From a virus (taxonomy: Duplodnaviria > Caudoviricetes): a stretch of DNA of 50,764 bases. The position numbers and the translations under genes are program-made. Numbering within the stretch: the stretch's first letter is position 1; the number at the start of each line of letters is the position of its first letter. Positions 1 to 50,764 of this stretch are shown here, piece after piece. The notes below the pieces were generated by a model. That model did not search any database, was not told the DNA's origin, and saw only the letters and a program-made list of their open reading frames with translations. The stretch is from positions 1 to 50,764 of IMG/VR virus record IMGVR_UViG_3300049737_000544; one strand, given 5' to 3'.

Positions 1-84
1 TTCCATAAATTCTGAGTCCATACCACAGATACCTGTATGTTTGCACTTAAGTTCGTCTTCTGTAAAATATTTCCAATTACTCAT
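1..84 (-). CDS. N-terminal fragment of a peptidase M15A-like endolysin (runs off window edge)
   Basis: Manual translation from ATG at 84: MSNWKYFTEDELKCKHTGICGMDSEFME; the YF-x3-EL-x-C-x2-G...MD pattern is typical of phage M15A N-termini. Catalytic part not in window. Confidence 0.6.
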   Translation of the reverse strand, partial: MSNWKYFTEDELKCKHTGICGMDSEFME

Positions 85-85
85 T

Positions 86-676
86 TTATGTCCATTGTTT
101 TCCTTCTCGCCAACCTACTAAAGCATGACGTTGTCCTTTAGTAACTTCAGTAACACGATGTTGTAAAAAAGAAGGAAAAACTATTACCGTGCCTTTTTTT
201 CTTAATGTCTCTTTTAGTTCTGGCGTATTAGGTATATCTGTAAATTCTAAATCTCCGCCAGTATAAGAATCTGATTCAGATAATTGTATAGAAAAACTTA
301 GCTTTCTTTCATACATACCTTGTTTAGCTTCTCCTAAAAAAGAGTCTTGATGCCAGTTATAAAAACTACCTTTATTATATTCTGTGTGTTGAATGTATCT
401 ACACACTCCTGATAGATCAAAACCAAACCAATCCATATTAGCTTTGTTTACATAATTGTCTGCTAAATCTTTAGCTTCTTTATATAGATTTGGCATAGAG
501 TCATTTAACCAACGTAGTTGTGTAACTCTATATTTATCATCTTCTTTTGCATTTTCTTCAAAACCTATTTCTGCTTTTTCAATAGGTACATTTTCTAAAA
601 CATGAAGATGCAAGTTATCTAGATATTTTAATAATTCTTCATTTGGGTTTTCAAAAATTGCTATTCTTCCAAGCAT
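86..676 (-). CDS. 2OG-Fe(II) oxygenase (PKHD/prolyl hydroxylase-like)
   Basis: WHQD (HxD), RKLS, YTGGDLEF, FPSFLQHRV, R..LVGW motifs. Confidence 0.9.
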   Translation of the reverse strand: MLGRIAIFENPNEELLKYLDNLHLHVLENVPIEKAEIGFEENAKEDDKYRVTQLRWLNDSMPNLYKEAKDLADNYVNKANMDWFGFDLSGVCRYIQHTEYNKGSFYNWHQDSFLGEAKQGMYERKLSFSIQLSESDSYTGGDLEFTDIPNTPELKETLRKKGTVIVFPSFLQHRVTEVTKGQRHALVGWREGKQWT

Positions 677-783
677 TTTGTTTCTCCACTATGAAATTTT
701 TTTTTGTAATATTCTCTATATTTTTTTTCTAGTTCAATTTTTTTATTAAAATTTTTATTAGCTTTTTTAAATTCTGCTTTCAT
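661..783 (-). CDS. small Lys-rich hypothetical protein (40 aa)
   Basis: ATGA overlap with upstream stop; frame stays open in the diverged copy (50267-50389). Confidence 0.5.
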   Translation of the reverse strand: MKAEFKKANKNFNKKIELEKKYREYYKKKFHSGETKCLEE

Positions 784-1586
784 TTTGTTTTAGTAAGCTT
801 GTCTATCATCTTTTTATGTTTTTGATATTTATTAGCTACAACTCTTGAGCCATAAGGGTACATACTACTTGCAAGAGTTTTGTTCCATTCGGTAGCTGGT
901 ATATGGTTGTAATGTATTTTATATTTTGTTTTGCCTTGTAGCGGTACTAATACTGCAGGAGACTCACCATATTTAAAATTTAATTCTTGTGACTTAGCTT
1001 CAGTAAAAAATTGAATGTGCATTTGATGAGCATAATAAAATTCAAGCACTCCGTTTAATACTTGTATATTTTTTTTTGACTGCCAATAATTATTTGTTAA
1101 TAAAAACTTATGATCTTTAGGTCCTTCAATATACCAAGGGTAAGATAATTTTAATTGTCTCATGTCTGGAAAAGCATCTCCCCATTGTTCAGCAGCGTGA
1201 GTTTGCACAACTGGAACATGAGATGCTTCATTAAATCCTTGATATTCTATAGGTCCATTAAAACTGTAATTAGGAATCCAGTCTAATTTATCTTTTTCTT
1301 TATTGTATTTAATTTTTATATCGAAAGGACAAGGTAAAGCTATAGCATTTTGATAAAACTCTATAAACCCTGTGCAAGACTTCATATTTAAAATAGGCTC
1401 ACCATTTTCTAACATTGCTGCTTCATGCTCTGCTGGTGTTTTTTTCTCTGGGTCAGCAGAAACTTTTAATTTGTTCCACCAAGAAATTTTAGATGGCTTT
1501 AAATAATGAGGTGTAGTTTCTTTATATTTGGTAGGTTCTTCGTAACAAGTATTTATTATTAAATCAAAATGTTTTTTTAAGAACAT
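780..1586 (-). CDS. hypothetical phage protein
   Basis: 268-aa ORF; MKSCTGF...ALPCPFDI resembles proteins often adjacent to phage 2OG oxygenases. Confidence 0.7.
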   Translation of the reverse strand: MFLKKHFDLIINTCYEEPTKYKETTPHYLKPSKISWWNKLKVSADPEKKTPAEHEAAMLENGEPILNMKSCTGFIEFYQNAIALPCPFDIKIKYNKEKDKLDWIPNYSFNGPIEYQGFNEASHVPVVQTHAAEQWGDAFPDMRQLKLSYPWYIEGPKDHKFLLTNNYWQSKKNIQVLNGVLEFYYAHQMHIQFFTEAKSQELNFKYGESPAVLVPLQGKTKYKIHYNHIPATEWNKTLASSMYPYGSRVVANKYQKHKKMIDKLTKTK

Positions 1587-1591
1587 ATTTT

Positions 1592-2656
1592 TTATATCAA
1601 CCAGTTTGCAGGAGTTTGAGGTATTTTAATGTAAGCTTTAACTTGTTTTATTGCCAAAGTGTTTTTGTCATAAACTAGACCAAAGTTCCAAACAGTAGAT
1701 TGCATTTTATTATCTGGCAAAGGAAATTCAAGTGAATATTTTTCACAGTATTTTTTCATTATGTTAGGTGTAGAAGTAAAAAACACATCGTACTCATCAG
1801 CCTCAACTCCATTAATATCATATATCTTAGCAAAGTAATGATCGTAACAAACAGGTAAAGGCGGTCTCGCAATAAAAGAATCAGGATTAGTTTGATAATT
1901 ATCAGTGGTTTCGTTACCTACTATTACGACTTTTAAGTATTCTTTAGAACTATCTAAATCATATTTTTTTCCATACCACCATCTAAAACTATAAGAATGA
2001 ACTGGAACTTTGTAAGTAGCTAAAAGATTACTATAAGCAGCTTTTTCATAATACATTTCGTAAAAAGTAATCGTATTATTGCTAGAGTAAGGCGGTCTTA
2101 TAGTATGATTGTCATAATATTTACCAACAATATTAAAAGGTTTTGCTTTAAAGTCAGGTTGATTAGAAAATTTAGAATTTATTTTAGTTATCAAAGCATC
2201 TACTTCTTCACCCTCAGGACCTGTACAACCTATTTGATAATCTATTTTGACTAGTTCTTTATTAACATAGACTTCATCCCACATACCTGTTTCTTTTGCT
2301 ATAATTTTACATTCTCCTAACCACTCTGCAGGAATATCTGTTTCTGTTGGTACTTTGAATAAAGTGTTACCTTGATAATATAATATTTCTTTATCCCAAA
2401 TTTTTACTTCCCACAAATCTTTTATATAGTCTAGTTGGTCACTTTCGATTGAAAATAATCCATCTGATTCTTGTGTCAATAATTCATCAGTAGAATGTTT
2501 ATCAAACTCCCAATACATTTCTTCACCAGATACTGGATGATTAGTATAAAGGGTTAATCTTTTGTAATCGTTATCGGTTCGCCAATGAGTAATTTTTTCT
2601 TCCGCAGTCCTGTCCTGATATGAGTCTGTACTCTCTGTAACTACCACTTTAGTCAT
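1592..2656 (-). CDS. hypothetical protein
   Basis: 354-aa ORF tightly packed in operon; no motif recognised. Confidence 0.75.
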   Translation of the reverse strand: MTKVVVTESTDSYQDRTAEEKITHWRTDNDYKRLTLYTNHPVSGEEMYWEFDKHSTDELLTQESDGLFSIESDQLDYIKDLWEVKIWDKEILYYQGNTLFKVPTETDIPAEWLGECKIIAKETGMWDEVYVNKELVKIDYQIGCTGPEGEEVDALITKINSKFSNQPDFKAKPFNIVGKYYDNHTIRPPYSSNNTITFYEMYYEKAAYSNLLATYKVPVHSYSFRWWYGKKYDLDSSKEYLKVVIVGNETTDNYQTNPDSFIARPPLPVCYDHYFAKIYDINGVEADEYDVFFTSTPNIMKKYCEKYSLEFPLPDNKMQSTVWNFGLVYDKNTLAIKQVKAYIKIPQTPANWLI

Positions 2657-2657
2657 C

Positions 2658-3272
2658 TTAAACTCTTCTCCTAAAAGTTACATAGTAAGTTGTGTTATTA
2701 GCAGGAAAAGGAGCTATTGTATCTGTATTACTCGTAAAACCTACATTCGGAGCTGTAGTGCTTATAGCTAGGACTGTAGAATTAGCAGTACTTGAAAAAG
2801 TAAAATCTCCCCTATCAAAAGTAGTTGCGTTGACTACAACACTATTAAAAACATTGTTGTCGTCATTAGTTATATTAGATGCATTTGAAGTAATTTCAAA
2901 ATTTTTAGACCCAGTTCCTAATATAGTATTTGAACTACAATAAACTCCAGTAATAGTTCCTCCGCCCATATAATCAGAATCACTAGTAGGACTTAAATTT
3001 GAAGGTGAAGTATTAGCATGAAAACCTCTGTAATAACTTGTTATGCTTATATAGCTTTGTGTAAAAGTTACTGACCCAGCTCCGACTGTGCCACTTTGTA
3101 CAAAGTCAGCAGCTTTAGCGTACATATTTGCCATTCCAAATTGAGTGTTTTGATTAGAGCCACACATTAATCGTAAGTCAGCGTCATTAAAACCAATAGA
3201 ATTGCCTGAACCTCCTCCTAGTTCAACATGGACTGCGTTCATATCTATTTGTCCAGATGCAACTGTAGCCAT
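2658..3272 (-). CDS. tail fibre-associated protein
   Basis: [21 protein letters not shown]-terminus typical of proteins following chaperone-bearing fibres; S/T/N/G-rich. Confidence 0.65.
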   Translation of the reverse strand: MATVASGQIDMNAVHVELGGGSGNSIGFNDADLRLMCGSNQNTQFGMANMYAKAADFVQSGTVGAGSVTFTQSYISITSYYRGFHANTSPSNLSPTSDSDYMGGGTITGVYCSSNTILGTGSKNFEITSNASNITNDDNNVFNSVVVNATTFDRGDFTFSSTANSTVLAISTTAPNVGFTSNTDTIAPFPANNTTYYVTFRRRV

Positions 3273-6200
3273 TATTTAGCCTCTAATTTTTCTACCTTTT
3301 CCTCAAGTTCTTTTATAGCTTCAATAAGTAAAGGTATAAGTTTGTCGTACCAAACTGTTAGATATTTATCATCTATTGGTGCTGCAGTTACTACTTCAGG
3401 CAATACTTTTTGTACTTCTTGAGCAGATACTCCAACTTGAAGTCTGTTGTTTTCATAACCAAGAGCTTTAGCTGTTTGATTTTCTTGGAAATAATAACCA
3501 TTTAATTGTTTTACTTTTTCTAAAGCGTTATCAATTGTGCCTTCAAAATCTTTTAGTCTTTCATCAGAATAAAAAGCAGTAATATTATTAGTAGCTCGTA
3601 TTTCACCTGCTGTTCCTGAACCTGCTGTATTAACACCCAAACTGTTTACTTGTGCATTTGAGCCTGTGCTAAAGCCACCAGTCGGTCCTGTTGGACCAGT
3701 TGGTCCAGTGGGTCCAGTACCGCCATTGCTTCCAGAAGGACCAGTGGGTCCTGTGGGTCCAGTTCCGCCATCATTTCCGTCACTTCCTGCTGGTCCTGTA
3801 GGTCCAGTAGGTCCAGTGGGTCCAGTTGGACCAGTACCACCATCATTTCCATCACTTCCATCATTTCCTGCTGGTCCTGTAGGTCCAGTAGGTCCAGTGG
3901 GTCCAGTAGGTCCAGTAGGTCCAGTAGGTCCAGCTACTGTTGAATCTGCTCCAGCAGGTCCAGTTGGACCAGTAGGTCCAGTACTACCATTACTTCCAGC
4001 AGGTCCAGTTGGACCCGTAGGTCCAGTAGGTCCAGTGGGTCCAGCAGCTATTGCATTTGCAATAGTAGCTTTTCTAATGGCACTTGCTGAAGTGTCATAG
4101 ACTGCTATGAGATCGTCACTAGCTATAGAAGTTTCAGCAGTATGAGCAGATACTACGTCACCAGCTACTGTACCAGTAACATCTACTCCTGTTGAAGTGG
4201 TTTCAAATTTTTTAGAGTTATCGTAATAAAGGTCAACAGAACCATTAGTATCAAACAAGGCTTTAGTTTCAGAACCATCGCCAGTTTTCATAATTACTGC
4301 ACCATCAGCCCAAATTTCTAAGTTTCCTGTTCCTACGTCTTTTATAAAACTGGTAGACCCATCGTGAAGAATCTGTAAATCTGAACCTGCTCCAAAAGTA
4401 GCTTTTCCATTATCTCCTAAAACTATATCGTGATTAAAAAATGCTGACCCTGCTGCAGACATATCAAGGGTTAGAGCAGTTATAGTTGAGCCACCATCAA
4501 TACCTTTAAAAACAATATCTTTATCATCTGTTCTGGACATGATAGAAAAGTCCCCACTTGAGTTTCCAAGAGAACCAAGATAAGCACTAGCATCATAAAA
4601 CTGTATGCCACCACCATCAGCATTAAGAACTATGTTTCCTGCTGAATCTACAGTAAAATCACCTGACCCACTTTCAGTTAAAGTTGTTGCATTACTGCCA
4701 TCACCTGTAATTGATAAAGCACCTCCCGTAATTGCCAACGTATCATCTATAGTTACAGCACCATTAAAGTAAGCATTATTTTGGTTATATAGACCATAAG
4801 AACCATGTACAGCATTTACACCTACACCTAATTTAGTTTGAGCTACAACACTTCCAGTTACATTTGCAGTATGTGAAAAATCAAACTCATTATTACTTGC
4901 ATCCCAAAGAATAGTTGCATCTGTACTTGCATCAACTGCATCTTGAATAGTAATACCAGCACCATTAGCAGAACCTGAAGTATCACCTGAGCCAAAGTTT
5001 ACAGTTATGTTTTTATCTTCTACATCTAGGGTAGCAGTATTTAAAGTTGTTGTAGTACCTTGTACAGTCAAGTCACCTTGAACAACAACACCATTATTAA
5101 AGGTAGCAGTACCAGCATCTGACATATCAAGGGTAAGAGCGGCAATTACAGAACTTCCATCTACACCTTGAAAGACTAAATCTTTATCTTGAACCCTAGA
5201 CCTTATGTAGAGATCACCACTATTATTGTTCATGCTGATAGTTCCAACAATAGTTCCATCATCACTTAATATAATATCTCCACCACCTGCATCTAAGGTA
5301 ATATCTGCTGCTACATCTAGTGTTAAATTACCAGAACTTGTAGTTATGGCACTCGTATAAGCTGTGCCTGAAAGATGAAGGTCTTTAAAGCGTGAACCTG
5401 TTGCACCTAAGTCAACTGCTCCATTTGAGGCACTTCCCTCATCTCTAGGTTCAATACTAGAACCAAAAAAGGTTAAGCCTACTTTTCCTGCAGTGGGTAA
5501 TCCTTCAATAAACATACTACCACTTGAATTACCTACAGAACCAAATTCAGTTCCACCATCTGCAAATATTATATCCCCACCATCAGCATCAAGAATAATA
5601 TCTCCTGCTGTATCTAATGTTAGGTTGCCTTCGTTAGCAAAAATAGAACCATTAGTGCCATCAGATGTGAGAATTAAATCTCCACCTGCACCCATTCTTA
5701 GTAAACCATTATCTACCATTTGAATATCGTGGCTAAAGGATGCTGAACCACCTAATGACATATCAAGGGTAAGGGCAGTAATCGTAGAACCACCATCGTT
5801 GCCTTTAAAAATTATGTCTTTGTCTTGTGTGTTAGCTCCAAGGACTAAATCTGTACTACTATTTTCTATGTAGCCAAATTGTGTTCCGCCATCTTCAAAA
5901 ACAATAAATCCACCATCAGCATCTAATTTAATCTGTCCAGCTACATCTAGCGTAAGATTGCCTGAGTCGGCAATAGTTTGACCTGCCAGTGCTCCTAAAG
6001 TAGTAGTTACATTATCTTTTAAAATTAACTTAGTTATTCGAATGGCAACTGTTACACCCGTGCTAAAAGAAGCTGCAGATGTATCGTCTTGAGCTCTTAC
6101 AACAGTAAAGGTAGAACCAGATACACCAGTAACTTTTACTATTTCTATATTTGTGCCATCATCTATAGTGACATAGAAGAACTGGCTACCTGAAATAGAC

Positions 6201-6298
6201 GGAAAATCAGTAGCTGAAGATACAGAAATAGAAGTGGCTGTATCATTTATCCCACTTGCGAGAGTGGTTATGGCATTGTTAGCAAGAACTAAAGCCAT
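3272..6298 (-). CDS. tail fibre with repeated beta modules, collagen-like segment and C-terminal intramolecular chaperone (peptidase S74)
   Basis: GPT triplets; FYSDERLKD autocleavage motif; [28 protein letters not shown]. Confidence 0.9.
3679..4043 (-). repeat. collagen-like (Gly-Pro-Thr)n 9-bp tandem repeats
   Basis: ggtccagta/ggtccagtg units on + strand. Confidence 0.95.
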
Positions 6299-6309
6299 TA
6301 CCTAATCCT

Positions 6310-6741
6310 TTAACTAACAGTAACAGTCCAAGTGACAGTCATGCTGTCGGATGCACCTTTATTTACTACTGAAAAGACTGTTCTGCATAACATAGTACCA
6401 CCAGAACTAGCATTAAAAATACCAGCTTCTGTAACAGCACCTGTACCAGTACCAGCGGCAAAACTTGCAACATAAGTTACAACAGCCCCAGAAACATTCG
6501 TACTTGTTAAAGCAACTCTACCTAATTGTGTACCTAATGCTGTGTCTGAAGCACTGGCTGCGGTAGAACCAGAGCCTATACCCATGTGAGACATTGCAGT
6601 AGCTGAAGTATCTTTTATACGAGAAGCGACATAGCCTTTACCAGTGGTAACAACTATATTATCTACCTCTTGCACAACTTCGTCATTAAGTCGAATTTGC
6701 AGCTTACCCTTCATTTTTAATTGGTCATTTATATTTGACAT
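6310..6741 (-). CDS. virion structural protein (tail-collar fibre-like)
   Basis: VVTTG..MGIGSG..TAL..EAGIFN..MLCRTVF pattern; structural module. Confidence 0.65.
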   Translation of the reverse strand: MSNINDQLKMKGKLQIRLNDEVVQEVDNIVVTTGKGYVASRIKDTSATAMSHMGIGSGSTAASASDTALGTQLGRVALTSTNVSGAVVTYVASFAAGTGTGAVTEAGIFNASSGGTMLCRTVFSVVNKGASDSMTVTWTVTVS

Positions 6742-6750
6742 TTTTACCTC

Positions 6751-8241
6751 TTAAGAGTTTATTGTGTAAGTGTTAAGAGCACTGGTGTTAAAAACACTAT
6801 TGGCTCCTGAAGTTAATTGTATAGCAATTGACTCAGATACTGAAACACTATTTGATATAACACCTTGTTCTTTTAAATAAGAAAAAGCTTCTTCTATAAC
6901 AGGAGTATCATTAAAAGCCCTTTGAAAACTTACTATTCTAGCTAAAGATTCTGTAATGCTAGGAGTATCAGTTAAGCCCTTGCCAAAATCACTAATATTT
7001 AAACTTTCAACTACACTAGCAGCATCAGCTAAACTCTTGACAAAATCACTAACATTTAAACTTTCAGTTATAGTAGAAGCATCGTTAAAAGTTCTTTGAA
7101 AATTTACTATTCTAGCTAAAGACTCTGCAATGCTAGAGGTATCAGCTAGGCTTTTATTAAAATCACTAACACTTAAGCTTTCAGTTATAGCGGGAGTATC
7201 ATTAAAAGACCTTTGAAAACTTACTATTCTAGCTAAAGATTCTGCAATAGAAACTATATTATTTTTATTTACACCTGAATTCGTAGCCAGATCATCACTA
7301 GCACTTGCAGTATCATCTAAAGTATAAGTATCAGCTAAAGAACGAATGTAGTTTGTAACTTTTGAAAAAGACTCTGAGATAGATATTGATTGTTCATCTC
7401 TAGTGACAATTTTATTTCCCATGCCGCTGTGTACAGCACAATAATAATGTAGGGAGTTTATAAAAGTGTCAAAATCTATTTCAACATAAGCTCCAGCTTG
7501 TCCAGCAGTTCCTACAACTGTAACACCAGTTGTATATTCGCTGCCGCCTCCATGAGTTCCATTTCCTGTTGTAGAAAATCTTAGAGGATGTCCGCCATTG
7601 CTTGAATGAGATTGATCGAATCTGTAAGTTCCATTTAATTCTAAGTCTATTTCTGGGCTAACTCCCCCATTAAAATAAAATTTATTTCCTCCACCATAAC
7701 TATTAACTCCAGAAGCAACTGTAACAATATAAGTAATTGTGGAACCCGTATTTGGATTACCAATAACTTTATTAGGAACTACATTTGAAGATTCACTAAC
7801 AGAATAAGAATCAGATTTTTCACTCGAAAAAGAACTTATATAATTTTCCGCTATGCTTGTGTTATCTGATTTATTCAGTTCGGTATCTTGCACTGAACTT
7901 TCAGATATAGATAAAGATTCGCTAAATTCTCTTGCAAGAATAATAGCTACGCTTTCAGAGACTGAAAGAATATCTCCTTTTGCTAAAGCAGTTTCTAAAT
8001 TTGATTGTTCGGCAACAATCATTGAATCTGTAATTTGTTTGCTTGTAGAAAGTTGTAAAGACTCAGATATATTTATAATTACGGCATTATTGCCATCATC
8101 CATAAAAAATAAATTTGTTGAGCTTGAATCTATTAAAACATCTGTAATAGATAAATTTTGAAATTGAAGAGGGGCTTTTAAATTAAGTGCGGATAAAACA
8201 CTTTTTAGTTTTTGAAACTCTACCTTTATTTTTAATGCCAT
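6751..8241 (-). CDS. repeat-rich virion protein with inserted cupredoxin-like domain
   Basis: ~19-20 aa D-T-x-S-I-x-E-S-L repeats; central GHPL...YYCAVHSGMG. Confidence 0.7.
   Translation of the reverse strand: MALKIKVEFQKLKSVLSALNLKAPLQFQNLSITDVLIDSSSTNLFFMDDGNNAVIINISESLQLSTSKQITDSMIVAEQSNLETALAKGDILSVSESVAIILAREFSESLSISESSVQDTELNKSDNTSIAENYISSFSSEKSDSYSVSESSNVVPNKVIGNPNTGSTITYIVTVASGVNSYGGGNKFYFNGGVSPEIDLELNGTYRFDQSHSSNGGHPLRFSTTGNGTHGGGSEYTTGVTVVGTAGQAGAYVEIDFDTFINSLHYYCAVHSGMGNKIVTRDEQSISISESFSKVTNYIRSLADTYTLDDTASASDDLATNSGVNKNNIVSIAESLARIVSFQRSFNDTPAITESLSVSDFNKSLADTSSIAESLARIVNFQRTFNDASTITESLNVSDFVKSLADAASVVESLNISDFGKGLTDTPSITESLARIVSFQRAFNDTPVIEEAFSYLKEQGVISNSVSVSESIAIQLTSGANSVFNTSALNTYTINS
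6890..7260 (-). repeat. imperfect ~57-60 bp coding tandem repeats
   Basis: tttgaaaa(c/t)ttactattctagctaaaga recurs three times and aaaatcactaa three times. Confidence 0.85.
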
Positions 8242-8615
8242 TAGTCAAAATCTTCCCTCACATTGAATTTAATTAAATCAACAACAGTTTGTATATCTCC
8301 TGTAGATTTAGTTAATTCAACTTCTGCTTCATAAAGTCCAGCAGCGGGGAAAGTATCGCTAGGAAAAACCATTGAAACTTTACCATTTGAAGCATCTGTG
8401 ATTGAAGCGGTAACTGTTTTTAAAATTGTTGTTTCTCCTATTTGCCTAATTCTAATTCTTATAGTTCCGCCTGTAATATCTACATTAGCAAAAGTATCAG
8501 AATTTTCTTGATCTAAAACTTGCCCTGAAGCAGCCGTATTACTATCTTTTAAAGTAATGGTAAGTTCAGGCAAAGTATCGCCTTTAACCATTCTTAATGT
8601 AGTAGCGTAAGCCAT
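8241..8615 (-). CDS. BppU N-terminal-like fibre attachment protein
   Basis: KGDTLP-L-ITL..G.YEAEVEL..IKFNVR pattern. Confidence 0.6.
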   Translation of the reverse strand: MAYATTLRMVKGDTLPELTITLKDSNTAASGQVLDQENSDTFANVDITGGTIRIRIRQIGETTILKTVTASITDASNGKVSMVFPSDTFPAAGLYEAEVELTKSTGDIQTVVDLIKFNVREDFD

Positions 8616-9292
8616 TATACAAACTCCTGATATTTAATAGTTAATGGAGCACCAACATTGCCATATTTTGTTTTTCTGACAGCTTGTGCTTGTCCTTTAT
8701 CATACATTTTTTTATTTAAATCTGCTGCCTGTAAATCTGTAAAAGGTGTGTCTTTCATCATTTGTAGTCGATATAAGGCTCCATGCACTACAGTTTCTGA
8801 ATATTCGTTTGCAATTATAGTAGGTATAGTCGATGCAGACTGTGTTGGCTTTAATGAATATAAAACATAAAGCTTTTCGTTCTCAGTGGGAGTCGGAGCA
8901 AAAAGTATAGTTTCTTGATCTTTTTGTGTGTAATATTTTACTGGTCCTTTTCCATAAAAATCATAAATAGAAACACCTCCTATTTGTGCTTTAGGATGAA
9001 TCCTTGTATATCTTTTTTGCGATAATTGTGTGCCACTATCATCTGAAAAAACTTTAAATATATCTATAATATGATTAAGTTCAGCTCCAGCGGGTATGTC
9101 TAAATCTTTATCTGAATATTCATTTACATTTTTAACTACTTGCAAGATTCCTAAATCTTTTAAATAAATATCTGTGCTAATACAAAATTCTATTAAAGTG
9201 TTTCTTAGCTCATCTATAATCAAAGCTTCTGGACAAGAAGGAGCCTCTCTTTTTACTTTTGGCACCAATGTTTGTATTTTTTTACTGCTCAT
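8615..9292 (-). CDS. head-tail adaptor/tail tubular protein
   Basis: APSCP..EFC..LKPT..HGALYRL pattern; position after capsid. Confidence 0.6.
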   Translation of the reverse strand: MSSKKIQTLVPKVKREAPSCPEALIIDELRNTLIEFCISTDIYLKDLGILQVVKNVNEYSDKDLDIPAGAELNHIIDIFKVFSDDSGTQLSQKRYTRIHPKAQIGGVSIYDFYGKGPVKYYTQKDQETILFAPTPTENEKLYVLYSLKPTQSASTIPTIIANEYSETVVHGALYRLQMMKDTPFTDLQAADLNKKMYDKGQAQAVRKTKYGNVGAPLTIKYQEFV

Positions 9293-9301
9293 GAATCTGC
9301 T

Positions 9302-9964
9302 CTAGGTTGTTGGTGTTGATGGTTTGGGTGTTGAAGCTGCATCAGCTTGACTTTTGACTCCTAATGAACTTTTGAAACTCTGCAAATAAACAGTAGATTT
9401 ATTTATATCAGAAGTTGACTCTGTGTCTTTTTGATAAGCTCTATACAACATATAGTCTAAGATAGCATTTGCATAAATATCATCAAGAGATATAACAGTT
9501 GTTGTGGTTGCAAAATTTGCAATTGTCACGTTTGTAGGAGCCGAACTGTAAACTAAATCAACTTCATGCCCTGAAGCTGAAGGATGAGGATAAACATAAA
9601 AATTCTTTGGGTCTCTTTCATCATAAACATAATATTCAACAAAAAGGCTAGTAGTGCCATACCAATCAACAACTGTATCGTCTAAAACTTTTTTTTGTAT
9701 ATTTTGTATTGTTTTTGTTTGTGGGCTTTTATTTTTATACAAAGATAAGAGCCTTAGTGCAGCTGAAGGTAAAGTTTGTTTTGCAGATTGTGCTAAAGTG
9801 AAAGCTGCATTGACTGGATTTGCATCTGGTCTAACAAGAACTATTTCTCTTTGTGCATCATTCAAATAATTTAATAAACTTTGTTGAGACCATTTTACAT
9901 TTGTAATGTCTTGTAAAATCTCTTCTGCTTTGTCAATTAAATCTATTACCCTTATTGTTGCCAT
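9302..9964 (-). CDS. adaptor protein (DUF6682-like)
   Basis: LQD..KWS..LLNYLNDAQREIV..RPDA; FYVYP; YMLYRAYQKD. Confidence 0.7.
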   Translation of the reverse strand: MATIRVIDLIDKAEEILQDITNVKWSQQSLLNYLNDAQREIVLVRPDANPVNAAFTLAQSAKQTLPSAALRLLSLYKNKSPQTKTIQNIQKKVLDDTVVDWYGTTSLFVEYYVYDERDPKNFYVYPHPSASGHEVDLVYSSAPTNVTIANFATTTTVISLDDIYANAILDYMLYRAYQKDTESTSDINKSTVYLQSFKSSLGVKSQADAASTPKPSTPTT

Positions 9965-9965
9965 T

Positions 9966-10259
9966 TTATAATCCTAAAGATTTTTTCTCCTCATCAGTTA
10001 AAGAATCTTCACTATAGAGAAAGGTCCAATATTCATCTCTATGAATAGGATTGTAAGTAATAATTTTGCCAAAACTTCCTCTTGAAAATAAAGGAGTTTT
10101 AGAAACTTTTTTATCTTTCTTTTGTTTTTTTGTTAGTTTATTTTTTTCTTTCAAATTATTAAGTTGTGCTTCTAAATCAGCCAACTTATTTTTTGGATTT
10201 AAAGAAACATTATATTTATCTTTTGCCTCTTCAATTATTTTATCTTTTGTTAATGTCAT
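9966..10259 (-). CDS. hypothetical protein
   Basis: 97-aa ORF, ATGA overlap with upstream gene. Confidence 0.65.
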   Translation of the reverse strand: MTLTKDKIIEEAKDKYNVSLNPKNKLADLEAQLNNLKEKNKLTKKQKKDKKVSKTPLFSRGSFGKIITYNPIHRDEYWTFLYSEDSLTDEEKKSLGL

Positions 10260-10438
10260 TTTTTTTTCTTTGCTCTAATTTTACCACTTTTAGAAGCTTT
10301 CTTCGCACCTTTCGGACCCATAACTTTAGTTAAAGTTCCATAAATATATGCATTGAGTTTAGCCCCTTTAAGACCTTTCTTTTTACCTTGGGATTTGAGC
10401 CTTTTTTCTAAGGCTTCTCTTTTTGTACCTTTTGGCAT
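10256..10438 (-). CDS. small basic hypothetical protein
   Basis: strong RBS AAGGAGGT before ATG. Confidence 0.65.
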   Translation of the reverse strand: MPKGTKREALEKRLKSQGKKKGLKGAKLNAYIYGTLTKVMGPKGAKKASKSGKIRAKKKK

Positions 10439-10449
10439 AGCACCTCCTT

Positions 10450-10476
10450 AAAAGAGGGGGAGCCGAAGCTCCCCAC
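10450..10476 (-). terminator. intrinsic terminator after capsid gene
   Basis: minus strand GGGGAGC-TTCG-GCTCCCC then CTCTTTT. Confidence 0.8.
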
Positions 10477-10485
10477 ACTTAATTA

Positions 10486-11349
10486 TTAAGAATTTAACTT
10501 AATTTCGCCCATAGCAGTTGGGACAATTACCTTGTACCCATATACAGCTAAACCTCTTACACCATCACCAAATGCAGATTCTAATCTTACAGTTTCAGTG
10601 TTAGTCATTTGAGAAGCGTATGCTACAGCTTTAGGATGTCCAAAAAGACCTGTAGTCACAGAACCACTAGAAGGCAAGTTGTTAGAAACATAAACAGTAA
10701 ATCTGTCTATCATTCCAATATTACCATTTCTAATTGGTGACTCAGCATCACCTGTTAGGTATGCCTGTTTTAGGTCTGAGTTTTTGATAATCGCAGCTGT
10801 TGCTGGGTCAATAATCATAAACCTTTCGGTTTCTGGGATATTGTTTTCATCCAGCGTTCTACCAGCAGTCAAAATATGACCTAAGATGTTACCAGCATTA
10901 GTACCAGCTTCACTACTATTAACGTCTGTTAAAGAGGAACCTGCTCCAATGTTAGCGAACACATCTTGCTCAATTGCAATCTTCATGTTTTGAGCCGCAT
11001 CTTCTGCTGCTGCATTCATGAAGTCTATGTCTGCTTGTTGTCTGAGAATATCATCAACTTTAAAAGCATAGCTTTTAGCTTTGTTGATGTTCAACTCAAT
11101 TGTTGATGATGTGACATCAGCATAACTTAAAGAACCTGTGTAGTCAGCAACTGTTACTGCTGGTACGGCTCTAATGTTTACCTTATCACCTTGCCCTGAA
11201 ATTTCGCCTTCATACTCGTTAGTAGTGACTTCCGCCAAAACTGTATTAGCATAAAACTTAGCTTGAAGCTTTTTCGAAAATATTTCAGGAATGAAGTGTT
11301 GTTCGCCTGAAGCGAATGAGAAATTTCCACCACTTGAAGAAATTGCCAT
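10486..11349 (-). CDS. major capsid protein (HK97 fold, P22-coat-like)
   Basis: FIPEIFS, YEGEI..GDKVNI, LDENNIP..RF, VRGL.VYG; follows scaffold, precedes terminator. Confidence 0.9.
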   Translation of the reverse strand: MAISSSGGNFSFASGEQHFIPEIFSKKLQAKFYANTVLAEVTTNEYEGEISGQGDKVNIRAVPAVTVADYTGSLSYADVTSSTIELNINKAKSYAFKVDDILRQQADIDFMNAAAEDAAQNMKIAIEQDVFANIGAGSSLTDVNSSEAGTNAGNILGHILTAGRTLDENNIPETERFMIIDPATAAIIKNSDLKQAYLTGDAESPIRNGNIGMIDRFTVYVSNNLPSSGSVTTGLFGHPKAVAYASQMTNTETVRLESAFGDGVRGLAVYGYKVIVPTAMGEIKLNS

Positions 11350-11398
11350 TTTATTTCACCTTTATATTTAAAAAGTTTTAAAAAAATGTAATAAAAAG

Positions 11399-12373
11399 TT
11401 AAGCCTTTATTCTTCCCTCGCTATAAGCTCTATCTATGTCTTTCTCAAACTTTTTATATTGTTTGTCAGACAGCTTCTCAATTTCAGAACGAGACCAAAT
11501 CTTTTTACTACTACCTATATTTTGTTTCCTCGCCTTAGAGAGTGTAGGTTCAACATTTTGTTTAGCCTTTTCTACTAATTCTTCTTTAGAAACACTTTTA
11601 GAATCTAAACCTAAGTCTTTTTTATATTTTGATAAAAGTGCAATAACATCTTGGGTTTCGCCATCGACAGCCACTGATTTCCACATTTTTGTTTGTCTCT
11701 CAAGCCAAATAGCAAAATCCGAACTTTTCGAAACAGTCTCAAAATCTGGATGAACTGCAGCTATACCCTCTAAATGTTTCCTATCTAACTCTGATTGTTG
11801 GGCTGCAAGAAGTTCTTTAGAACTCTCATTAAGCTTGTTATCAATCATCCCAATCCTAGCATCAACATATTTTTGGAGAGGTTTAACTATTTCTGGAAAA
11901 TCTTTAATTATCTCAGAAAGGTCTACATTCTCTTCAATAGCCTCTGCTACGTTTGATTCAGACTTTGTTTTCATGGCTTCCATAGATGCTATCGTATTCG
12001 ACATTTCAACTACTTTTGCCTCAAGCTCTTTAGCCCTTTGGGAATCTTTGGTCATTTTCGCTTGTGCGTTTTTATACCTATTTTCCCATTGTTCAGCGTT
12101 CAATAAGCCTTTATCAGACTCAGTTTCATCTTCTTGAATCTCTTCTTCCTGATTCGATGCTTCCACAGTCTCCGCAGATTCCTCGGGTGTGTTTTCAGCT
12201 TCCTCAATGACTTCTTCGGGGGTGTCCTGAACCTCTTCAGCTTCGGGGATAGCGAGTCCCTTTGCTTCTGGTTCGGATTCCTTCTGATCGTCTTGCACCT
12301 GCTGTATCATCTCTTCAGCTTCTTGTTCAAGCCTTTCAGCGATTACCTCGCCTCTAGTTTTTTGTCTTGCCAT
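11399..12373 (-). CDS. capsid scaffolding protein
   Basis: acidic coiled coil, HPDF motif, C-terminal IDRAYSEGRI; between portal and capsid. Confidence 0.8.
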   Translation of the reverse strand: MARQKTRGEVIAERLEQEAEEMIQQVQDDQKESEPEAKGLAIPEAEEVQDTPEEVIEEAENTPEESAETVEASNQEEEIQEDETESDKGLLNAEQWENRYKNAQAKMTKDSQRAKELEAKVVEMSNTIASMEAMKTKSESNVAEAIEENVDLSEIIKDFPEIVKPLQKYVDARIGMIDNKLNESSKELLAAQQSELDRKHLEGIAAVHPDFETVSKSSDFAIWLERQTKMWKSVAVDGETQDVIALLSKYKKDLGLDSKSVSKEELVEKAKQNVEPTLSKARKQNIGSSKKIWSRSEIEKLSDKQYKKFEKDIDRAYSEGRIKA

Positions 12374-12407
12374 TTTTCTCGGTCCTATTTTGGGGTGTCG
12401 ATTAAAA

Positions 12408-12677
12408 TTATTTATATATATTAGATGTGTCCTTTCGGGTACCTAACGAGTCGATAACTTTATCAGCTATCTCTTCTAAAGATACTACAAACTTAAAAAT
12501 GTCGCAACGACCTTGACTAAAGCGGCAGTTGTCCGTTATTTCCAACTGGTCCCTCTCCGCTTGGCGAAGGAGTTCCATTTCTTGCATCAGGTCCGACCAT
12601 TCCATCGGCATTTGGGTTTTGATTTGTCTCACCGCCTTGGAGGCTTTGGGCGAGAGCTTGTTGTAATGCTTGTTCAT
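12408..12677 (-). CDS. small head-associated protein overlapping portal C-terminus
   Basis: RBS AGGAG before ATG 12677; QGR motif common in post-portal genes. Confidence 0.6.
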   Translation of the reverse strand: MNKHYNKLSPKASKAVRQIKTQMPMEWSDLMQEMELLRQAERDQLEITDNCRFSQGRCDIFKFVVSLEEIADKVIDSLGTRKDTSNIYK

Positions 12678-14514
12678 TCATTAACTCCTGTTGTGTTTTA
12701 ATTACCTCATCTGGGTCAATATCTAATGATTTAGCTATATCAACTAAGAGATTCTCTCTCTTAACCATTTGTGCATCCATAGGATTATTGATGAGAGATA
12801 AGAATTGAAGCAGTCTTTGCGACTGTACTTCTTTTTGAATTAAAGCAGTAGACCCTCTGGCGATAATACGCATATCAGATTTTATGCTTTCATCATCATT
12901 CCAAGTCATATTCCAATCATAAAGAGATCGAACTAATGGCTTGGTTAAAAAATCATCTATATTTTTTATAACTGATTTTAAAACTATATTTGCATTTGAC
13001 ATTAAAATAGAAATACCAGTTGCAGTTCTATTTAATGAACTTTGTGTTTGTCCGTGCGTATAAGAAGGTAAGGCAGTTGTTTCATCTGCAAATCTTCTAA
13101 ACAATTCTATTAAAGATGTTAAAGAAGGAGTGTTTGATTGAGGCTGATAGAATCTAACCATAGGTTGATTACCATCGCCACCCTCTCTTAAAAATACTCG
13201 CCAAGGGTACATATCTGTTGGGTCCTCACCAGAGGCTAAAAGATCATTATTAACTTCCACCATTGGTCCTGAAGAAAGAGCCACATTATCTAACAAAATT
13301 CTTGTTGCTGCATTCATTGTATTTTGAGAATCTCTCATCATACGAGGAACTCCAGTACCCCAAAAAGAATGCGGATTTTTTTCGTAAGGAAATATAAAGT
13401 AAGGTATTTGTCCACCTGCTAAAGGATTTAATTGTGCTTTAATTATCTTATCTTCTAACAGCCAAATATTACATTGATATTCTTGAGTAAGATCATCAGC
13501 AGGGTCAAAATCAATTCCTAAATCCTGTAAATCCAAACCACTTAAAGAACCCCAAAATTCTAAAATTTCATATTTATAAGTTTTGTCTGCATAGCTTTTT
13601 ATATTTGCTATTACTCTTCTATCTGTCTCATGCTGTTGTTCTTCGTGATTTCCATCCCTGTAATAAAATAAACAATCTTCTATAGCTTTAGAGTCAAAGT
13701 TAGGAAAATCTCTTAAGTCTGATAAATCTTGTTTTGAAATTATATGCCTTCTAAATATGTTTCTCATATCTTCAACTGAAGTTGCATAAGGGTCTGGATA
13801 TAAATCAAATACAGAAACTGCTTCCATTTCAGGCATTGGTTCTTCTTCAATTAAAACAGAGAAGCCTTCTTCGCCTTTTATCCACTTATGGTCTTTATTT
13901 ATTTTTAAAGTACCAGCTTTCATAGCACCTGTGCCAAAAATTACTTGTTCCATAATGGCATCTTTCATTCTGCCTTCTAAATTATTTTCTATGGCTTGAT
14001 CTTCTATAGTCTCAGACATAGCCTCAACTCTTCTTTCAGCTTCCTCTTTTAGCTCCTCTTTAAGTTCTTCAATACGCTTTTCGATTAATGGCTCTAATTT
14101 TTCAGTGCCTATTTGTTCTGCGGCAATTTGAATTTCTTGAGCTGCTCGTTCTGCGAGTTGCATTTCTAAAACAGGGGCTTTAAGTACAGGAGTTTCTTCT
14201 ATTGTGAAAAATTTTTGACCAGCTTGAAATAATAAATCGGTGATACGAGAGTAAGCGGCTAATACTTTTGTACGGGTAAGACCTACATAAACTTGTGATC
14301 TATCCCCTTTTTGTTCTATTTTAGATAAAATTTCTGGGTCGTATTGACCCATAAAGCTTCTTAAATCTTCAATCCAATCGCTTTCCACATCATTACGAGC
14401 ATCTCTATACTCTTCAAACTTAGCTCGTAGCATTCCGCCAAGAGTCTGTAGGTTTTCTTGTTCTTCAATTTCACTAACTGAAATGCCTTCGGGATTTAAT
14501 TCTTCGTTGTCCAT
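12517..14514 (-). CDS. portal protein
   Basis: 665 aa after TerL; DLYPDP, FWGTGVPR.MRDSQ, LDNVALSSGP. Confidence 0.9.
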   Translation of the reverse strand: MDNEELNPEGISVSEIEEQENLQTLGGMLRAKFEEYRDARNDVESDWIEDLRSFMGQYDPEILSKIEQKGDRSQVYVGLTRTKVLAAYSRITDLLFQAGQKFFTIEETPVLKAPVLEMQLAERAAQEIQIAAEQIGTEKLEPLIEKRIEELKEELKEEAERRVEAMSETIEDQAIENNLEGRMKDAIMEQVIFGTGAMKAGTLKINKDHKWIKGEEGFSVLIEEEPMPEMEAVSVFDLYPDPYATSVEDMRNIFRRHIISKQDLSDLRDFPNFDSKAIEDCLFYYRDGNHEEQQHETDRRVIANIKSYADKTYKYEILEFWGSLSGLDLQDLGIDFDPADDLTQEYQCNIWLLEDKIIKAQLNPLAGGQIPYFIFPYEKNPHSFWGTGVPRMMRDSQNTMNAATRILLDNVALSSGPMVEVNNDLLASGEDPTDMYPWRVFLREGGDGNQPMVRFYQPQSNTPSLTSLIELFRRFADETTALPSYTHGQTQSSLNRTATGISILMSNANIVLKSVIKNIDDFLTKPLVRSLYDWNMTWNDDESIKSDMRIIARGSTALIQKEVQSQRLLQFLSLINNPMDAQMVKRENLLVDIAKSLDIDPDEVIKTQQELMNEQALQQALAQSLQGGETNQNPNADGMVGPDARNGTPSPSGEGPVGNNGQLPL

Positions 14515-16107
14515 TTAATAAAAATATTCCTTTCTTTCTTTACGAAAAGTTTGTCGGTGCTTTCTCGGCATACTGTTCAAACCAAACAAAGCAATGCTGT
14601 AAGCCATTATTCTATCATCAAAACATCCAGATTGTGCATTAGTTATTCCTCTAGCATCTACCACATAAGTTCTTAATTCATTTATAAGTTCCATATCAAC
14701 TATTCCAGACTCGCCTTGTCGTAATAAATGTACTAGGTTATCAATAATTAATGGCTTTGTTTTTGTTGTTGTTAAGAAACCTGCTCGTCTGGTGAGCTTA
14801 TCAACATAAGCATCATCGACAGTCTGTTCTACAAATAAGTTTGGATAATTAAGTTCTTGCATTTTTCTTATTGTAGTTAAGCCGTGATTGTTTCTTTCTA
14901 TTAAGGTCCAAGCTTTATTATAAAAAACTGCTATTTTTAAAACTATGTGAGCAAGATCAAACGGGTCTACATGACCTGTCCATGTGGCGACTTGATTGCC
15001 GAGATGGTCTAAAACTTGGATGCAGCTGTAATCTCCGTGCTCGAGTCCCTCCGCAACATCTACTCCTATACAATATCTTAGAGAATCCCTTGGATTCTCG
15101 AAAATTTTTAGGAGCCCATTTTTGTGTTCTATTAAATCGCTTTCTCGCACATCGAGGCGGGAAATCGGGGTAAAGCACTCTAAAGCAGCTTGGTCTATGT
15201 ATTTCGGCTCTACGAATAATCTACCTGTTGTTAAAAATGCCTCTTGCGGGGTAGAAGGGTATTCCTGTCTGAATAGTTCTTCCGAGCCAAGTTCTTGTAT
15301 TTTTAATCTGCGATAGAGTATTTGCTCATCCGTAAGATCATACATAGCCTTCACATCTTCTTCTTCTCGTTCTAATTCAAAATATTTATCCGTCTTACGC
15401 TTATATTCGGGCATCAGAAACCAAGGTATAAAACATATATCCCACTCACCTTCGCCTCGCAGAGCTCTCATACACGCATCATAAAACCACCCTCCAGCAC
15501 CATTTGCAGTAGATTCTAATAATATTTCAGACTCCATTTCGGGGACTGTCTGGAGCAAACTCGGGATAATATCGGCATTCGGATAAAAAGCGACCTCAGA
15601 GCCATGCAAATAGTTCGTAGTCCACCCCCTGCCAACTTCACCCGTTCTGGCTGTCGCTATTCTCCATCGAGAACCATGCGTAAAAGCCATAGAGTTAGAA
15701 GTCGATTCTTTGAGTTCAGGAGTAACCAGTGGATGCGGTAAATTATCATAGTAATTACGCACCATACTGAAGATAGCTTTAGTCGATTCATTCAAGTGAG
15801 ATACCACAACCGCATTAAGGTTTTCGTTAGTTGCTGTTTTCCAAAAACCTCGAGCCTGACAATATGTAGAAATGCCAGTTTGTCGTGCCTTTAAGATGAG
15901 CATTCTGACCCGTTTATGATGAGAATATTGCTTTTGTATTTTTTCATCTAATAATTTTTGTGCTTCATTGAAAACAAGCGATTTTGATTTGCCCTGTTTA
16001 TCTATAATTTTTAAGCAATGTTCAGAATAAATGCCAAGATCGGTTTTAAAGGTATTTATAATTTTTTTTATTTTATTTTTTTCAGAATCATTTTGCAAAA
16101 TTACCAC
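14515..16107 (-). CDS. terL: terminase large subunit
   Basis: LKARQTGIST Walker A, LHGSE Walker B, ESTANG, GVDVAEG and DDRIMA nuclease motifs. Confidence 0.95.
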   Translation of the reverse strand: MVILQNDSEKNKIKKIINTFKTDLGIYSEHCLKIIDKQGKSKSLVFNEAQKLLDEKIQKQYSHHKRVRMLILKARQTGISTYCQARGFWKTATNENLNAVVVSHLNESTKAIFSMVRNYYDNLPHPLVTPELKESTSNSMAFTHGSRWRIATARTGEVGRGWTTNYLHGSEVAFYPNADIIPSLLQTVPEMESEILLESTANGAGGWFYDACMRALRGEGEWDICFIPWFLMPEYKRKTDKYFELEREEEDVKAMYDLTDEQILYRRLKIQELGSEELFRQEYPSTPQEAFLTTGRLFVEPKYIDQAALECFTPISRLDVRESDLIEHKNGLLKIFENPRDSLRYCIGVDVAEGLEHGDYSCIQVLDHLGNQVATWTGHVDPFDLAHIVLKIAVFYNKAWTLIERNNHGLTTIRKMQELNYPNLFVEQTVDDAYVDKLTRRAGFLTTTKTKPLIIDNLVHLLRQGESGIVDMELINELRTYVVDARGITNAQSGCFDDRIMAYSIALFGLNSMPRKHRQTFRKERKEYFY

Positions 16108-16239
16108 CCCCCCTTATGTACACATGGGGTATAGGTATATATGTATAGTATGCGGTCGAGCCCCTGCCGCCACCCCTTGTAGCTGCAAGGTCTTAGTCGA
16201 TAGTGGTTACTATCATGGTCCATAATAATAAAGTATCAC

Positions 16240-16647
16240 CTAAGAAAGGTTATCCTCTTTCTTTATAAAATCTAGAGTATCGAACCAATTTTCTTTCATT
16301 GATACCTCTATTGATTGATTATCCTCAAGCATTCCATAGAATTTCATGAGAATCTCTAGAGCCTTAACCCTAGAGCCAGAAGTATGTCCATTTACTTTAC
16401 CAAGTGCTTCATCTTTTAGCTGCTGAATGATCGCATCATGGTCGTTTAGGTTCCTTTCTTTGGATTCTGCAGTCTCTTTTGCCAACATTTTCTGTACTTC
16501 ATCATCTTTCATCAATCTGTAACCTTGTGAATAAGCTGATCTAGCAGAATAACCAACTCTTTTGGCGGCTTCTGTAGCGTTTCTTGTCACCATAAAATGC
16601 TGCACAAATTCTTCTTTTCTTTGTTTTACGGATTTATTTTTAATCAT
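16240..16647 (-). CDS. terS: terminase small subunit
   Basis: NATEAAKRVGYS HTH; RVKALEIL; upstream of terL. Confidence 0.9.
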   Translation of the reverse strand: MIKNKSVKQRKEEFVQHFMVTRNATEAAKRVGYSARSAYSQGYRLMKDDEVQKMLAKETAESKERNLNDHDAIIQQLKDEALGKVNGHTSGSRVKALEILMKFYGMLEDNQSIEVSMKENWFDTLDFIKKEDNLS

Positions 16648-16653
16648 AGTATT

Positions 16654-17157
16654 TTATTCGTTATGTTCAGCAATAAGTTTACACCAATCTATCAATTCAT
16701 TTAAGTCTAGAGTGTACTTCATCATGTTAATTGCTAGGCATACCAGAGCAATGTTTTTTGGCTCATAACCAACATCATTTTTTACTCTATCAATGCTTAT
16801 ATTAGTTAAGTGCATTCCTGTTCCATCTTTCACAAAAGTCATAGGCAATCCGCTATATTTACACAGCCCTTTTTGCTTATCGTAAACAGCATATAAGTCT
16901 TCTTTTGTGATTGTGAATCCATGTGTTTTCTTTCTCTTATGTGAGAGTTGATTGTATAGGTTTGATATATAGGAATACGGAGATCGGCTCATGTTTTTTC
17001 TTTTCCCGAAATCACGGCACTTGCGGCATATATTACTTCTATAGCCTTTGGACATTTCGAACCTTTCAACCTTTTTTTCTTTCCCGCATTTCACGCAGGA
17101 TTTATATTCTTCTTTAGGTCCAGTCAAACGGGAATTTGTCTTTGATTGTAATTTCAA
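16654..17157 (-). CDS. Zn-finger HNH-like endonuclease
   Basis: CxxC..CxxC; C.YSGLPM, SIDR...GY...NI.LVC..INMMK; true start uncertain. Confidence 0.7.
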   Translation of the reverse strand: MKLQSKTNSRLTGPKEEYKSCVKCGKEKKVERFEMSKGYRSNICRKCRDFGKRKNMSRSPYSYISNLYNQLSHKRKKTHGFTITKEDLYAVYDKQKGLCKYSGLPMTFVKDGTGMHLTNISIDRVKNDVGYEPKNIALVCLAINMMKYTLDLNELIDWCKLIAEHNE

Positions 17158-17521
17158 ACTCTTCCTCCTCTTTTAATATATCTAAGAACTTTTTCATTGC
17201 TTTCTTGCTATTAGCTATTGCGGGTCTCCCCTTCATTATTTTTTCCCCGATTAAAACGCAGCCCTCAGAATCCTTTTCTGGAAAGTTTCCAGCATGGAAA
17301 AGAATATAAGTTCTATTGGGTACATTGGAGACTATATAAGTATTACCAAACTTAGGTGAGAGGTATTTTTTACAGGTGTATGTATTACAGGGAATGCAGC
17401 TGACATTTTTTTTATTCCCCCGAAAAGGACGTTCCGCTGTATAGAATATTTCTCCGTCTATTGTGAGTTTTCCTAAAGTTGCTTCAGGATGATAAGCGAA
17501 CCTTAAAAGGGTGGCTTTCAT
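17114..17521 (-). CDS. DUF5675-like putative endolysin
   Basis: TLGKL..SCIP..VPNRTYILFHAGN..DSEGCVLIG; start moved to ATG 17521 to avoid overlap. Confidence 0.7.
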   Translation of the reverse strand: MKATLLRFAYHPEATLGKLTIDGEIFYTAERPFRGNKKNVSCIPCNTYTCKKYLSPKFGNTYIVSNVPNRTYILFHAGNFPEKDSEGCVLIGEKIMKGRPAIANSKKAMKKFLDILKEEEEFEITIKDKFPFDWT

Positions 17522-17525
17522 TCTC

Positions 17526-17783
17526 TTATCTAAAAAATAAAGCCAAGGTCGCAACGGCTGCGGCAATAAGAGCCCAAGCAACTCTTTCAATCCAACCAAC
17601 ATAAACTGTATTTTTTTGCTGTTGTTGTTCAAGAGTTCTCAATCTCCTTTCATGGTCTGATAAATCGTCTTTTTGATTTATCATCCTTTCTTCCAATCTG
17701 GGTAATATTTGAGACAACTTATGAACCTCATTCATTTTTTCTTCGAGGTTATTTAATCGCATCTCTATTTCTTTTGTTTCCAT
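17526..17783 (-). CDS. coiled-coil protein with C-terminal TM helix (XhlA/holin-like)
   Basis: DHERRLRTLE then hydrophobic tail; upstream of putative endolysin. Confidence 0.65.
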   Translation of the reverse strand: METKEIEMRLNNLEEKMNEVHKLSQILPRLEERMINQKDDLSDHERRLRTLEQQQQKNTVYVGWIERVAWALIAAAVATLALFFR

Positions 17784-17932
17784 TGTTAGTAAGGTATGCA
17801 GAGAAGATACAACACAAATAAAAGCCTTTCAAGCAATGAATTGTTTGTAATTAAAGTTATAAGAAATATTCTTTTTATGAAAACTTAATCTTAAAAAACA
17901 CATAAAAATTTCATCTTTTTTGAATTTTTTTC

Positions 17933-17962
17933 TTGACAGCCTCTATTTTTAATTGATAAGGT
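17933..17962 (+). promoter_or_regulatory. sigma70-type early promoter
   Basis: TTGACA, 18 bp, TGn-TAAGGT; AT-rich upstream tract. Confidence 0.7.
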
Positions 17963-18017
17963 TCGCATCATGTTATTACAAACAAAACACAACAAACGCA
18001 GAAATGCAGGAGAAAAT

Positions 18018-18335
18018 ATGAAAAATTGTAAAATAACAAAACTAAGCCATAACTTGATTTCCTATCGAGGTTTTTATTTCGGAGTGAATTACATAGTTAA
18101 GTCTGGTGGAAGGGGTTCTGTAAATGGAATGGAATATTATGGCATGAATGCAGGTATGAAAAGACATTTCTGGACTAGGGAGGAATTGAAGAGATGTGTA
18201 GACAGAAGGATTGATAGTGCAATGAAAGTTTATTGTGAGTCTTACGGCTGGGACACTGAGGACAATCCACTCTTAGCAGAAAGATTAGCTGAATTGGATT
18301 CTGCAAAAAATAACTCAAACAAGGAGGTTTCGTAA
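18018..18335 (+). CDS. early hypothetical protein
   Basis: RBS AGGAG before ATG 18018 (preferred over 17970). Confidence 0.75.
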   Translation: MKNCKITKLSHNLISYRGFYFGVNYIVKSGGRGSVNGMEYYGMNAGMKRHFWTREELKRCVDRRIDSAMKVYCESYGWDTEDNPLLAERLAELDSAKNNSNKEVS

Positions 18336-18336
18336 T

Positions 18337-19089
18337 ATGAAAGATGTAATTTACAGACATGATTTTTCAATGGATGAAGATCATCGGGACTTACAGTGGA
18401 GTTTGAAAGATGCGGAAGCGACACTTTGGGACTATAAAGTTTCAATAACTGAAGCTGGAGACAAAAAAGGCTTGAAAGATACAGTTTATTTCCAAAAGCT
18501 TTTGAAACGAGTTCATGCAGATTATGAGCACTCTATAAAAGCCCTTCACGAAGCTTTTTTATTTCATGCAAGTAGAGTTAATGCAGCTGAATTAAAAGAC
18601 CTTGTAAGCCTTTATGAGGTATCAGTAGACGAGACTGAAAAATATTCAGACTTGGAATTTGCCTATGAATATTATTTTTCAAGTAGTGAAGATAAATTCC
18701 AGCACGAATATAACCCTGCTGCTGCAATAGAATCCCACGAAATCTTTTTGAAGAGTTTCAACAAAAGATTCACTTTGGAAGGAATTGACAAGATTTTCTA
18801 CGAAATTGAAGGAGATCAAGACTCAAACTATATTTTTCTGCTTGAAGAAATAAAAACTTGTAAGAGATATGTATGTGTTGGGGGCACTAATCTGAAATCT
18901 ATAGTTACTGAAGGACTTTATGGTAAAAGCATGATTGAACTACAAGGTGAAGCCTTAATGAGTTGGTTAGACTTTTGTGAAGCAGCTGGAACGAATCGTT
19001 TTAAAACTTCTCTTTGGGATATTCAAATAACATTAGAAAAATATAAAAAAGTTATGGAGGATATGGAAAGCACTTCTGACGAGTCTTAA
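18337..19089 (+). CDS. acidic early hypothetical protein
   Basis: 250-aa ORF, RBS AGGAGG. Confidence 0.8.
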   Translation: MKDVIYRHDFSMDEDHRDLQWSLKDAEATLWDYKVSITEAGDKKGLKDTVYFQKLLKRVHADYEHSIKALHEAFLFHASRVNAAELKDLVSLYEVSVDETEKYSDLEFAYEYYFSSSEDKFQHEYNPAAAIESHEIFLKSFNKRFTLEGIDKIFYEIEGDQDSNYIFLLEEIKTCKRYVCVGGTNLKSIVTEGLYGKSMIELQGEALMSWLDFCEAAGTNRFKTSLWDIQITLEKYKKVMEDMESTSDES

Positions 19090-19123
19090 TGAGACGAAAC
19101 TTCCCTTCGGGGAAGTCAAGTGC
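19070..19123 (+). ncRNA. type I hammerhead ribozyme HHR1 (predicted cleavage after GUC 19117)
   Basis: stem I GCACTT/AAGTGC; CTGACGA; stem II GTCT/AGAC; GAAA; stem III ACTTCCC-TTCG-GGGAAGT; C17. Confidence 0.93.
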
Positions 19124-19166
19124 GGAACATTGGGTTCCAAACAAAAAACTTTCATACGGAGAAAAT

Positions 19167-20204
19167 ATGAAAAAAGTTAGAAAAAAACAAATCGAAGTTA
19201 TCCAAGAAAAATTGGTTGCTTTGATGGAGAAGGAAGGAGCAAGTTGGTCCAAAATGTGGGTCCAAACTATGGCACCTTTCAATATTAAATCTAAAAAAGC
19301 TTATCGAGGAATGAATAATTTCTGGTTAGCAAATTGTCAGATTGACTGGGACCGCAATGCGGAAATAGAAGAAGGCTTGGAAAAAGGTACACTTGACCTA
19401 GATGAAGATGGAAACATTCTCGAATCACAAGGAGAATATGAAAATACTTCACCTGTCTGGGGCACCTTCAAACAATGGAATGAACTTGGACATAAAATCA
19501 AAAAAGGTTCCAAGGCTCAGAAAGTTGTATTTGCTTCCAAGCTTGAAAAGAAAATGTCTTGGCTCACTGAAAGACAAAAGGCAAATGTAAAAGCAGGTGG
19601 CAATATGCCTACTTACTTTGCTTGGAAAGAGTTCAGTGTATTCAATGCAGTTCAGATTGAAGGCTTTGATTCAGATAAAATTGAAAAGCTTTGCGGCAAT
19701 TCTAAATTCACGAAGGAACTAGACTCTGAAAAAGTCGAATCCCTTAGAGAATTTATTAAAAATACTGGAGCCACGATTTTATACAATGAAACAAATCCTT
19801 TTTCATCTGTTGATGGGGCTTATTTTTCCCCAAGCAAGGATTATATTGGAATGCCTTTGCAATCAAAATTCAATGATGATATTGGCTTCTTTGGAACTCT
19901 CTTGCATGAACTGGTTCATTGGACAGGGCACAAAGACAGGCTTGACAGAGATGTTCAGCAGGGCAGCAGCAAAGAGGACTATGCCAAGGAGGAACTTGTT
20001 GCGGAGATTGGTTCAGCTATCCTTTGTCAATTGCTAGGCATTGAGGCATCAATCAGAGCAAACCATGCACAGTATCTTAACCACTGGATTAAATCCATTA
20101 AGGAAGATTCTAAGGCTATGGTAAAGGCTTTCTCTCAAGCTACTAAGGCGGTTGATTATCTATTCAGCTTACAAGAAGAAATGAAGAAAGAGGAGGCTGC
20201 GTAA
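19167..20204 (+). CDS. ardC: ArdC-like protein (ssDNA-binding domain + zincin metallopeptidase)
   Basis: YRGMN, WGTFKQW..G..IKKGSK, VFNAVQ, LLHELVHWTGH, YAKEELVAEIGSA; start moved to ATG 19167 after GGAG. Confidence 0.88.
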   Translation: MKKVRKKQIEVIQEKLVALMEKEGASWSKMWVQTMAPFNIKSKKAYRGMNNFWLANCQIDWDRNAEIEEGLEKGTLDLDEDGNILESQGEYENTSPVWGTFKQWNELGHKIKKGSKAQKVVFASKLEKKMSWLTERQKANVKAGGNMPTYFAWKEFSVFNAVQIEGFDSDKIEKLCGNSKFTKELDSEKVESLREFIKNTGATILYNETNPFSSVDGAYFSPSKDYIGMPLQSKFNDDIGFFGTLLHELVHWTGHKDRLDRDVQQGSSKEDYAKEELVAEIGSAILCQLLGIEASIRANHAQYLNHWIKSIKEDSKAMVKAFSQATKAVDYLFSLQEEMKKEEAA

Positions 20205-20208
20205 TAGA

Positions 20209-20276
20209 GCACTACTGAAGAGACTTTATGAGTCGAAACCTGTTTTTTTCTTCCCCCGAAAAAGCAGGTCTAGTGC
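20209..20276 (+). ncRNA. type I hammerhead ribozyme HHR2 (predicted cleavage after GUC 20270)
   Basis: stem I GCACTA/TAGTGC; CTGAAGA; stem II GACT/AGTC; GAAA; 12-bp stem III ACCTGTTTTTTT/GAAAAAGCAGGT; C17. Confidence 0.93.
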
Positions 20277-20322
20277 GGGAAATAATTCCCAAACATAATT
20301 GCAGAAATGCAGGAGAAAAAAT

Positions 20323-20556
20323 ATGAGCAGAAATATAACAGACATTATGGACTCAAAACTTACTTATGTATCACCAAAAACTGATATACAAATGGATTCT
20401 GAGGGTCTTAAAAGGGTTAGCGATCAATGGTTATTTGATGAATTAGAGTCAAGTGCAATGATTGCTAATAGATTCAAATATGTTCAATCTGACATTATTA
20501 ATATTTTGTTGGAATTAAAAAGACGAAACTTAATAAAATTTCAGGAGGTGTCTTAA
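20323..20556 (+). CDS. early hypothetical protein
   Basis: RBS AGGAG before ATG 20323. Confidence 0.7.
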   Translation: MSRNITDIMDSKLTYVSPKTDIQMDSEGLKRVSDQWLFDELESSAMIANRFKYVQSDIINILLELKRRNLIKFQEVS

Positions 20557-20822
20557 TGTCTGGAGCACACAGTCACGGAGTTTGCCCTGAATGCAACAGT
20601 CAAAAAGCAGACTCATTCTGGTGTAGCGAAAATGGTAACAAGCTTTCATGCGATAAATGCGGCTATGATTCTGGTTGGGAAAAAAGCATACTTGATAAAA
20701 CAGAAAACTATCTTAGAAAGCTATCTCATGCTGAATTAGTTTTTATACAAGAGTTTGTTTTTGATCTGATTGAATACAAATTTGAAAAAGAAAAAAAGGA
20801 GGTAACACAAAAGTCTTACTGA
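20556..20822 (+). CDS. small Zn-ribbon protein
   Basis: CPEC..CDKC; RBS AGGAGGT. Confidence 0.7.
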   Translation: MSGAHSHGVCPECNSQKADSFWCSENGNKLSCDKCGYDSGWEKSILDKTENYLRKLSHAELVFIQEFVFDLIEYKFEKEKKEVTQKSY

Positions 20823-20883
20823 GGAGGATTTAATATCCGAAAACTCAGGCAATTATGTTTCGATTTTGCCTGAGTTCTAAGAC
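20813..20883 (+). ncRNA. type I hammerhead ribozyme HHR3 (predicted cleavage after UUC 20877)
   Basis: stem I GTCTTA/TAAGAC; CTGAGGA; stem II GGAT/ATCC; GAAA; 11-bp stem III AACTCAGGCAA/TTGCCTGAGTT; C17. Confidence 0.93.
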
Positions 20884-20916
20884 AAACTAAACGCTTGAAA
20901 TATAGCAGGAGAAAAT

Positions 20917-21246
20917 ATGTCAATAACAGAAAATAATATCAAGCTAGAAGGTCAAGGCTTCCTTCCGCATGATACAAAATACTACAGAGCCTATTTTGTA
21001 AAAGACATTAATTTTATTTTTAGTAAAGATAAATTAATGTTTATGGGAAAAAGTATCACTATAAATGGTGCATTAACTGATTATCAAAACAGTTTTTGTT
21101 TTTTTACTGATGAAGGGATTCCAGCTTCTCATGTAACACAGGCTAAGAAAGACCTTGAAGGATGGATTAGCAATCCAGACAACAAAGACTTTGAAGAAAA
21201 TGTCGAGAAGATATTAAGAAAAGAAAAACTTTGGAAGGAGGCATAA
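20917..21246 (+). CDS. early hypothetical protein
   Basis: AGGAGAAAAT-ATG leader. Confidence 0.75.
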   Translation: MSITENNIKLEGQGFLPHDTKYYRAYFVKDINFIFSKDKLMFMGKSITINGALTDYQNSFCFFTDEGIPASHVTQAKKDLEGWISNPDNKDFEENVEKILRKEKLWKEA

Positions 21247-21608
21247 TGAAAAAATATATTAGGAAATTTTCATTTCAAGAATGCACCATTCTACAAATGT
21301 TAGTTGAATACGCATACGCAAAGGAAGTAGATAATCTTTTGCTGACTTATTGGAATCCATATCAAGTAAATGAAATTGCTTTTTGGAAAGATATAAAATT
21401 TGCTGAAGAAATTTGCCATGACTTTTATAATTGGGTAAATACTTCAACAGCAAACGAACCGAAATATAATCCAGAAAGAGATAGTTTTGACCCTTTAAAA
21501 GTTAAAGAAGGCAGGTCCGAACTTATAGAGCAATTGGATGATTTTGTAGATCAGTATCAATTAAATATTAAGTATCAAGAAAGGAGGAATACAAATGCAC
21601 ATACCTAA
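21246..21608 (+). CDS. early hypothetical protein
   Basis: AGGAGG RBS; TAATG coupling at 21246. Confidence 0.7.
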   Translation: MKKYIRKFSFQECTILQMLVEYAYAKEVDNLLLTYWNPYQVNEIAFWKDIKFAEEICHDFYNWVNTSTANEPKYNPERDSFDPLKVKEGRSELIEQLDDFVDQYQLNIKYQERRNTNAHT

Positions 21609-21918
21609 TACAAAAAGGAGTCAAATTTTTTCAAGGAAAGATAATATTGACAGACAAATAAAATATTTAGATGAACAGTTAGAAAAAATTTTCAAGCAAA
21701 CTGAAGATTTAATTGCTGACGGAAAAGAGCTTGATAAATATCTTGAAAGTGGCTGGGAGGAACAACATACTGAGGAGCATTTATTATCCGAAAGTCTTAA
21801 CTTAGAAGTTTCGATCTGGGCTACACAAAGATATTTAATTTCAGATTTTTCTGATTCTATTATCACAGCACGAGAAAAACTTAAAGCTTCGGAGGATAAA
21901 AATATCAGACGGGTATAA
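21595..21918 (+). CDS. early coiled-coil hypothetical protein
   Basis: AGGAGG RBS; last gene before terminator. Confidence 0.7.
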   Translation: MHIPNTKRSQIFSRKDNIDRQIKYLDEQLEKIFKQTEDLIADGKELDKYLESGWEEQHTEEHLLSESLNLEVSIWATQRYLISDFSDSIITAREKLKASEDKNIRRV

Positions 21919-21934
21919 ATAAATAATTAATTAT

Positions 21935-21963
21935 AAAAGGGCAGCTTTCGGGCTGCCTTTTTT
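21935..21963 (+). terminator. intrinsic terminator of early operon (possibly bidirectional)
   Basis: AAAA-GGGCAGCT-TTCG-GGCTGCCT-TTTTT. Confidence 0.85.
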
Positions 21964-22014
21964 ATTTGTCAAGACTATTAATTTTTTTTTATATCAGCTA
22001 ACATCACTGGTCCT

Positions 22015-22191
22015 ATGTTAATTAAAGAATCCATAATAAAAGTAGCCAGAACGCTTAAAGAAGGAAAGGAAATTGATATACAGGACAAGAATATACTAGA
22101 AGGTTATCCAGCAGATTTAGATGAGCAAGATATTTTAAAAGCAATGAACGCTATTGATATTGTCTCTGATATTTTACTTGAACTAGAGTAA
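22015..22191 (+). CDS. small acidic hypothetical protein (58 aa)
   Basis: manual translation MLIKESIIKVARTLKEG...ILLELE; weak RBS. Confidence 0.5.
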   Translation: MLIKESIIKVARTLKEGKEIDIQDKNILEGYPADLDEQDILKAMNAIDIVSDILLELE

Positions 22192-22386
22192 GTCTATTTT
22201 TCGTATTGCTTCTTCGTAACTTTTACCTAAAGTTGTCCAATCTGTTTTCTCATCAGGCTTATATAACCAGCCCCTGTGCATAGTATTTTTTCCATGTACA
22301 TTGTGAGGTACCCATTTTATTTTTACCCCGCTGTAACCCTTCTCTCGAAGTTTTAAAGCTATGTTCTCTTTCTTACTCATCTTCAT
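22183..22386 (-). CDS. hypothetical protein
   Basis: ORF track; last gene of minus-strand run. Confidence 0.6.
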   Translation of the reverse strand: MKMSKKENIALKLREKGYSGVKIKWVPHNVHGKNTMHRGWLYKPDEKTDWTTLGKSYEEAIRKIDLL

Positions 22387-22525
22387 TTAATGATTCAATC
22401 CAAAAATCTTCATAAATTATTCTAAATTGTTCTAGTGTTGGTATTTGCACGTTAGGAACTTCCTTCAAACCTTTGATATGAATTTTGTAAGCTTCTAATA
22501 ATTGTTTTTCAGAATATAAAATCAT
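22373..22525 (-). CDS. small hypothetical protein (50 aa)
   Basis: manual translation MILYSEKQLLEAY...IPTLEQFRIIYE; abuts upstream stop. Confidence 0.6.
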   Translation of the reverse strand: MILYSEKQLLEAYKIHIKGLKEVPNVQIPTLEQFRIIYEDFWIESLNEDE

Positions 22526-22717
22526 TTAATGTATTGTCCTGTCTCCCCAAAAATCTTTGGGAGGAACATAAATATCTGTAAGTTCTCCAACAACTTCTAA
22601 ACCATATTCGTCAGCTACCTCTTGAGCCTCACTCATTGAGTGTGCATAAAGAATAGGTCCTTCTTCTGTTTTACCTTTATGAGTATATTCAGTTATATAT
22701 ATTTTCATGCTTTCCAT
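22526..22717 (-). CDS. hypothetical protein
   Basis: KIYITEY..EGP.L.A..VVGEL; packed in operon. Confidence 0.65.
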   Translation of the reverse strand: MESMKIYITEYTHKGKTEEGPILYAHSMSEAQEVADEYGLEVVGELTDIYVPPKDFWGDRTIH

Positions 22718-23016
22718 AAGTCTTTTCTAGCCCAATAATTTGAAGAAAACTTATCATCTTTTGTTAGCTTCCCTGATTTGTTTTTTATTCCTGCTGAACG
22801 AGTAAGATAATTTTTTCTAGCTTCTTTGGAATAGTTGTGCCTGTAATCTTTATGACCATATTTAACTATTTTTATTTCGTCACCCTTTTTTGCCAGAACT
22901 TCTTTTTTATAATCACCTTTACCAGAATATCTTTTGGGTTTATTGAAGCCACTAAATTTTTTTCCCCGATAAACGACACCGCCACTTACTCTTTTTGCCT
23001 CTGAAGCTTTAGCCAT
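22705..23016 (-). CDS. small basic protein (DUF5754/DUF6321-like)
   Basis: IVKYG..ARKNYLTRSAGI..DKFSSNYWARKDLW. Confidence 0.65.
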   Translation of the reverse strand: MAKASEAKRVSGGVVYRGKKFSGFNKPKRYSGKGDYKKEVLAKKGDEIKIVKYGHKDYRHNYSKEARKNYLTRSAGIKNKSGKLTKDDKFSSNYWARKDLWKA

Positions 23017-23267
23017 TATCTATACCTCTTAGTTGTTCTTCTGGCTTTCTTAGTTTGTTTTGAATGTTGCTTTCCCTTTTTTGTATCTGCTCTTTTTTTT
23101 CTAGTAGTTGCAGCATACTCAGCAGCTGACATAGCTTTGATTGCTTTTTTAGGTAAGTATCTTTCACCAGTTGCTTTTTTTCCTTGAGTTGAAGGCTTTC
23201 CAGATTTAGTCCGCCACTCTTGTTTGGTCCAAAGTTTTAAAGATTTTTGTGATTTTTTTAAAGCCAT
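23016..23267 (-). CDS. basic protein, DUF5872-like C-terminal half
   Basis: QKSLK.WTKQEWRTKSG, GERYLPKKA. Confidence 0.7.
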   Translation of the reverse strand: MALKKSQKSLKLWTKQEWRTKSGKPSTQGKKATGERYLPKKAIKAMSAAEYAATTRKKRADTKKGKQHSKQTKKARRTTKRYR

Positions 23268-23348
23268 TATTGATTATGTTTTTTTAATTTTTGTTGTTTT
23301 TTCCTGATCTTTAATTGTTTTTTGATTTCTACTTTTTGATTTTGCTGT

Positions 23349-23561
23349 TTAGCGATAGCCGCCTCCTGCGGCTTTGTACTGTTTGGCTAACATTTGAGCC
23401 TTTCGAGCAGACCATTGACCGCTTCGACCTCCTTTGTTTCCTGATTTTATTTTATTAAAAAGTCTTTTACGCATAGCAGGTTTTGTGTAGTTACCTGCTT
23501 CATTAACTCTGGACTTACTTTTTTTTGCCGTAGTTTTTCTTCTTGGTTTTTTTGCTGCCAT
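23349..23561 (-). CDS. basic protein, DUF5872-like N-terminal half
   Basis: YTKP..KGG..GQWSARKAQ...YK..GGGY. Confidence 0.7.
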   Translation of the reverse strand: MAAKKPRRKTTAKKSKSRVNEAGNYTKPAMRKRLFNKIKSGNKGGRSGQWSARKAQMLAKQYKAAGGGYR

Positions 23562-23592
23562 AACTTTTACCTTTAGTTTTCTTGCCGTACAT
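23515..23592 (-). CDS. 25-aa Lys-rich peptide
   Basis: GAGGT RBS; MYGKKTKGKSYGSKKTKKKNYGKKK. Confidence 0.45.
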   Translation of the reverse strand: MYGKKTKGKSYGSKKTKKKNYGKKK

Positions 23593-23603
23593 ATTTTACC
23601 TCT

Positions 23604-23711
23604 TTATTTTTTTCTTGATTTCCCACATCCGTAAACGTGACCTGAATGAATTAGTATGTTTCTATTAAGTCCAGCTTTTTTAGTAGGAACTGGGGTATTT
23701 ATTTTTTTCAT
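23604..23711 (-). CDS. small basic peptide (35 aa)
   Basis: manual translation MKKINTPVPTKKAGLNRNIL...; fills gap in operon. Confidence 0.4.
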   Translation of the reverse strand: MKKINTPVPTKKAGLNRNILIHSGHVYGCGKSRKK

Positions 23712-23722
23712 ATTAGTTTTTA

Positions 23723-23902
23723 TTACTTACTCCAAAAAGTTTTAGCTTTAATTTTTGCTTTTTTTGAAAGCTCTCCATAATGAAAAAGTTTAATACTTTT
23801 TGCCGTATGAGTTTTTCCAGAATGCAAAACACCATCAGCCATTTTATGAGTGTTGCCTTTGTACTTTGTTCCATCTTTTTTGTAGTGATTTACACCTTTC
23901 AT
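23723..23902 (-). CDS. small His/Lys-rich protein (59 aa)
   Basis: MKGVNHYKKDGT..THKMADGVLHSGKTHT; ATGA coupling. Confidence 0.65.
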   Translation of the reverse strand: MKGVNHYKKDGTKYKGNTHKMADGVLHSGKTHTAKSIKLFHYGELSKKAKIKAKTFWSK

Positions 23903-24225
23903 CTTCTTTCCTTAAATATTTGTAATACTCTATGATAAACCATGTCTTTCATATTCTTAAAAGTAACATTATGCTCTGGTAATTCTTGCCAAGCTTTTTT
24001 TCTTTCTTCCCGATTTGGCAAGTTAGAAATAGTTTTAGCTAAACCCATCTGCATACTTGTAAGATACACCAGATCATGAAATTTTTCATCTAGGTCAGAC
24101 ATATATTCAAGCCTTTCCTTGTGTGTTTTTAAAAATGATATTTTGTAAGAATAGTCTAACAAGCTTGGTTCTCCGTCTTGCTTAGAGTGTTTGTAGTTAT
24201 AAGAGGATTTTTTTTCTTTTGACAA
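23899..24225 (-). CDS. hypothetical protein
   Basis: 108-aa ORF. Confidence 0.65.
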   Translation of the reverse strand: MSKEKKSSYNYKHSKQDGEPSLLDYSYKISFLKTHKERLEYMSDLDEKFHDLVYLTSMQMGLAKTISNLPNREERKKAWQELPEHNVTFKNMKDMVYHRVLQIFKERR

Positions 24226-24388
24226 TTTCGTTTTTTATTTTTTGTTTTAATTTTTTGGGAGTATTTTTATTTTCAAACATCTCGTTTAATTTAGCAGTGC
24301 TCAGGGCTTTTATATAAAAATGTTCAACAGATATTTTTCCTGTAGATTTATCTCTTCTCTTTTCGCTTCTTTTGTATTTAGTAGGCAT
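24197..24388 (-). CDS. small basic hypothetical protein
   Basis: 63-aa ORF. Confidence 0.6.
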   Translation of the reverse strand: MPTKYKRSEKRRDKSTGKISVEHFYIKALSTAKLNEMFENKNTPKKLKQKIKNEIVKRKKILL

Positions 24389-24492
24389 TAAAAAAAAGAA
24401 AATCTTGTAAGTTGTAAAAAATAAAAATAAACAAAACTAATAGATAGGCTTGTCAAAAATAATAATAAAAATTTTAAATCAAAAGGATTCAA
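24388..24492 (-). CDS. possible 34-aa membrane peptide
   Basis: TTG start overlapping upstream stop, TAATG coupling downstream; hydrophobic. Confidence 0.3.
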   Translation of the reverse strand: MNPFDLKFLLLFLTSLSISFVYFYFLQLTRFSFF

Positions 24493-24791
24493 GATAATAT
24501 CTCTTTTAATTTTTTTAAAAGTTCCTTTTCTTTTCCATATCTTTTTTCAAATTCAGCTTTGTATGGGTGCCTTGAAACTATTAAATTATTATTCAGCCCC
24601 ATTCGGTGATGGTTAGGACATAAACCTATTGAAGATAAATGTGCTCCAATTTTATTTTTGCCGTCTAAATGATGCACTTCAGCTGGAGTAAAAACGTTGT
24701 GATGTAATTTACAAACAATACACCCGTGTTCAACTATTTCGTTCATCCATTCCTTTTCTTCTTTTGTTGGGGTTCTGCTTTTGAAACTCAT
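24489..24791 (-). CDS. Ref-like (recombination enhancement) HNH nuclease
   Basis: GCIVC..PAEVHH..IGLCPNHHR..FEKRYG.E. Confidence 0.75.
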   Translation of the reverse strand: MSFKSRTPTKEEKEWMNEIVEHGCIVCKLHHNVFTPAEVHHLDGKNKIGAHLSSIGLCPNHHRMGLNNNLIVSRHPYKAEFEKRYGKEKELLKKLKEILS

Positions 24792-24921
24792 TGTAGATAA
24801 ATTCTAAATTATTTTCCAAATATTCTAAATAGGTTATTTGTTTTTCACCCCAAGCTTTTCTTTCAAGACAAGATTCCATATACATAAACTTTGCAAAATA
24901 AGTAAAATTATCATTTATCAT
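24730..24921 (-). CDS. hypothetical protein
   Basis: 63-aa ORF. Confidence 0.55.
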   Translation of the reverse strand: MINDNFTYFAKFMYMESCLERKAWGEKQITYLEYLENNLEFIYNEFQKQNPNKRRKGMDERNS

Positions 24922-25021
24922 TTTTATTCTTTGGTTTTTTTAATTTTGATTTTGATTCTTTTTTCAACTCATTAACTAGTTTTATATGATCTCGTATATT
25001 TTCAATTTTTTTATGCCCCAT
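24911..25021 (-). CDS. small basic peptide (36 aa)
   Basis: manual translation MGHKKIENIRDHIK...; fills gap. Confidence 0.35.
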   Translation of the reverse strand: MGHKKIENIRDHIKLVNELKKESKSKLKKPKNKNDK

Positions 25022-25349
25022 ACCTGCTTCTCTCTGATCTTAAGTTTGCCATTTTGGTTCTCCATTCTTCAAACTCCATATCAGCTGCTTTCATTTTTGC
25101 CTGACAAGAATCATATTCTGATTTAGCCACGGCAACGTCTAGGGAAGCTTTATAATATTCATCTGTAGATTCTGCCTTGGCTTTTTGTGCGTTATAACTT
25201 CTTTCTCCTTCGTCTTTTGCTTTTACTAATTCTATGTAAAATATTTTTTTCAAAACTAATTCTTTTTTAAAAACATTTACTCTAGCTTCTTTTAAAAAAG
25301 GAATAATGTCTCTTATTTGTTGATGAAAGTTTTCTGCTTGATGTTCCAT
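25011..25349 (-). CDS. coiled-coil hypothetical protein
   Basis: C-terminal FEEWRTKMANLR; coupled to dnaB. Confidence 0.7.
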   Translation of the reverse strand: MEHQAENFHQQIRDIIPFLKEARVNVFKKELVLKKIFYIELVKAKDEGERSYNAQKAKAESTDEYYKASLDVAVAKSEYDSCQAKMKAADMEFEEWRTKMANLRSERSRYGA

Positions 25350-26671
25350 TAAATGGGTCCCTCCTCTTCTCTTCTTCCAAACGCCACTTCATCTGGGTCT
25401 AAAAATTTTGAATAAGCACCATTAAAACCAAGTTCAACTTGTCCTGAATCACCTAATCTATTTTTTCTAATAATAATTTCAGCAGTATTATTTGAAAGGG
25501 AATCATAATATTCATCTCTATAAAGCATAATTACCATATCTGCGTCTTGCTCTATAGAACCTGAATCTCTTAAGTCTGAAAGGACTGGTCTCTTATCAGT
25601 CCTTCCCTCTACACCCCTTGATAGTTGAGATAAACTGATGAGAGGACATTGTATGTCTTTAGCCAATCCTTTCAGCAAATTTGATATATAACTTATTGAT
25701 GATGCCCTTGAGTCAGAATTACTAGGAGCCTTATTCGAGGTCATGAGAAGTTGTAAATAATCAACAACAATCAAATCAATATCCATAACAGCCTGTAGCG
25801 TTTTAGTTTTATTTACTAAAGTCTCAATAGTTATTGGAGACCTGTCATAAACAAACATATTTTTTTCTTCAAAAAAACTTTTCATTTTTCTAAATTTATC
25901 CCAGCCATTCAAATCTAAATTACCTGTAAGCAAAGAGTCCATTGAGAGTTCAGCTTGTGCAGATATAATCTTTTTCAAAAGCTGTTCATTAGTCATTTCA
26001 AGGCTGAAGAGTAGAACATTTTTACCTTGCAAAACTGAGTTAGTAGCAATGTTTAATGCAAATGTTGTTTTACCCATTGCTGGTCTACCTGCAATAATAA
26101 CAAGGTCTCCCGATCTAAAACCTTTAATTTTATTATCTAAAGTTTGAAATCCCGTTTTAATTAAATTTTTATTTATTTCATTTGCATTACTTAATTCGTG
26201 TTCTACGCTGTCAAAAATTTGTGATATTTTTTTAGGACTTCCTGTGGCTTTTGTTATTCTATCTCCAATCAAATGTTCATTAATTTTACTTATTTTTTCT
26301 TCAATCTTTGTATCTTGATTTACTATATCTGGAATTCTTTTTGCCAGTGTTAATAATTTTCTGTTGGCTGTGGCATCTTGCATTAATTTTATCCAGCTAG
26401 AAATGTCGTCAAGAATAATTCCTTCTGCTGTTGCCAGTCTTACTTTTTCAAACATTTGTTTATTAAGTAAGTCTTGTAAAGAAATAATATCTATTCCTTG
26501 TTTTTCCAACATAATCTCATAAGTTTTTTGATAAGCTAAAACAGTAAAATCACTTGGCTGCAAACCTTTGTCTTGAGCTTGTATAAAAAATTTATTATCT
26601 AAGATCATAGAGCCTATTACGTTGCCCTCTAGTTCTAAATTTGCTTTCTCATCCAAATAAAGTGTTTTCAT
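25349..26671 (-). CDS. dnaB: replicative DNA helicase
   Basis: AGRPAMGKT, FSLEM, VVDYLQL, LSQLSR, DLRDSGSIEQDAD, KNRLG. Confidence 0.97.
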   Translation of the reverse strand: MKTLYLDEKANLELEGNVIGSMILDNKFFIQAQDKGLQPSDFTVLAYQKTYEIMLEKQGIDIISLQDLLNKQMFEKVRLATAEGIILDDISSWIKLMQDATANRKLLTLAKRIPDIVNQDTKIEEKISKINEHLIGDRITKATGSPKKISQIFDSVEHELSNANEINKNLIKTGFQTLDNKIKGFRSGDLVIIAGRPAMGKTTFALNIATNSVLQGKNVLLFSLEMTNEQLLKKIISAQAELSMDSLLTGNLDLNGWDKFRKMKSFFEEKNMFVYDRSPITIETLVNKTKTLQAVMDIDLIVVDYLQLLMTSNKAPSNSDSRASSISYISNLLKGLAKDIQCPLISLSQLSRGVEGRTDKRPVLSDLRDSGSIEQDADMVIMLYRDEYYDSLSNNTAEIIIRKNRLGDSGQVELGFNGAYSKFLDPDEVAFGRREEEGPI

Positions 26672-27315
26672 CCATATCTCCTTTCTATAATTGCTTCAAA
26701 CTGATTTATACCTAACATAGTCATAAGGCTTGGCTTCTTATCCCAGTAAGAACGAATCCATTTTCTGTGCCCTTCTGAGTTGGCTATCTTAAAATATTTA
26801 ACCCAGAATTCATTGCTGTTAAGATTTATTTTTTCCCCCGTTTTTGGCGAGACTATACCTTTTCTAGCAAGTTCTCTTAACTCTTTGTATCTCGGCTGGG
26901 CTTTAAATGAATTAGCACTATGCTGATAAAAAGACTTATCGCATTCTTCTTTGAAAATATCATTTATTTTGTCTAAATCTAATATAAATATTTCTTTAGT
27001 ATTAGTTTTAGTATTGTAGCCATCTCCTGACCCACAGTAGGTTTTTTCTAGACCTACCTGTATTTTATACAAATTACTTGTGTATTCGTCTTTATCATTT
27101 TTCCTATTTTGCCAATCAACCAAACCTTGGGTTCTTAGTTTTTTAAGATTGTCTTTTATTGCTGAAAGTGACAGTCCAGTAAGTTGTGTTAAGCGTCTGT
27201 GTGAGGGGTAAGATTCTCCAAATTCATTTGAATAATTTGCCAACACTATAAGAATTAATTTTTGTGTTGGATTAACATTTACTGTTAAAACTTTTGTTAT
27301 GTATTCAAGCGACAT
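26668..27315 (-). CDS. replication initiator with N-terminal HTH
   Basis: KLILIVLANY..SYPS...L...TGLS..SNLY; upstream of dnaB. Confidence 0.8.
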   Translation of the reverse strand: MSLEYITKVLTVNVNPTQKLILIVLANYSNEFGESYPSHRRLTQLTGLSLSAIKDNLKKLRTQGLVDWQNRKNDKDEYTSNLYKIQVGLEKTYCGSGDGYNTKTNTKEIFILDLDKINDIFKEECDKSFYQHSANSFKAQPRYKELRELARKGIVSPKTGEKINLNSNEFWVKYFKIANSEGHRKWIRSYWDKKPSLMTMLGINQFEAIIERRYG

Positions 27316-27367
27316 TAGACCTCCAGAAAAGATTTTGCCTGACCAATAAAAATTAGTAAAGAATTAT

Positions 27368-27395
27368 TTGAAATAAAATAATTTTTATGTATCAT
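27368..27395 (+). promoter_or_regulatory. candidate sigma70 promoter of recombination operon
   Basis: TTGAAA, 16 bp, TATCAT in divergent intergenic gap. Confidence 0.45.
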
Positions 27396-27418
27396 TGTGT
27401 TTTACGGAGGTCTAACTA

Positions 27419-28084
27419 ATGAGTAAAAACAAAATATATGAAGCACTTCATAACGTGCAAAAGACAATACACAAAGAAGGTATTGGCAAGGATGGTCACA
27501 ACAGTTTTAACAATTATGACTACAGAACTATAGATGCAGTCATAGAATCTTTTTCTAAACCATTTAGAACTAACAAAATATTAACCGCAGTTCAGCCGCA
27601 ATTAGAAATAGTGACTAAACCTTTTGATGGTGGAGTAACTATGACAAAAATTACAGGCACTTTAAGATTTATATCTTGTGAAGATGGAAGCTATCAGGAT
27701 GTTATGTATGCAGGACAAGCAAAATCAAAACAAGGAAAAGATTTAGAAGCAGCAAAAAGTTTTGCTTATAAAACCGCACTTCTTACAACATTTTGTGTTC
27801 CTTTTTCTGAAGGAGAACCTGAAGAAGAATACAATGAAGTTGAGCAAAAAAAATCAATAACAAAAGATCAAACAAATGAATTTGTTCCTATAAAAAATTC
27901 GGGAGATTCTTTTTTAGCGGAAATGGAACAGGCAAATGAAAGCGAGTATGCAACTATTATACAAAACTATACCAAGGCAGCTAACCTGTCTAATGATAAA
28001 GAAACTTTAACAGTTATTTCAATTAAAGCAGAAGAATTAAAACAAGAATCTAAATTATTGGAGAATGCTGAATGTCAGAAATAG
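27419..28084 (+). CDS. ERF-family ssDNA annealing protein
   Basis: IGKDGHN.F.NYDYR.ID..DGS..K...AAKSFAYKTAL..FCVP. Confidence 0.8.
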   Translation: MSKNKIYEALHNVQKTIHKEGIGKDGHNSFNNYDYRTIDAVIESFSKPFRTNKILTAVQPQLEIVTKPFDGGVTMTKITGTLRFISCEDGSYQDVMYAGQAKSKQGKDLEAAKSFAYKTALLTTFCVPFSEGEPEEEYNEVEQKKSITKDQTNEFVPIKNSGDSFLAEMEQANESEYATIIQNYTKAANLSNDKETLTVISIKAEELKQESKLLENAECQK

Positions 28085-29031
28085 TACAAGGCTCAAAAGC
28101 GTGGCACGAACAAAGAACAAATAGAATCACAGGAACCAGAGTAGCAAGTGCAGCAAAAGAAAATATTTGGTTAAAAGGAGATCAGTGGGAAGCACTTGGT
28201 AGGGATATGTATAGAGAATGGAAAGACTTAGAGCAAGACCCTTTTGACCAAAGAGCACTTTACGCAATATCTATGGGTAAAGAAAACGAGCCCAAGGCTT
28301 TGAAAACTTTAGAAGGTCTTGGTTATCAAATAGTGCAGCCATCTTTTGTTGTACATCCTGAATATGACTGGATGGGAATGTCCCCAGATGGAGTTCTTGT
28401 AAAAGGAAGAAATGGAAAGACTTCAGCTGTAGAGGTTAAATGTCCTCAAACAAAACCATGTACAAACGTCAGAGAACAAAAAAGAAATTATTGGCATCAA
28501 ATGCAGCTTGGAATGGAGTGCATGGATATAGAAGAAATGTTATTTTTTCAATGGTATAGCGATACAGAATATCATCAAGAGTGGGTAGCAAGAGAAGAAA
28601 AGTGGGCTGAGACCTATATACCAAAAGCAAAAGAATTTATGAGCTGGTATAAAAAATCTTGTCAGGACCCAAACTATATTTCTGCATGGTCCACAGATAA
28701 AGATGGCACAGGAATACAATATAAAAAAGTAGACAACAACACAGAAACTGAAGAACTTGCAGAAATACAAGTTAGTCTTTCTGAACTAGCAATAAAAAAA
28801 GACTCTTTGGAAAAAAGAAAAAAAGAGTTAGCAAAAAAATTAGTTGCAGATAACAAGGGTTCTTTTGAATCGGTTACAAAAAATGGAAAAGTTAGGTGTC
28901 ACATGACCCAAGCAAAAGGCAGGGTTAATTATTCTAATCTTGTTAAAGAAGAAAATATTCCTTATGAAACTATTGAAAAATATAGACAAGAAGGAGACAC
29001 AAGAATTTATACAAAACTAATAGAGGAGTAA
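28072..29031 (+). CDS. YqaJ/lambda-type exonuclease
   Basis: QGS.AW..R...ITG, G...E, SPDG, VEVKCP, YWHQMQ. Confidence 0.9.
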   Translation: MSEIVQGSKAWHEQRTNRITGTRVASAAKENIWLKGDQWEALGRDMYREWKDLEQDPFDQRALYAISMGKENEPKALKTLEGLGYQIVQPSFVVHPEYDWMGMSPDGVLVKGRNGKTSAVEVKCPQTKPCTNVREQKRNYWHQMQLGMECMDIEEMLFFQWYSDTEYHQEWVAREEKWAETYIPKAKEFMSWYKKSCQDPNYISAWSTDKDGTGIQYKKVDNNTETEELAEIQVSLSELAIKKDSLEKRKKELAKKLVADNKGSFESVTKNGKVRCHMTQAKGRVNYSNLVKEENIPYETIEKYRQEGDTRIYTKLIEE

Positions 29032-29032
29032 T

Positions 29033-29239
29033 ATGAATGATAATAAAGAGCCCCAAAAAGGCAAAAACAAGGTTGTACTTTCTAGGATTTCTGAATCTGA
29101 GTACGATATTTTAATGGGTCTTATTGACGATAGGGACCATGAATTTTATGCAAGAAGCATTTCTTCTTGTCTTAAAGCAATTATTGGAAGATATGTGCAT
29201 GATGAGACAAGAAAAGAACCAGTTCAAAAAAACTTTTAG
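29033..29239 (+). CDS. small possible DNA-binding protein
   Basis: GAGGAG RBS; strand-helix-helix-like pattern. Confidence 0.55.
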   Translation: MNDNKEPQKGKNKVVLSRISESEYDILMGLIDDRDHEFYARSISSCLKAIIGRYVHDETRKEPVQKNF

Positions 29240-29254
29240 CCATAGGAGGTAATA

Positions 29255-29605
29255 ATGACTAAAGAATTTGATAACACAAATAGAGGGTCTGTATGGGGTA
29301 ATACAGAGAAAAAAAACGAAAACTCGGCTACACATCAAGGTCAAGCAAATATAACTGTCTCAACGCAGAATTTGCCTAGTGACCCCAAGGGATATAACAC
29401 TGTAGACAATATAGAAAAATATCTTGTTAGAGATGGTGGAGGAGAAATCACTGGAATAAAAATTGATCTTTTTGTAAATGCTTGGACCAGAAAACAAGGT
29501 TCGAGTGAAAAAGCCCCTGCTATGAGTTTTTCTTTTAGCCCTAAAAAAGAAATGAAAAAAGAAGAGGCACAAAAAGAATCATTTCAAGATGATATTCCAT
29601 TTTAA
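29255..29605 (+). CDS. ssDNA-binding protein-like
   Basis: FDNTNRG N-terminus; C-terminal DDIPF tail. Confidence 0.75.
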   Translation: MTKEFDNTNRGSVWGNTEKKNENSATHQGQANITVSTQNLPSDPKGYNTVDNIEKYLVRDGGGEITGIKIDLFVNAWTRKQGSSEKAPAMSFSFSPKKEMKKEEAQKESFQDDIPF

Positions 29606-29661
29606 TTCTGTTTATTACAAAAGATATACAAATAACAGTTTTTGAAGTAGAATTCTCTTAG

Positions 29662-30141
29662 ATGGAGACTAACTCAGAAAGGAGTTTGGCAAATTCAGCT
29701 AGACTCTCATCAATTCAGGGAGAAGCTAGTTTATCTGGCTCACCCTGCAGAGGAGTATGCACTACGACTTATGGAGACTTAAGATGTGGAAGCTGCGGAA
29801 GAGAGCAAGAAGATATTACAAATTGGAACTCCTATCCTGATCTCAAAAGAAAACTAATTAATTTAAAAAATGCTGGTCAAGGCTATAAAATTAGGCAACT
29901 TGAATCACAAGAAAAAAGGTGGAAAAAGTTTTCTAAAATATCTAATATAGACGAACTACAAGTGAAAGATATGTTGCAAGTAATTGTTAATGCAGCCACT
30001 TTCCAATCTGAGGTCAATGCTTCTGATCTAAGGTGTATTGAAATAGCAAAAAAAATAATTGATTCAGATCATAGATTTAACGAAGTTTCTGTTAAATCTT
30101 TATTGTCCGAAGATGCCCTCAAGGAACTTCAAAAAAAATAA
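29662..30141 (+). CDS. DUF1289-like Cys-cluster protein
   Basis: SPCRGVC..CGSCGR..EDITNW. Confidence 0.7.
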   Translation: METNSERSLANSARLSSIQGEASLSGSPCRGVCTTTYGDLRCGSCGREQEDITNWNSYPDLKRKLINLKNAGQGYKIRQLESQEKRWKKFSKISNIDELQVKDMLQVIVNAATFQSEVNASDLRCIEIAKKIIDSDHRFNEVSVKSLLSEDALKELQKK

Positions 30142-30574
30142 TCAAGAAGCATTTCTTGATGATTTAGTTATTGGCAAAAATATAGAGAAAAAAGTTTTAA
30201 TCTCTATACAAAAAAAATATCCATCAGCAGTCCTTATTCCTAGAAAATTTTCTAAGTATGATATTTTTGTACCTGAAGTTGAAAAAAAAATAGAAGTTAA
30301 ATTTGACCACAAAAGTCAAGAAACAGGAAACATCTTAATAGAACTTTTTATGTTTAATAAACCATCGGCTTTGTTAGTCACGGAGGCTGATTATTGGGTT
30401 ATCGATACAGGTAAAGAAATTTTCTGGACCACTCCAAAAAAAATACTTGAGTGCATATTAATTAATAATATTAGATCGCAAGAAATAATAGGCGATGGTG
30501 ATACAGAAATTAAAATAGCTTGTTTAATACCTAAAAAAATATTTGAAAAATACACAGTAAACACATTTCAATAA
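30113..30574 (+). CDS. PD-(D/E)XK nuclease-like protein
   Basis: G...E, YDI, IEVKFD, TGNILIE, TEADYW. Confidence 0.7.
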   Translation: MPSRNFKKNNQEAFLDDLVIGKNIEKKVLISIQKKYPSAVLIPRKFSKYDIFVPEVEKKIEVKFDHKSQETGNILIELFMFNKPSALLVTEADYWVIDTGKEIFWTTPKKILECILINNIRSQEIIGDGDTEIKIACLIPKKIFEKYTVNTFQ

Positions 30575-30605
30575 AAAGATTTCACACAATTGTCACATAA
30601 CTCAC

Positions 30606-30634
30606 TTGTAATTTATGTAATCAGCTGATACACT
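30606..30634 (+). promoter_or_regulatory. sigma70-type promoter, extended -10
   Basis: TTGTAA, 17 bp, TGn-TACACT. Confidence 0.7.
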
Positions 30635-30666
30635 TAGACTTTAACTAATCATATAAGGAGAAAATT

Positions 30667-30942
30667 ATGAAAACTAAAAAAGACGAACTTATTTTTAACA
30701 AAGACCTTAGCTCAATACATTGGTCTGAATTATCTGATCTAAAAGATATGACAACAATGCAAATGGTGCAGTTTGCATTTGATGAATCTATCTGGGGTTC
30801 TGATTTTGAAATTTCTAAAGAACAAGCTGTAAAAATTAAAAGCTTGTTTATTACAAATTATTTTAGACTAGAGTCTAAAAGAAACGAAGACATAGGCAAG
30901 GACTTTGCAAAGCAGGAAATAAAAGCTCAGAGGATAATTTGA
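30667..30942 (+). CDS. hypothetical protein
   Basis: AAGGAG RBS. Confidence 0.7.
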   Translation: MKTKKDELIFNKDLSSIHWSELSDLKDMTTMQMVQFAFDESIWGSDFEISKEQAVKIKSLFITNYFRLESKRNEDIGKDFAKQEIKAQRII

Positions 30943-31253
30943 AAACAAATATATCAATTGAGTTAAGTGATGATGAAAGAGAACATCTAGATAATATTTA
31001 TCACAATAACAAAACTAAAAAATTAATTTCTAGAAAAGACCTTAATAATTTAATTGATCTTTTAATTAAAGAGTTGTTAAGTGAGGACATAGGCTCCTAT
31101 AAAGAAATAACTACAAATATAGCAGAAGAAGGCTATCGCTTTTATTTTAATGATGTCAGGGTAAGCCCTGAAGAATATTCAAAAGGAATTGAAGAATGGT
31201 TGAAAAAAGATAAAGCAGAAAAAAATTCTTTTAGAAAGAGAAGAGCTAGATAA
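30939..31253 (+). CDS. hypothetical protein
   Basis: TTG start overlapping upstream stop; GAGGA RBS. Confidence 0.65.
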   Translation: MKTNISIELSDDEREHLDNIYHNNKTKKLISRKDLNNLIDLLIKELLSEDIGSYKEITTNIAEEGYRFYFNDVRVSPEEYSKGIEEWLKKDKAEKNSFRKRRAR

Positions 31254-31254
31254 G

Positions 31255-32049
31255 ATGTCTAATTTTGTCCTTTGTTATCCTTTGCTAGAAAATAAAAAAG
31301 AAAGCTTTCCTTATGAATGTGAGTGGTGTGGAGATAACTTTGGTGGTCATAAACGTAAATATTGTACACCTAAGTGTCGTGAAGAAGAAAAGCGATATGA
31401 TGCTTATAAAGAAAAACAGGAAAGGTTCAAGAAAAGAGAAATAAAAAAAGTAGAACGAGAAAAAGAAAAACAAAAAAAGCGTATTGCTAAATTAGATAAA
31501 GAATTAGCTAAACTACGTCAAGAAAATAAAAAATATAAATGTGTGGTTTGTGATAATGAACTTACGGGCAATCAAACATTATATTGTAGTACTCAATGTA
31601 ACAACTTAGCTAGGTTAGATGATCGTAAAAGACCTACTCCCGCAGAAAGTATTTTTTCTGAAACGGGTAAATGGCACGAAGGGCATTATGGTAAGTGCAA
31701 TGTAAATATTGTTGAGTCAAAAAACTGTTTAGAAGTAATAGATTTAGCACCCTATACTTATGAAAGCGATTATTATATTGAGAAGTGTATTATGGAAGAG
31801 TTACCACAAGCTAAATATAGTGACGGCACTATACACATACCCCACAAATATAAATCTGTTGAATATTATTACGGGAATAATTTTGTCAAAGCTATTGGAG
31901 CAGAAAAGAAAAAAGTAGAAATAAAAAAAATAATAAATGTACTCAAAAAAAGAATTAAAGATTTAGACGGAAAGAGTCTCTCTCCATGCTGCTATCCTTC
32001 TGGCGGCATATCTAGGCAAATGTGTGTGACACCTGAGACTCAAGGGTAG
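31255..32049 (+). CDS. protein with two CxxC...YCxxxC Zn fingers
   Basis: CEWC..YCTPKC; CVVC..YCSTQC. Confidence 0.7.
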   Translation: MSNFVLCYPLLENKKESFPYECEWCGDNFGGHKRKYCTPKCREEEKRYDAYKEKQERFKKREIKKVEREKEKQKKRIAKLDKELAKLRQENKKYKCVVCDNELTGNQTLYCSTQCNNLARLDDRKRPTPAESIFSETGKWHEGHYGKCNVNIVESKNCLEVIDLAPYTYESDYYIEKCIMEELPQAKYSDGTIHIPHKYKSVEYYYGNNFVKAIGAEKKKVEIKKIINVLKKRIKDLDGKSLSPCCYPSGGISRQMCVTPETQG

Positions 32050-32090
32050 TTAATATTCCCTCATAGAAAGGTTAATTTGCCACAGAAGGA
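31974..32090 (+). ncRNA. candidate structured RNA with alternative pairings (c4/CI-like architecture; strand uncertain)
   Basis: GAGTCTC/GAGACTC closing stem, two internal hairpins, loops complementary to 32075-32090. Confidence 0.5.
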
Positions 32091-32105
32091 ACAATAAACA
32101 TTTAT

Positions 32106-32134
32106 TTGTATCTGTTGTAATTTTATGATACTCT
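32106..32134 (+). promoter_or_regulatory. sigma70-type promoter, extended -10
   Basis: TTGTAT, 17 bp, TGn-TACTCT. Confidence 0.65.
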
Positions 32135-32164
32135 TAATTTACAAAAAACAAAAAAGGAGAAAAA

Positions 32165-32428
32165 ATGAATGATGAAGTAAAACAAAAACCTTTATTAACT
32201 TTAAACAACAAAGATTATTTTGAAGCTGATTTTAATGAAGAGTCAATAAATTTATTAAATATGACTAAATTTGTTGTAACACAAATTAACGACTTAAATA
32301 ATAAATTGGTTGTGGCACAAGATCATAAACAAAAATTAATTGCTGATCTTGGTCAAGCTCTTAATGGCGGCAGTGAAGAAACTACTATTATTGAAACAGA
32401 AACTAAAGAGGAAAAAAATGGAATATAG
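32165..32428 (+). CDS. coiled-coil hypothetical protein
   Basis: AAGGAG RBS. Confidence 0.7.
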   Translation: MNDEVKQKPLLTLNNKDYFEADFNEESINLLNMTKFVVTQINDLNNKLVVAQDHKQKLIADLGQALNGGSEETTIIETETKEEKNGI

Positions 32429-32675
32429 TGGTTTTAAAATACATATTGAGTTATCAAATGGAATTAAACAAATAGCTTGGGAACAAACAAAAGAGGGGGA
32501 TATTTCAACAAACAAAGAAATGGACCTTTATGTTAAGGAATTAAAATTAGCAGGGCACAAAGTAGTCTCTGCAAAAAGACAAGTGTTTGGTGGCAAAGGT
32601 CTTTTTTACAATATTGCACAAAATGAAGAAAATTTTGTAGGCAGAGTGTTAAAAAATCCTATAGAAAAAATATAA
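32418..32675 (+). CDS. hypothetical protein
   Basis: start moved to ATG 32418 (GAGG RBS). Confidence 0.65.
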   Translation: MEYSGFKIHIELSNGIKQIAWEQTKEGDISTNKEMDLYVKELKLAGHKVVSAKRQVFGGKGLFYNIAQNEENFVGRVLKNPIEKI

Positions 32676-32678
32676 ACA

Positions 32679-32870
32679 ATGGAATTATTTATTTTTGAAA
32701 AAGGAGAATTTAAAGATGTTAAATATATTTGTGATGAATGTTCAGAACAAGTTACAGAAAAACAAGGTCTTTGGGCTGCAAGGGGAAATTTTATTTGCAT
32801 TGATTGCTTTAAGCATTTGCAAAAAGAAGAAAGAAAAGTTATTAAAATGGAGAATATAAATGAAAACTAA
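32679..32870 (+). CDS. small Zn-finger protein
   Basis: CDEC..FICIDC. Confidence 0.6.
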   Translation: MELFIFEKGEFKDVKYICDECSEQVTEKQGLWAARGNFICIDCFKHLQKEERKVIKMENINEN

Positions 32871-32982
32871 ATCTTGTGAAGCAGGTAAATTATCAGAAAA
32901 AACCATTAATAATATAAGAAAAAATTTTCAGAAAGAAAATTTAGAAAACAGACTTAAAAGAGTAAAACAAAACAATGCCTAA
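32860..32982 (+). CDS. small hypothetical protein (40 aa)
   Basis: GGAG RBS; MKTKSCEAGKLSEK... Confidence 0.5.
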   Translation: MKTKSCEAGKLSEKTINNIRKNFQKENLENRLKRVKQNNA

Positions 32983-33205
32983 AACTTACATTCATGTTAA
33001 TCAACACAAAATAAGGTCAAATAAAAAAAACAATTTGAACGAACCAGTCATTACAATTAAAAAAGGCAAAGATAATACTTACTGTCACGAAGTAAAAATT
33101 AAAGGTGAAAGTCTTGTAAAATATGGCGGCAATGAAAAAGCATTATTATCTTGCGGAGCAAGAGTAGTTATAGAAACAGAAGGAGAAATACAAATAATAA
33201 AATGA
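32975..33205 (+). CDS. conserved phage hypothetical protein
   Basis: IHVNQHKIR..PVITIK..LSCGARVVIET. Confidence 0.7.
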   Translation: MPKTYIHVNQHKIRSNKKNNLNEPVITIKKGKDNTYCHEVKIKGESLVKYGGNEKALLSCGARVVIETEGEIQIIK

Positions 33206-34002
33206 ATACTTGGAGAGAAGCAATAAAAGAATATTACAGATTTAGGAATATCGGCAAAAATGATTTTACTTACAGAAAATATTTTGACCCGTTATTAGAA
33301 AACAAAAAATTAAATAGTTTAAGCAAATCAGATATAGCTGAAATAAGATCAGGTATAAAAGGAAAAGCTGGAACTGTTAATAGGTATCTTAGTTTCTTCA
33401 GAGCAATATTAACTTTTGCTTATGAGGAGTTGGGGTGGTTAGACAATAAACCTCTTGTTAAAGGTGTGAAAGATAGTCCCCGAAACACACTTTACTTTTC
33501 GCAAGAGGATGTCAAAAGGCTATATGTTCTTCTCCCTGAACATTTAAAAAAGCCTTTTATTTTCTCCCTGCTGACAGGTGTCAGAATGTCTAACTGCCTC
33601 AATCTTAAATGGGAGCAAATTAAAAAAAATCAAATCGCTATTGAAGCCACAGAAACCAAAAATGGAAAAGTTTTATGTGTGCCTTTAAATGAAAAATGTA
33701 AGGAACTTATAAGTACAATTGAAAGAAAAGGACCCTATGTGTTTACTTATGCTGGTAGAAAAATAAGCAGGGCATCTAACACTGGCTGGTATGCTGCATT
33801 AAAAAAAGCAGGTTTAGAAGGTTATAGGTGGCATGACTTAAGACACACTTGGGCTTCACATCATGTTCAAAATGGAACTCCTTTACATACTTTGCAGGTT
33901 TTAGGAGGTTGGTCTGATTTTAATATAGTTACTAGATACGCACATTTATCAAATGATTATTTGAATGACGCTTGTGAGGTGTCAAATAGTCTGGTATCTT
34001 AA
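33202..34002 (+). CDS. tyrosine recombinase/integrase (no arm-binding domain)
   Basis: LLTGVR, TKNG, WHDLRHTWAS, LGGW, RYAHL; start moved to ATG 33202. Confidence 0.92.
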   Translation: MNTWREAIKEYYRFRNIGKNDFTYRKYFDPLLENKKLNSLSKSDIAEIRSGIKGKAGTVNRYLSFFRAILTFAYEELGWLDNKPLVKGVKDSPRNTLYFSQEDVKRLYVLLPEHLKKPFIFSLLTGVRMSNCLNLKWEQIKKNQIAIEATETKNGKVLCVPLNEKCKELISTIERKGPYVFTYAGRKISRASNTGWYAALKKAGLEGYRWHDLRHTWASHHVQNGTPLHTLQVLGGWSDFNIVTRYAHLSNDYLNDACEVSNSLVS

Positions 34003-34015
34003 TTTTAGACCTTCG

Positions 34016-34081
34016 AGCAGGACAGGAACTTTATTCATATTTTCTCCCCTTTTTAAGGTTATGTTTATTAACTGTCCTGCT
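34016..34081 (+). ncRNA. 10-bp stem with large loop antisense to early-gene start sites (candidate sRNA)
   Basis: AGCAGGACAG/CTGTCCTGCT; loop contains TTCATATTTTCTCC. Confidence 0.45.
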
Positions 34082-34082
34082 T

Positions 34083-37000
34083 TCAATTTTCCTTTAATTC
34101 TTCTTCTACATCTTTTTTGGCTTCGTTAAATTCTTGATTGAAATTCTTTTTGACCACTAAAATATCTAATTGAATTTCTTTTTTCTCAGCTTCTAATTCC
34201 ATTTTTTCTTCAAAAGTTTCTGCTACTTGATATTCTAAATTTAATTCTCTTAATTGTTTATTTAACTCTTTAATTTCTTTTGTAGCTGTTTTATATGGTG
34301 TATCAATATCAGACAAACTCTCTCTTGTTTCTTTGTCGCCAACTACACCTAAAGCATCTAGACCCGTGCCTATTCTTTCTTCAAATTCTTCTTCAGTCTC
34401 TGACATTTTTTCTTCATCTAAATCTGTATCAGCAAATTGATTTGATGCTCCTTCAAATTTGAGAAATTCTTGAACATTTCTTTCATAGATTTCACTATCA
34501 ACATAGTCTCTTGGTCCAGCAATAATTCTTCTTAAGCCTAAAATATCAGTTGGAGGTAAAGGGGAGCCTGTAACTAATGCTTCTCCTGCTTGGTAAAATC
34601 TAAAAGAAGTTCTTCCCAGTCCCCCAGTTGCTTCTCCCAAGAAAAATTGCAAAGTTCTAGGGTCTATATCAACGGCTCCTTCATAAAACTGATTACCGCC
34701 AGTTAGATTATTTATAGTTTTAGTAAGTCCTTTTGTAAAGCCTAAAGCTCTTCGAGACTCATTATAGCTTCTTGGCATTGTGTCACCTATTAAGTCTCTA
34801 ACAGATTCAGAAGTTTTAATAGGAGAGCCAAAATGGTCTTTATTTTGCATCCAATTTACAACAGGTTTAGTAACGGAAGGAGCAACAGCTAATGTAAGGG
34901 TTTCACCCAAGTTATCTCTATCTCCAAAACTTAATGGAGCATAATTGTGAAGCAGAGATTCTCCTAGATCAGCTGCTGCTTGTTGAAGAGAAACATTGTA
35001 ATTATCAATATTTTTGCTCAAGGCATATTCTGTTGTTATCCTGCCAATATCGTGAAATAAAGCATAGCCATAAGGTTTTGGTATTCCTAATCCTATAGGT
35101 AATTTTCTTTCACCATCATCTGAAATTACATAATATTTAGAACCTGTACCCCATTTATCAACTGTTATTTTTCCTTTAGATAAATCTATATCTGGGTACA
35201 TAAAAATAAATTTTGTTTGTTTTTCCCAATCAGGAATTTTTTTATACCAATTAACACCATCTTCTTCATCTTCTGCAGCATAAAGAATATTCCACATAGT
35301 TTGTAAAGAGCCAAGAGCTCCTAATGCTGCTACCGCTTTTACTTTTCTAGATGATTTTTCTTTACCTATTAATCCTCTTGCAACATTAACAGAGCCTTGA
35401 ATTGAAGCATTAAAGAACATATACATTGCATTCGCAGTTGGTCCCATAGTTCCCATTCTGTTAAAGTTTATAGTTAAATTTTTAGCTAAGGTAGCTGCCT
35501 TTTCAAAATCTTTTGGAGTGGCAACATCTATGCCGCCTATCATTTCTATATATCCTTCAAAAGCTGTAAATCTTGCAGCGTTTTCTACACCTGAATTAAA
35601 TCTTTCTACTATTGCTAATGAATCTCTTAAAACTTTTTTTGGAGCAGCTTTTATAGAGCCTGAATAAATATCTCTGAGAGTTTGAAATTCTTGAGTCATT
35701 TGTTCTATGTTTTTTTGATCTATATATCCCGTTTCTCCTCCATATTTTTTAAACTGCAACATTTTTGCATTTTTTAAAACAAGTTCTGGTGAAAGGTTGT
35801 ATTTTTCTCCAAGTTTTTTTATTAACTGTATATTAATTTCTGCACCGCTTCGTTGTAACTCAGCCATTTCTTCTTTCATTCCTTTATTAGCAAGTGTTTT
35901 GTTTTTTTCAAATTTAATGAGTAGCTTAGAATTATTTAAAATATTTAAAGAGGTAAAATATTTTTTAGAAATTTCTAAACCTTGTGCTCTACCGCTAGTA
36001 ATTTCTTCTTCAGCTAATAAATTAAAATAAGCTGTTTGCACATCTCTAATAAAATTATTAATCATAAATGCAGGGTCTAAAGATGTGTTTACCATTGATA
36101 AATATCTAGTGGCATATCTAAAGGTTTTCATAAAGTTGCCAGTTATTGTGTTATCAAAATCATCAAAACCTTGAGCTAATCTTTTATCGTACAATTCAAC
36201 ATACTTTTGAACCCCATCTTCTTTAAAACCTACTCTACTTTTACCTTTCGCATCATCCCAAGTAGCATCAACACTTTCTAGTTGCCCTGCATCTTCTATA
36301 ACTAGCCAGAATTGATCGTTTGGAAAAGCCCTTGAAAGGTCAGCCATACTTTTTACTATTACATTTTTTTCACTTTGTATTAGTGCAGATACTGTGTCTA
36401 TAACTGACTGTTGTAAAGGAGAGTCTGCTAAAGATTCTCTTCCTTTTGCTTTTTTAACTATTTGTCCAGAGACAGTCATTTGTGACTTTATAAGATTATT
36501 AGATGTGCCTGATCTTTTTATTTCTCTGCCCGTTTTAGGGTCTATCAAAGTATCTTCTGCAAAACCTTTTAAAGGTACATAATAATTGTACCTTTGATTC
36601 CAATCAGAAATTTTGTCTTGAGTAATAAGACCAGAGTCCGTATATGTTTTTCTCATATATTCGATCATGGGTTTATGAAAGCTTTCATAAGCATTCAAGT
36701 AGGCTTTACCTTTTGCGGTAACACCTGTAGCTACTCCATTTCTATACTCTACTCCATATTTTTCTAAATTTTTAACAGCTTGTTCTGTTGTAATTCCAGA
36801 ACCACTTTCGGCTTTTTTTAATTTATTTTGTAATGTTGTTAATTTTCTTTTTGCATTTATAACATCTTGCTTTGAACCTTTTCCTTCAGCTTCAAGGGTA
36901 AGTAAATCTGCTTCGGCTTCAGCTATGCTTTCTGTAAACTTAGTTGGTAGATATGCGTTTCTTTCAGGTGCGTGTAAGCTATAAACAAAATGGTTGTATT

Positions 37001-40000
37001 TAGTCTCAGTAATAGCATTTAAGGTCAAAAACTTAAGCATTGGCTCATAATAAACATCTGCCAAGTCTCTAAGCAAATCTTTCACCTTACCTTGATAAAT
37101 ATCTGTTTGAGTTGTAATTCTCCAGTCTTTAGCGTCTGGGTCCAAGCCTAATTCTTGTAGTCTTTCAACAATTCCAGCTTCGCCAAACTGCTCAATCATA
37201 CTTTCTTCTAAAGTCCATTGTCTACCAAATCTGTTAGCAACTTTTATATTTATAGCTTCTACAAGGTCTTTATAAAAACCTAATTGAGGTATTGTAAACT
37301 CTCCATTGGGGTCTGGACCTTTTGGCGGAGGAGGAGGTCCTTCTGGCGGTTTCCTAACTTGCCCAGCTTCGATTGCATCAGTCAAAGCGTTTTCTTTATC
37401 AATCTGATCTTGAGTCTTTGTTGGTTCTTTTGCATCTTTTCTTTTAGAACTTATTAACTTTACTGGTCTGTCACCTTTTATATTGACGACAGTTGAAGGA
37501 AAGAAGCCCCATCTTGTAAGTCCGCCATTGCCATCAAACCTAATGTCTCCAGCTCTAATTTCATAAGTATGTAATTTAGATGGAGTCACATCTGGAGGTC
37601 GAAAAAGTCTATCCATAATGTCTCTGTTTTTTTCTTTTCGTAAATCAATAGCACCTGTTTTTTCTATATCTTCTTGTCTTACTCTTTCTCTATTTGCTTT
37701 ATCTACTTCTTCTTGTGTAATTTTGGATTCTGCTACTTCAAACTCTGCATCTTCTTTAGTCAAAGTAACTAAATCTCCATATCTCAACTCTGAAGTAGGT
37801 GCGGCTCGATAAACTGTTAAGATAGCATCGGGGTTGCCTTTAATTTCTCGAAGCTTATTTATTAATTCTGTTTCTTCTTTATATCTGCCGTCATTAAAAT
37901 ATTTTAAATTTTCGTAATTTTCTCCCGCATCAAAAGAAAAAACAGAGTCTCCTCTTGCGGTAATTTCTTGTGTAGCTTCTTGATTTAAATCGTGTGCTGG
38001 GGGTCCGTATTGTGCGGGGACAAAATCTGAGGCATGACCCGAAGATTCATCTCTGTCAGGAGTTAGATTTTCAGACCTGTTAGCTCCTGTACCTTCAGAA
38101 ACGCTTTGTTCGCCTGTAATCTCTCTAGATCGTTCTCCCTCTCTAGTTCCTGTAACTTGCCCGTCTCTGGATTCTGTTGCATCTGCACTATTATCTTCTC
38201 CCACTCTTTCACTTTCCTGCTGTTCTGCAAAGCTTCTGTTAGTGTTGAGGTAAGACTGGTTGATTCTGTAGATTTTAAAATCTGGCTGGGAACTATCGTA
38301 CCCAAACGCATTTCGTAATCCGACAGTAACTTCGTTAAAGGTGTTGAGACTGATTGCATTTTCTATATCCTCTATTAATTTTGTAGTTCTTGGTGCATTT
38401 AATTTAAAAAACTCAGAATTAGTATATTTCAATGAAAAAACTTGTGCAAACATTTCAGAAGCTAAGAACTGGGGAAAGTTTGATTCTTCATAAGTTGTTT
38501 TGGGAACTCGTAAAGATTTCATTCCAAAGTTTTTATAATATATTTCTACGTCACCTATTGCACTTTCAATTTCTTCTGTAGAAATTATCTCTCCATTTTT
38601 TATTTTTTCCCTTACTGCGGCAACTGTGTAAGCATTATCCGCATGAACAAAAAGACTATTCATTGGATAAGCTAGTAACCCGCCTAATTTTTTGTTCTCC
38701 ATTTTTGCATTGAAGACAGCTTGATCTTCGGACATTCCCCTGCCTAACCTCAAAGTTTCCATTTGTGTTTGAAAGTTAGAGTCTCGATAAAGATTGTATA
38801 TTTCATTAAAAACTTCTCCTCCAGTTTTAAAAGAAAAATCTTGAAGTTTTTGATCTCCAGCATTAAACCTAACATTTTCTTTTTTAAAATCAGGAAAAGC
38901 AAAAAGGGGAGAATTAAAAGCTAAAGAAATACCAGAGCCATCAGTGTTTTGATTGTAAGTAAAGTCTATGTGGTGTGCTATTTCATGTAAAAAAGTTTGA
39001 GCTGCATTATAATTTAAAAAATTTCTATCTTGCTCAGTATTAAAATATTGTTGATCTAGCGTTATAGATGCACTACTTTCATAGTATTCACCACGAATAA
39101 ATTCGTCAAGATCATTTCTAAGTATCTTAATAGAATTAACCCCTGTTAATGCTTTTTCGGGCAGTCCAAGTTGTAAGGAAATATCTAGAATTTCAGCCAA
39201 TCTAACATCTTCTGCTTCTGTCGGACTTCTATATCTGCCAACAACTCTTAAATTTTGTCTTATGAATTCTGGCTCAACAGTTTTGTCTTTAGTAATTTCT
39301 GGCTCTGGTAATTCTTTACCTTTTCCAATATCAATAATTCTTTTAATATCCTCCGCAGAAATATCATACAAATTCATCTTTTCCATAGTTTCAAGAGAAG
39401 TGCTAAAACTTAAACCTTCTCCTTTTTCAGATTCAGTTGTTTTGAATTCACTAATTGTTAAAAAGCCTTCTTTTTTCTCTGCTGCTCTAATTAAAAAATT
39501 TGTAATAAAACTATTTTTAATTTTATTTATTTGCTCTTCCGAATGATTTACTACAGGCACATCTTCCTCACGAAAATCAGGAGCTAATACAGTGCCTATC
39601 GGTCTTTTAAATTCATCTGTATCTGGAAACTCATCTCTTGTTATATCTTTTGATGCTTTTGATGTATCAGGTGTTGTTAAATTTGTAGGTGAAAAATAAT
39701 TTACAAATTTATTTAAAGTCTCTAAATCATTTTGTAAATTTTCTTTTACGCTATCTTTTGATGTTGGAATTCTTTCTTCAATGTTAGTTGCAAAGTCTTT
39801 TACTTTTTGGGTAAAAGAATCTGTGTCTAATATTTCAGTTGCAGACACACCCATAATTTTTAAAACATTTTTATTCGTTTTCAAAATATCTTCAAAGTCT
39901 ACTTCCATTTCTTCTGAAAGCAGATCATTGAGTTCAGAAACAAGAACTTTTTCTTCAGCAGAGAGTTCTGGAATTTGTGTATCAGTTTTTAAAATGTTTT

Positions 40001-41522
40001 TTGTTAATTCAGCATCAACTAAAAAGTCAGGAGCCCCTAATTCAAAACTTTCTCTTGTAGGGTTGAGAAGTTGGTCAATATTTGCGTTTTTTAAATCTAT
40101 GGGTTCATTAGCTGAAAATCTACCAAAATTTCTTCCCATAATACCCTGTCTATTCGCATATTTAGCCAAGCTTAAAAAAGTATCATCCATCGCATGAAAA
40201 TTAGATTCTACTTCCTTTGACATGGTATCAAGCTCTCTAGCTACTTTCCTGCCAACATTGGGGTCTAAAGAATTTAAAAATGATTTTACTTCTGGAGCAT
40301 ATTGAACTGCCCCCTGAGTTGTAACTATTCCCCCAGCACCTACTAAAGTTGCAATAGTTGTCATTTCTGCATTATCTCTCAAAACATCAATCCAACTAGG
40401 ACCTTTATAAGTTGGGTCGTCTTTCAAATTCCAAGCTATATTAAGTTCATTTTTTACACCTCTAACAGCTTTATTGGTTTCTTGTAAAAAAGTATTTAAA
40501 TTTTCTGCTCCTAATTCTGTAGCTACTGTTGCAAATCCGTTTGTGATGAAATTTTCTAACTTACCTTTATTTTTTTGTCTAAAAGCTTTTAAACCTCTTG
40601 TCACAAAAGGAAGGCTTATAAGTTCAGTTCCTATTTCTAAAGCCCCAGAAACATCACCAGCAGCTGCGGCTTCTCTATGAGTCAAACCACTTTGTAATGA
40701 TTCTCTATAAGTTGCAGTGCTTTCTAGTTGTCCAAAGACAGGCAAAATACTATAAGCAAAAGCTGGATTCCTAGTTAAAGCAGTTGTTATAAAAGCAGGT
40801 GCCATTAAAGTGAAAGATGTAACTCCAGAAGCAGCTGCCCTGCCTTCTTTGCCTAATCCATGTTGTTCATACACTCCTTCTATATATTTTTCCCTTTCTT
40901 TAATTCTCTCTTCAAGAGCATCATAATCACTGGTAATGCTTTCAATAATTTCAGCTTTTTTAGCTATCGGAGTTTGATTCCAAGTTTCTTCTTGAAATTT
41001 TCTAAACTCATCTTTTTTAACAGCTATTTCTATATCAGAAAATATAAAAGGATTTGGACTTATAAGACTGTCAGGAGGCTCTTCTCTGCCTGTAGCTACA
41101 TCCACATCTTCCCGTATTTTTCTTTGTCTCGCAATGTCAAAAGCGTTGGCAACAGTAGGAAAAGTAGATTTTAAACCTGCTGGTACTACATCTGTAAAAA
41201 ATTCTGTAAAAGAATCATACAAGCTGTTAATGTCATTTTTTGTTTTTTCTGGGTTAAGCAAACCTTCTGCAATTAAACCAGCTGGATTGTTTGTTACTAA
41301 AAATTGAGGAACTTTGAAAGTTTTTCTAACCTGTACATCCTTTGCAAGTGTATCGAGAGTTTCACTTGATAAAGTAGATTCTTCTTTTATTTCTTCTGTA
41401 ACAGGAGTTTCAGCTATAGTTCCAATAGCTGGTGCATCTAAATTTTCCTCTTCTTCTTCTAGAAGATCAACAGTTGGCTGTATTTCACCAAGAATATCAT
41501 TTAGTTCTTTTTGTGTAGCCAT
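34083..41522 (-). CDS. giant polyvalent internal virion/ejection protein (zincin, ART-like, LPD38-like regions)
   Basis: 2479 aa; FLHEIAHHID..SEMFAQ; LTVYRAAP..GDLVTL; IPKPYGY..NKDHFGSPI. Confidence 0.75.
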   Translation of the reverse strand: MATQKELNDILGEIQPTVDLLEEEEENLDAPAIGTIAETPVTEEIKEESTLSSETLDTLAKDVQVRKTFKVPQFLVTNNPAGLIAEGLLNPEKTKNDINSLYDSFTEFFTDVVPAGLKSTFPTVANAFDIARQRKIREDVDVATGREEPPDSLISPNPFIFSDIEIAVKKDEFRKFQEETWNQTPIAKKAEIIESITSDYDALEERIKEREKYIEGVYEQHGLGKEGRAAASGVTSFTLMAPAFITTALTRNPAFAYSILPVFGQLESTATYRESLQSGLTHREAAAAGDVSGALEIGTELISLPFVTRGLKAFRQKNKGKLENFITNGFATVATELGAENLNTFLQETNKAVRGVKNELNIAWNLKDDPTYKGPSWIDVLRDNAEMTTIATLVGAGGIVTTQGAVQYAPEVKSFLNSLDPNVGRKVARELDTMSKEVESNFHAMDDTFLSLAKYANRQGIMGRNFGRFSANEPIDLKNANIDQLLNPTRESFELGAPDFLVDAELTKNILKTDTQIPELSAEEKVLVSELNDLLSEEMEVDFEDILKTNKNVLKIMGVSATEILDTDSFTQKVKDFATNIEERIPTSKDSVKENLQNDLETLNKFVNYFSPTNLTTPDTSKASKDITRDEFPDTDEFKRPIGTVLAPDFREEDVPVVNHSEEQINKIKNSFITNFLIRAAEKKEGFLTISEFKTTESEKGEGLSFSTSLETMEKMNLYDISAEDIKRIIDIGKGKELPEPEITKDKTVEPEFIRQNLRVVGRYRSPTEAEDVRLAEILDISLQLGLPEKALTGVNSIKILRNDLDEFIRGEYYESSASITLDQQYFNTEQDRNFLNYNAAQTFLHEIAHHIDFTYNQNTDGSGISLAFNSPLFAFPDFKKENVRFNAGDQKLQDFSFKTGGEVFNEIYNLYRDSNFQTQMETLRLGRGMSEDQAVFNAKMENKKLGGLLAYPMNSLFVHADNAYTVAAVREKIKNGEIISTEEIESAIGDVEIYYKNFGMKSLRVPKTTYEESNFPQFLASEMFAQVFSLKYTNSEFFKLNAPRTTKLIEDIENAISLNTFNEVTVGLRNAFGYDSSQPDFKIYRINQSYLNTNRSFAEQQESERVGEDNSADATESRDGQVTGTREGERSREITGEQSVSEGTGANRSENLTPDRDESSGHASDFVPAQYGPPAHDLNQEATQEITARGDSVFSFDAGENYENLKYFNDGRYKEETELINKLREIKGNPDAILTVYRAAPTSELRYGDLVTLTKEDAEFEVAESKITQEEVDKANRERVRQEDIEKTGAIDLRKEKNRDIMDRLFRPPDVTPSKLHTYEIRAGDIRFDGNGGLTRWGFFPSTVVNIKGDRPVKLISSKRKDAKEPTKTQDQIDKENALTDAIEAGQVRKPPEGPPPPPKGPDPNGEFTIPQLGFYKDLVEAINIKVANRFGRQWTLEESMIEQFGEAGIVERLQELGLDPDAKDWRITTQTDIYQGKVKDLLRDLADVYYEPMLKFLTLNAITETKYNHFVYSLHAPERNAYLPTKFTESIAEAEADLLTLEAEGKGSKQDVINAKRKLTTLQNKLKKAESGSGITTEQAVKNLEKYGVEYRNGVATGVTAKGKAYLNAYESFHKPMIEYMRKTYTDSGLITQDKISDWNQRYNYYVPLKGFAEDTLIDPKTGREIKRSGTSNNLIKSQMTVSGQIVKKAKGRESLADSPLQQSVIDTVSALIQSEKNVIVKSMADLSRAFPNDQFWLVIEDAGQLESVDATWDDAKGKSRVGFKEDGVQKYVELYDKRLAQGFDDFDNTITGNFMKTFRYATRYLSMVNTSLDPAFMINNFIRDVQTAYFNLLAEEEITSGRAQGLEISKKYFTSLNILNNSKLLIKFEKNKTLANKGMKEEMAELQRSGAEINIQLIKKLGEKYNLSPELVLKNAKMLQFKKYGGETGYIDQKNIEQMTQEFQTLRDIYSGSIKAAPKKVLRDSLAIVERFNSGVENAARFTAFEGYIEMIGGIDVATPKDFEKAATLAKNLTINFNRMGTMGPTANAMYMFFNASIQGSVNVARGLIGKEKSSRKVKAVAALGALGSLQTMWNILYAAEDEEDGVNWYKKIPDWEKQTKFIFMYPDIDLSKGKITVDKWGTGSKYYVISDDGERKLPIGLGIPKPYGYALFHDIGRITTEYALSKNIDNYNVSLQQAAADLGESLLHNYAPLSFGDRDNLGETLTLAVAPSVTKPVVNWMQNKDHFGSPIKTSESVRDLIGDTMPRSYNESRRALGFTKGLTKTINNLTGGNQFYEGAVDIDPRTLQFFLGEATGGLGRTSFRFYQAGEALVTGSPLPPTDILGLRRIIAGPRDYVDSEIYERNVQEFLKFEGASNQFADTDLDEEKMSETEEEFEERIGTGLDALGVVGDKETRESLSDIDTPYKTATKEIKELNKQLRELNLEYQVAETFEEKMELEAEKKEIQLDILVVKKNFNQEFNEAKKDVEEELKEN

Positions 41523-41526
41523 CTAG

Positions 41527-43131
41527 CTACCTCAATGATTTTTGTAATAAAAATAAAATTTCTTTTTCTGACAAATCAATTTTTCTGGCTGCTGCAACAC
41601 TTTTAATAGTTTGTATTTCATTTTCAAGAAAATCTTTGCCATAATTATTTTCGAGTTGTGAAATAGCAGAATTGTAATTTGCAGTACTTACATCAAAACT
41701 TTCATTGCCTTTTATAAATTTAAGTTCATCTGTAGATGGAACTGCTGGAAAACCTTTCGGCTCTGTTTTTTGCCCCATCATTAAATCTGATCTAATTTCT
41801 TCTTTAGAAGGATAAGTGTTTATAAAGGCTTGTTGTATAGATGAATCAGTTAAATCACCTGTCCACTCAAATAAACCTTCTTCTCTGTATGATTCGTTAG
41901 AATGAGGTTGAATAAATTTAGTAAATTCGTTTTTTTTGGGTCCAAGAATTTCTAAAACTTTAGCCAACTCTCTTGCTGTATTTCTTTTATCGGTTCCTCT
42001 TTTAAATCTTTCGAGAAGTTTATTCCCTCCTTGTTTAACAAAAGATTCTCTAATTTTATCAAATTGATTATTATAAGTTTCAAGAACTTTAATATTTATT
42101 TTAGCTATTTCTTCTGGGTCTAATACATTTGCTCTCCTTTGAGAATTATCTTTAGCCTCTGCAACAAATTTAAACATTTCAGCATTGCCAGTTCTTAAAA
42201 TAGTGCTAACAAGTTGTGTACTGCTTCCAGCAAAATCGACCATATCTTTGACAGAAACCTGTACTGCATCTCCTAAATTTTTATCTGATTGCTTTATAAC
42301 ATCTGAAGTAATGTCAGGCATATAACTACTAAAAATTTTTGTTGCTTGAGCTTCTGCGGCTTCTTTGGAGGCTCCTTTCTCTATTGCTGCTTTATATATG
42401 TCGTCATTACGAACAGTAAAATTACCTTTGATAATTGCAGCTTCCGAATTTTCTGTAAGTTGAGTATTTGATAAATCAGTATTTACATCAATAATTTTTC
42501 CTTCAAAATTTCCATCACTACTCACAAATCTTTTGCCAAAATAGTTTGTTGTTTTTGGTTTAAATATTTCATTAAAAGAATCGCTATTGTCAGCTAAGGC
42601 TTCTAGTCCAGCAGGATTTCCATTTTGCAATAAATCTAAGGCTTGTCTTGAGTCTTTTAAAGCCTTTACATACTTTGGGCTTATTACTTCGTAAATATCT
42701 AATCCCTTTTCAGAAACTTGGTCAAAATATGAAGAACCAATTTGAACTGCTAAATCGTAAGAGTTAGAGCCTCTTTTAAGCGTACCTTTTTCTATTTGGT
42801 CAGAAACATCTGCAAGATAATCAAAAGAATTCGCTAAAAAAGCATTATCAAGCGTTGTATTTCTAAATTCTGAAGTTCTTTCAGATTCTTGAAAAGTTAA
42901 CTCCTTAATATTTGAATCTATAAGATTTGTTTTGGCTGTGGAAAAAACATCAGTTTCTAAAACTGTAGCATCTCCGTCTTGTACTTTTGCTTCTAAATCT
43001 ACAAAAGGTTGAGTTTGTGCTTGTAATTTTTCTTCGGCTAGTTCTTTTTCAACTAAATTATCACCCAGTCTTGCAAAGCCCAACATAGTAGACAAAGAAC
43101 GATTAAAGCCTGTTGAAAAATCTGTTGCCAT
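41527..43131 (-). CDS. internal virion protein
   Basis: 534-aa helical ORF in ejection cluster. Confidence 0.6.
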   Translation of the reverse strand: MATDFSTGFNRSLSTMLGFARLGDNLVEKELAEEKLQAQTQPFVDLEAKVQDGDATVLETDVFSTAKTNLIDSNIKELTFQESERTSEFRNTTLDNAFLANSFDYLADVSDQIEKGTLKRGSNSYDLAVQIGSSYFDQVSEKGLDIYEVISPKYVKALKDSRQALDLLQNGNPAGLEALADNSDSFNEIFKPKTTNYFGKRFVSSDGNFEGKIIDVNTDLSNTQLTENSEAAIIKGNFTVRNDDIYKAAIEKGASKEAAEAQATKIFSSYMPDITSDVIKQSDKNLGDAVQVSVKDMVDFAGSSTQLVSTILRTGNAEMFKFVAEAKDNSQRRANVLDPEEIAKINIKVLETYNNQFDKIRESFVKQGGNKLLERFKRGTDKRNTARELAKVLEILGPKKNEFTKFIQPHSNESYREEGLFEWTGDLTDSSIQQAFINTYPSKEEIRSDLMMGQKTEPKGFPAVPSTDELKFIKGNESFDVSTANYNSAISQLENNYGKDFLENEIQTIKSVAAARKIDLSEKEILFLLQKSLR

Positions 43132-43132
43132 C

Positions 43133-43414
43133 TTAATCGAAAAGCTCCCCTAATAGATAGCCACCTACTAGACCTACTATTGCTCCTACAGGTCCAGCAG
43201 CTGCACCAGCACTTGCAAAAGCTCCGCCATATCCCACAGCTGCACCCACACCTGCCAGTGTACCTTTTGTCTGAGCCGCTGCCATATCTTTTTGTCTTTC
43301 AAGAGATTCTTCGGCAAGTTCTTGTTGTGCTTCTAGTTTTGCAGATTCAGTCAGTGCTCTCATTGCCTGATCTTTTTGCACTCTTCCTATTCCAATTAAT
43401 CCTTTTGCTGCCAT
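43133..43414 (-). CDS. Gly/Ala-rich internal virion protein
   Basis: glycine-zipper C-terminus. Confidence 0.6.
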   Translation of the reverse strand: MAAKGLIGIGRVQKDQAMRALTESAKLEAQQELAEESLERQKDMAAAQTKGTLAGVGAAVGYGGAFASAGAAAGPVGAIVGLVGGYLLGELFD

Positions 43415-43416
43415 TT

Positions 43417-43929
43417 TTATACCGCTGTTCTTTGTTGTGTAATACTTCCTAACCCGCCAGAAAGAATTTGCATTCTTCTTTCTTCTGATCTCATTCTAGC
43501 AAAGTTTTTTGCCGCCACAATAGAACTAGTTTCAGTTCTGTCTAAAGAATTATTAGCTGTTTGTCCTACATTCATACCATAACCTGCTTGTCTCCTTTGC
43601 TCTTGCCCTCTTAAATTTGCAAAGGTACTAGCCGCAACTGATTGAGCTCTATTTATTTCGGCTTGTTGTTGTTCTGGAAAGCCTTCTTGCATTTCTGATA
43701 TTAGCCTTTGTTCTACTGGGAAAAATCTAGTTAAGTAATCTTGAAATTCTGCCTCATATAGTCTCGATAAAGTTTCTTGTGCTCCAAAATCTCCAGTAGC
43801 AGTAGGGTCTACAAAAGGTGTAGATATATTAGGTTGGACCGCACCAAAAATATTAGGGGGGGGCGAAAAAATGCCTAGTCCTGCTCCAAGAGCTGCTTGT
43901 CCCATTTGAGTATCAAGATATGGTCCCAT
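43417..43929 (-). CDS. internal virion protein
   Basis: DYLTRFFPVEQRLI, similar to neighbour YQQYFVPLENQYI. Confidence 0.6.
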   Translation of the reverse strand: MGPYLDTQMGQAALGAGLGIFSPPPNIFGAVQPNISTPFVDPTATGDFGAQETLSRLYEAEFQDYLTRFFPVEQRLISEMQEGFPEQQQAEINRAQSVAASTFANLRGQEQRRQAGYGMNVGQTANNSLDRTETSSIVAAKNFARMRSEERRMQILSGGLGSITQQRTAV

Positions 43930-43931
43930 TA

Positions 43932-44519
43932 TTATTTACCAAAGCCTCCAGAAGCCATATATAAACCAACTCCTGTACCTACTCCTGTTCCAATTAAAGA
44001 TTGTCTTGCAAGATAATTATTCGCTGCTGTTTGAGCCTCAGATTTTGCTCTTTCAGTTGCTAAAGAAGCAACATCACCTATACCAGCAATTGCTTTGCCT
44101 GATTGTCCTTGTCCAATATTTATAAGACTTTGTAAGCCTTGATATTTTATATCGGCTTGACCTGACTGTGCCTCAGCTGCTGCCAACGAGGCTCCTCTTG
44201 CAGATTGATTTATAACATTCTCAACTGCTCCTCTATATTGACCGCTTGTTGGGTCCATACCCCTTGCAAAAGCTTCCGCTTCTATTCCCTTTCGTGTAGC
44301 TTGATATTCTGGTTGCTGTAAAGCATTTACAAAAGATTCTACGCTTTCAAAAGAAGCATCATCTCCCAAGCTAAAAACATCTTGTATATATTGATTTTCC
44401 AAGGGCACAAAATATTGTTGATAAAGATTAAATCTTCTTGCTGCAATTTCAGCTAATTTTTTTTGAGCCGCTGTATCTTTTACTGAGGCTGGACCGCCTT
44501 TACCACCACCACCACACAT
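43932..44519 (-). CDS. internal virion (ejection) protein
   Basis: MCGGGGKGG N-terminus, Gly-rich C-terminus. Confidence 0.65.
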   Translation of the reverse strand: MCGGGGKGGPASVKDTAAQKKLAEIAARRFNLYQQYFVPLENQYIQDVFSLGDDASFESVESFVNALQQPEYQATRKGIEAEAFARGMDPTSGQYRGAVENVINQSARGASLAAAEAQSGQADIKYQGLQSLINIGQGQSGKAIAGIGDVASLATERAKSEAQTAANNYLARQSLIGTGVGTGVGLYMASGGFGK

Positions 44520-44520
44520 A

Positions 44521-44982
44521 TTAAATCCTCTTTTTTGTTATGAATCCAACTTCACTATAGCCATTAGATTCTAGAAATTTTTTATAACTTTTACTTACTT
44601 GATTTGTAGAAGAGCCAATGCATATTTCTACAGCATTTTTATGTTTAGCCCAAGATTCAAATCTATTTAACATAACTTTTAATCCCTCATAAGCATAATT
44701 TCTGTAATCAGGTAAAAATAAAACTATTAAGTCTTGAGCTAGTATTTTCTTTGAAAAAAAGTATTCCGTTACATATCCAAAAAAAATTCCTATAACTTTT
44801 TCTTCAAGTTCTGCTACACAAGCAAAAACATCTGAAGAACTTGTATTAGCTCCTTGAATTATTAGATCATTATATTTATCAATATCCCATCCTGCTACAG
44901 AAAAAAGACTATTCTCTTGAAAACCTTTTCCTATTTCGAGGCATTGATGATAATCATCTAACTCAAGCTTCCTAATAATCAT
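44521..44982 (-). CDS. GNAT-fold acetyltransferase-like protein
   Basis: IIRKL, VAE...IG, L.PDYR, FESWAK, GY..VG; typical position before ejection genes. Confidence 0.75.
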   Translation of the reverse strand: MIIRKLELDDYHQCLEIGKGFQENSLFSVAGWDIDKYNDLIIQGANTSSSDVFACVAELEEKVIGIFFGYVTEYFFSKKILAQDLIVLFLPDYRNYAYEGLKVMLNRFESWAKHKNAVEICIGSSTNQVSKSYKKFLESNGYSEVGFITKKRI

Positions 44983-45057
44983 ACAGTTAATTAGAAGATA
45001 CCATCTTTTAATACTTGTATCAAAGCAGAATCCTTATATATCTTGATAAATTAATTA

Positions 45058-45086
45058 TTGAATCTTTTGTAATTATATGTTACACT
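45058..45086 (+). promoter_or_regulatory. sigma70-type promoter of inserted two-gene unit
   Basis: TTGAAT, 17 bp, TGn-TACACT. Confidence 0.7.
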
Positions 45087-45117
45087 TCTATTTTATTCAT
45101 CAATAAAGGAGAAAAAA

Positions 45118-45321
45118 ATGATTAATAAATTTGTGATAACAGTTGAATGTCCTGTTGGAAAAAAAGACATACACTTTAATTTTAAATATTTGGAAGAAAA
45201 ACAAAAATGGATAGTATCTGATAGAAGGGTAGCTTCTGGAGCAAGTTCTATTTATGAAAACCATAATTTAGAAAATGCTATAAGAGATATACTTAGCATC
45301 AAAGCTATGGAGGTCAAATGA
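45118..45321 (+). CDS. hypothetical protein
   Basis: AAGGAG RBS after promoter. Confidence 0.65.
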   Translation: MINKFVITVECPVGKKDIHFNFKYLEEKQKWIVSDRRVASGASSIYENHNLENAIRDILSIKAMEVK

Positions 45322-45788
45322 AAACCTCTAAAGAATCTTTAAAAATTTATAAAAAAATAAATGATCTTTGGTTGTCAAATGATTATTTGACAGCTACTCA
45401 AGTACGACAAAAAGTCCGTTGGTATTATTTTACAGGCAAAGATAATCCTTTTAAATTAAATAAAATAGATTACAAATTGGCTAAATCAATTTGTCGTCAA
45501 ATTTATAAGAGGACCCTTCAAAAAAAATGTCCCTTTGTTTTTGAAAATGAAACAGGTCGCAGACATAATTGGAGAACTTGGAGCAAAAAAAATGTTTACA
45601 ACATTAATACCGATACAGGCTGGTCATGTTTGACACATGATTTTTCTCACTGGATGCACCATGAAAAATACAGGGGAAATAAAAGACCTCATTGTGCAGA
45701 ACACGCAGCCTTAGAATTGCGTATGACAAAACTGGTTTTAGAAAAACTAAGTAAGATTAAGATTAAGATGGAGGACTTGGAAAAATAA
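45318..45788 (+). CDS. His-rich zincin-like protein (HDxxH)
   Basis: GGAGG RBS; LTHDFSHWMH..PHCAEH. Confidence 0.6.
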   Translation: MKTSKESLKIYKKINDLWLSNDYLTATQVRQKVRWYYFTGKDNPFKLNKIDYKLAKSICRQIYKRTLQKKCPFVFENETGRRHNWRTWSKKNVYNINTDTGWSCLTHDFSHWMHHEKYRGNKRPHCAEHAALELRMTKLVLEKLSKIKIKMEDLEK

Positions 45789-46200
45789 CTTCAGATAAAG
45801 ATTCTATGTTGTTGTATTTTTCTGGAAGGTCTCTAAGTTCTTGTCGATAGGAAGCCCATTCAGCTATTTTGCTGTCAGATAATTTACAATCTGTTATTTG
45901 GGTCCAATCACATCTAAAAAGCAGACCATCTCTTTCTCTACGAAGTAAGATCAAACAACGAGCTTTATCTGCCTCCCATTCTTTAGTATCGTAATTGAAC
46001 TTATGATATTCTGTAGGTTTGGGAGGTTTTGCTACTAACCCTTTATCAAAAACATAGTGAGTGTCAGGAGTTACTGATTCTGAGATTATTAAAACCTCTT
46101 GCCCTTCATCAGCATTCATGGCTTCTACAGATGAAAGCGTAGACTCACCCCAATAAATAATTCTTCCACTTGAAATTTCGTAAACTATATATTTAATCAT
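45763..46200 (-). CDS. tail fibre assembly chaperone
   Basis: LRRERD.LL..CDWTQ..W..YRQELRDLP..FP.PP. Confidence 0.8.
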   Translation of the reverse strand: MIKYIVYEISSGRIIYWGESTLSSVEAMNADEGQEVLIISESVTPDTHYVFDKGLVAKPPKPTEYHKFNYDTKEWEADKARCLILLRRERDGLLFRCDWTQITDCKLSDSKIAEWASYRQELRDLPEKYNNIESLSEVIFPSPPS

Positions 46201-47423
46201 CTTAGAGTTCCTAAAACAGTAATGTTTGCTGATTGAGTTTCTTGGTTTCCATCATAAGCCAATAACTCTCCTACTACAGTAGAAGTTCCTGAAGGTAGGC
46301 TAATTTTAACTGCAGCTACAACCTGCATCGTTATATAAACCCCACCTGAAGAGTTATTATAACCAGAAAAATAAGTTACTCCGCCAACCTTTATATAAAT
46401 ATAAGAACCGCCAAAAGCCACATACGCACCATTAAAAGTTAAAAAAACAACAACATTACCTGCTACAGGCATAGTTATTGAAGTGCTTACAGTAGCAACT
46501 CCAGAAGCATTTGCACCAGCATTTGCAGAACTTGGTATTGTTACTGCTTCACCTGCAATTTGCAGAGTATCAACAGCAGCGGTACCTATCTTTGCTTGAG
46601 TTATAGCGGCACTACCAATCTTTGCAGAGGTTACAGCTGCAGAACCAATTTTAGCCGTGTTTATACTTCCATCAATAATTTTTACAGTATCAATACTTGC
46701 ATTAGCAATCTTTGAGTTAGTAATTTGTGCGTTTGCAATTTTTGCACTGGTAATTGCTGCATCAGCAATCTTTGCACTATCTATCGCTGCATTAGCAATT
46801 TTTGCATTTACAATAGCAGCATCAGCAATACTGTCAGTATCAATTAAAGTAGTTTGAGCATTTAATCCTGTAGTGCTATGCACTGGACCAGCAACATCAT
46901 TTTGATTTACATGACGAATCCAATAATATTTATTTACACCAGTACCAACTCCATGACTAAAAACAGTTGCAGTTGTTTGACCAAGGAATTTTGGTGACAA
47001 TCTTCCTTTTGAAACTTCTGCGGAAGCAAAACTATTTGTATCAGCAACAAAAATTTCTGTATGAGAGTGACCTGCATAATTAGGATAATCCCAATCTATA
47101 ATAATATTTTTAAAAGCACCATCTATAGATGCTCCTGTTGGAGCAGTTGGAAAATCTATTCCCTTATCTATTATTGGTAAAAGATCAAAGCTTTTCCCGC
47201 CTGTTGATTTAATAACATTTTTTTCTACTAAACCTATACTTTCTAAATCTCCAAAGGTTACAGCACTATCTAATTTATCTCCTTTTTCGCCTGTAAGTTG
47301 TTGCAAAGAGTCATTTACTGATTGAGCAAATCTTTTACCTTCTGGACCAAACTCACTAGGAACAGGGAAAGAACCTTTTGCTCCTTTTCTTTTTCTGTTA
47401 TTTTTTAAATAATCTTCAGGCAT
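46197..47423 (-). CDS. tail fibre/spike with 10-aa A-x-I-x-x-A-K-I repeats
   Basis: Fn3-like region (HTEIF..YYWIRHVN) plus AAITSAKI repeats. Confidence 0.75.
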   Translation of the reverse strand: MPEDYLKNNRKRKGAKGSFPVPSEFGPEGKRFAQSVNDSLQQLTGEKGDKLDSAVTFGDLESIGLVEKNVIKSTGGKSFDLLPIIDKGIDFPTAPTGASIDGAFKNIIIDWDYPNYAGHSHTEIFVADTNSFASAEVSKGRLSPKFLGQTTATVFSHGVGTGVNKYYWIRHVNQNDVAGPVHSTTGLNAQTTLIDTDSIADAAIVNAKIANAAIDSAKIADAAITSAKIANAQITNSKIANASIDTVKIIDGSINTAKIGSAAVTSAKIGSAAITQAKIGTAAVDTLQIAGEAVTIPSSANAGANASGVATVSTSITMPVAGNVVVFLTFNGAYVAFGGSYIYIKVGGVTYFSGYNNSSGGVYITMQVVAAVKISLPSGTSTVVGELLAYDGNQETQSANITVLGTLR

Positions 47424-49096
47424 TAATTTATTTCCTGTGGACTTTCATAAACACAAACTTCATTAATGGTATCTGTGCCTTCAAGCTGTATCTCAACCGA
47501 CTTACATCTGTAACCACTTGGCAGTCTAAAGAAATTTCCATTAGCAACTGTTTGTGTGTGTTTTAAAACTCCATCAGCAAATAATTTAAAAGTTAAAGAA
47601 CTATAAGACTCTGCATTTACTTTCCCAACAGAAGGGCAAACATCAACATTACTGTAAAACTCTTTTGATTTCCATAAATAGGTTCTTGATGAAGTTCCTT
47701 GAGCAAAAGCTTTTAAGTCACCATTAATTACTAAGTATAAAATGTCATTTAACCTGTCGTTATAACCAGCAGTAGCATAAAAATCTAAATTTACAAAAGC
47801 GTTTTTCCCTCCTCTTGGGTCAAACAAAAAACCTTTTTTAGTTGAGTTATCACTGCCATCAAAAGTAAAAGCAATATATTTGCCTTCATATTCATAAGCT
47901 TCAATATTTGAAGGATAATAATCTTGCCATTGATCTCTTGTAAATATTTGATCTGTAATTACTTGCACACCTGTACCTGAAACAGAAACCAAACCATCTG
48001 GAGAACTGTAAATTGCATATTCCCCCATATCTACTAAAGACCTTTTATTTGCATTAGGTAAATTAGCATCAATTTCTACCATTCCCATTGCACTTGGGTC
48101 TGTTCCAGAAACTAATAAAGGCTTTCCTTTTGTAGTAACTAAGAGTCCCTGTGCAATAGATGTTATTGCAACAACATCATCTTTCGTTGTTAGTTGATTT
48201 CCTTCAGGATAAGAATGTGGCAAATAAGGTTCGCTAAATAATAAAGTCTTACCTGCAAATCCAGCGGTTATGCCATTAGGCATAGCTGTTATTCCCAACA
48301 TAGGTCCATCTGGATGTGTTGATGTATCATCATCTGGAGGTGCTAAATTGTCGCTTGATTCAAACTCCTCTCCTAAAAGACTATCAACTACAGCTTCAGT
48401 AAAACTACCTGAAGAAGTACCAGCTATATCAGTTACAAATCTGAACAAACCATTTACATCTGTTCTATATAATCTTCTTTTTGAAATACTATATGTTCCA
48501 GAAGAAGCTGCTGGAATATTTAAAGTAACAGTTGCTCCATCAGCCGCATCAACAATTTCTGAAGAAGTTACAGGAGAGGGAGGTCCTTCTTCTCCAAAAG
48601 TTGTTATTTCTGTGTAGATATAAGCCCTTGAGGTGACACCTGCATCTGGAACAGCAGAATTATTTACAGATATTGAACTTATAGCTGCTGGAGTAGGCAG
48701 ACCCAATCTGAAAGATGCTGCTGGGTAAGGACCAGAACCGCTAATTAAATTAGCTTGTCCTCCATACTTGGGGAAACCTCCATTGCCTGTAAAATAAATT
48801 CTGTTATGCAAGTCTTGTTTAATAGGGCTTCTAATAATATCTACATCTTCTGTAAATGTGAGCCATTCATTTGTAGTTGCTTGAAATATTGTTTTTGTAC
48901 TTGTAGATATATGTGAGGCTGGATGAGAGTCAGGGTCAGCTGCCTCCGAAGGATGATCTGTATCAGTTTTTATGCCTTCTATTCGACCTGAGTCTAGAAA
49001 AACATTTTGTGCATTTTGTGCAATATCTTCAGCTAACAATCTAGGTGAGATTTTTTTGCTTAAACCGCTGAATATTTGTATTTTAAAACCAGCCAT
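47423..49096 (-). CDS. tail nozzle/stabilisation protein
   Basis: FSG...ISPRLL..AQ.AQN; GEEGPPSP; FSEPYLPH; WKSKEF. Confidence 0.7.
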   Translation of the reverse strand: MAGFKIQIFSGLSKKISPRLLAEDIAQNAQNVFLDSGRIEGIKTDTDHPSEAADPDSHPASHISTSTKTIFQATTNEWLTFTEDVDIIRSPIKQDLHNRIYFTGNGGFPKYGGQANLISGSGPYPAASFRLGLPTPAAISSISVNNSAVPDAGVTSRAYIYTEITTFGEEGPPSPVTSSEIVDAADGATVTLNIPAASSGTYSISKRRLYRTDVNGLFRFVTDIAGTSSGSFTEAVVDSLLGEEFESSDNLAPPDDDTSTHPDGPMLGITAMPNGITAGFAGKTLLFSEPYLPHSYPEGNQLTTKDDVVAITSIAQGLLVTTKGKPLLVSGTDPSAMGMVEIDANLPNANKRSLVDMGEYAIYSSPDGLVSVSGTGVQVITDQIFTRDQWQDYYPSNIEAYEYEGKYIAFTFDGSDNSTKKGFLFDPRGGKNAFVNLDFYATAGYNDRLNDILYLVINGDLKAFAQGTSSRTYLWKSKEFYSNVDVCPSVGKVNAESYSSLTFKLFADGVLKHTQTVANGNFFRLPSGYRCKSVEIQLEGTDTINEVCVYESPQEIN

Positions 49097-49100
49097 ATTA

Positions 49101-49505
49101 TCAAGAATTATTTTGTTTTAAATTATTTCTAGCTACTCCTTTTACTTTTTCATAAGTACGCATTGAGCCAAGACCTAAAAGAGAAAGAGTTAAGGTCATA
49201 AGACCTTCTGTAGAAATTTCAGGAGGTGTAATTTCTGCTCCAAAAACAACTACAAACCAATTTAACAAAGGAGCTAATAAAAAACTCCAGAACAAACCTA
49301 ATGCTGCTATCCATAATAAAGCAGGTCTTGCTCCTGCAACAAAAATTGAAGAGTGTTTTGCTTGTTCTAAATTAATTTGATTTTGTTGTTTAGAGAGCTC
49401 AAACATTTGAGTTTTTATAGCGTGTTCCAATTCCATTTTTTTTGTTCTATCTGGAACAAGTTTGTCCACTATTTCACTTATGGGTGATAAAAATTTATCT
49501 ATCAT
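49101..49505 (-). CDS. 3TM holin-like protein
   Basis: QINLEQAKH.SIFVAGARP..W; LLGLGSMRTYEK.KGV. Confidence 0.8.
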   Translation of the reverse strand: MIDKFLSPISEIVDKLVPDRTKKMELEHAIKTQMFELSKQQNQINLEQAKHSSIFVAGARPALLWIAALGLFWSFLLAPLLNWFVVVFGAEITPPEISTEGLMTLTLSLLGLGSMRTYEKVKGVARNNLKQNNS

Positions 49506-49513
49506 TTTTTCCT

Positions 49514-49690
49514 CTATTTGAGATTTATTATTGCTACCAGCACCCCTACTAATAATACGTTGGTATTTAATAAAAGCACCCCTAGCAGAGTATGATACCA
49601 GACCCAGCGATGCTTATATAGATTATGAATATTGAGTTTTAAATCCTCGTCTGTATATTCATCTATTGAATTTTTATTTTTTTTTGTCAT
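49514..49690 (-). CDS. small membrane protein (58 aa)
   Basis: manual translation ...LYKHRWVWYHTLLGVLLLNTNVLLVGVLVAIINLK. Confidence 0.6.
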   Translation of the reverse strand: MTKKNKNSIDEYTDEDLKLNIHNLYKHRWVWYHTLLGVLLLNTNVLLVGVLVAIINLK

Positions 49691-49691
49691 T

Positions 49692-50282
49692 TTATGTCCA
49701 TTGTTTGCCTTCTCGCCAACCTACTAGAGCATGACGTTGTCCCTCAGTAATTTCTGTAACTCTATGTTGTAAGAAAGAAGGGAACACTATTACTGTACCT
49801 TTCTGCCTTAGTTTTTCTTTCAGTTCTGGCGTAGAAGGTATATCTAAAAATTCTAAATCTCCGCCAGTATACGCATCTGAGTCAGATAATTGTATAGAAA
49901 AACTAAGTTTTCTTTCATACATACCCTGCTTAACTTCTCCTAAAAAAGAGTCTTGATGCCAGTTATAAAAACTACCTTTATTATATTCTGTGTGTTGGAT
50001 ATATCTACATATTCCTGATAGATCAAAACCAAACCAATCCATATTAGCTTTGTTTACATAATTGTCTGCTAAATCTTTAGCCTCTTTATATAAATTTGGC
50101 ATAGAGTCATTTAACCAACGTAGTTGTGTAACTCTATATTTATCATCTTCTTTTGCATTTTCTTCAAAACCTATTTCTGCTTTTTCAATGGGTACATTTT
50201 CTAAAACATGAAGATGCAAGTTATCTAAATATTTTAATAATTCTTCATTTGGATTTTCAAAAATTGCTATTCTTCCAAGCAT
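49692..50282 (-). CDS. 2OG-Fe(II) oxygenase, second allele
   Basis: 10 aa differences from 86-676 by manual count. Confidence 0.9.
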   Translation of the reverse strand: MLGRIAIFENPNEELLKYLDNLHLHVLENVPIEKAEIGFEENAKEDDKYRVTQLRWLNDSMPNLYKEAKDLADNYVNKANMDWFGFDLSGICRYIQHTEYNKGSFYNWHQDSFLGEVKQGMYERKLSFSIQLSDSDAYTGGDLEFLDIPSTPELKEKLRQKGTVIVFPSFLQHRVTEITEGQRHALVGWREGKQWT

Positions 50283-50385
50283 TTTGTTTCTCCACTATGA
50301 AATTTTTTTTTGTAATATTCTCTATATTTTTTTTCTAATTTAATTTTTTTATTAAAATTTTTATTAGCTTTTTTTAATTCTGCTC

Positions 50386-50764
50386 TCATTTTATTTTAGT
50401 AAGTTTATCTATCATCTTTTTATGTTTTTGATATTTATTAACTACAACTCTTGTACCATAAGGGTACAAAGTACTTGCAAGAGTTTTGTTCCATTCGGTA
50501 GCTGATATATGGTTGTAATGTATTTTATATTTTGTTTTGCCTTGTAGCGGTATTAATACTGCAGGAGACTCACCATAATTAAAAGTTAATTCTTGTGACT
50601 TAGCTTCAGTAAAAAATTGAATGTGCATTTGATGAGCATAATAAAATTCAAGTACTCCGTTTAAAACTTGTATATTTTTTTTTGACTGCCAATAATTATT
50701 TGTTAATAAAAACTTATGATCTTTAGGTCCTTCAATATACCAAGGGTAAGATAATTTTAATTGT
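50386..50764 (-). CDS. 3' part of second copy of the 780-1586 gene (5'-truncated by window edge)
   Basis: near-identical C-terminal translation. Confidence 0.8.
   Translation of the reverse strand, partial: QLKLSYPWYIEGPKDHKFLLTNNYWQSKKNIQVLNGVLEFYYAHQMHIQFFTEAKSQELTFNYGESPAVLIPLQGKTKYKIHYNHISATEWNKTLASTLYPYGTRVVVNKYQKHKKMIDKLTKIK

What the first reader, a model, noticed from the sequence alone, without database searches (positions are those of the whole stretch)
19070..20883. Ribozyme-punctuated early operon: three intact hammerheads at gene boundaries
Seen: three complete type I hammerheads on the mRNA strand, each with CUGANGA, GAAA, an NUH site and fully paired stems I-III. Their stem sequences differ, so structure rather than sequence is conserved. 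All lie between one promoter (17933) and one terminator (21935). Known: hammerheads self-cleave leaving 5'-OH and 2',3'-cyclic phosphate ends, and have been reported in bacterial and phage sequences with largely unresolved roles. Inference: the early transcript cuts itself into four mRNAs (to 19117, 19118-20270 ardC, 20271-20877, 20878-end). This would be a protein-free analogue of RNase III processing of T7 early mRNA, and 5'-OH ends may resist RNase E-type decay.
Basis: partly seen in the sequence, partly recalled or inferred. Interest (0 to 1): 0.92.

Follow-up and report, generated by a model that had tools for sequence, protein, structure and literature searches.

The report
Hammerhead ribozymes between phage genes
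Three well-formed hammerhead self-cutting RNA motifs sit between genes of one operon in a marine phage, but phages were reported to carry such ribozyme clusters in 2011, so this is a solid example of a known arrangement rather than a new one.

Summary
Three complete type I hammerheads lie on the mRNA strand at 19070-19123, 20209-20276 and 20813-20883. Chance gives about 0.01 such motifs per shuffled window. All three fold as hammerheads, alone and with their flanks. ArdC-encoding relatives keep hammerheads on both sides of ArdC, with compensatory stem changes.

A model built here scores the three at 66.5, 63.1 and 51.4 bits.

The reading of one transcript cut into four mRNAs is plausible, but cleavage is not shown. 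It is also not new. Perreault et al. 2011 (PMC3088659) described clustered hammerheads flanking single genes in prophages, including a triple set around the anti-restriction gene ardA, and saw cleavage in vitro and in E. coli. This scan has noted similar operons on other DNA many times.

- The subfamily has a fixed geometry.
- Upstream stop codons often lie inside the ribozyme.
- A one-gene cassette gain or loss has its breakpoints in the hammerhead-plus-leader repeat.

Verdict: real, a new member of a known kind, modest interest.

The parts
17932..17985 (+). Conserved promoter-like block: TTGACA at 17933-17938, then about 18 nt, then a TG-extended weak -10 (TAAGGT), followed by the start of the leader
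   Evidence: The stretch from CTTGACAG to TTACAAAC is identical in the window and in L059, L058 and L056. L008 differs by one base. The surrounding DNA is only 76-87% identical in L058, L056 and L008. The consensus scan did not list it.
18018..18335 (+). First cistron, 105 aa from the ATG that follows GGAG; no family found
   Evidence: ORF; sequence; no Pfam or PHROG match for the longer 17970-18335 frame.
18337..19089 (+). Second cistron, 250 aa, no family. Its TAA stop (19087-19089) lies in the stem II loop of hammerhead 1
   Evidence: stop position +17 relative to the first base of the hammerhead.
19070..19123 (+). Hammerhead 1, type I; predicted cut after C19117
   Evidence: Descriptor; fold; model R1 66.5 bits; orthologues with compensatory changes in stems II and III.
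19124..19138 (+). 5-bp hairpin directly after stem I. It would sit 7 nt from the new 5'-OH end of the ArdC mRNA
   Evidence: Fold with flanks. A hairpin at this place occurs in 27 of 67 family members.
19167..20204 (+). ArdC-type anti-restriction gene, 345 aa
   Evidence: Pfam ArdcN 2.6e-16 and MPTase-PolyVal 3.3e-39; phrog_7245 anti-restriction protein 1.2e-65.
20209..20276 (+). Hammerhead 2, type I; predicted cut after C20270
   Evidence: R1 63.1 bits; orthologues in L005-L008.
20277..20290 (+). 5-bp hairpin directly after stem I of hammerhead 2
   Evidence: Fold with flanks.
20323..20556 (+). Cistron of 77 aa, no family
20556..20822 (+). Cistron of 88 aa with Cys pairs, no family. Its TGA stop (20820-20822) is the UGA of the CUGA core of hammerhead 3
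   Evidence: stop position +7 (on the identical copy in L005).
20813..20883 (+). Hammerhead 3, type I; predicted cut after C20877
   Evidence: R1 51.4 bits; identical copy in L005/L059.
20917..21918 (+). Three further small cistrons (20917-21246, 21246-21608, 21595-21918), no clear family
21768..21859 (+). Decayed hammerhead-like stretch inside ORF 21595-21918. Its core plus stem II region (21770-21793) matches hammerhead 3 at 22 of 24 bases, with a C-C mismatch in stem II and no usable stem I
   Evidence: Pattern match; R1 only 14.4 bits, E 0.057; no hammerhead fold, z -0.22.
21935..21962 (+). Intrinsic terminator-like hairpin with a T run, closing the unit
   Evidence: 12 pairs, loop of 4. 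A - strand terminator-like site (21957-21940) lies within the same stretch. These are the only two terminator-like sites in 16500-23500.

Best explanation
The + strand island from 17933 to 21962 is one transcription unit of a marine tailed phage. It carries ArdC and seven small genes of unknown function.

Three cis-acting type I hammerhead ribozymes sit in, or overlap, the junctions after the 2nd, 3rd and 5th cistrons. Each would fold once its 3' stem I strand has been transcribed, then cut after C17 (19117, 20270, 20877). That splits the transcript into four RNAs.

Because the topology is type I, the whole ribozyme stays on the 3' end of the upstream RNA as a compact structure ending in a 2',3'-cyclic phosphate. 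The downstream RNA starts with a 5'-OH, six nucleotides of stem I, a hairpin (after hammerheads 1 and 2), an A-rich leader, a Shine-Dalgarno sequence and AUG. The likely effect is that each block gets its own stability and translation.

Shown here: the motifs, their folds, their conservation with covariation, and their position between genes. Inferred: cleavage in the cell, a single transcript, and the consequences for decay and translation.
For: - Motifs are complete and far beyond chance: (3 matches in 300 shuffles at laxer settings).
- The hammerhead fold is the minimum-energy and centroid structure, with and without flanks.
- Relatives retrieved through the ArdC protein, not through the RNA, keep a hammerhead on each side of ArdC down to 44% protein identity (L005-L008; L009).
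- The orthologues of hammerhead 1 change stem III CUUCCC/GGGAAG to CACCCC/GGGGUG and stem II GUCU/AGAC to GUCC/GGAC.
- Across 58 distinct family members, 12 of 15 pairs change on both sides. The covariation score is 0.619, against 0.178 in shuffles and at most 0.097 in slid controls.
- Context across 71 instances: 68 have a Shine-Dalgarno sequence plus start codon 8-58 nt downstream (median 23), and 68 have an upstream ORF ending from 56 nt before the hammerhead to inside it. All hits within a locus are on one strand.
- Unit boundaries: a conserved promoter-like block, a single terminator and no excess of internal promoter-like sites (15 found against 24.1 +/- 4.9 in shuffles).
- Precedent: comparable triple arrangements cleaved in vitro and in E. 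coli, one around ardA (PMC3088659, passages). In that paper 14 of 18 consensus hammerheads tested were active.
Against: - No direct evidence of cleavage.
- One contig from an RNA library (run X18, record 16, 18844-19187) spans the first cut site with 70 bases beyond it. Uncleaved RNA or contaminating DNA therefore exists there.
- No Rfam hammerhead family reaches its gathering score.
- I found no supported tertiary contact between stems I and II. The loop II to 3'-hairpin pairing is not kept in orthologues. The ribozymes could therefore be slow at cellular Mg2+.
- Part of the covariation set was collected with a descriptor that demands pairing, so its 100% pairing is partly built in.
- Upstream stop codons lie inside or within 4 nt of the ribozyme. 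Terminating ribosomes should transiently prevent folding.
- Timing ('early') and the single-transcript assumption are untested.
Confidence: 0.7

Rival explanations
1. The ribozymes are active, but what keeps them is their role as junction modules for gene shuffling. The repeated hammerhead-plus-leader sequence provides homology at which single-gene cassettes are gained, lost or swapped. RNA cutting merely makes each cassette expressible wherever it lands.
For: - The near-identical relative L059 (95-99% DNA identity) differs from the window by one 488-bp unit of hammerhead plus gene.
- The window's 19066-19169 aligns to both flanking copies in L059 (10394-10497 and 10882-10985), so the breakpoints lie within the 104-nt repeat.
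- Further gene replacements begin at the leader or start codon: window 20322/20532 against L059 12138/12884, and homology to L056 and L008 ends at 18004.
- Stem I sequence is unusually conserved between copies.
- A decayed fourth copy sits inside a coding sequence.
Against: - One clear indel and a few replacements in a handful of relatives do not show that recombination at these repeats is selected rather than incidental.
- Strict conservation of the catalytic core and compensatory stem changes point to selection on RNA catalysis.
- The two roles do not exclude each other.
Confidence: 0.15
2. Cleavage is gated by translation. Because the upstream stop codon lies in or next to the ribozyme, a terminating ribosome unfolds it. 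Cutting would then happen only on RNA whose upstream cistron is not being translated, or only after ribosome release.
For: - 38 of 68 upstream stop codons overlap the hammerhead: 8 at +7 (the UGA of the CUGA core), 19 at +17 (the stem II loop), 6 at -2 (overlapping the first base of stem I) and 5 elsewhere inside. The other 30 end up to 4 nt before it, apart from two further upstream.
- In the window, hammerhead 1 holds the stop in loop II and hammerhead 3 holds it in the core.
- 41 of 58 members have a stop triplet at +17.
Against: - Tight packing of genes is normal in phages.
- The core UGA is invariant for catalysis anyway, and loop II begins with U-R-A for unknown reasons, so stops there may be used opportunistically.
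- ORFs that end before the hammerhead are spread evenly over the three frames.
- A three-frame stop design is not general: 23 of 58.
- There is no functional data.
Confidence: 0.1
3. The elements are inactive or nearly so in the cell. They would be minimal hammerheads without a tertiary clamp that act mainly as stable intercistronic hairpins or decay barriers, or are relics.
For: No tertiary contact identified. No Rfam match at gathering score. An RNA-library contig bridges site 1. One clearly decayed copy exists.
Against: - The core is invariant in 58 of 58 aligned members, while the stems vary with compensation.
- Geometry is fixed: stem I is 6 bp in 58 of 59, the stem II hairpin is 13 nt in 58 of 59, and an unpaired A precedes stem I and a purine follows it in 59 of 59. 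That suggests a conserved docking arrangement, not decay.
- Plain hairpins would not need CUGANGA, GAAA and UC.
Confidence: 0.05

Closest known systems
Clustered hammerhead ribozymes flanking genes in prophages (Perreault et al. 2011, PLoS Comput Biol, PMC3088659; passages read)
   Same: Several hammerheads lie close together on the mRNA strand and flank single genes or short blocks of phage genes. An anti-restriction gene is among those flanked (ardA in Agrobacterium tumefaciens; also downstream of a hammerhead in three Legionella strains). The same hypothesis is proposed there, that long phage transcripts are processed into gene-length mRNAs. Those arrangements cleaved in vitro and in E. coli.
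   Different: Here all three are type I. The flanked anti-restriction gene is ArdC, not ArdA. The record is a free marine virus contig rather than a prophage. No Rfam model reaches threshold. I could not see that paper's supplementary alignments (supplements are closed), so I cannot say whether this type I subfamily is already in its data set.
RAGATH-1 hammerhead (Rfam RF03152)
   Same: It is the best, though sub-threshold, Rfam match for hammerheads 1 and 2. It is type I with a short stem II and a GUC cut site. Its consensus stem I, ucuua/uaaga, equals the inner five pairs of hammerhead 3.
   Different: Scores are 27.7 and 26.4 bits against a gathering score of 56.3. The extra 5' hairpin of that family does not form here (non-standard pairs marked in the alignment). 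Hammerhead 3 has no match to it at E up to 10.
Type II hammerheads (Rfam RF02276) in other ArdC-encoding phages
   Same: Arrays of one to three ribozymes lie on the coding strand upstream of ArdC in 8 of the 20 distant ArdC loci scanned (13 matches above gathering score). The gene neighbourhood is the same and presumably so is the role.
   Different: The topology is circularly permuted (stem II open). These are GC-rich phages whose ArdC is only 32-34% identical.
HHphage of haloviruses HF1 and HF2 (described in PMC3088659, passage)
   Same: A hammerhead lies a few nucleotides upstream of a start codon in an early polycistronic transcript, and a mapped 5' end lies within three nucleotides of the cut site.
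   Different: It is a single, variant-core ribozyme in archaeal viruses, and it was proposed to depend on salt.
RNase III processing of phage T7 early mRNA
   Same: A polycistronic early transcript is cut at intercistronic structures into separate mRNAs whose terminal hairpins affect stability.
   Different: It depends on a host protein and leaves 5'-phosphate and 3'-OH ends. The elements here are self-cutting and would leave 5'-OH and 2',3'-cyclic phosphate ends.

Membership tests
Hammerhead ribozyme (core definition as used by Perreault et al. 2011) | Core C3 U4 G5 A6 N7 G8 A9, then G12 A13 A14 | tested here: met
   All three carry CUGA(C/A/G)GA and GAAA in register. These columns are invariant in 58 of 58 aligned relatives.
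Hammerhead ribozyme (core definition as used by Perreault et al. 2011) | A15.1-U16.1 pair and a cleavage-site nucleotide H17 that is not G | tested here: met
   A-U closes stem III and C17 follows in all three. AU in 58 of 58 and C17 in 59 of 59.
Hammerhead ribozyme (core definition as used by Perreault et al. 2011) | No mispair next to the core (10.1-11.1, 1.1-2.1, 15.1-16.1) and no multiple mispairs or bulges in the stems | tested here: met
   Uninterrupted stems of 6/5/7, 6/5/12 and 6/4/11 pairs. The same helices appear in the minimum-energy folds.
Hammerhead ribozyme | Three helices supported by covariation | tested here: met
   12 of 15 pairs change on both sides, with score 0.619 against 0.178. 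Caveat: the set was collected with a pairing descriptor. Independent support comes from orthologues found through the ArdC protein.
Hammerhead ribozyme, type I | Stem I open, stems II and III closed by loops | tested here: met
Hammerhead ribozyme | Tertiary contact between stems I and II (loop-loop or pseudoknot) needed for fast cleavage at cellular Mg2+ | tested here: inconclusive
   Loop II to flank complementarity equals the permuted control (3.36 against 3.37, and 3.69 against 3.71). The loop II to 3'-hairpin pairing fits hammerheads 1 and 2 but is lost in their orthologues L007_3903 and L008_1067. Fixed stem lengths and the invariant unpaired A and purine capping stem I hint at a contact I could not define.
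Hammerhead ribozyme | Site-specific self-cleavage giving 2',3'-cyclic phosphate and 5'-OH ends | not testable with these tools
   Only assembled contigs of RNA runs were available. No raw ends could be read.
Rfam hammerhead families (RF00163, RF00008, RF02276, RF03152 and others of release 15) | Bit score at or above the family's gathering score | tested here: not met
   0 matches at gathering score in the window, and 0 in 10 related loci that hold 42 descriptor hammerheads. The best is 27.7 bits against 56.3. I read this as a gap in the models, because the defining core and pairing features are all met.
Clustered phage hammerheads (arrangement of Perreault et al. 2011) | Two or more hammerheads on the mRNA strand flanking single genes or short gene blocks of a phage | tested here: met
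   Three in 1.8 kb, delimiting ArdC alone and a two-gene block. Relatives hold 2-5 per locus.

The most novel reading that the evidence does not exclude
The hammerhead-plus-leader unit is a portable junction with two jobs. As RNA, it cuts each accessory or anti-defence gene free with its own ready-made 5' leader. As DNA, its conserved sequence (fixed stem I, leader, Shine-Dalgarno sequence) is the homology at which single-gene cassettes are inserted, deleted and exchanged between phages. This would give phages an integron-like way to reshuffle counter-defence genes without promoters.
Probability: 0.25. Interest if true: 0.55.

Novelty: new member of a known kind. Interest (0 to 1): 0.3.

Why it matters
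The biological role of bacterial and phage hammerheads is still listed as unresolved (PMC6765202). This locus is a clean, compact test case. It has three ribozymes, one promoter-like block, one terminator and a recognisable anti-restriction gene cut out as a single-gene unit. Natural variants in relatives already carry compensatory changes.

There are two practical points. First, current Rfam models miss this type I phage subfamily entirely at their thresholds, so ribozyme censuses of viral metagenomes that rely on them will undercount. Second, ArdC is flanked by hammerheads of two different topologies in unrelated phages. Together with the published ardA case, this makes anti-restriction genes a sensible place to test what ribozyme flanking does for expression.

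Tried and rejected
**RNA evidence.** I laid the four RNA-library runs that hold part of the stretch (X16-X19; X16 and X17 are one sample) on 17900-22000.
- All were assembled contigs at depths of about 3-14.
- Coverage was patchy, and gaps occur at the three sites as well as at many other places.
- No verdict on cleavage is possible.

**Loop-loop contact between loop II and the hairpin after stem I.**
- It fits hammerhead 1 (UAAUG with CAUUG) and hammerhead 2 (UUAU with AUAA).
- The hairpin subset scores above permuted pairings (2.78 against 2.46, 0 of 1000). However, that subset is dominated by repeated orthologues.
- The orthologues of hammerhead 1 in L007 and L008 changed the hairpin loop without a matching change in loop II.
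- Over all 67 distinct members, complementarity to either flank equals the permuted control.
- Only 27 of 67 have such a hairpin.
- Rejected as a general feature.

**Three-frame stop design.** Only 23 of 58 members have stops in all three frames. Rejected.

**Circularisation or re-ligation of the units.**
- Neighbouring hammerheads share an identical stem I in only 20 of 61 adjacent pairs. That count includes three contigs fetched twice.
- The ArdC unit has mismatched ends at the pair next to the core in the window, in L005-L008 and, in the reverse order, in L009.
- Not supported here. Junction reads could not be examined.

**Fourth hammerhead at 21768-21859.** It scores 14.4 bits and does not fold as a hammerhead. 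I read it as a relic, not a part of the system.

**Bacterial genomes.** The family pattern gave 11 matches in the one-genome-per-species collection.
- None is a hammerhead by model R1 (0 matches at E up to 0.01).
- By eye, none has a stem II.
- This gives no host clue, but it serves as a control showing that the pattern alone is not enough.

**Other searches.**
- A DNA search of the phage GenBank collection with 17900-22000 found nothing.
- Two literature searches for later work on phage hammerheads and anti-restriction or mRNA processing returned only the 2011 paper or nothing.
They may already contain this subfamily.

**Rows left out.**
- L057_2329 (97 nt, long stem III insert) was omitted from alignment A1, so 58 of 59 unique sequences were aligned.
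- In one search, L017 and L027 were not scanned, because of the limits on sources and bases.


Full report
**What the window is.** The window is a complete virus record of 50764 bases, estimated 97% complete, with linear ends. GC content is 33.7%. PHROG matches place these genes:
- tail fibre genes, a portal or adaptor, and a large terminase subunit on the - strand up to 16107;
- a DnaB-like helicase at 25349-26671;
- a RecE-like exonuclease;
- an internal virion protein;
- a 2479-aa protein of unknown function.

The same DNA occurs in runs labelled as marine or seawater metagenomes from several studies. The region in question is a + strand island (17970-21918) between two - strand blocks.

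**The observation.** A descriptor written for this check finds exactly three type I hammerheads in the window.
- 19070-19123
- 20209-20276
- 20813-20883

Each has these features:
- CUGANGA, a stem II hairpin, GAAA, and a stem III closed by A-U;
- C at the cleavage site;
- a 6-bp open stem I.

In 300 dinucleotide-preserving shuffles read on both strands, with minimum stems of only 4/3/4 pairs, 3 matches appeared in all. The looser pattern CTGANGA-N8-20-CGAAA occurs 4 times forward and 0 times reverse. The reversed control pattern occurs 1 time forward and 0 times reverse. Each element folds into the hammerhead secondary structure as both minimum-energy and centroid structure, alone and with 20-50 nt of native flank.

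**Rfam.**
- Rfam 15 gives no match at gathering score in the window.
- With permissive thresholds, hammerheads 1 and 2 reach 26.4 and 27.7 bits on RAGATH-1-hammerhead (gathering score 56.3).
- Hammerhead 1 also reaches 23 bits on Hammerhead_3 in a wrong register.
- Hammerhead 3 matches no hammerhead family.
- Ten related loci that hold 42 descriptor hammerheads also give 0 matches at gathering score.
- A covariance model built here from 58 family members (R1) scores the three at 66.5, 63.1 and 51.4 bits. The next window hit scores 14.4 bits. The three were part of the training set.

**Conservation.** Relatives were first retrieved through the ArdC protein, independently of the RNA; this gave 26 loci.
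- The four closest (68-99% ArdC identity, L005-L008) hold 2-5 strict hammerheads each. These include one on each side of ArdC.
- L009 (44% identity) also has one directly before and one directly after ArdC (61.7 and 47.6 bits). Both carry an extra U between A9 and stem II.
- Orthologues of hammerhead 1 show compensatory double changes in stem II (U-A to C-G) and at two pairs of stem III.

A pattern scan of the viral contig collection then found 36 stretches.
- With the ArdC loci and the window, the descriptor found 100 hammerheads in 39 sources. These are 36 distinct records, since three contigs were fetched twice.
- The 100 reduce to 59 unique sequences, with up to 5 per locus.
- One pattern locus, L034, has none.
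- On an alignment of 58 of the 59 (L057_2329 left out), all core positions are invariant and 12 of 15 scored pairs change on both sides.
- The covariation score is 0.619, against 0.178 in shuffles and at most 0.097 when partners are slid.
- This set was gathered with a descriptor that requires pairing, so the 100% pairing figure is partly built in. The orthologue comparison does not have that weakness.

**Context.** Of 71 distinct instances, 68 have a Shine-Dalgarno sequence and start codon 8-58 nt after the ribozyme (median 23). Also 68 have an upstream ORF of at least 50 codons ending between 56 nt before the ribozyme and inside it. Within each locus all hammerheads are on one strand.

In the window:
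- ArdC (Pfam ArdcN and MPTase-PolyVal; PHROG anti-restriction protein) is cut out as a single-gene unit between hammerheads 1 and 2.
- A two-gene block lies between hammerheads 2 and 3.
- Two cistrons precede hammerhead 1, and three follow hammerhead 3.
- The unit begins at a TTGACA-containing block. That block is identical in three relatives and differs by one base in a fourth, although three of those four have flanks only 76-87% identical.
- The unit ends at the only terminator-like site in 16500-23500.
- Internal promoter-like sites are not enriched: 15 found against 24.1 +/- 4.9 in shuffles.

**Mechanism.** The best reading is cis cleavage that splits one transcript into four RNAs.

In a type I hammerhead the whole ribozyme stays with the upstream product. 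That product would end in a compact three-way junction with a cyclic phosphate.

The downstream product would begin with a 5'-OH, six nucleotides of stem I and an A-rich leader. After hammerheads 1 and 2 the leader includes a 5-bp hairpin.

That such ends alter decay is my recollection of the RNase E and RNase J literature. The direction of the effect depends on the host, which is unknown.

Cleavage itself is inferred. One RNA-library contig spans site 1.

**What is known.** Perreault et al. 2011 (PMC3088659, passages read) reported the following:
- This implies processing of long phage transcripts into operon-length or gene-length mRNAs.
- Three such arrangements gave the expected products during in vitro transcription.
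- The Agrobacterium triple set flanks ardA and cleaves in E. coli.
- ardA follows a hammerhead in three Legionella strains.

A 2019 review still lists the purpose as undefined (PMC6765202). My two further searches found no later paper on hammerheads with anti-restriction genes or phage mRNA processing in the held library. This scan's own index holds 1540 notes in at least 1121 genomes that contain all the search words 'hammerhead ribozyme phage operon', and seven of the eight shown describe hammerheads in phage DNA. The finding is therefore a new member of a known kind.

1. **Fixed geometry of the subfamily.**
   - Stem I is 6 bp in 58 of 59 unique members.
   - The stem II hairpin is 13 nt in 58 of 59, and its loop begins with U in 58 of 59.
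   - An unpaired A precedes stem I in 59 of 59.
   - A purine follows stem I in 59 of 59.
   - None of these features was required by the descriptor.
2. **Stop codons.** Upstream stop codons overlap the ribozyme in 38 of 68 cases, chiefly the core UGA (+7) and the stem II loop (+17). In the window this holds for hammerheads 3 and 1 respectively.
3. **Cassette gain or loss.** The near-identical relative L059 carries one extra unit of hammerhead plus gene (488 bp). Its boundaries fall in the 104-nt hammerhead-plus-leader repeat. Other gene replacements start at the leader.
4. **Distant ArdC phages.** They carry Rfam type II hammerheads upstream of ArdC: 13 matches in 8 of 20 loci scanned. At least 13 of the 26 ArdC loci therefore have hammerheads nearby. 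Eleven loci had none at the thresholds used: L010-L015, L021, L025, L026, L028 and L029. Two, L017 and L027, were not scanned with Rfam.
5. **Bacterial genomes.** The family pattern found 11 matches in the one-genome-per-species bacterial collection, and none is a hammerhead.

**Rejected ideas.** The following are set out under Tried and rejected:
- a loop II to 3'-hairpin kissing contact;
- a three-frame stop design;
- circularisation of the units;
- a functional fourth hammerhead.

**Verdict.** Interest 0.3.

Noticed in passing
window 21768-21859: Decayed hammerhead-like stretch read in frame inside ORF 21595-21918. Its core plus stem II region (21770-21793) is 22 of 24 identical to hammerhead 3, with a C-C mismatch in stem II and no stem I. 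Probably a relic of a former cassette junction.
   Followed up: partly
window 17999-18013, 20299-20314, 20895-20912; also L007, L008, L035, L045, L064 leaders: A small hairpin abuts the Shine-Dalgarno sequence of many cistrons and co-varies between copies: UGCA-GAAA-UGCA, UGCC-UUCG-GGCA, UGCC-CUAG-GGCA, GCC-GCAA-GGC, each followed by (A)GGAG (sequences printed). Its function is unknown. It might set ribosome access or protect the leader.
   Followed up: no
window 34034-34047 (- strand), within hairpin 34015-34082: The 14-base Shine-Dalgarno-plus-start motif of the operon (18009-18022, 19158-19171) recurs exactly on the - strand, inside a strong hairpin just after the 2479-aa gene. Four matches occur in the window against 0.02 expected. 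On the - strand it could equally be a ribosome-binding site in front of an 11-codon frame. Undecided.
   Followed up: partly
L009 2610-2662 and 3602-3667: Both ArdC-flanking hammerheads of this 44%-identity relative carry an extra U between A9 and stem II (CUGAUGA-U-stem). That is why the strict descriptor missed them.
   Followed up: partly
L016, L018, L019, L020, L022, L023, L024, L030 (upstream of ArdC at about 4001): GC-rich phages with a distant ArdC hold one to three Rfam type II hammerheads on the coding strand in the 2 kb before ArdC. This association of ArdC with ribozymes looks independent of the type I family.
   Followed up: partly
window 18337-19169 compared with L059 10394-10985: A near-identical relative has an extra cassette of hammerhead plus a 136-aa gene. 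The window looks like the product of recombination between two hammerhead-plus-leader repeats, or the relative like an insertion at one.
   Followed up: partly
window 20556-20822: An 88-aa protein with two Cys pairs (CPEC and CDKC in the translation), probably a zinc ribbon. No Pfam or PHROG family.
   Followed up: no
window 34083-41522 (- strand): A 2479-aa ORF matching only PHROGs of unknown function that are 2800-3900 aa long. A giant virion or ejected protein of unknown role.
   Followed up: no

What the first reader, a model, noticed from the sequence alone, without database searches (positions are those of the whole stretch)
19070..20825. Ribozyme cores coincide with stop codons: possible translation-gated cleavage
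Seen: the TAA of ORF 18337-19089 lies in loop II of HHR1, so stem I and the core are translated (STSDES). HHR2 starts 4 nt after the ardC stop. The TGA stop of ORF 20556-20822 is the UGA of the HHR3 catalytic CUGA. Inference: a terminating ribosome would cover stem I and the core, so cleavage could depend on whether the upstream gene is being translated.
Basis: partly seen in the sequence, partly recalled or inferred. Interest (0 to 1): 0.75.

Follow-up and report, generated by a model that had tools for sequence, protein, structure and literature searches.

The report
Hammerhead ribozymes abutting phage stop codons
Three self-cutting hammerhead RNAs sit between the genes of a marine phage's anti-restriction operon, each touching or overlapping the stop codon of the gene before it; this tight packing is typical of such phage ribozymes, and nothing yet shows that translation controls the cutting.

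Summary
Three canonical type I hammerheads lie at 19070-19123, 20209-20276 and 20813-20883. They are the only ones in this 50.8-kb phage genome.

The pattern holds across the family. In 135 unique phage hammerhead sites, 106 have the upstream ORF's stop within -19..+19 of core C3. That is about 75.5 of 93 upstream-gene families. By a slightly different count, 108 of 134 sites do so, against about 12 for random positions.

The spacing is not fixed. It falls into several classes, and orthologues switch class (ArdC: -13, -10, -8). About 16% of families have the stop far upstream.

The hammerhead's 5' half is rich in stop triplets, and these operons are tightly packed. Both facts explain the pattern without any regulation. 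The hammerhead fold is the predicted minimum-energy fold even with about 60 nt of upstream context.

Best reading: constitutive cutting of a polycistronic early transcript between genes, as proposed for prophage hammerhead arrays in 2011. Translation-gated cleavage is physically possible but untested.

The parts
17970..18335 (+). First ORF of the + strand operon (121 aa, no family match)
18337..19089 (+). ORF of 250 aa. Its last six codons (STSDES) and its TAA stop are HHR1 stem I, core, stem II and loop II.
   Evidence: Homologues in L039, L038 and L006 end the same way (d=+11).
19070..19123 (+). HHR1, a type I hammerhead. Predicted cleavage is after C19117.
   Evidence: stems of 6, 5 and 7 bp; 77.6 bits; minimum-energy fold, z -3.73.
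19124..19142 (+). 5-bp hairpin plus AAAC directly after HHR1 stem I. It would sit near the 5' end of the downstream cleavage product.
   Evidence: Relatives keep a hairpin here with different paired bases.
19167..20204 (+). ArdC-like anti-restriction protein (345 aa, ArdC N-terminal domain plus zincin-like metallopeptidase domain)
   Evidence: PF18818 3.3e-39, PF08401 2.6e-16; phrog_7245 1.2e-65.
20209..20276 (+). HHR2, a type I hammerhead. It starts 4 nt after the ArdC stop. Predicted cleavage is after C20270.
   Evidence: stems of 6, 5 and 12 bp; 68.8 bits.
20277..20294 (+). 5-bp hairpin plus AAAC directly after HHR2 stem I
20323..20556 (+). ORF of 77 aa, no family match
20556..20822 (+). 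ORF of 88 aa with Cys-X2-Cys pairs. Its TGA stop is the U4-G5-A6 of the HHR3 core.
20813..20883 (+). HHR3, a type I hammerhead. Predicted cleavage is after C20877.
   Evidence: stems of 6, 4 and 11 bp; 58.5 bits; z -3.90.
20917..21918 (+). The last three ORFs of the operon (109, 125 and 107 aa). They overlap one another and have no hammerhead between them.
21768..21859 (+). Decayed HHR3-like copy inside the 107-aa ORF. The core and stem II are recognisable; stems I and III are lost.
   Evidence: 15.7 bits, E 0.066.
21935..21962 (+). The only intrinsic-terminator-like site on the + strand in 17500-22200 (a second hit lies on the - strand of the same palindrome). It ends the operon.

Best explanation
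The + strand operon at 17970-21962 of this marine phage is transcribed as one RNA. Three constitutively active type I hammerheads cut it after C19117, C20270 and C20877. This yields four mRNAs: two unknown genes; ArdC alone; two small genes; three small genes.

In a type I hammerhead the scissile bond lies at the ribozyme's 3' end. The upstream gene can therefore run up to, or into, the ribozyme's 5' half and still keep its stop codon on the 5' product. That product then ends in the folded ribozyme body with a 2',3'-cyclic phosphate. The 3' product starts with a 5'-OH, six bases, a hairpin (for HHR1 and HHR2) and the next gene's ribosome-binding site.

The stops coincide with the ribozymes for two reasons. 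These operons carry almost no spacer. And the ribozyme's 5' half is full of stop triplets: UGA in every core, and often UAG or UAA at its 5' edge and in loop II. Any frame reading into it ends there.

Shown: the sequences, folds and covariation, the family-wide placement of stops, and the absence of internal terminators. Inferred: cleavage itself, its being constitutive, and its effect on mRNA stability.
For: Core and helices:
- All three sites have the canonical core (CUGANGA, GAAA, an A15.1-U16.1 pair, C17) and three helices.
- 14 of 17 pairs show compensatory changes among 31 relatives, and RNAalifold predicts the same structure.

Placement in the genome:
- The model finds exactly 3 strong sites in the genome, all in one operon.
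- In 5 relatives searched as whole records, matches number 4, 1, 4, 4 and 1. Where there are several, they lie in one cluster of under 2 kb.
- The only + strand terminator-like site between 17500 and 22200 is at 21935-21962.

Fold:
- The HHR fold is the minimum-energy structure in 136-146-nt contexts.

Stops:
- The stop lies within -19..+19 of C3 in 106 of 135 unique sites, about 75.5 of 93 families.
- At least 23 nt always separate the stop from the scissile bond in those 106 sites.
- The 5' gap has a median of -4 nt. The 3' gap to the next start has a median of 33 nt. Junctions without a hammerhead have a median gap of 23 nt.
- Stop triplets start at -8 in 32% of 134 sites, at -3 in 34%, at +1 in 100%, at +4 in 57% and at +11 in 57%. 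The background upstream is about 5%.
- Built-in stops are also present where they are not used. Of 77 sites whose ORF ends upstream, frame 0 is closed in 29 and frame 2 in 45.

Literature:
- Perreault et al. 2011 (PMC3088659, passages read) report prophage hammerhead arrays flanking single genes, among them the anti-restriction gene ardA. All ribozymes cleaved in vitro in three tested arrays, and the authors propose processing of long phage transcripts.
Against: - No cleavage was observed here.
- A metatranscriptome contig (run X5, 18844-19187) bridges the HHR1 scissile bond. Uncleaved RNA, or DNA carried into the library, therefore exists.
- Rfam's hammerhead models do not reach gathering score on any of the three sites.
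- The 31 model sequences were pre-selected by a scanner that demanded pairing. That inflates the paired percentage, though not the variety of pair types.
- The broad set was fished with a pattern that fixed A at -7 and T at +11. That inflates the -9/-8 and +11 stop classes.
- ORFs were called crudely, as the longest ORF of at least 50 aa ending near the site.
- Compaction and gating predict the same geometry, so the placement data cannot exclude gating.
Confidence: 0.68

Rival explanations
1. Translation-coupled cleavage. Because the upstream stop lies in or against the ribozyme, ribosomes finishing the upstream gene unfold stem I or the core. Ribosome traffic would then set when or how fast the RNA is cut. 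Alternatively, the ribosome strips stem I after cutting and so drives product release and prevents re-ligation.
For: - The stop lies inside the ribozyme in about 39.5 of 93 families and within 13 nt of stem I in another 36.
- The placement is far from random: 108 of 134 sites against a mean of 12.1 for random positions.
- The ribozymes are not kept clear of ribosomes. The median 5' gap is -4 nt.
- In the window's clade, 17 of 40 sites carry a Shine-Dalgarno-like GGAG or GAGG 10-30 nt upstream of C3. Control stretches further upstream have it in 2 and 5 of 40.
Against: - The spacing is variable and changes among orthologues.
- About 14.5 of 93 families have the stop more than 19 nt upstream.
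- The GGAG enrichment is absent in the broad set (13 of 94, against 13 and 12 in control stretches).
- No alternative fold needs a ribosome to be resolved.
- At HHR2 (d=-13) the ribosomal helicase would reach only 2-3 pairs of stem I (recalled knowledge).
- Termination is brief compared with typical hammerhead rates (recalled).
- Compaction explains the geometry without this.
Confidence: 0.17
2. The hammerheads matter mainly at the DNA level. As repeated about 55-nt modules at gene borders, they would serve as recombination joints that shuffle single-gene cassettes between related phages. RNA cleavage would be secondary or vestigial.
For: - Relative L039 carries an extra unit of about 488 nt: hairpin, leader, a 136-aa ORF and a second HHR. 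It sits exactly between two HHR copies.
- The window has one hybrid HHR. Its 5' part equals L039's first copy, and its 3' hairpin and leader equal the second copy.
- Different genes sit between similar ribozymes in relatives.
Against: - The catalytic core is invariant and all three helices keep pairing through compensatory changes. That is selection on the RNA, not on DNA repeats.
- The decayed copy at 21768-21859 shows what happens once RNA function is lost.
- The two roles are not exclusive.
Confidence: 0.07
3. Segments flanked by two hammerheads are excised and circularised, either by ribozyme ligation or by a host RtcB-type ligase. The result would be circular single-gene RNAs.
For: - Excised segments would carry a 5'-OH and a 2',3'-cyclic phosphate.
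- Neighbouring ribozymes often share stem I sequences, so the ends could re-form a hammerhead.
- Perreault et al. 2011 raise this possibility.
Against: - No back-joined contig was seen in 4 RNA runs, though cover was patchy and contigs are poor evidence (table 5).
- Perreault et al. looked for spliced or circular products and report finding none (passage).
Confidence: 0.03

Closest known systems
Clustered hammerhead ribozymes in prophages (Perreault et al. 2011, PLoS Comput Biol 7:e1002031; passages read)
   Same: Several hammerheads lie close together and flank single genes or short gene blocks in phage DNA. One described array flanks the anti-restriction gene ardA. The proposed role is processing of long phage transcripts.
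   Different: - Here the flanked anti-restriction gene is ArdC, in a free marine phage genome.
- All three ribozymes are type I.
- A conserved hairpin follows stem I in this clade.
- The main text of that paper never mentions stop codons (0 occurrences). Its supplements were not seen.
Rfam RAGATH-1-hammerhead (RF03152) and the other Rfam hammerhead families
   Same: The core and the type I layout match. The RAGATH-1 consensus has an AGGAG about 15 nt upstream of CUGA. So do all three window sites, where GGAGG ends 15-18 nt before CUGA (alignments).
   Different: - Scores are 27.7 and 26.4 bits against a gathering score of 56.3, and HHR3 is not hit at all.
- The upstream hairpin of RAGATH-1 is not formed here (non-pairs are marked).
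- No Rfam hammerhead family reaches its threshold.
RNase III processing of the phage T7 early transcript
   Same: An early polycistronic phage RNA that includes an anti-restriction gene is cut between genes into stable single mRNAs that end in hairpins.
   Different: T7 relies on a host enzyme. Here the RNA would cut itself, so processing would not depend on the host's RNases.
Synthetic ribozyme insulators such as RiboJ
   Same: A self-cleaving ribozyme followed by a hairpin sits upstream of a ribosome-binding site. It gives the downstream gene a defined 5' end.
   Different: RiboJ is an engineered part derived from a plant satellite RNA ribozyme. The natural elements here also overlap the preceding gene.

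Membership tests
Hammerhead ribozyme (type I) | Conserved core: C3-U4-G5-A6-N7-G8-A9 and G12-A13-A14 | tested here: met
   CUGACGA, CUGAAGA and CUGAGGA, each followed by GAAA after stem II. These columns are invariant in 31 of 31 relatives.
Hammerhead ribozyme (type I) | Three helices around the core, supported by covariation | tested here: met
   17 pairs, of which 14 show changes on both sides. 99.6% of 524 cells are paired, against 35-42% when partners are slid. RNAalifold predicts the same structure. Caveat: the rows were pre-selected for pairing.
Hammerhead ribozyme (type I) | A15.1-U16.1 pair and a cleavage-site H17 that is not G | tested here: met
   The triplets are GUC, GUC and UUC, with C17 at 19117, 20270 and 20877. 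A-U in 31 of 31 rows at columns 32/67, and column 68 (H17) is C in all 31 rows.
Hammerhead ribozyme (type I) | Open end in stem I, closed loops on stems II and III | tested here: met
   Stem I is formed by the outermost 6+6 bases. Stems II and III are hairpins.
Hammerhead ribozyme (type I) | Self-cleavage giving a 2',3'-cyclic phosphate and a 5'-OH | not testable with these tools
   Only assembled RNA contigs were available. They cannot show RNA ends.
Hammerhead ribozyme (type I) | Tertiary contact between loop II and stem I or its extension | tested here: inconclusive
   HHR1 and HHR2 each show 4-bp complementarity between loop II and the loop of the 3' hairpin. Only 4 of 13 matched pairs have it, against 9 of 120 mismatched pairs.
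Rfam RAGATH-1-hammerhead (RF03152) | Score at or above the family's gathering score (56.3 bits) | tested here: not met
   27.7 and 26.4 bits for HHR2 and HHR1; HHR3 not listed.
   Distances range from -19 to +14 in several classes. Orthologues differ: ArdC -13/-10/-8; other families -10/+1, -3/+11 and +11/+14.
   This needs a coupled transcription-translation assay or an in vivo assay.

The most novel reading that the evidence does not exclude
The 5' half of phage type I hammerheads doubles as the translation stop of the preceding gene. It would be a portable 'stop plus cut' module. It closes incoming reading frames at least 23 nt before the scissile bond. It also makes ribosome passage and ribozyme folding mutually exclusive, so that ribosome traffic on the upstream gene times the cut or drives release of the downstream mRNA. 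If so, cleavage between genes in these operons would be coupled to translation, which has not been described for a natural hammerhead in the papers I searched.
Probability: 0.15. Interest if true: 0.7.

Novelty: new member of a known kind. Interest (0 to 1): 0.42.

Why it matters
Hammerhead arrays in phage DNA have been known since 2011, but their biological role is still called unresolved in a 2019 review (PMC6765202, passages read).

This window adds a clean case: three ribozymes cutting out an ArdC anti-restriction gene in a near-complete marine phage genome. The survey made here adds one general rule for this ribozyme type. The preceding gene nearly always ends in or against the ribozyme's 5' half, and in the 106 sites whose stop lies within 19 nt of the core it never ends closer than 23 nt to the cut.

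That rule helps annotation. The elements are missed by Rfam thresholds, and gene ends there are RNA-constrained. It also defines a simple experiment on whether ribosomes and ribozymes interfere. If they do, it would be a new layer of phage gene control. If they do not, the finding is ordinary genome packing.

Tried and rejected
1. Rfam at gathering threshold gave no match in the window. At E up to 10 there were only sub-threshold RAGATH-1 and type III hammerhead hits. I therefore do not file the sites under any Rfam family.

2. blastn of 18300-21300 against the GenBank phage collection gave no match.

3. Metatranscriptome contigs.
- Four RNA runs from 2 studies, three of them from one sample, hold parts of the operon at 99% identity or more.
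- In runs X1-X3 no contig covers any of the three ribozymes. One X2 contig starts at 20270, one base before the predicted HHR2 3' product.
- Cover is patchy elsewhere too, and contigs cannot show RNA ends. I count neither point as evidence of cleavage.
- No joints were listed, which is no evidence against circles.

4. An upstream competing structure that translation might resolve: none in the minimum-energy folds.

5. An upstream GGAGG as a general part of the element: enriched only in the window's clade (17 of 40) and not in the broad set.

6. A loop II to 3'-hairpin kissing contact: too inconsistent to claim.

7. The in-frame ATG at 19089 (TAATG in loop II) as a re-initiation site for a longer ArdC. 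The extended frame is open in the window and L039 (371 aa) but not in L006, L037 or L038 (352, 352 and 345 aa). I take it as chance.

8. A mononucleotide shuffle test suggested excess stops in all three frames (27 of 134 against a mean of 5.0). My search pattern had fixed T at +11 and A at -7, and the sites are related. I therefore give this no weight as evidence of selection for stops.

9. Ten open frames of at least 50 aa at 9 sites cross the scissile bond.
- At five of these sites a longer ORF in another frame ends at the ribozyme (L033, L042, L074, L123, L134).
- The other four are ambiguous or have only short ORFs (L077, L102, L106, L064).
- I did not vet them further.

10. ArdC relatives at 32-43% identity (loci L008-L028) have no hammerhead; their best hit is 18.7 bits. 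The ribozymes are therefore not tied to ArdC as such.

Supplementary files of Perreault et al. 2011, which hold its alignments and gene contexts, were not seen and may bear on the stop-codon question.

Rows dropped. From the 52 matches I used 41. I left out L034 and the four L036 hits as duplicates of L033 and L031, L035 because it lies at a contig end, and five hits under 20 bits. All 103 matches were used. The 144 hits collapsed to 135 unique sites.
Full report
**What the window is.** The window is a whole IMG/VR virus record of 50,764 nt, with CheckV completeness 97%. The finding lies in a + strand operon:
- ORFs of 121 and 250 aa;
- an ArdC-like anti-restriction gene at 19167-20204 (Pfam PF18818 3.3e-39 and PF08401 2.6e-16; phrog_7245 'anti-restriction protein' 1.2e-65);
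- then ORFs of 77, 88, 109, 125 and 107 aa with no family match.

The only + strand terminator-like site between 17500 and 22200 is at 21935-21962. One transcript for the whole block is therefore the simplest reading.

**Checking the observation.**
- HHR1: stem I 5' strand 19070-19075, core 19076-19082, stem II with loop 19083-19095. The TAA of ORF 18337-19089 (19087-19089) lies in loop II. GAAA is at 19096-19099, stem III at 19099-19116, C17 at 19117, and the stem I 3' strand at 19118-19123. The protein therefore ends S-T-S-D-E-S, read from stem I, the core and stem II.
- HHR2: stem I starts at 20209, 4 nt after the ArdC TAA (20202-20204). C17 is at 20270.
- HHR3: the core is at 20819-20825. 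The TGA at 20820-20822 that ends ORF 20556-20822 is the UGA of that core. C17 is at 20877.

**Are they real hammerheads?**
- Rfam gives nothing at gathering score. It gives only weak RAGATH-1-hammerhead hits (27.7 and 26.4 bits against 56.3) for HHR2 and HHR1.
- My own scanner (core motifs plus pairing) finds these three sites on the + strand, plus one weak - strand hit (stems of 5, 3 and 4 bp) that I took for chance.
- Relatives fetched through ArdC (26 loci), the 250-aa ORF (2 loci) and a degenerate pattern of the ribozyme (13 loci) hold many more, up to five within about 3 kb.
- Thirty-one distinct sequences align without trouble.
- Of 17 pairs in the three helices, 14 show changes on both sides. 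99.6% of 524 cells are paired, against 35-42% when partners are slid by 1-3 columns. None of 500 shuffles reaches the covariation score.
- RNAalifold predicts the identical structure on its own.
- Caveat: these rows had passed a scanner that required pairing. The paired percentage is inflated, but the variety of pair types is not.
- A covariance model from this alignment (R1) scores the window's sites at 77.6, 68.8 and 58.5 bits. With filters off, the next best hit in the whole genome is 15.7 bits.
- Each site folds into the hammerhead as its minimum-energy structure (z -3.7 to -3.9 for the elements alone). It does so also within 136-146-nt contexts that include about 60 nt of upstream coding sequence.

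I conclude that these are three canonical type I hammerheads. Cleavage itself is inferred, not shown.

**Is the coincidence with stop codons more than chance?** I widened the sample.
- A loose pattern was scanned over the viral collection: A, six free bases, CUGANGAG, a T at the first loop II position, then CGAAAC.
- Model R1 found 103 matches at E up to 0.001 in those 80 loci, often in arrays of up to seven.
- Together with 41 strong matches from the first set, this gave 144 hits and 135 unique sites. The tried-and-rejected field lists the rows I dropped.
- For each site I took the longest same-strand ORF of at least 50 aa ending between 150 nt upstream of C3 and 10 nt past the cut. I recorded d, the first base of its stop minus C3.

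Results by site:

| Class | First set (40 sites) | Broad set (95 sites) |
|---|---|---|
| Abuts the ribozyme (d -19..-7) | 18 | 34 |
| Inside stem I | 1 | 15 |
| At the core UGA (d=+1) | 5 | 11 |
| In stem II or loop II | 14 | 8 |
| Further upstream | 2 | 15 |
| Beyond +19 (all weak ORFs of 50-68 aa) | 0 | 3 |
| No ORF | 0 | 9 |

- In all, 106 of 135 sites lie within -19..+19.
- Grouping the upstream proteins by blastp gives 93 families: 36 abutting, 13.5 in stem I, 13.5 at the core, 12.5 in stem II or loop II, 14.5 far upstream and 3 beyond.
- Against random positions in the same loci, the placement is far from chance: 108 of 134 sites against a mean of 12.1 and a maximum of 22 in 300 trials.

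**Is the spacing conserved?** No. It is confined but not fixed.
- The commonest values are -11 to -8, -3, +1 and +11.
- Orthologous genes sit in different classes. ArdC is at -13 in the window and L039, at -10 in L006, L037 and L038, and at -8 in L007, whose ArdC is only 44% identical and still has a hammerhead on each side.
- Other families mix -10 with +1, -3 with +11, and +11 with +14.
The distance is neither random nor constant.

**Why the stops fall there.** Two ordinary causes suffice.

First, packing. The gap from the stop to stem I has a median of -4 nt (quartiles -10 and +1). The gap from stem I to the next start codon has a median of 33 nt, which has to hold the ribosome-binding site. 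Same-strand junctions without a hammerhead in the same loci have a median gap of 23 nt (crude gene calls).

Second, the ribozyme's 5' half is full of stop triplets (134 sites):

| Position relative to C3 | Sites with a stop triplet starting there |
|---|---|
| +1 | 100% |
| +4 | 57% |
| +11 | 57% |
| -3 | 34% |
| -8 | 32% |
| Further upstream (background) | about 5% per position |

- Part of this was imposed by my pattern (A at -7, T at +11). A at -7 is nonetheless invariant in the 31 sequences of the first set, where it was not imposed.
- These built-in stops are present even where the upstream gene does not use them. Among 77 sites whose ORF ends upstream or is absent, frame 0 is closed in 29 and frame 2 in 45.
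- A frame that reads into the ribozyme therefore ends there.
- In the window's clade, several unrelated proteins end with the same translated ribozyme (STSDES, STTDET, STSEES), while the residues just before differ. That is RNA-level constraint showing through as protein.

**A design point that follows from the topology.** In a type I hammerhead the scissile bond is at the 3' end of the fold. An overlapping upstream ORF therefore keeps its stop on the 5' product.
- In all 106 sites with a nearby stop, at least 23 nt (median 48.5) lie between the stop codon and the cut. In the window the figures are 28, 66 and 55 nt.
- From recalled knowledge of ribosome rescue on truncated mRNAs, that is enough for normal termination. 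This step is inference.
- Ten open frames of at least 50 aa at nine sites do cross the cut. At five of these sites a longer ORF in another frame ends at the ribozyme, and the other four are ambiguous.

**How it most likely works.** The operon RNA cuts itself after C19117, C20270 and C20877.
- This gives four mRNAs, with ArdC alone on one of them.
- Each 5' product ends in the folded ribozyme body with a cyclic phosphate.
- Each 3' product begins with a 5'-OH and six bases. After HHR1 and HHR2 there follows a 5-bp hairpin plus AAAC, then the next gene's ribosome-binding site 39-52 nt from the cut.
- That hairpin is a feature of the window's clade only. 23 of 135 sites have a hairpin of at least 5 bp there, against a shuffle mean of 7.3, and nearly all are clade members. 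Its paired bases differ between copies while pairing is kept.
- This matches what Perreault et al. 2011 proposed for prophage hammerhead arrays. One of those arrays flanks the anti-restriction gene ardA, and all ribozymes in the three arrays they tested cleaved in vitro (PMC3088659, passages).
- A 2019 review still lists the purpose as unresolved (PMC6765202, passages).
- By recalled analogy, this is a host-independent version of the RNase III cuts in the T7 early transcript.

- The geometry makes ribosome and ribozyme mutually exclusive at the moment of termination. That is a fair and general point.
- Nothing here indicates control. There is no fixed spacing, no ribosome-resolvable alternative fold, and a sizeable minority of sites with distant stops.
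- At HHR2 a terminating ribosome would open only the outer pairs of stem I. This rests on the recalled position of the ribosomal helicase, about 11-13 nt past the first P-site base.
- One oddity keeps the idea alive. In the window's clade, 17 of 40 sites carry GGAG or GAGG 10-30 nt before C3, against 2 and 5 in control stretches. The broad set shows no such excess (13 of 94 against 13 and 12).
- I put translation-coupled cleavage at about 0.17.

**RNA data.** Marine metatranscriptome contigs match the operon at 99% identity or more. One contig (X5, 18844-19187) bridges the HHR1 cut, so an uncleaved form, or DNA in the library, exists. Contigs cannot show ends, and gaps over the ribozymes are reported only under tried and rejected.

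**Literature on the stop overlap.**
- Five full-text searches found no paper describing upstream stops inside or against phage hammerheads.
- The main text of Perreault et al. has no occurrence of 'stop codon'.
- A 2026 preprint notes that stop triplets are enriched in hammerhead cores, in an origin-of-the-code argument rather than for phage genes (10.64898/2026.03.05.709948, passages).

**Verdict.**
- The objects are new members of a known kind: phage hammerhead arrays that process operon RNA.
- The overlap with stops is best explained by packing and by the ribozyme's own stop-rich sequence.
- Translation-gated cleavage is unproven and testable.

Noticed in passing
window 21768-21859 (inside ORF 21595-21918): A decayed copy related to HHR3. 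24 of 26 bases of the core plus stem II are identical, and an 8-base block of the stem III loop is shared. Stems I and III are gone, and the stretch is now read as protein. R1 scores it 15.7 bits, E 0.066.
   Followed up: partly
window 19070-19166 versus L039 10396-10990: A close relative (ArdC 99% identical) has an extra unit of about 488 nt between the 250-aa ORF and ArdC: hairpin, leader, a 136-aa ORF and a second hammerhead. The window has one hybrid hammerhead whose 5' part matches the relative's first copy and whose 3' hairpin and leader match its second. This is a gene-cassette gain or loss with breakpoints inside hammerhead repeats.
   Followed up: partly
window 19124-19142 and 20277-20294: A hairpin plus AAAC follows directly after stem I of HHR1 and HHR2. 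It is kept in clade relatives with different paired bases (GGAAC/GUUCC, GAGGC/GCCUC, GGGAA/UUCCC, GGGAC/GUCCC, AAGGC/GCCUU). HHR3 and most of the broad set lack it.
   Followed up: partly
window 19056-19060, 20192-20196, 20798-20802: GGAGG lies 15-18 nt before the CUGA of each of the three hammerheads, inside the upstream coding sequence. It echoes the AGGAG of the Rfam RAGATH-1 consensus. It is enriched in the window's clade (17 of 40 sites, against 2 and 5 in control stretches) but not in the broad set. Unexplained.
   Followed up: partly
window 19088-19091 with 19128-19131; 20233-20236 with 20282-20285 (approximate): Loop II and the loop of the 3' hairpin are complementary over 4 bases in HHR1 (AAUG/CAUU) and HHR2 (UUAU/AUAA). 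This could be a loop-loop tertiary contact. Only 4 of 13 distinct relatives show it, against 9 of 120 mismatched pairs.
   Followed up: partly
window 19089-19166: An ATG overlaps the TAA in loop II of HHR1 (TAATG). It is in frame with ArdC and would give a 371-aa form that reads through the ribozyme. The extension is not open in L006, L037 or L038, so it is probably chance.
   Followed up: yes
loci L064, L070, L098, L124, L131 and others (IMG/VR contigs): Type I hammerhead arrays are common in viral contigs.
   Followed up: partly
relatives L031-L033, L040, L041 (stem III loops): Long stem III variants often carry a C-rich loop (a run of five or six C after U-rich sequence), as in window HHR2 at 20250-20258. 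No partner sequence was identified.
   Followed up: no
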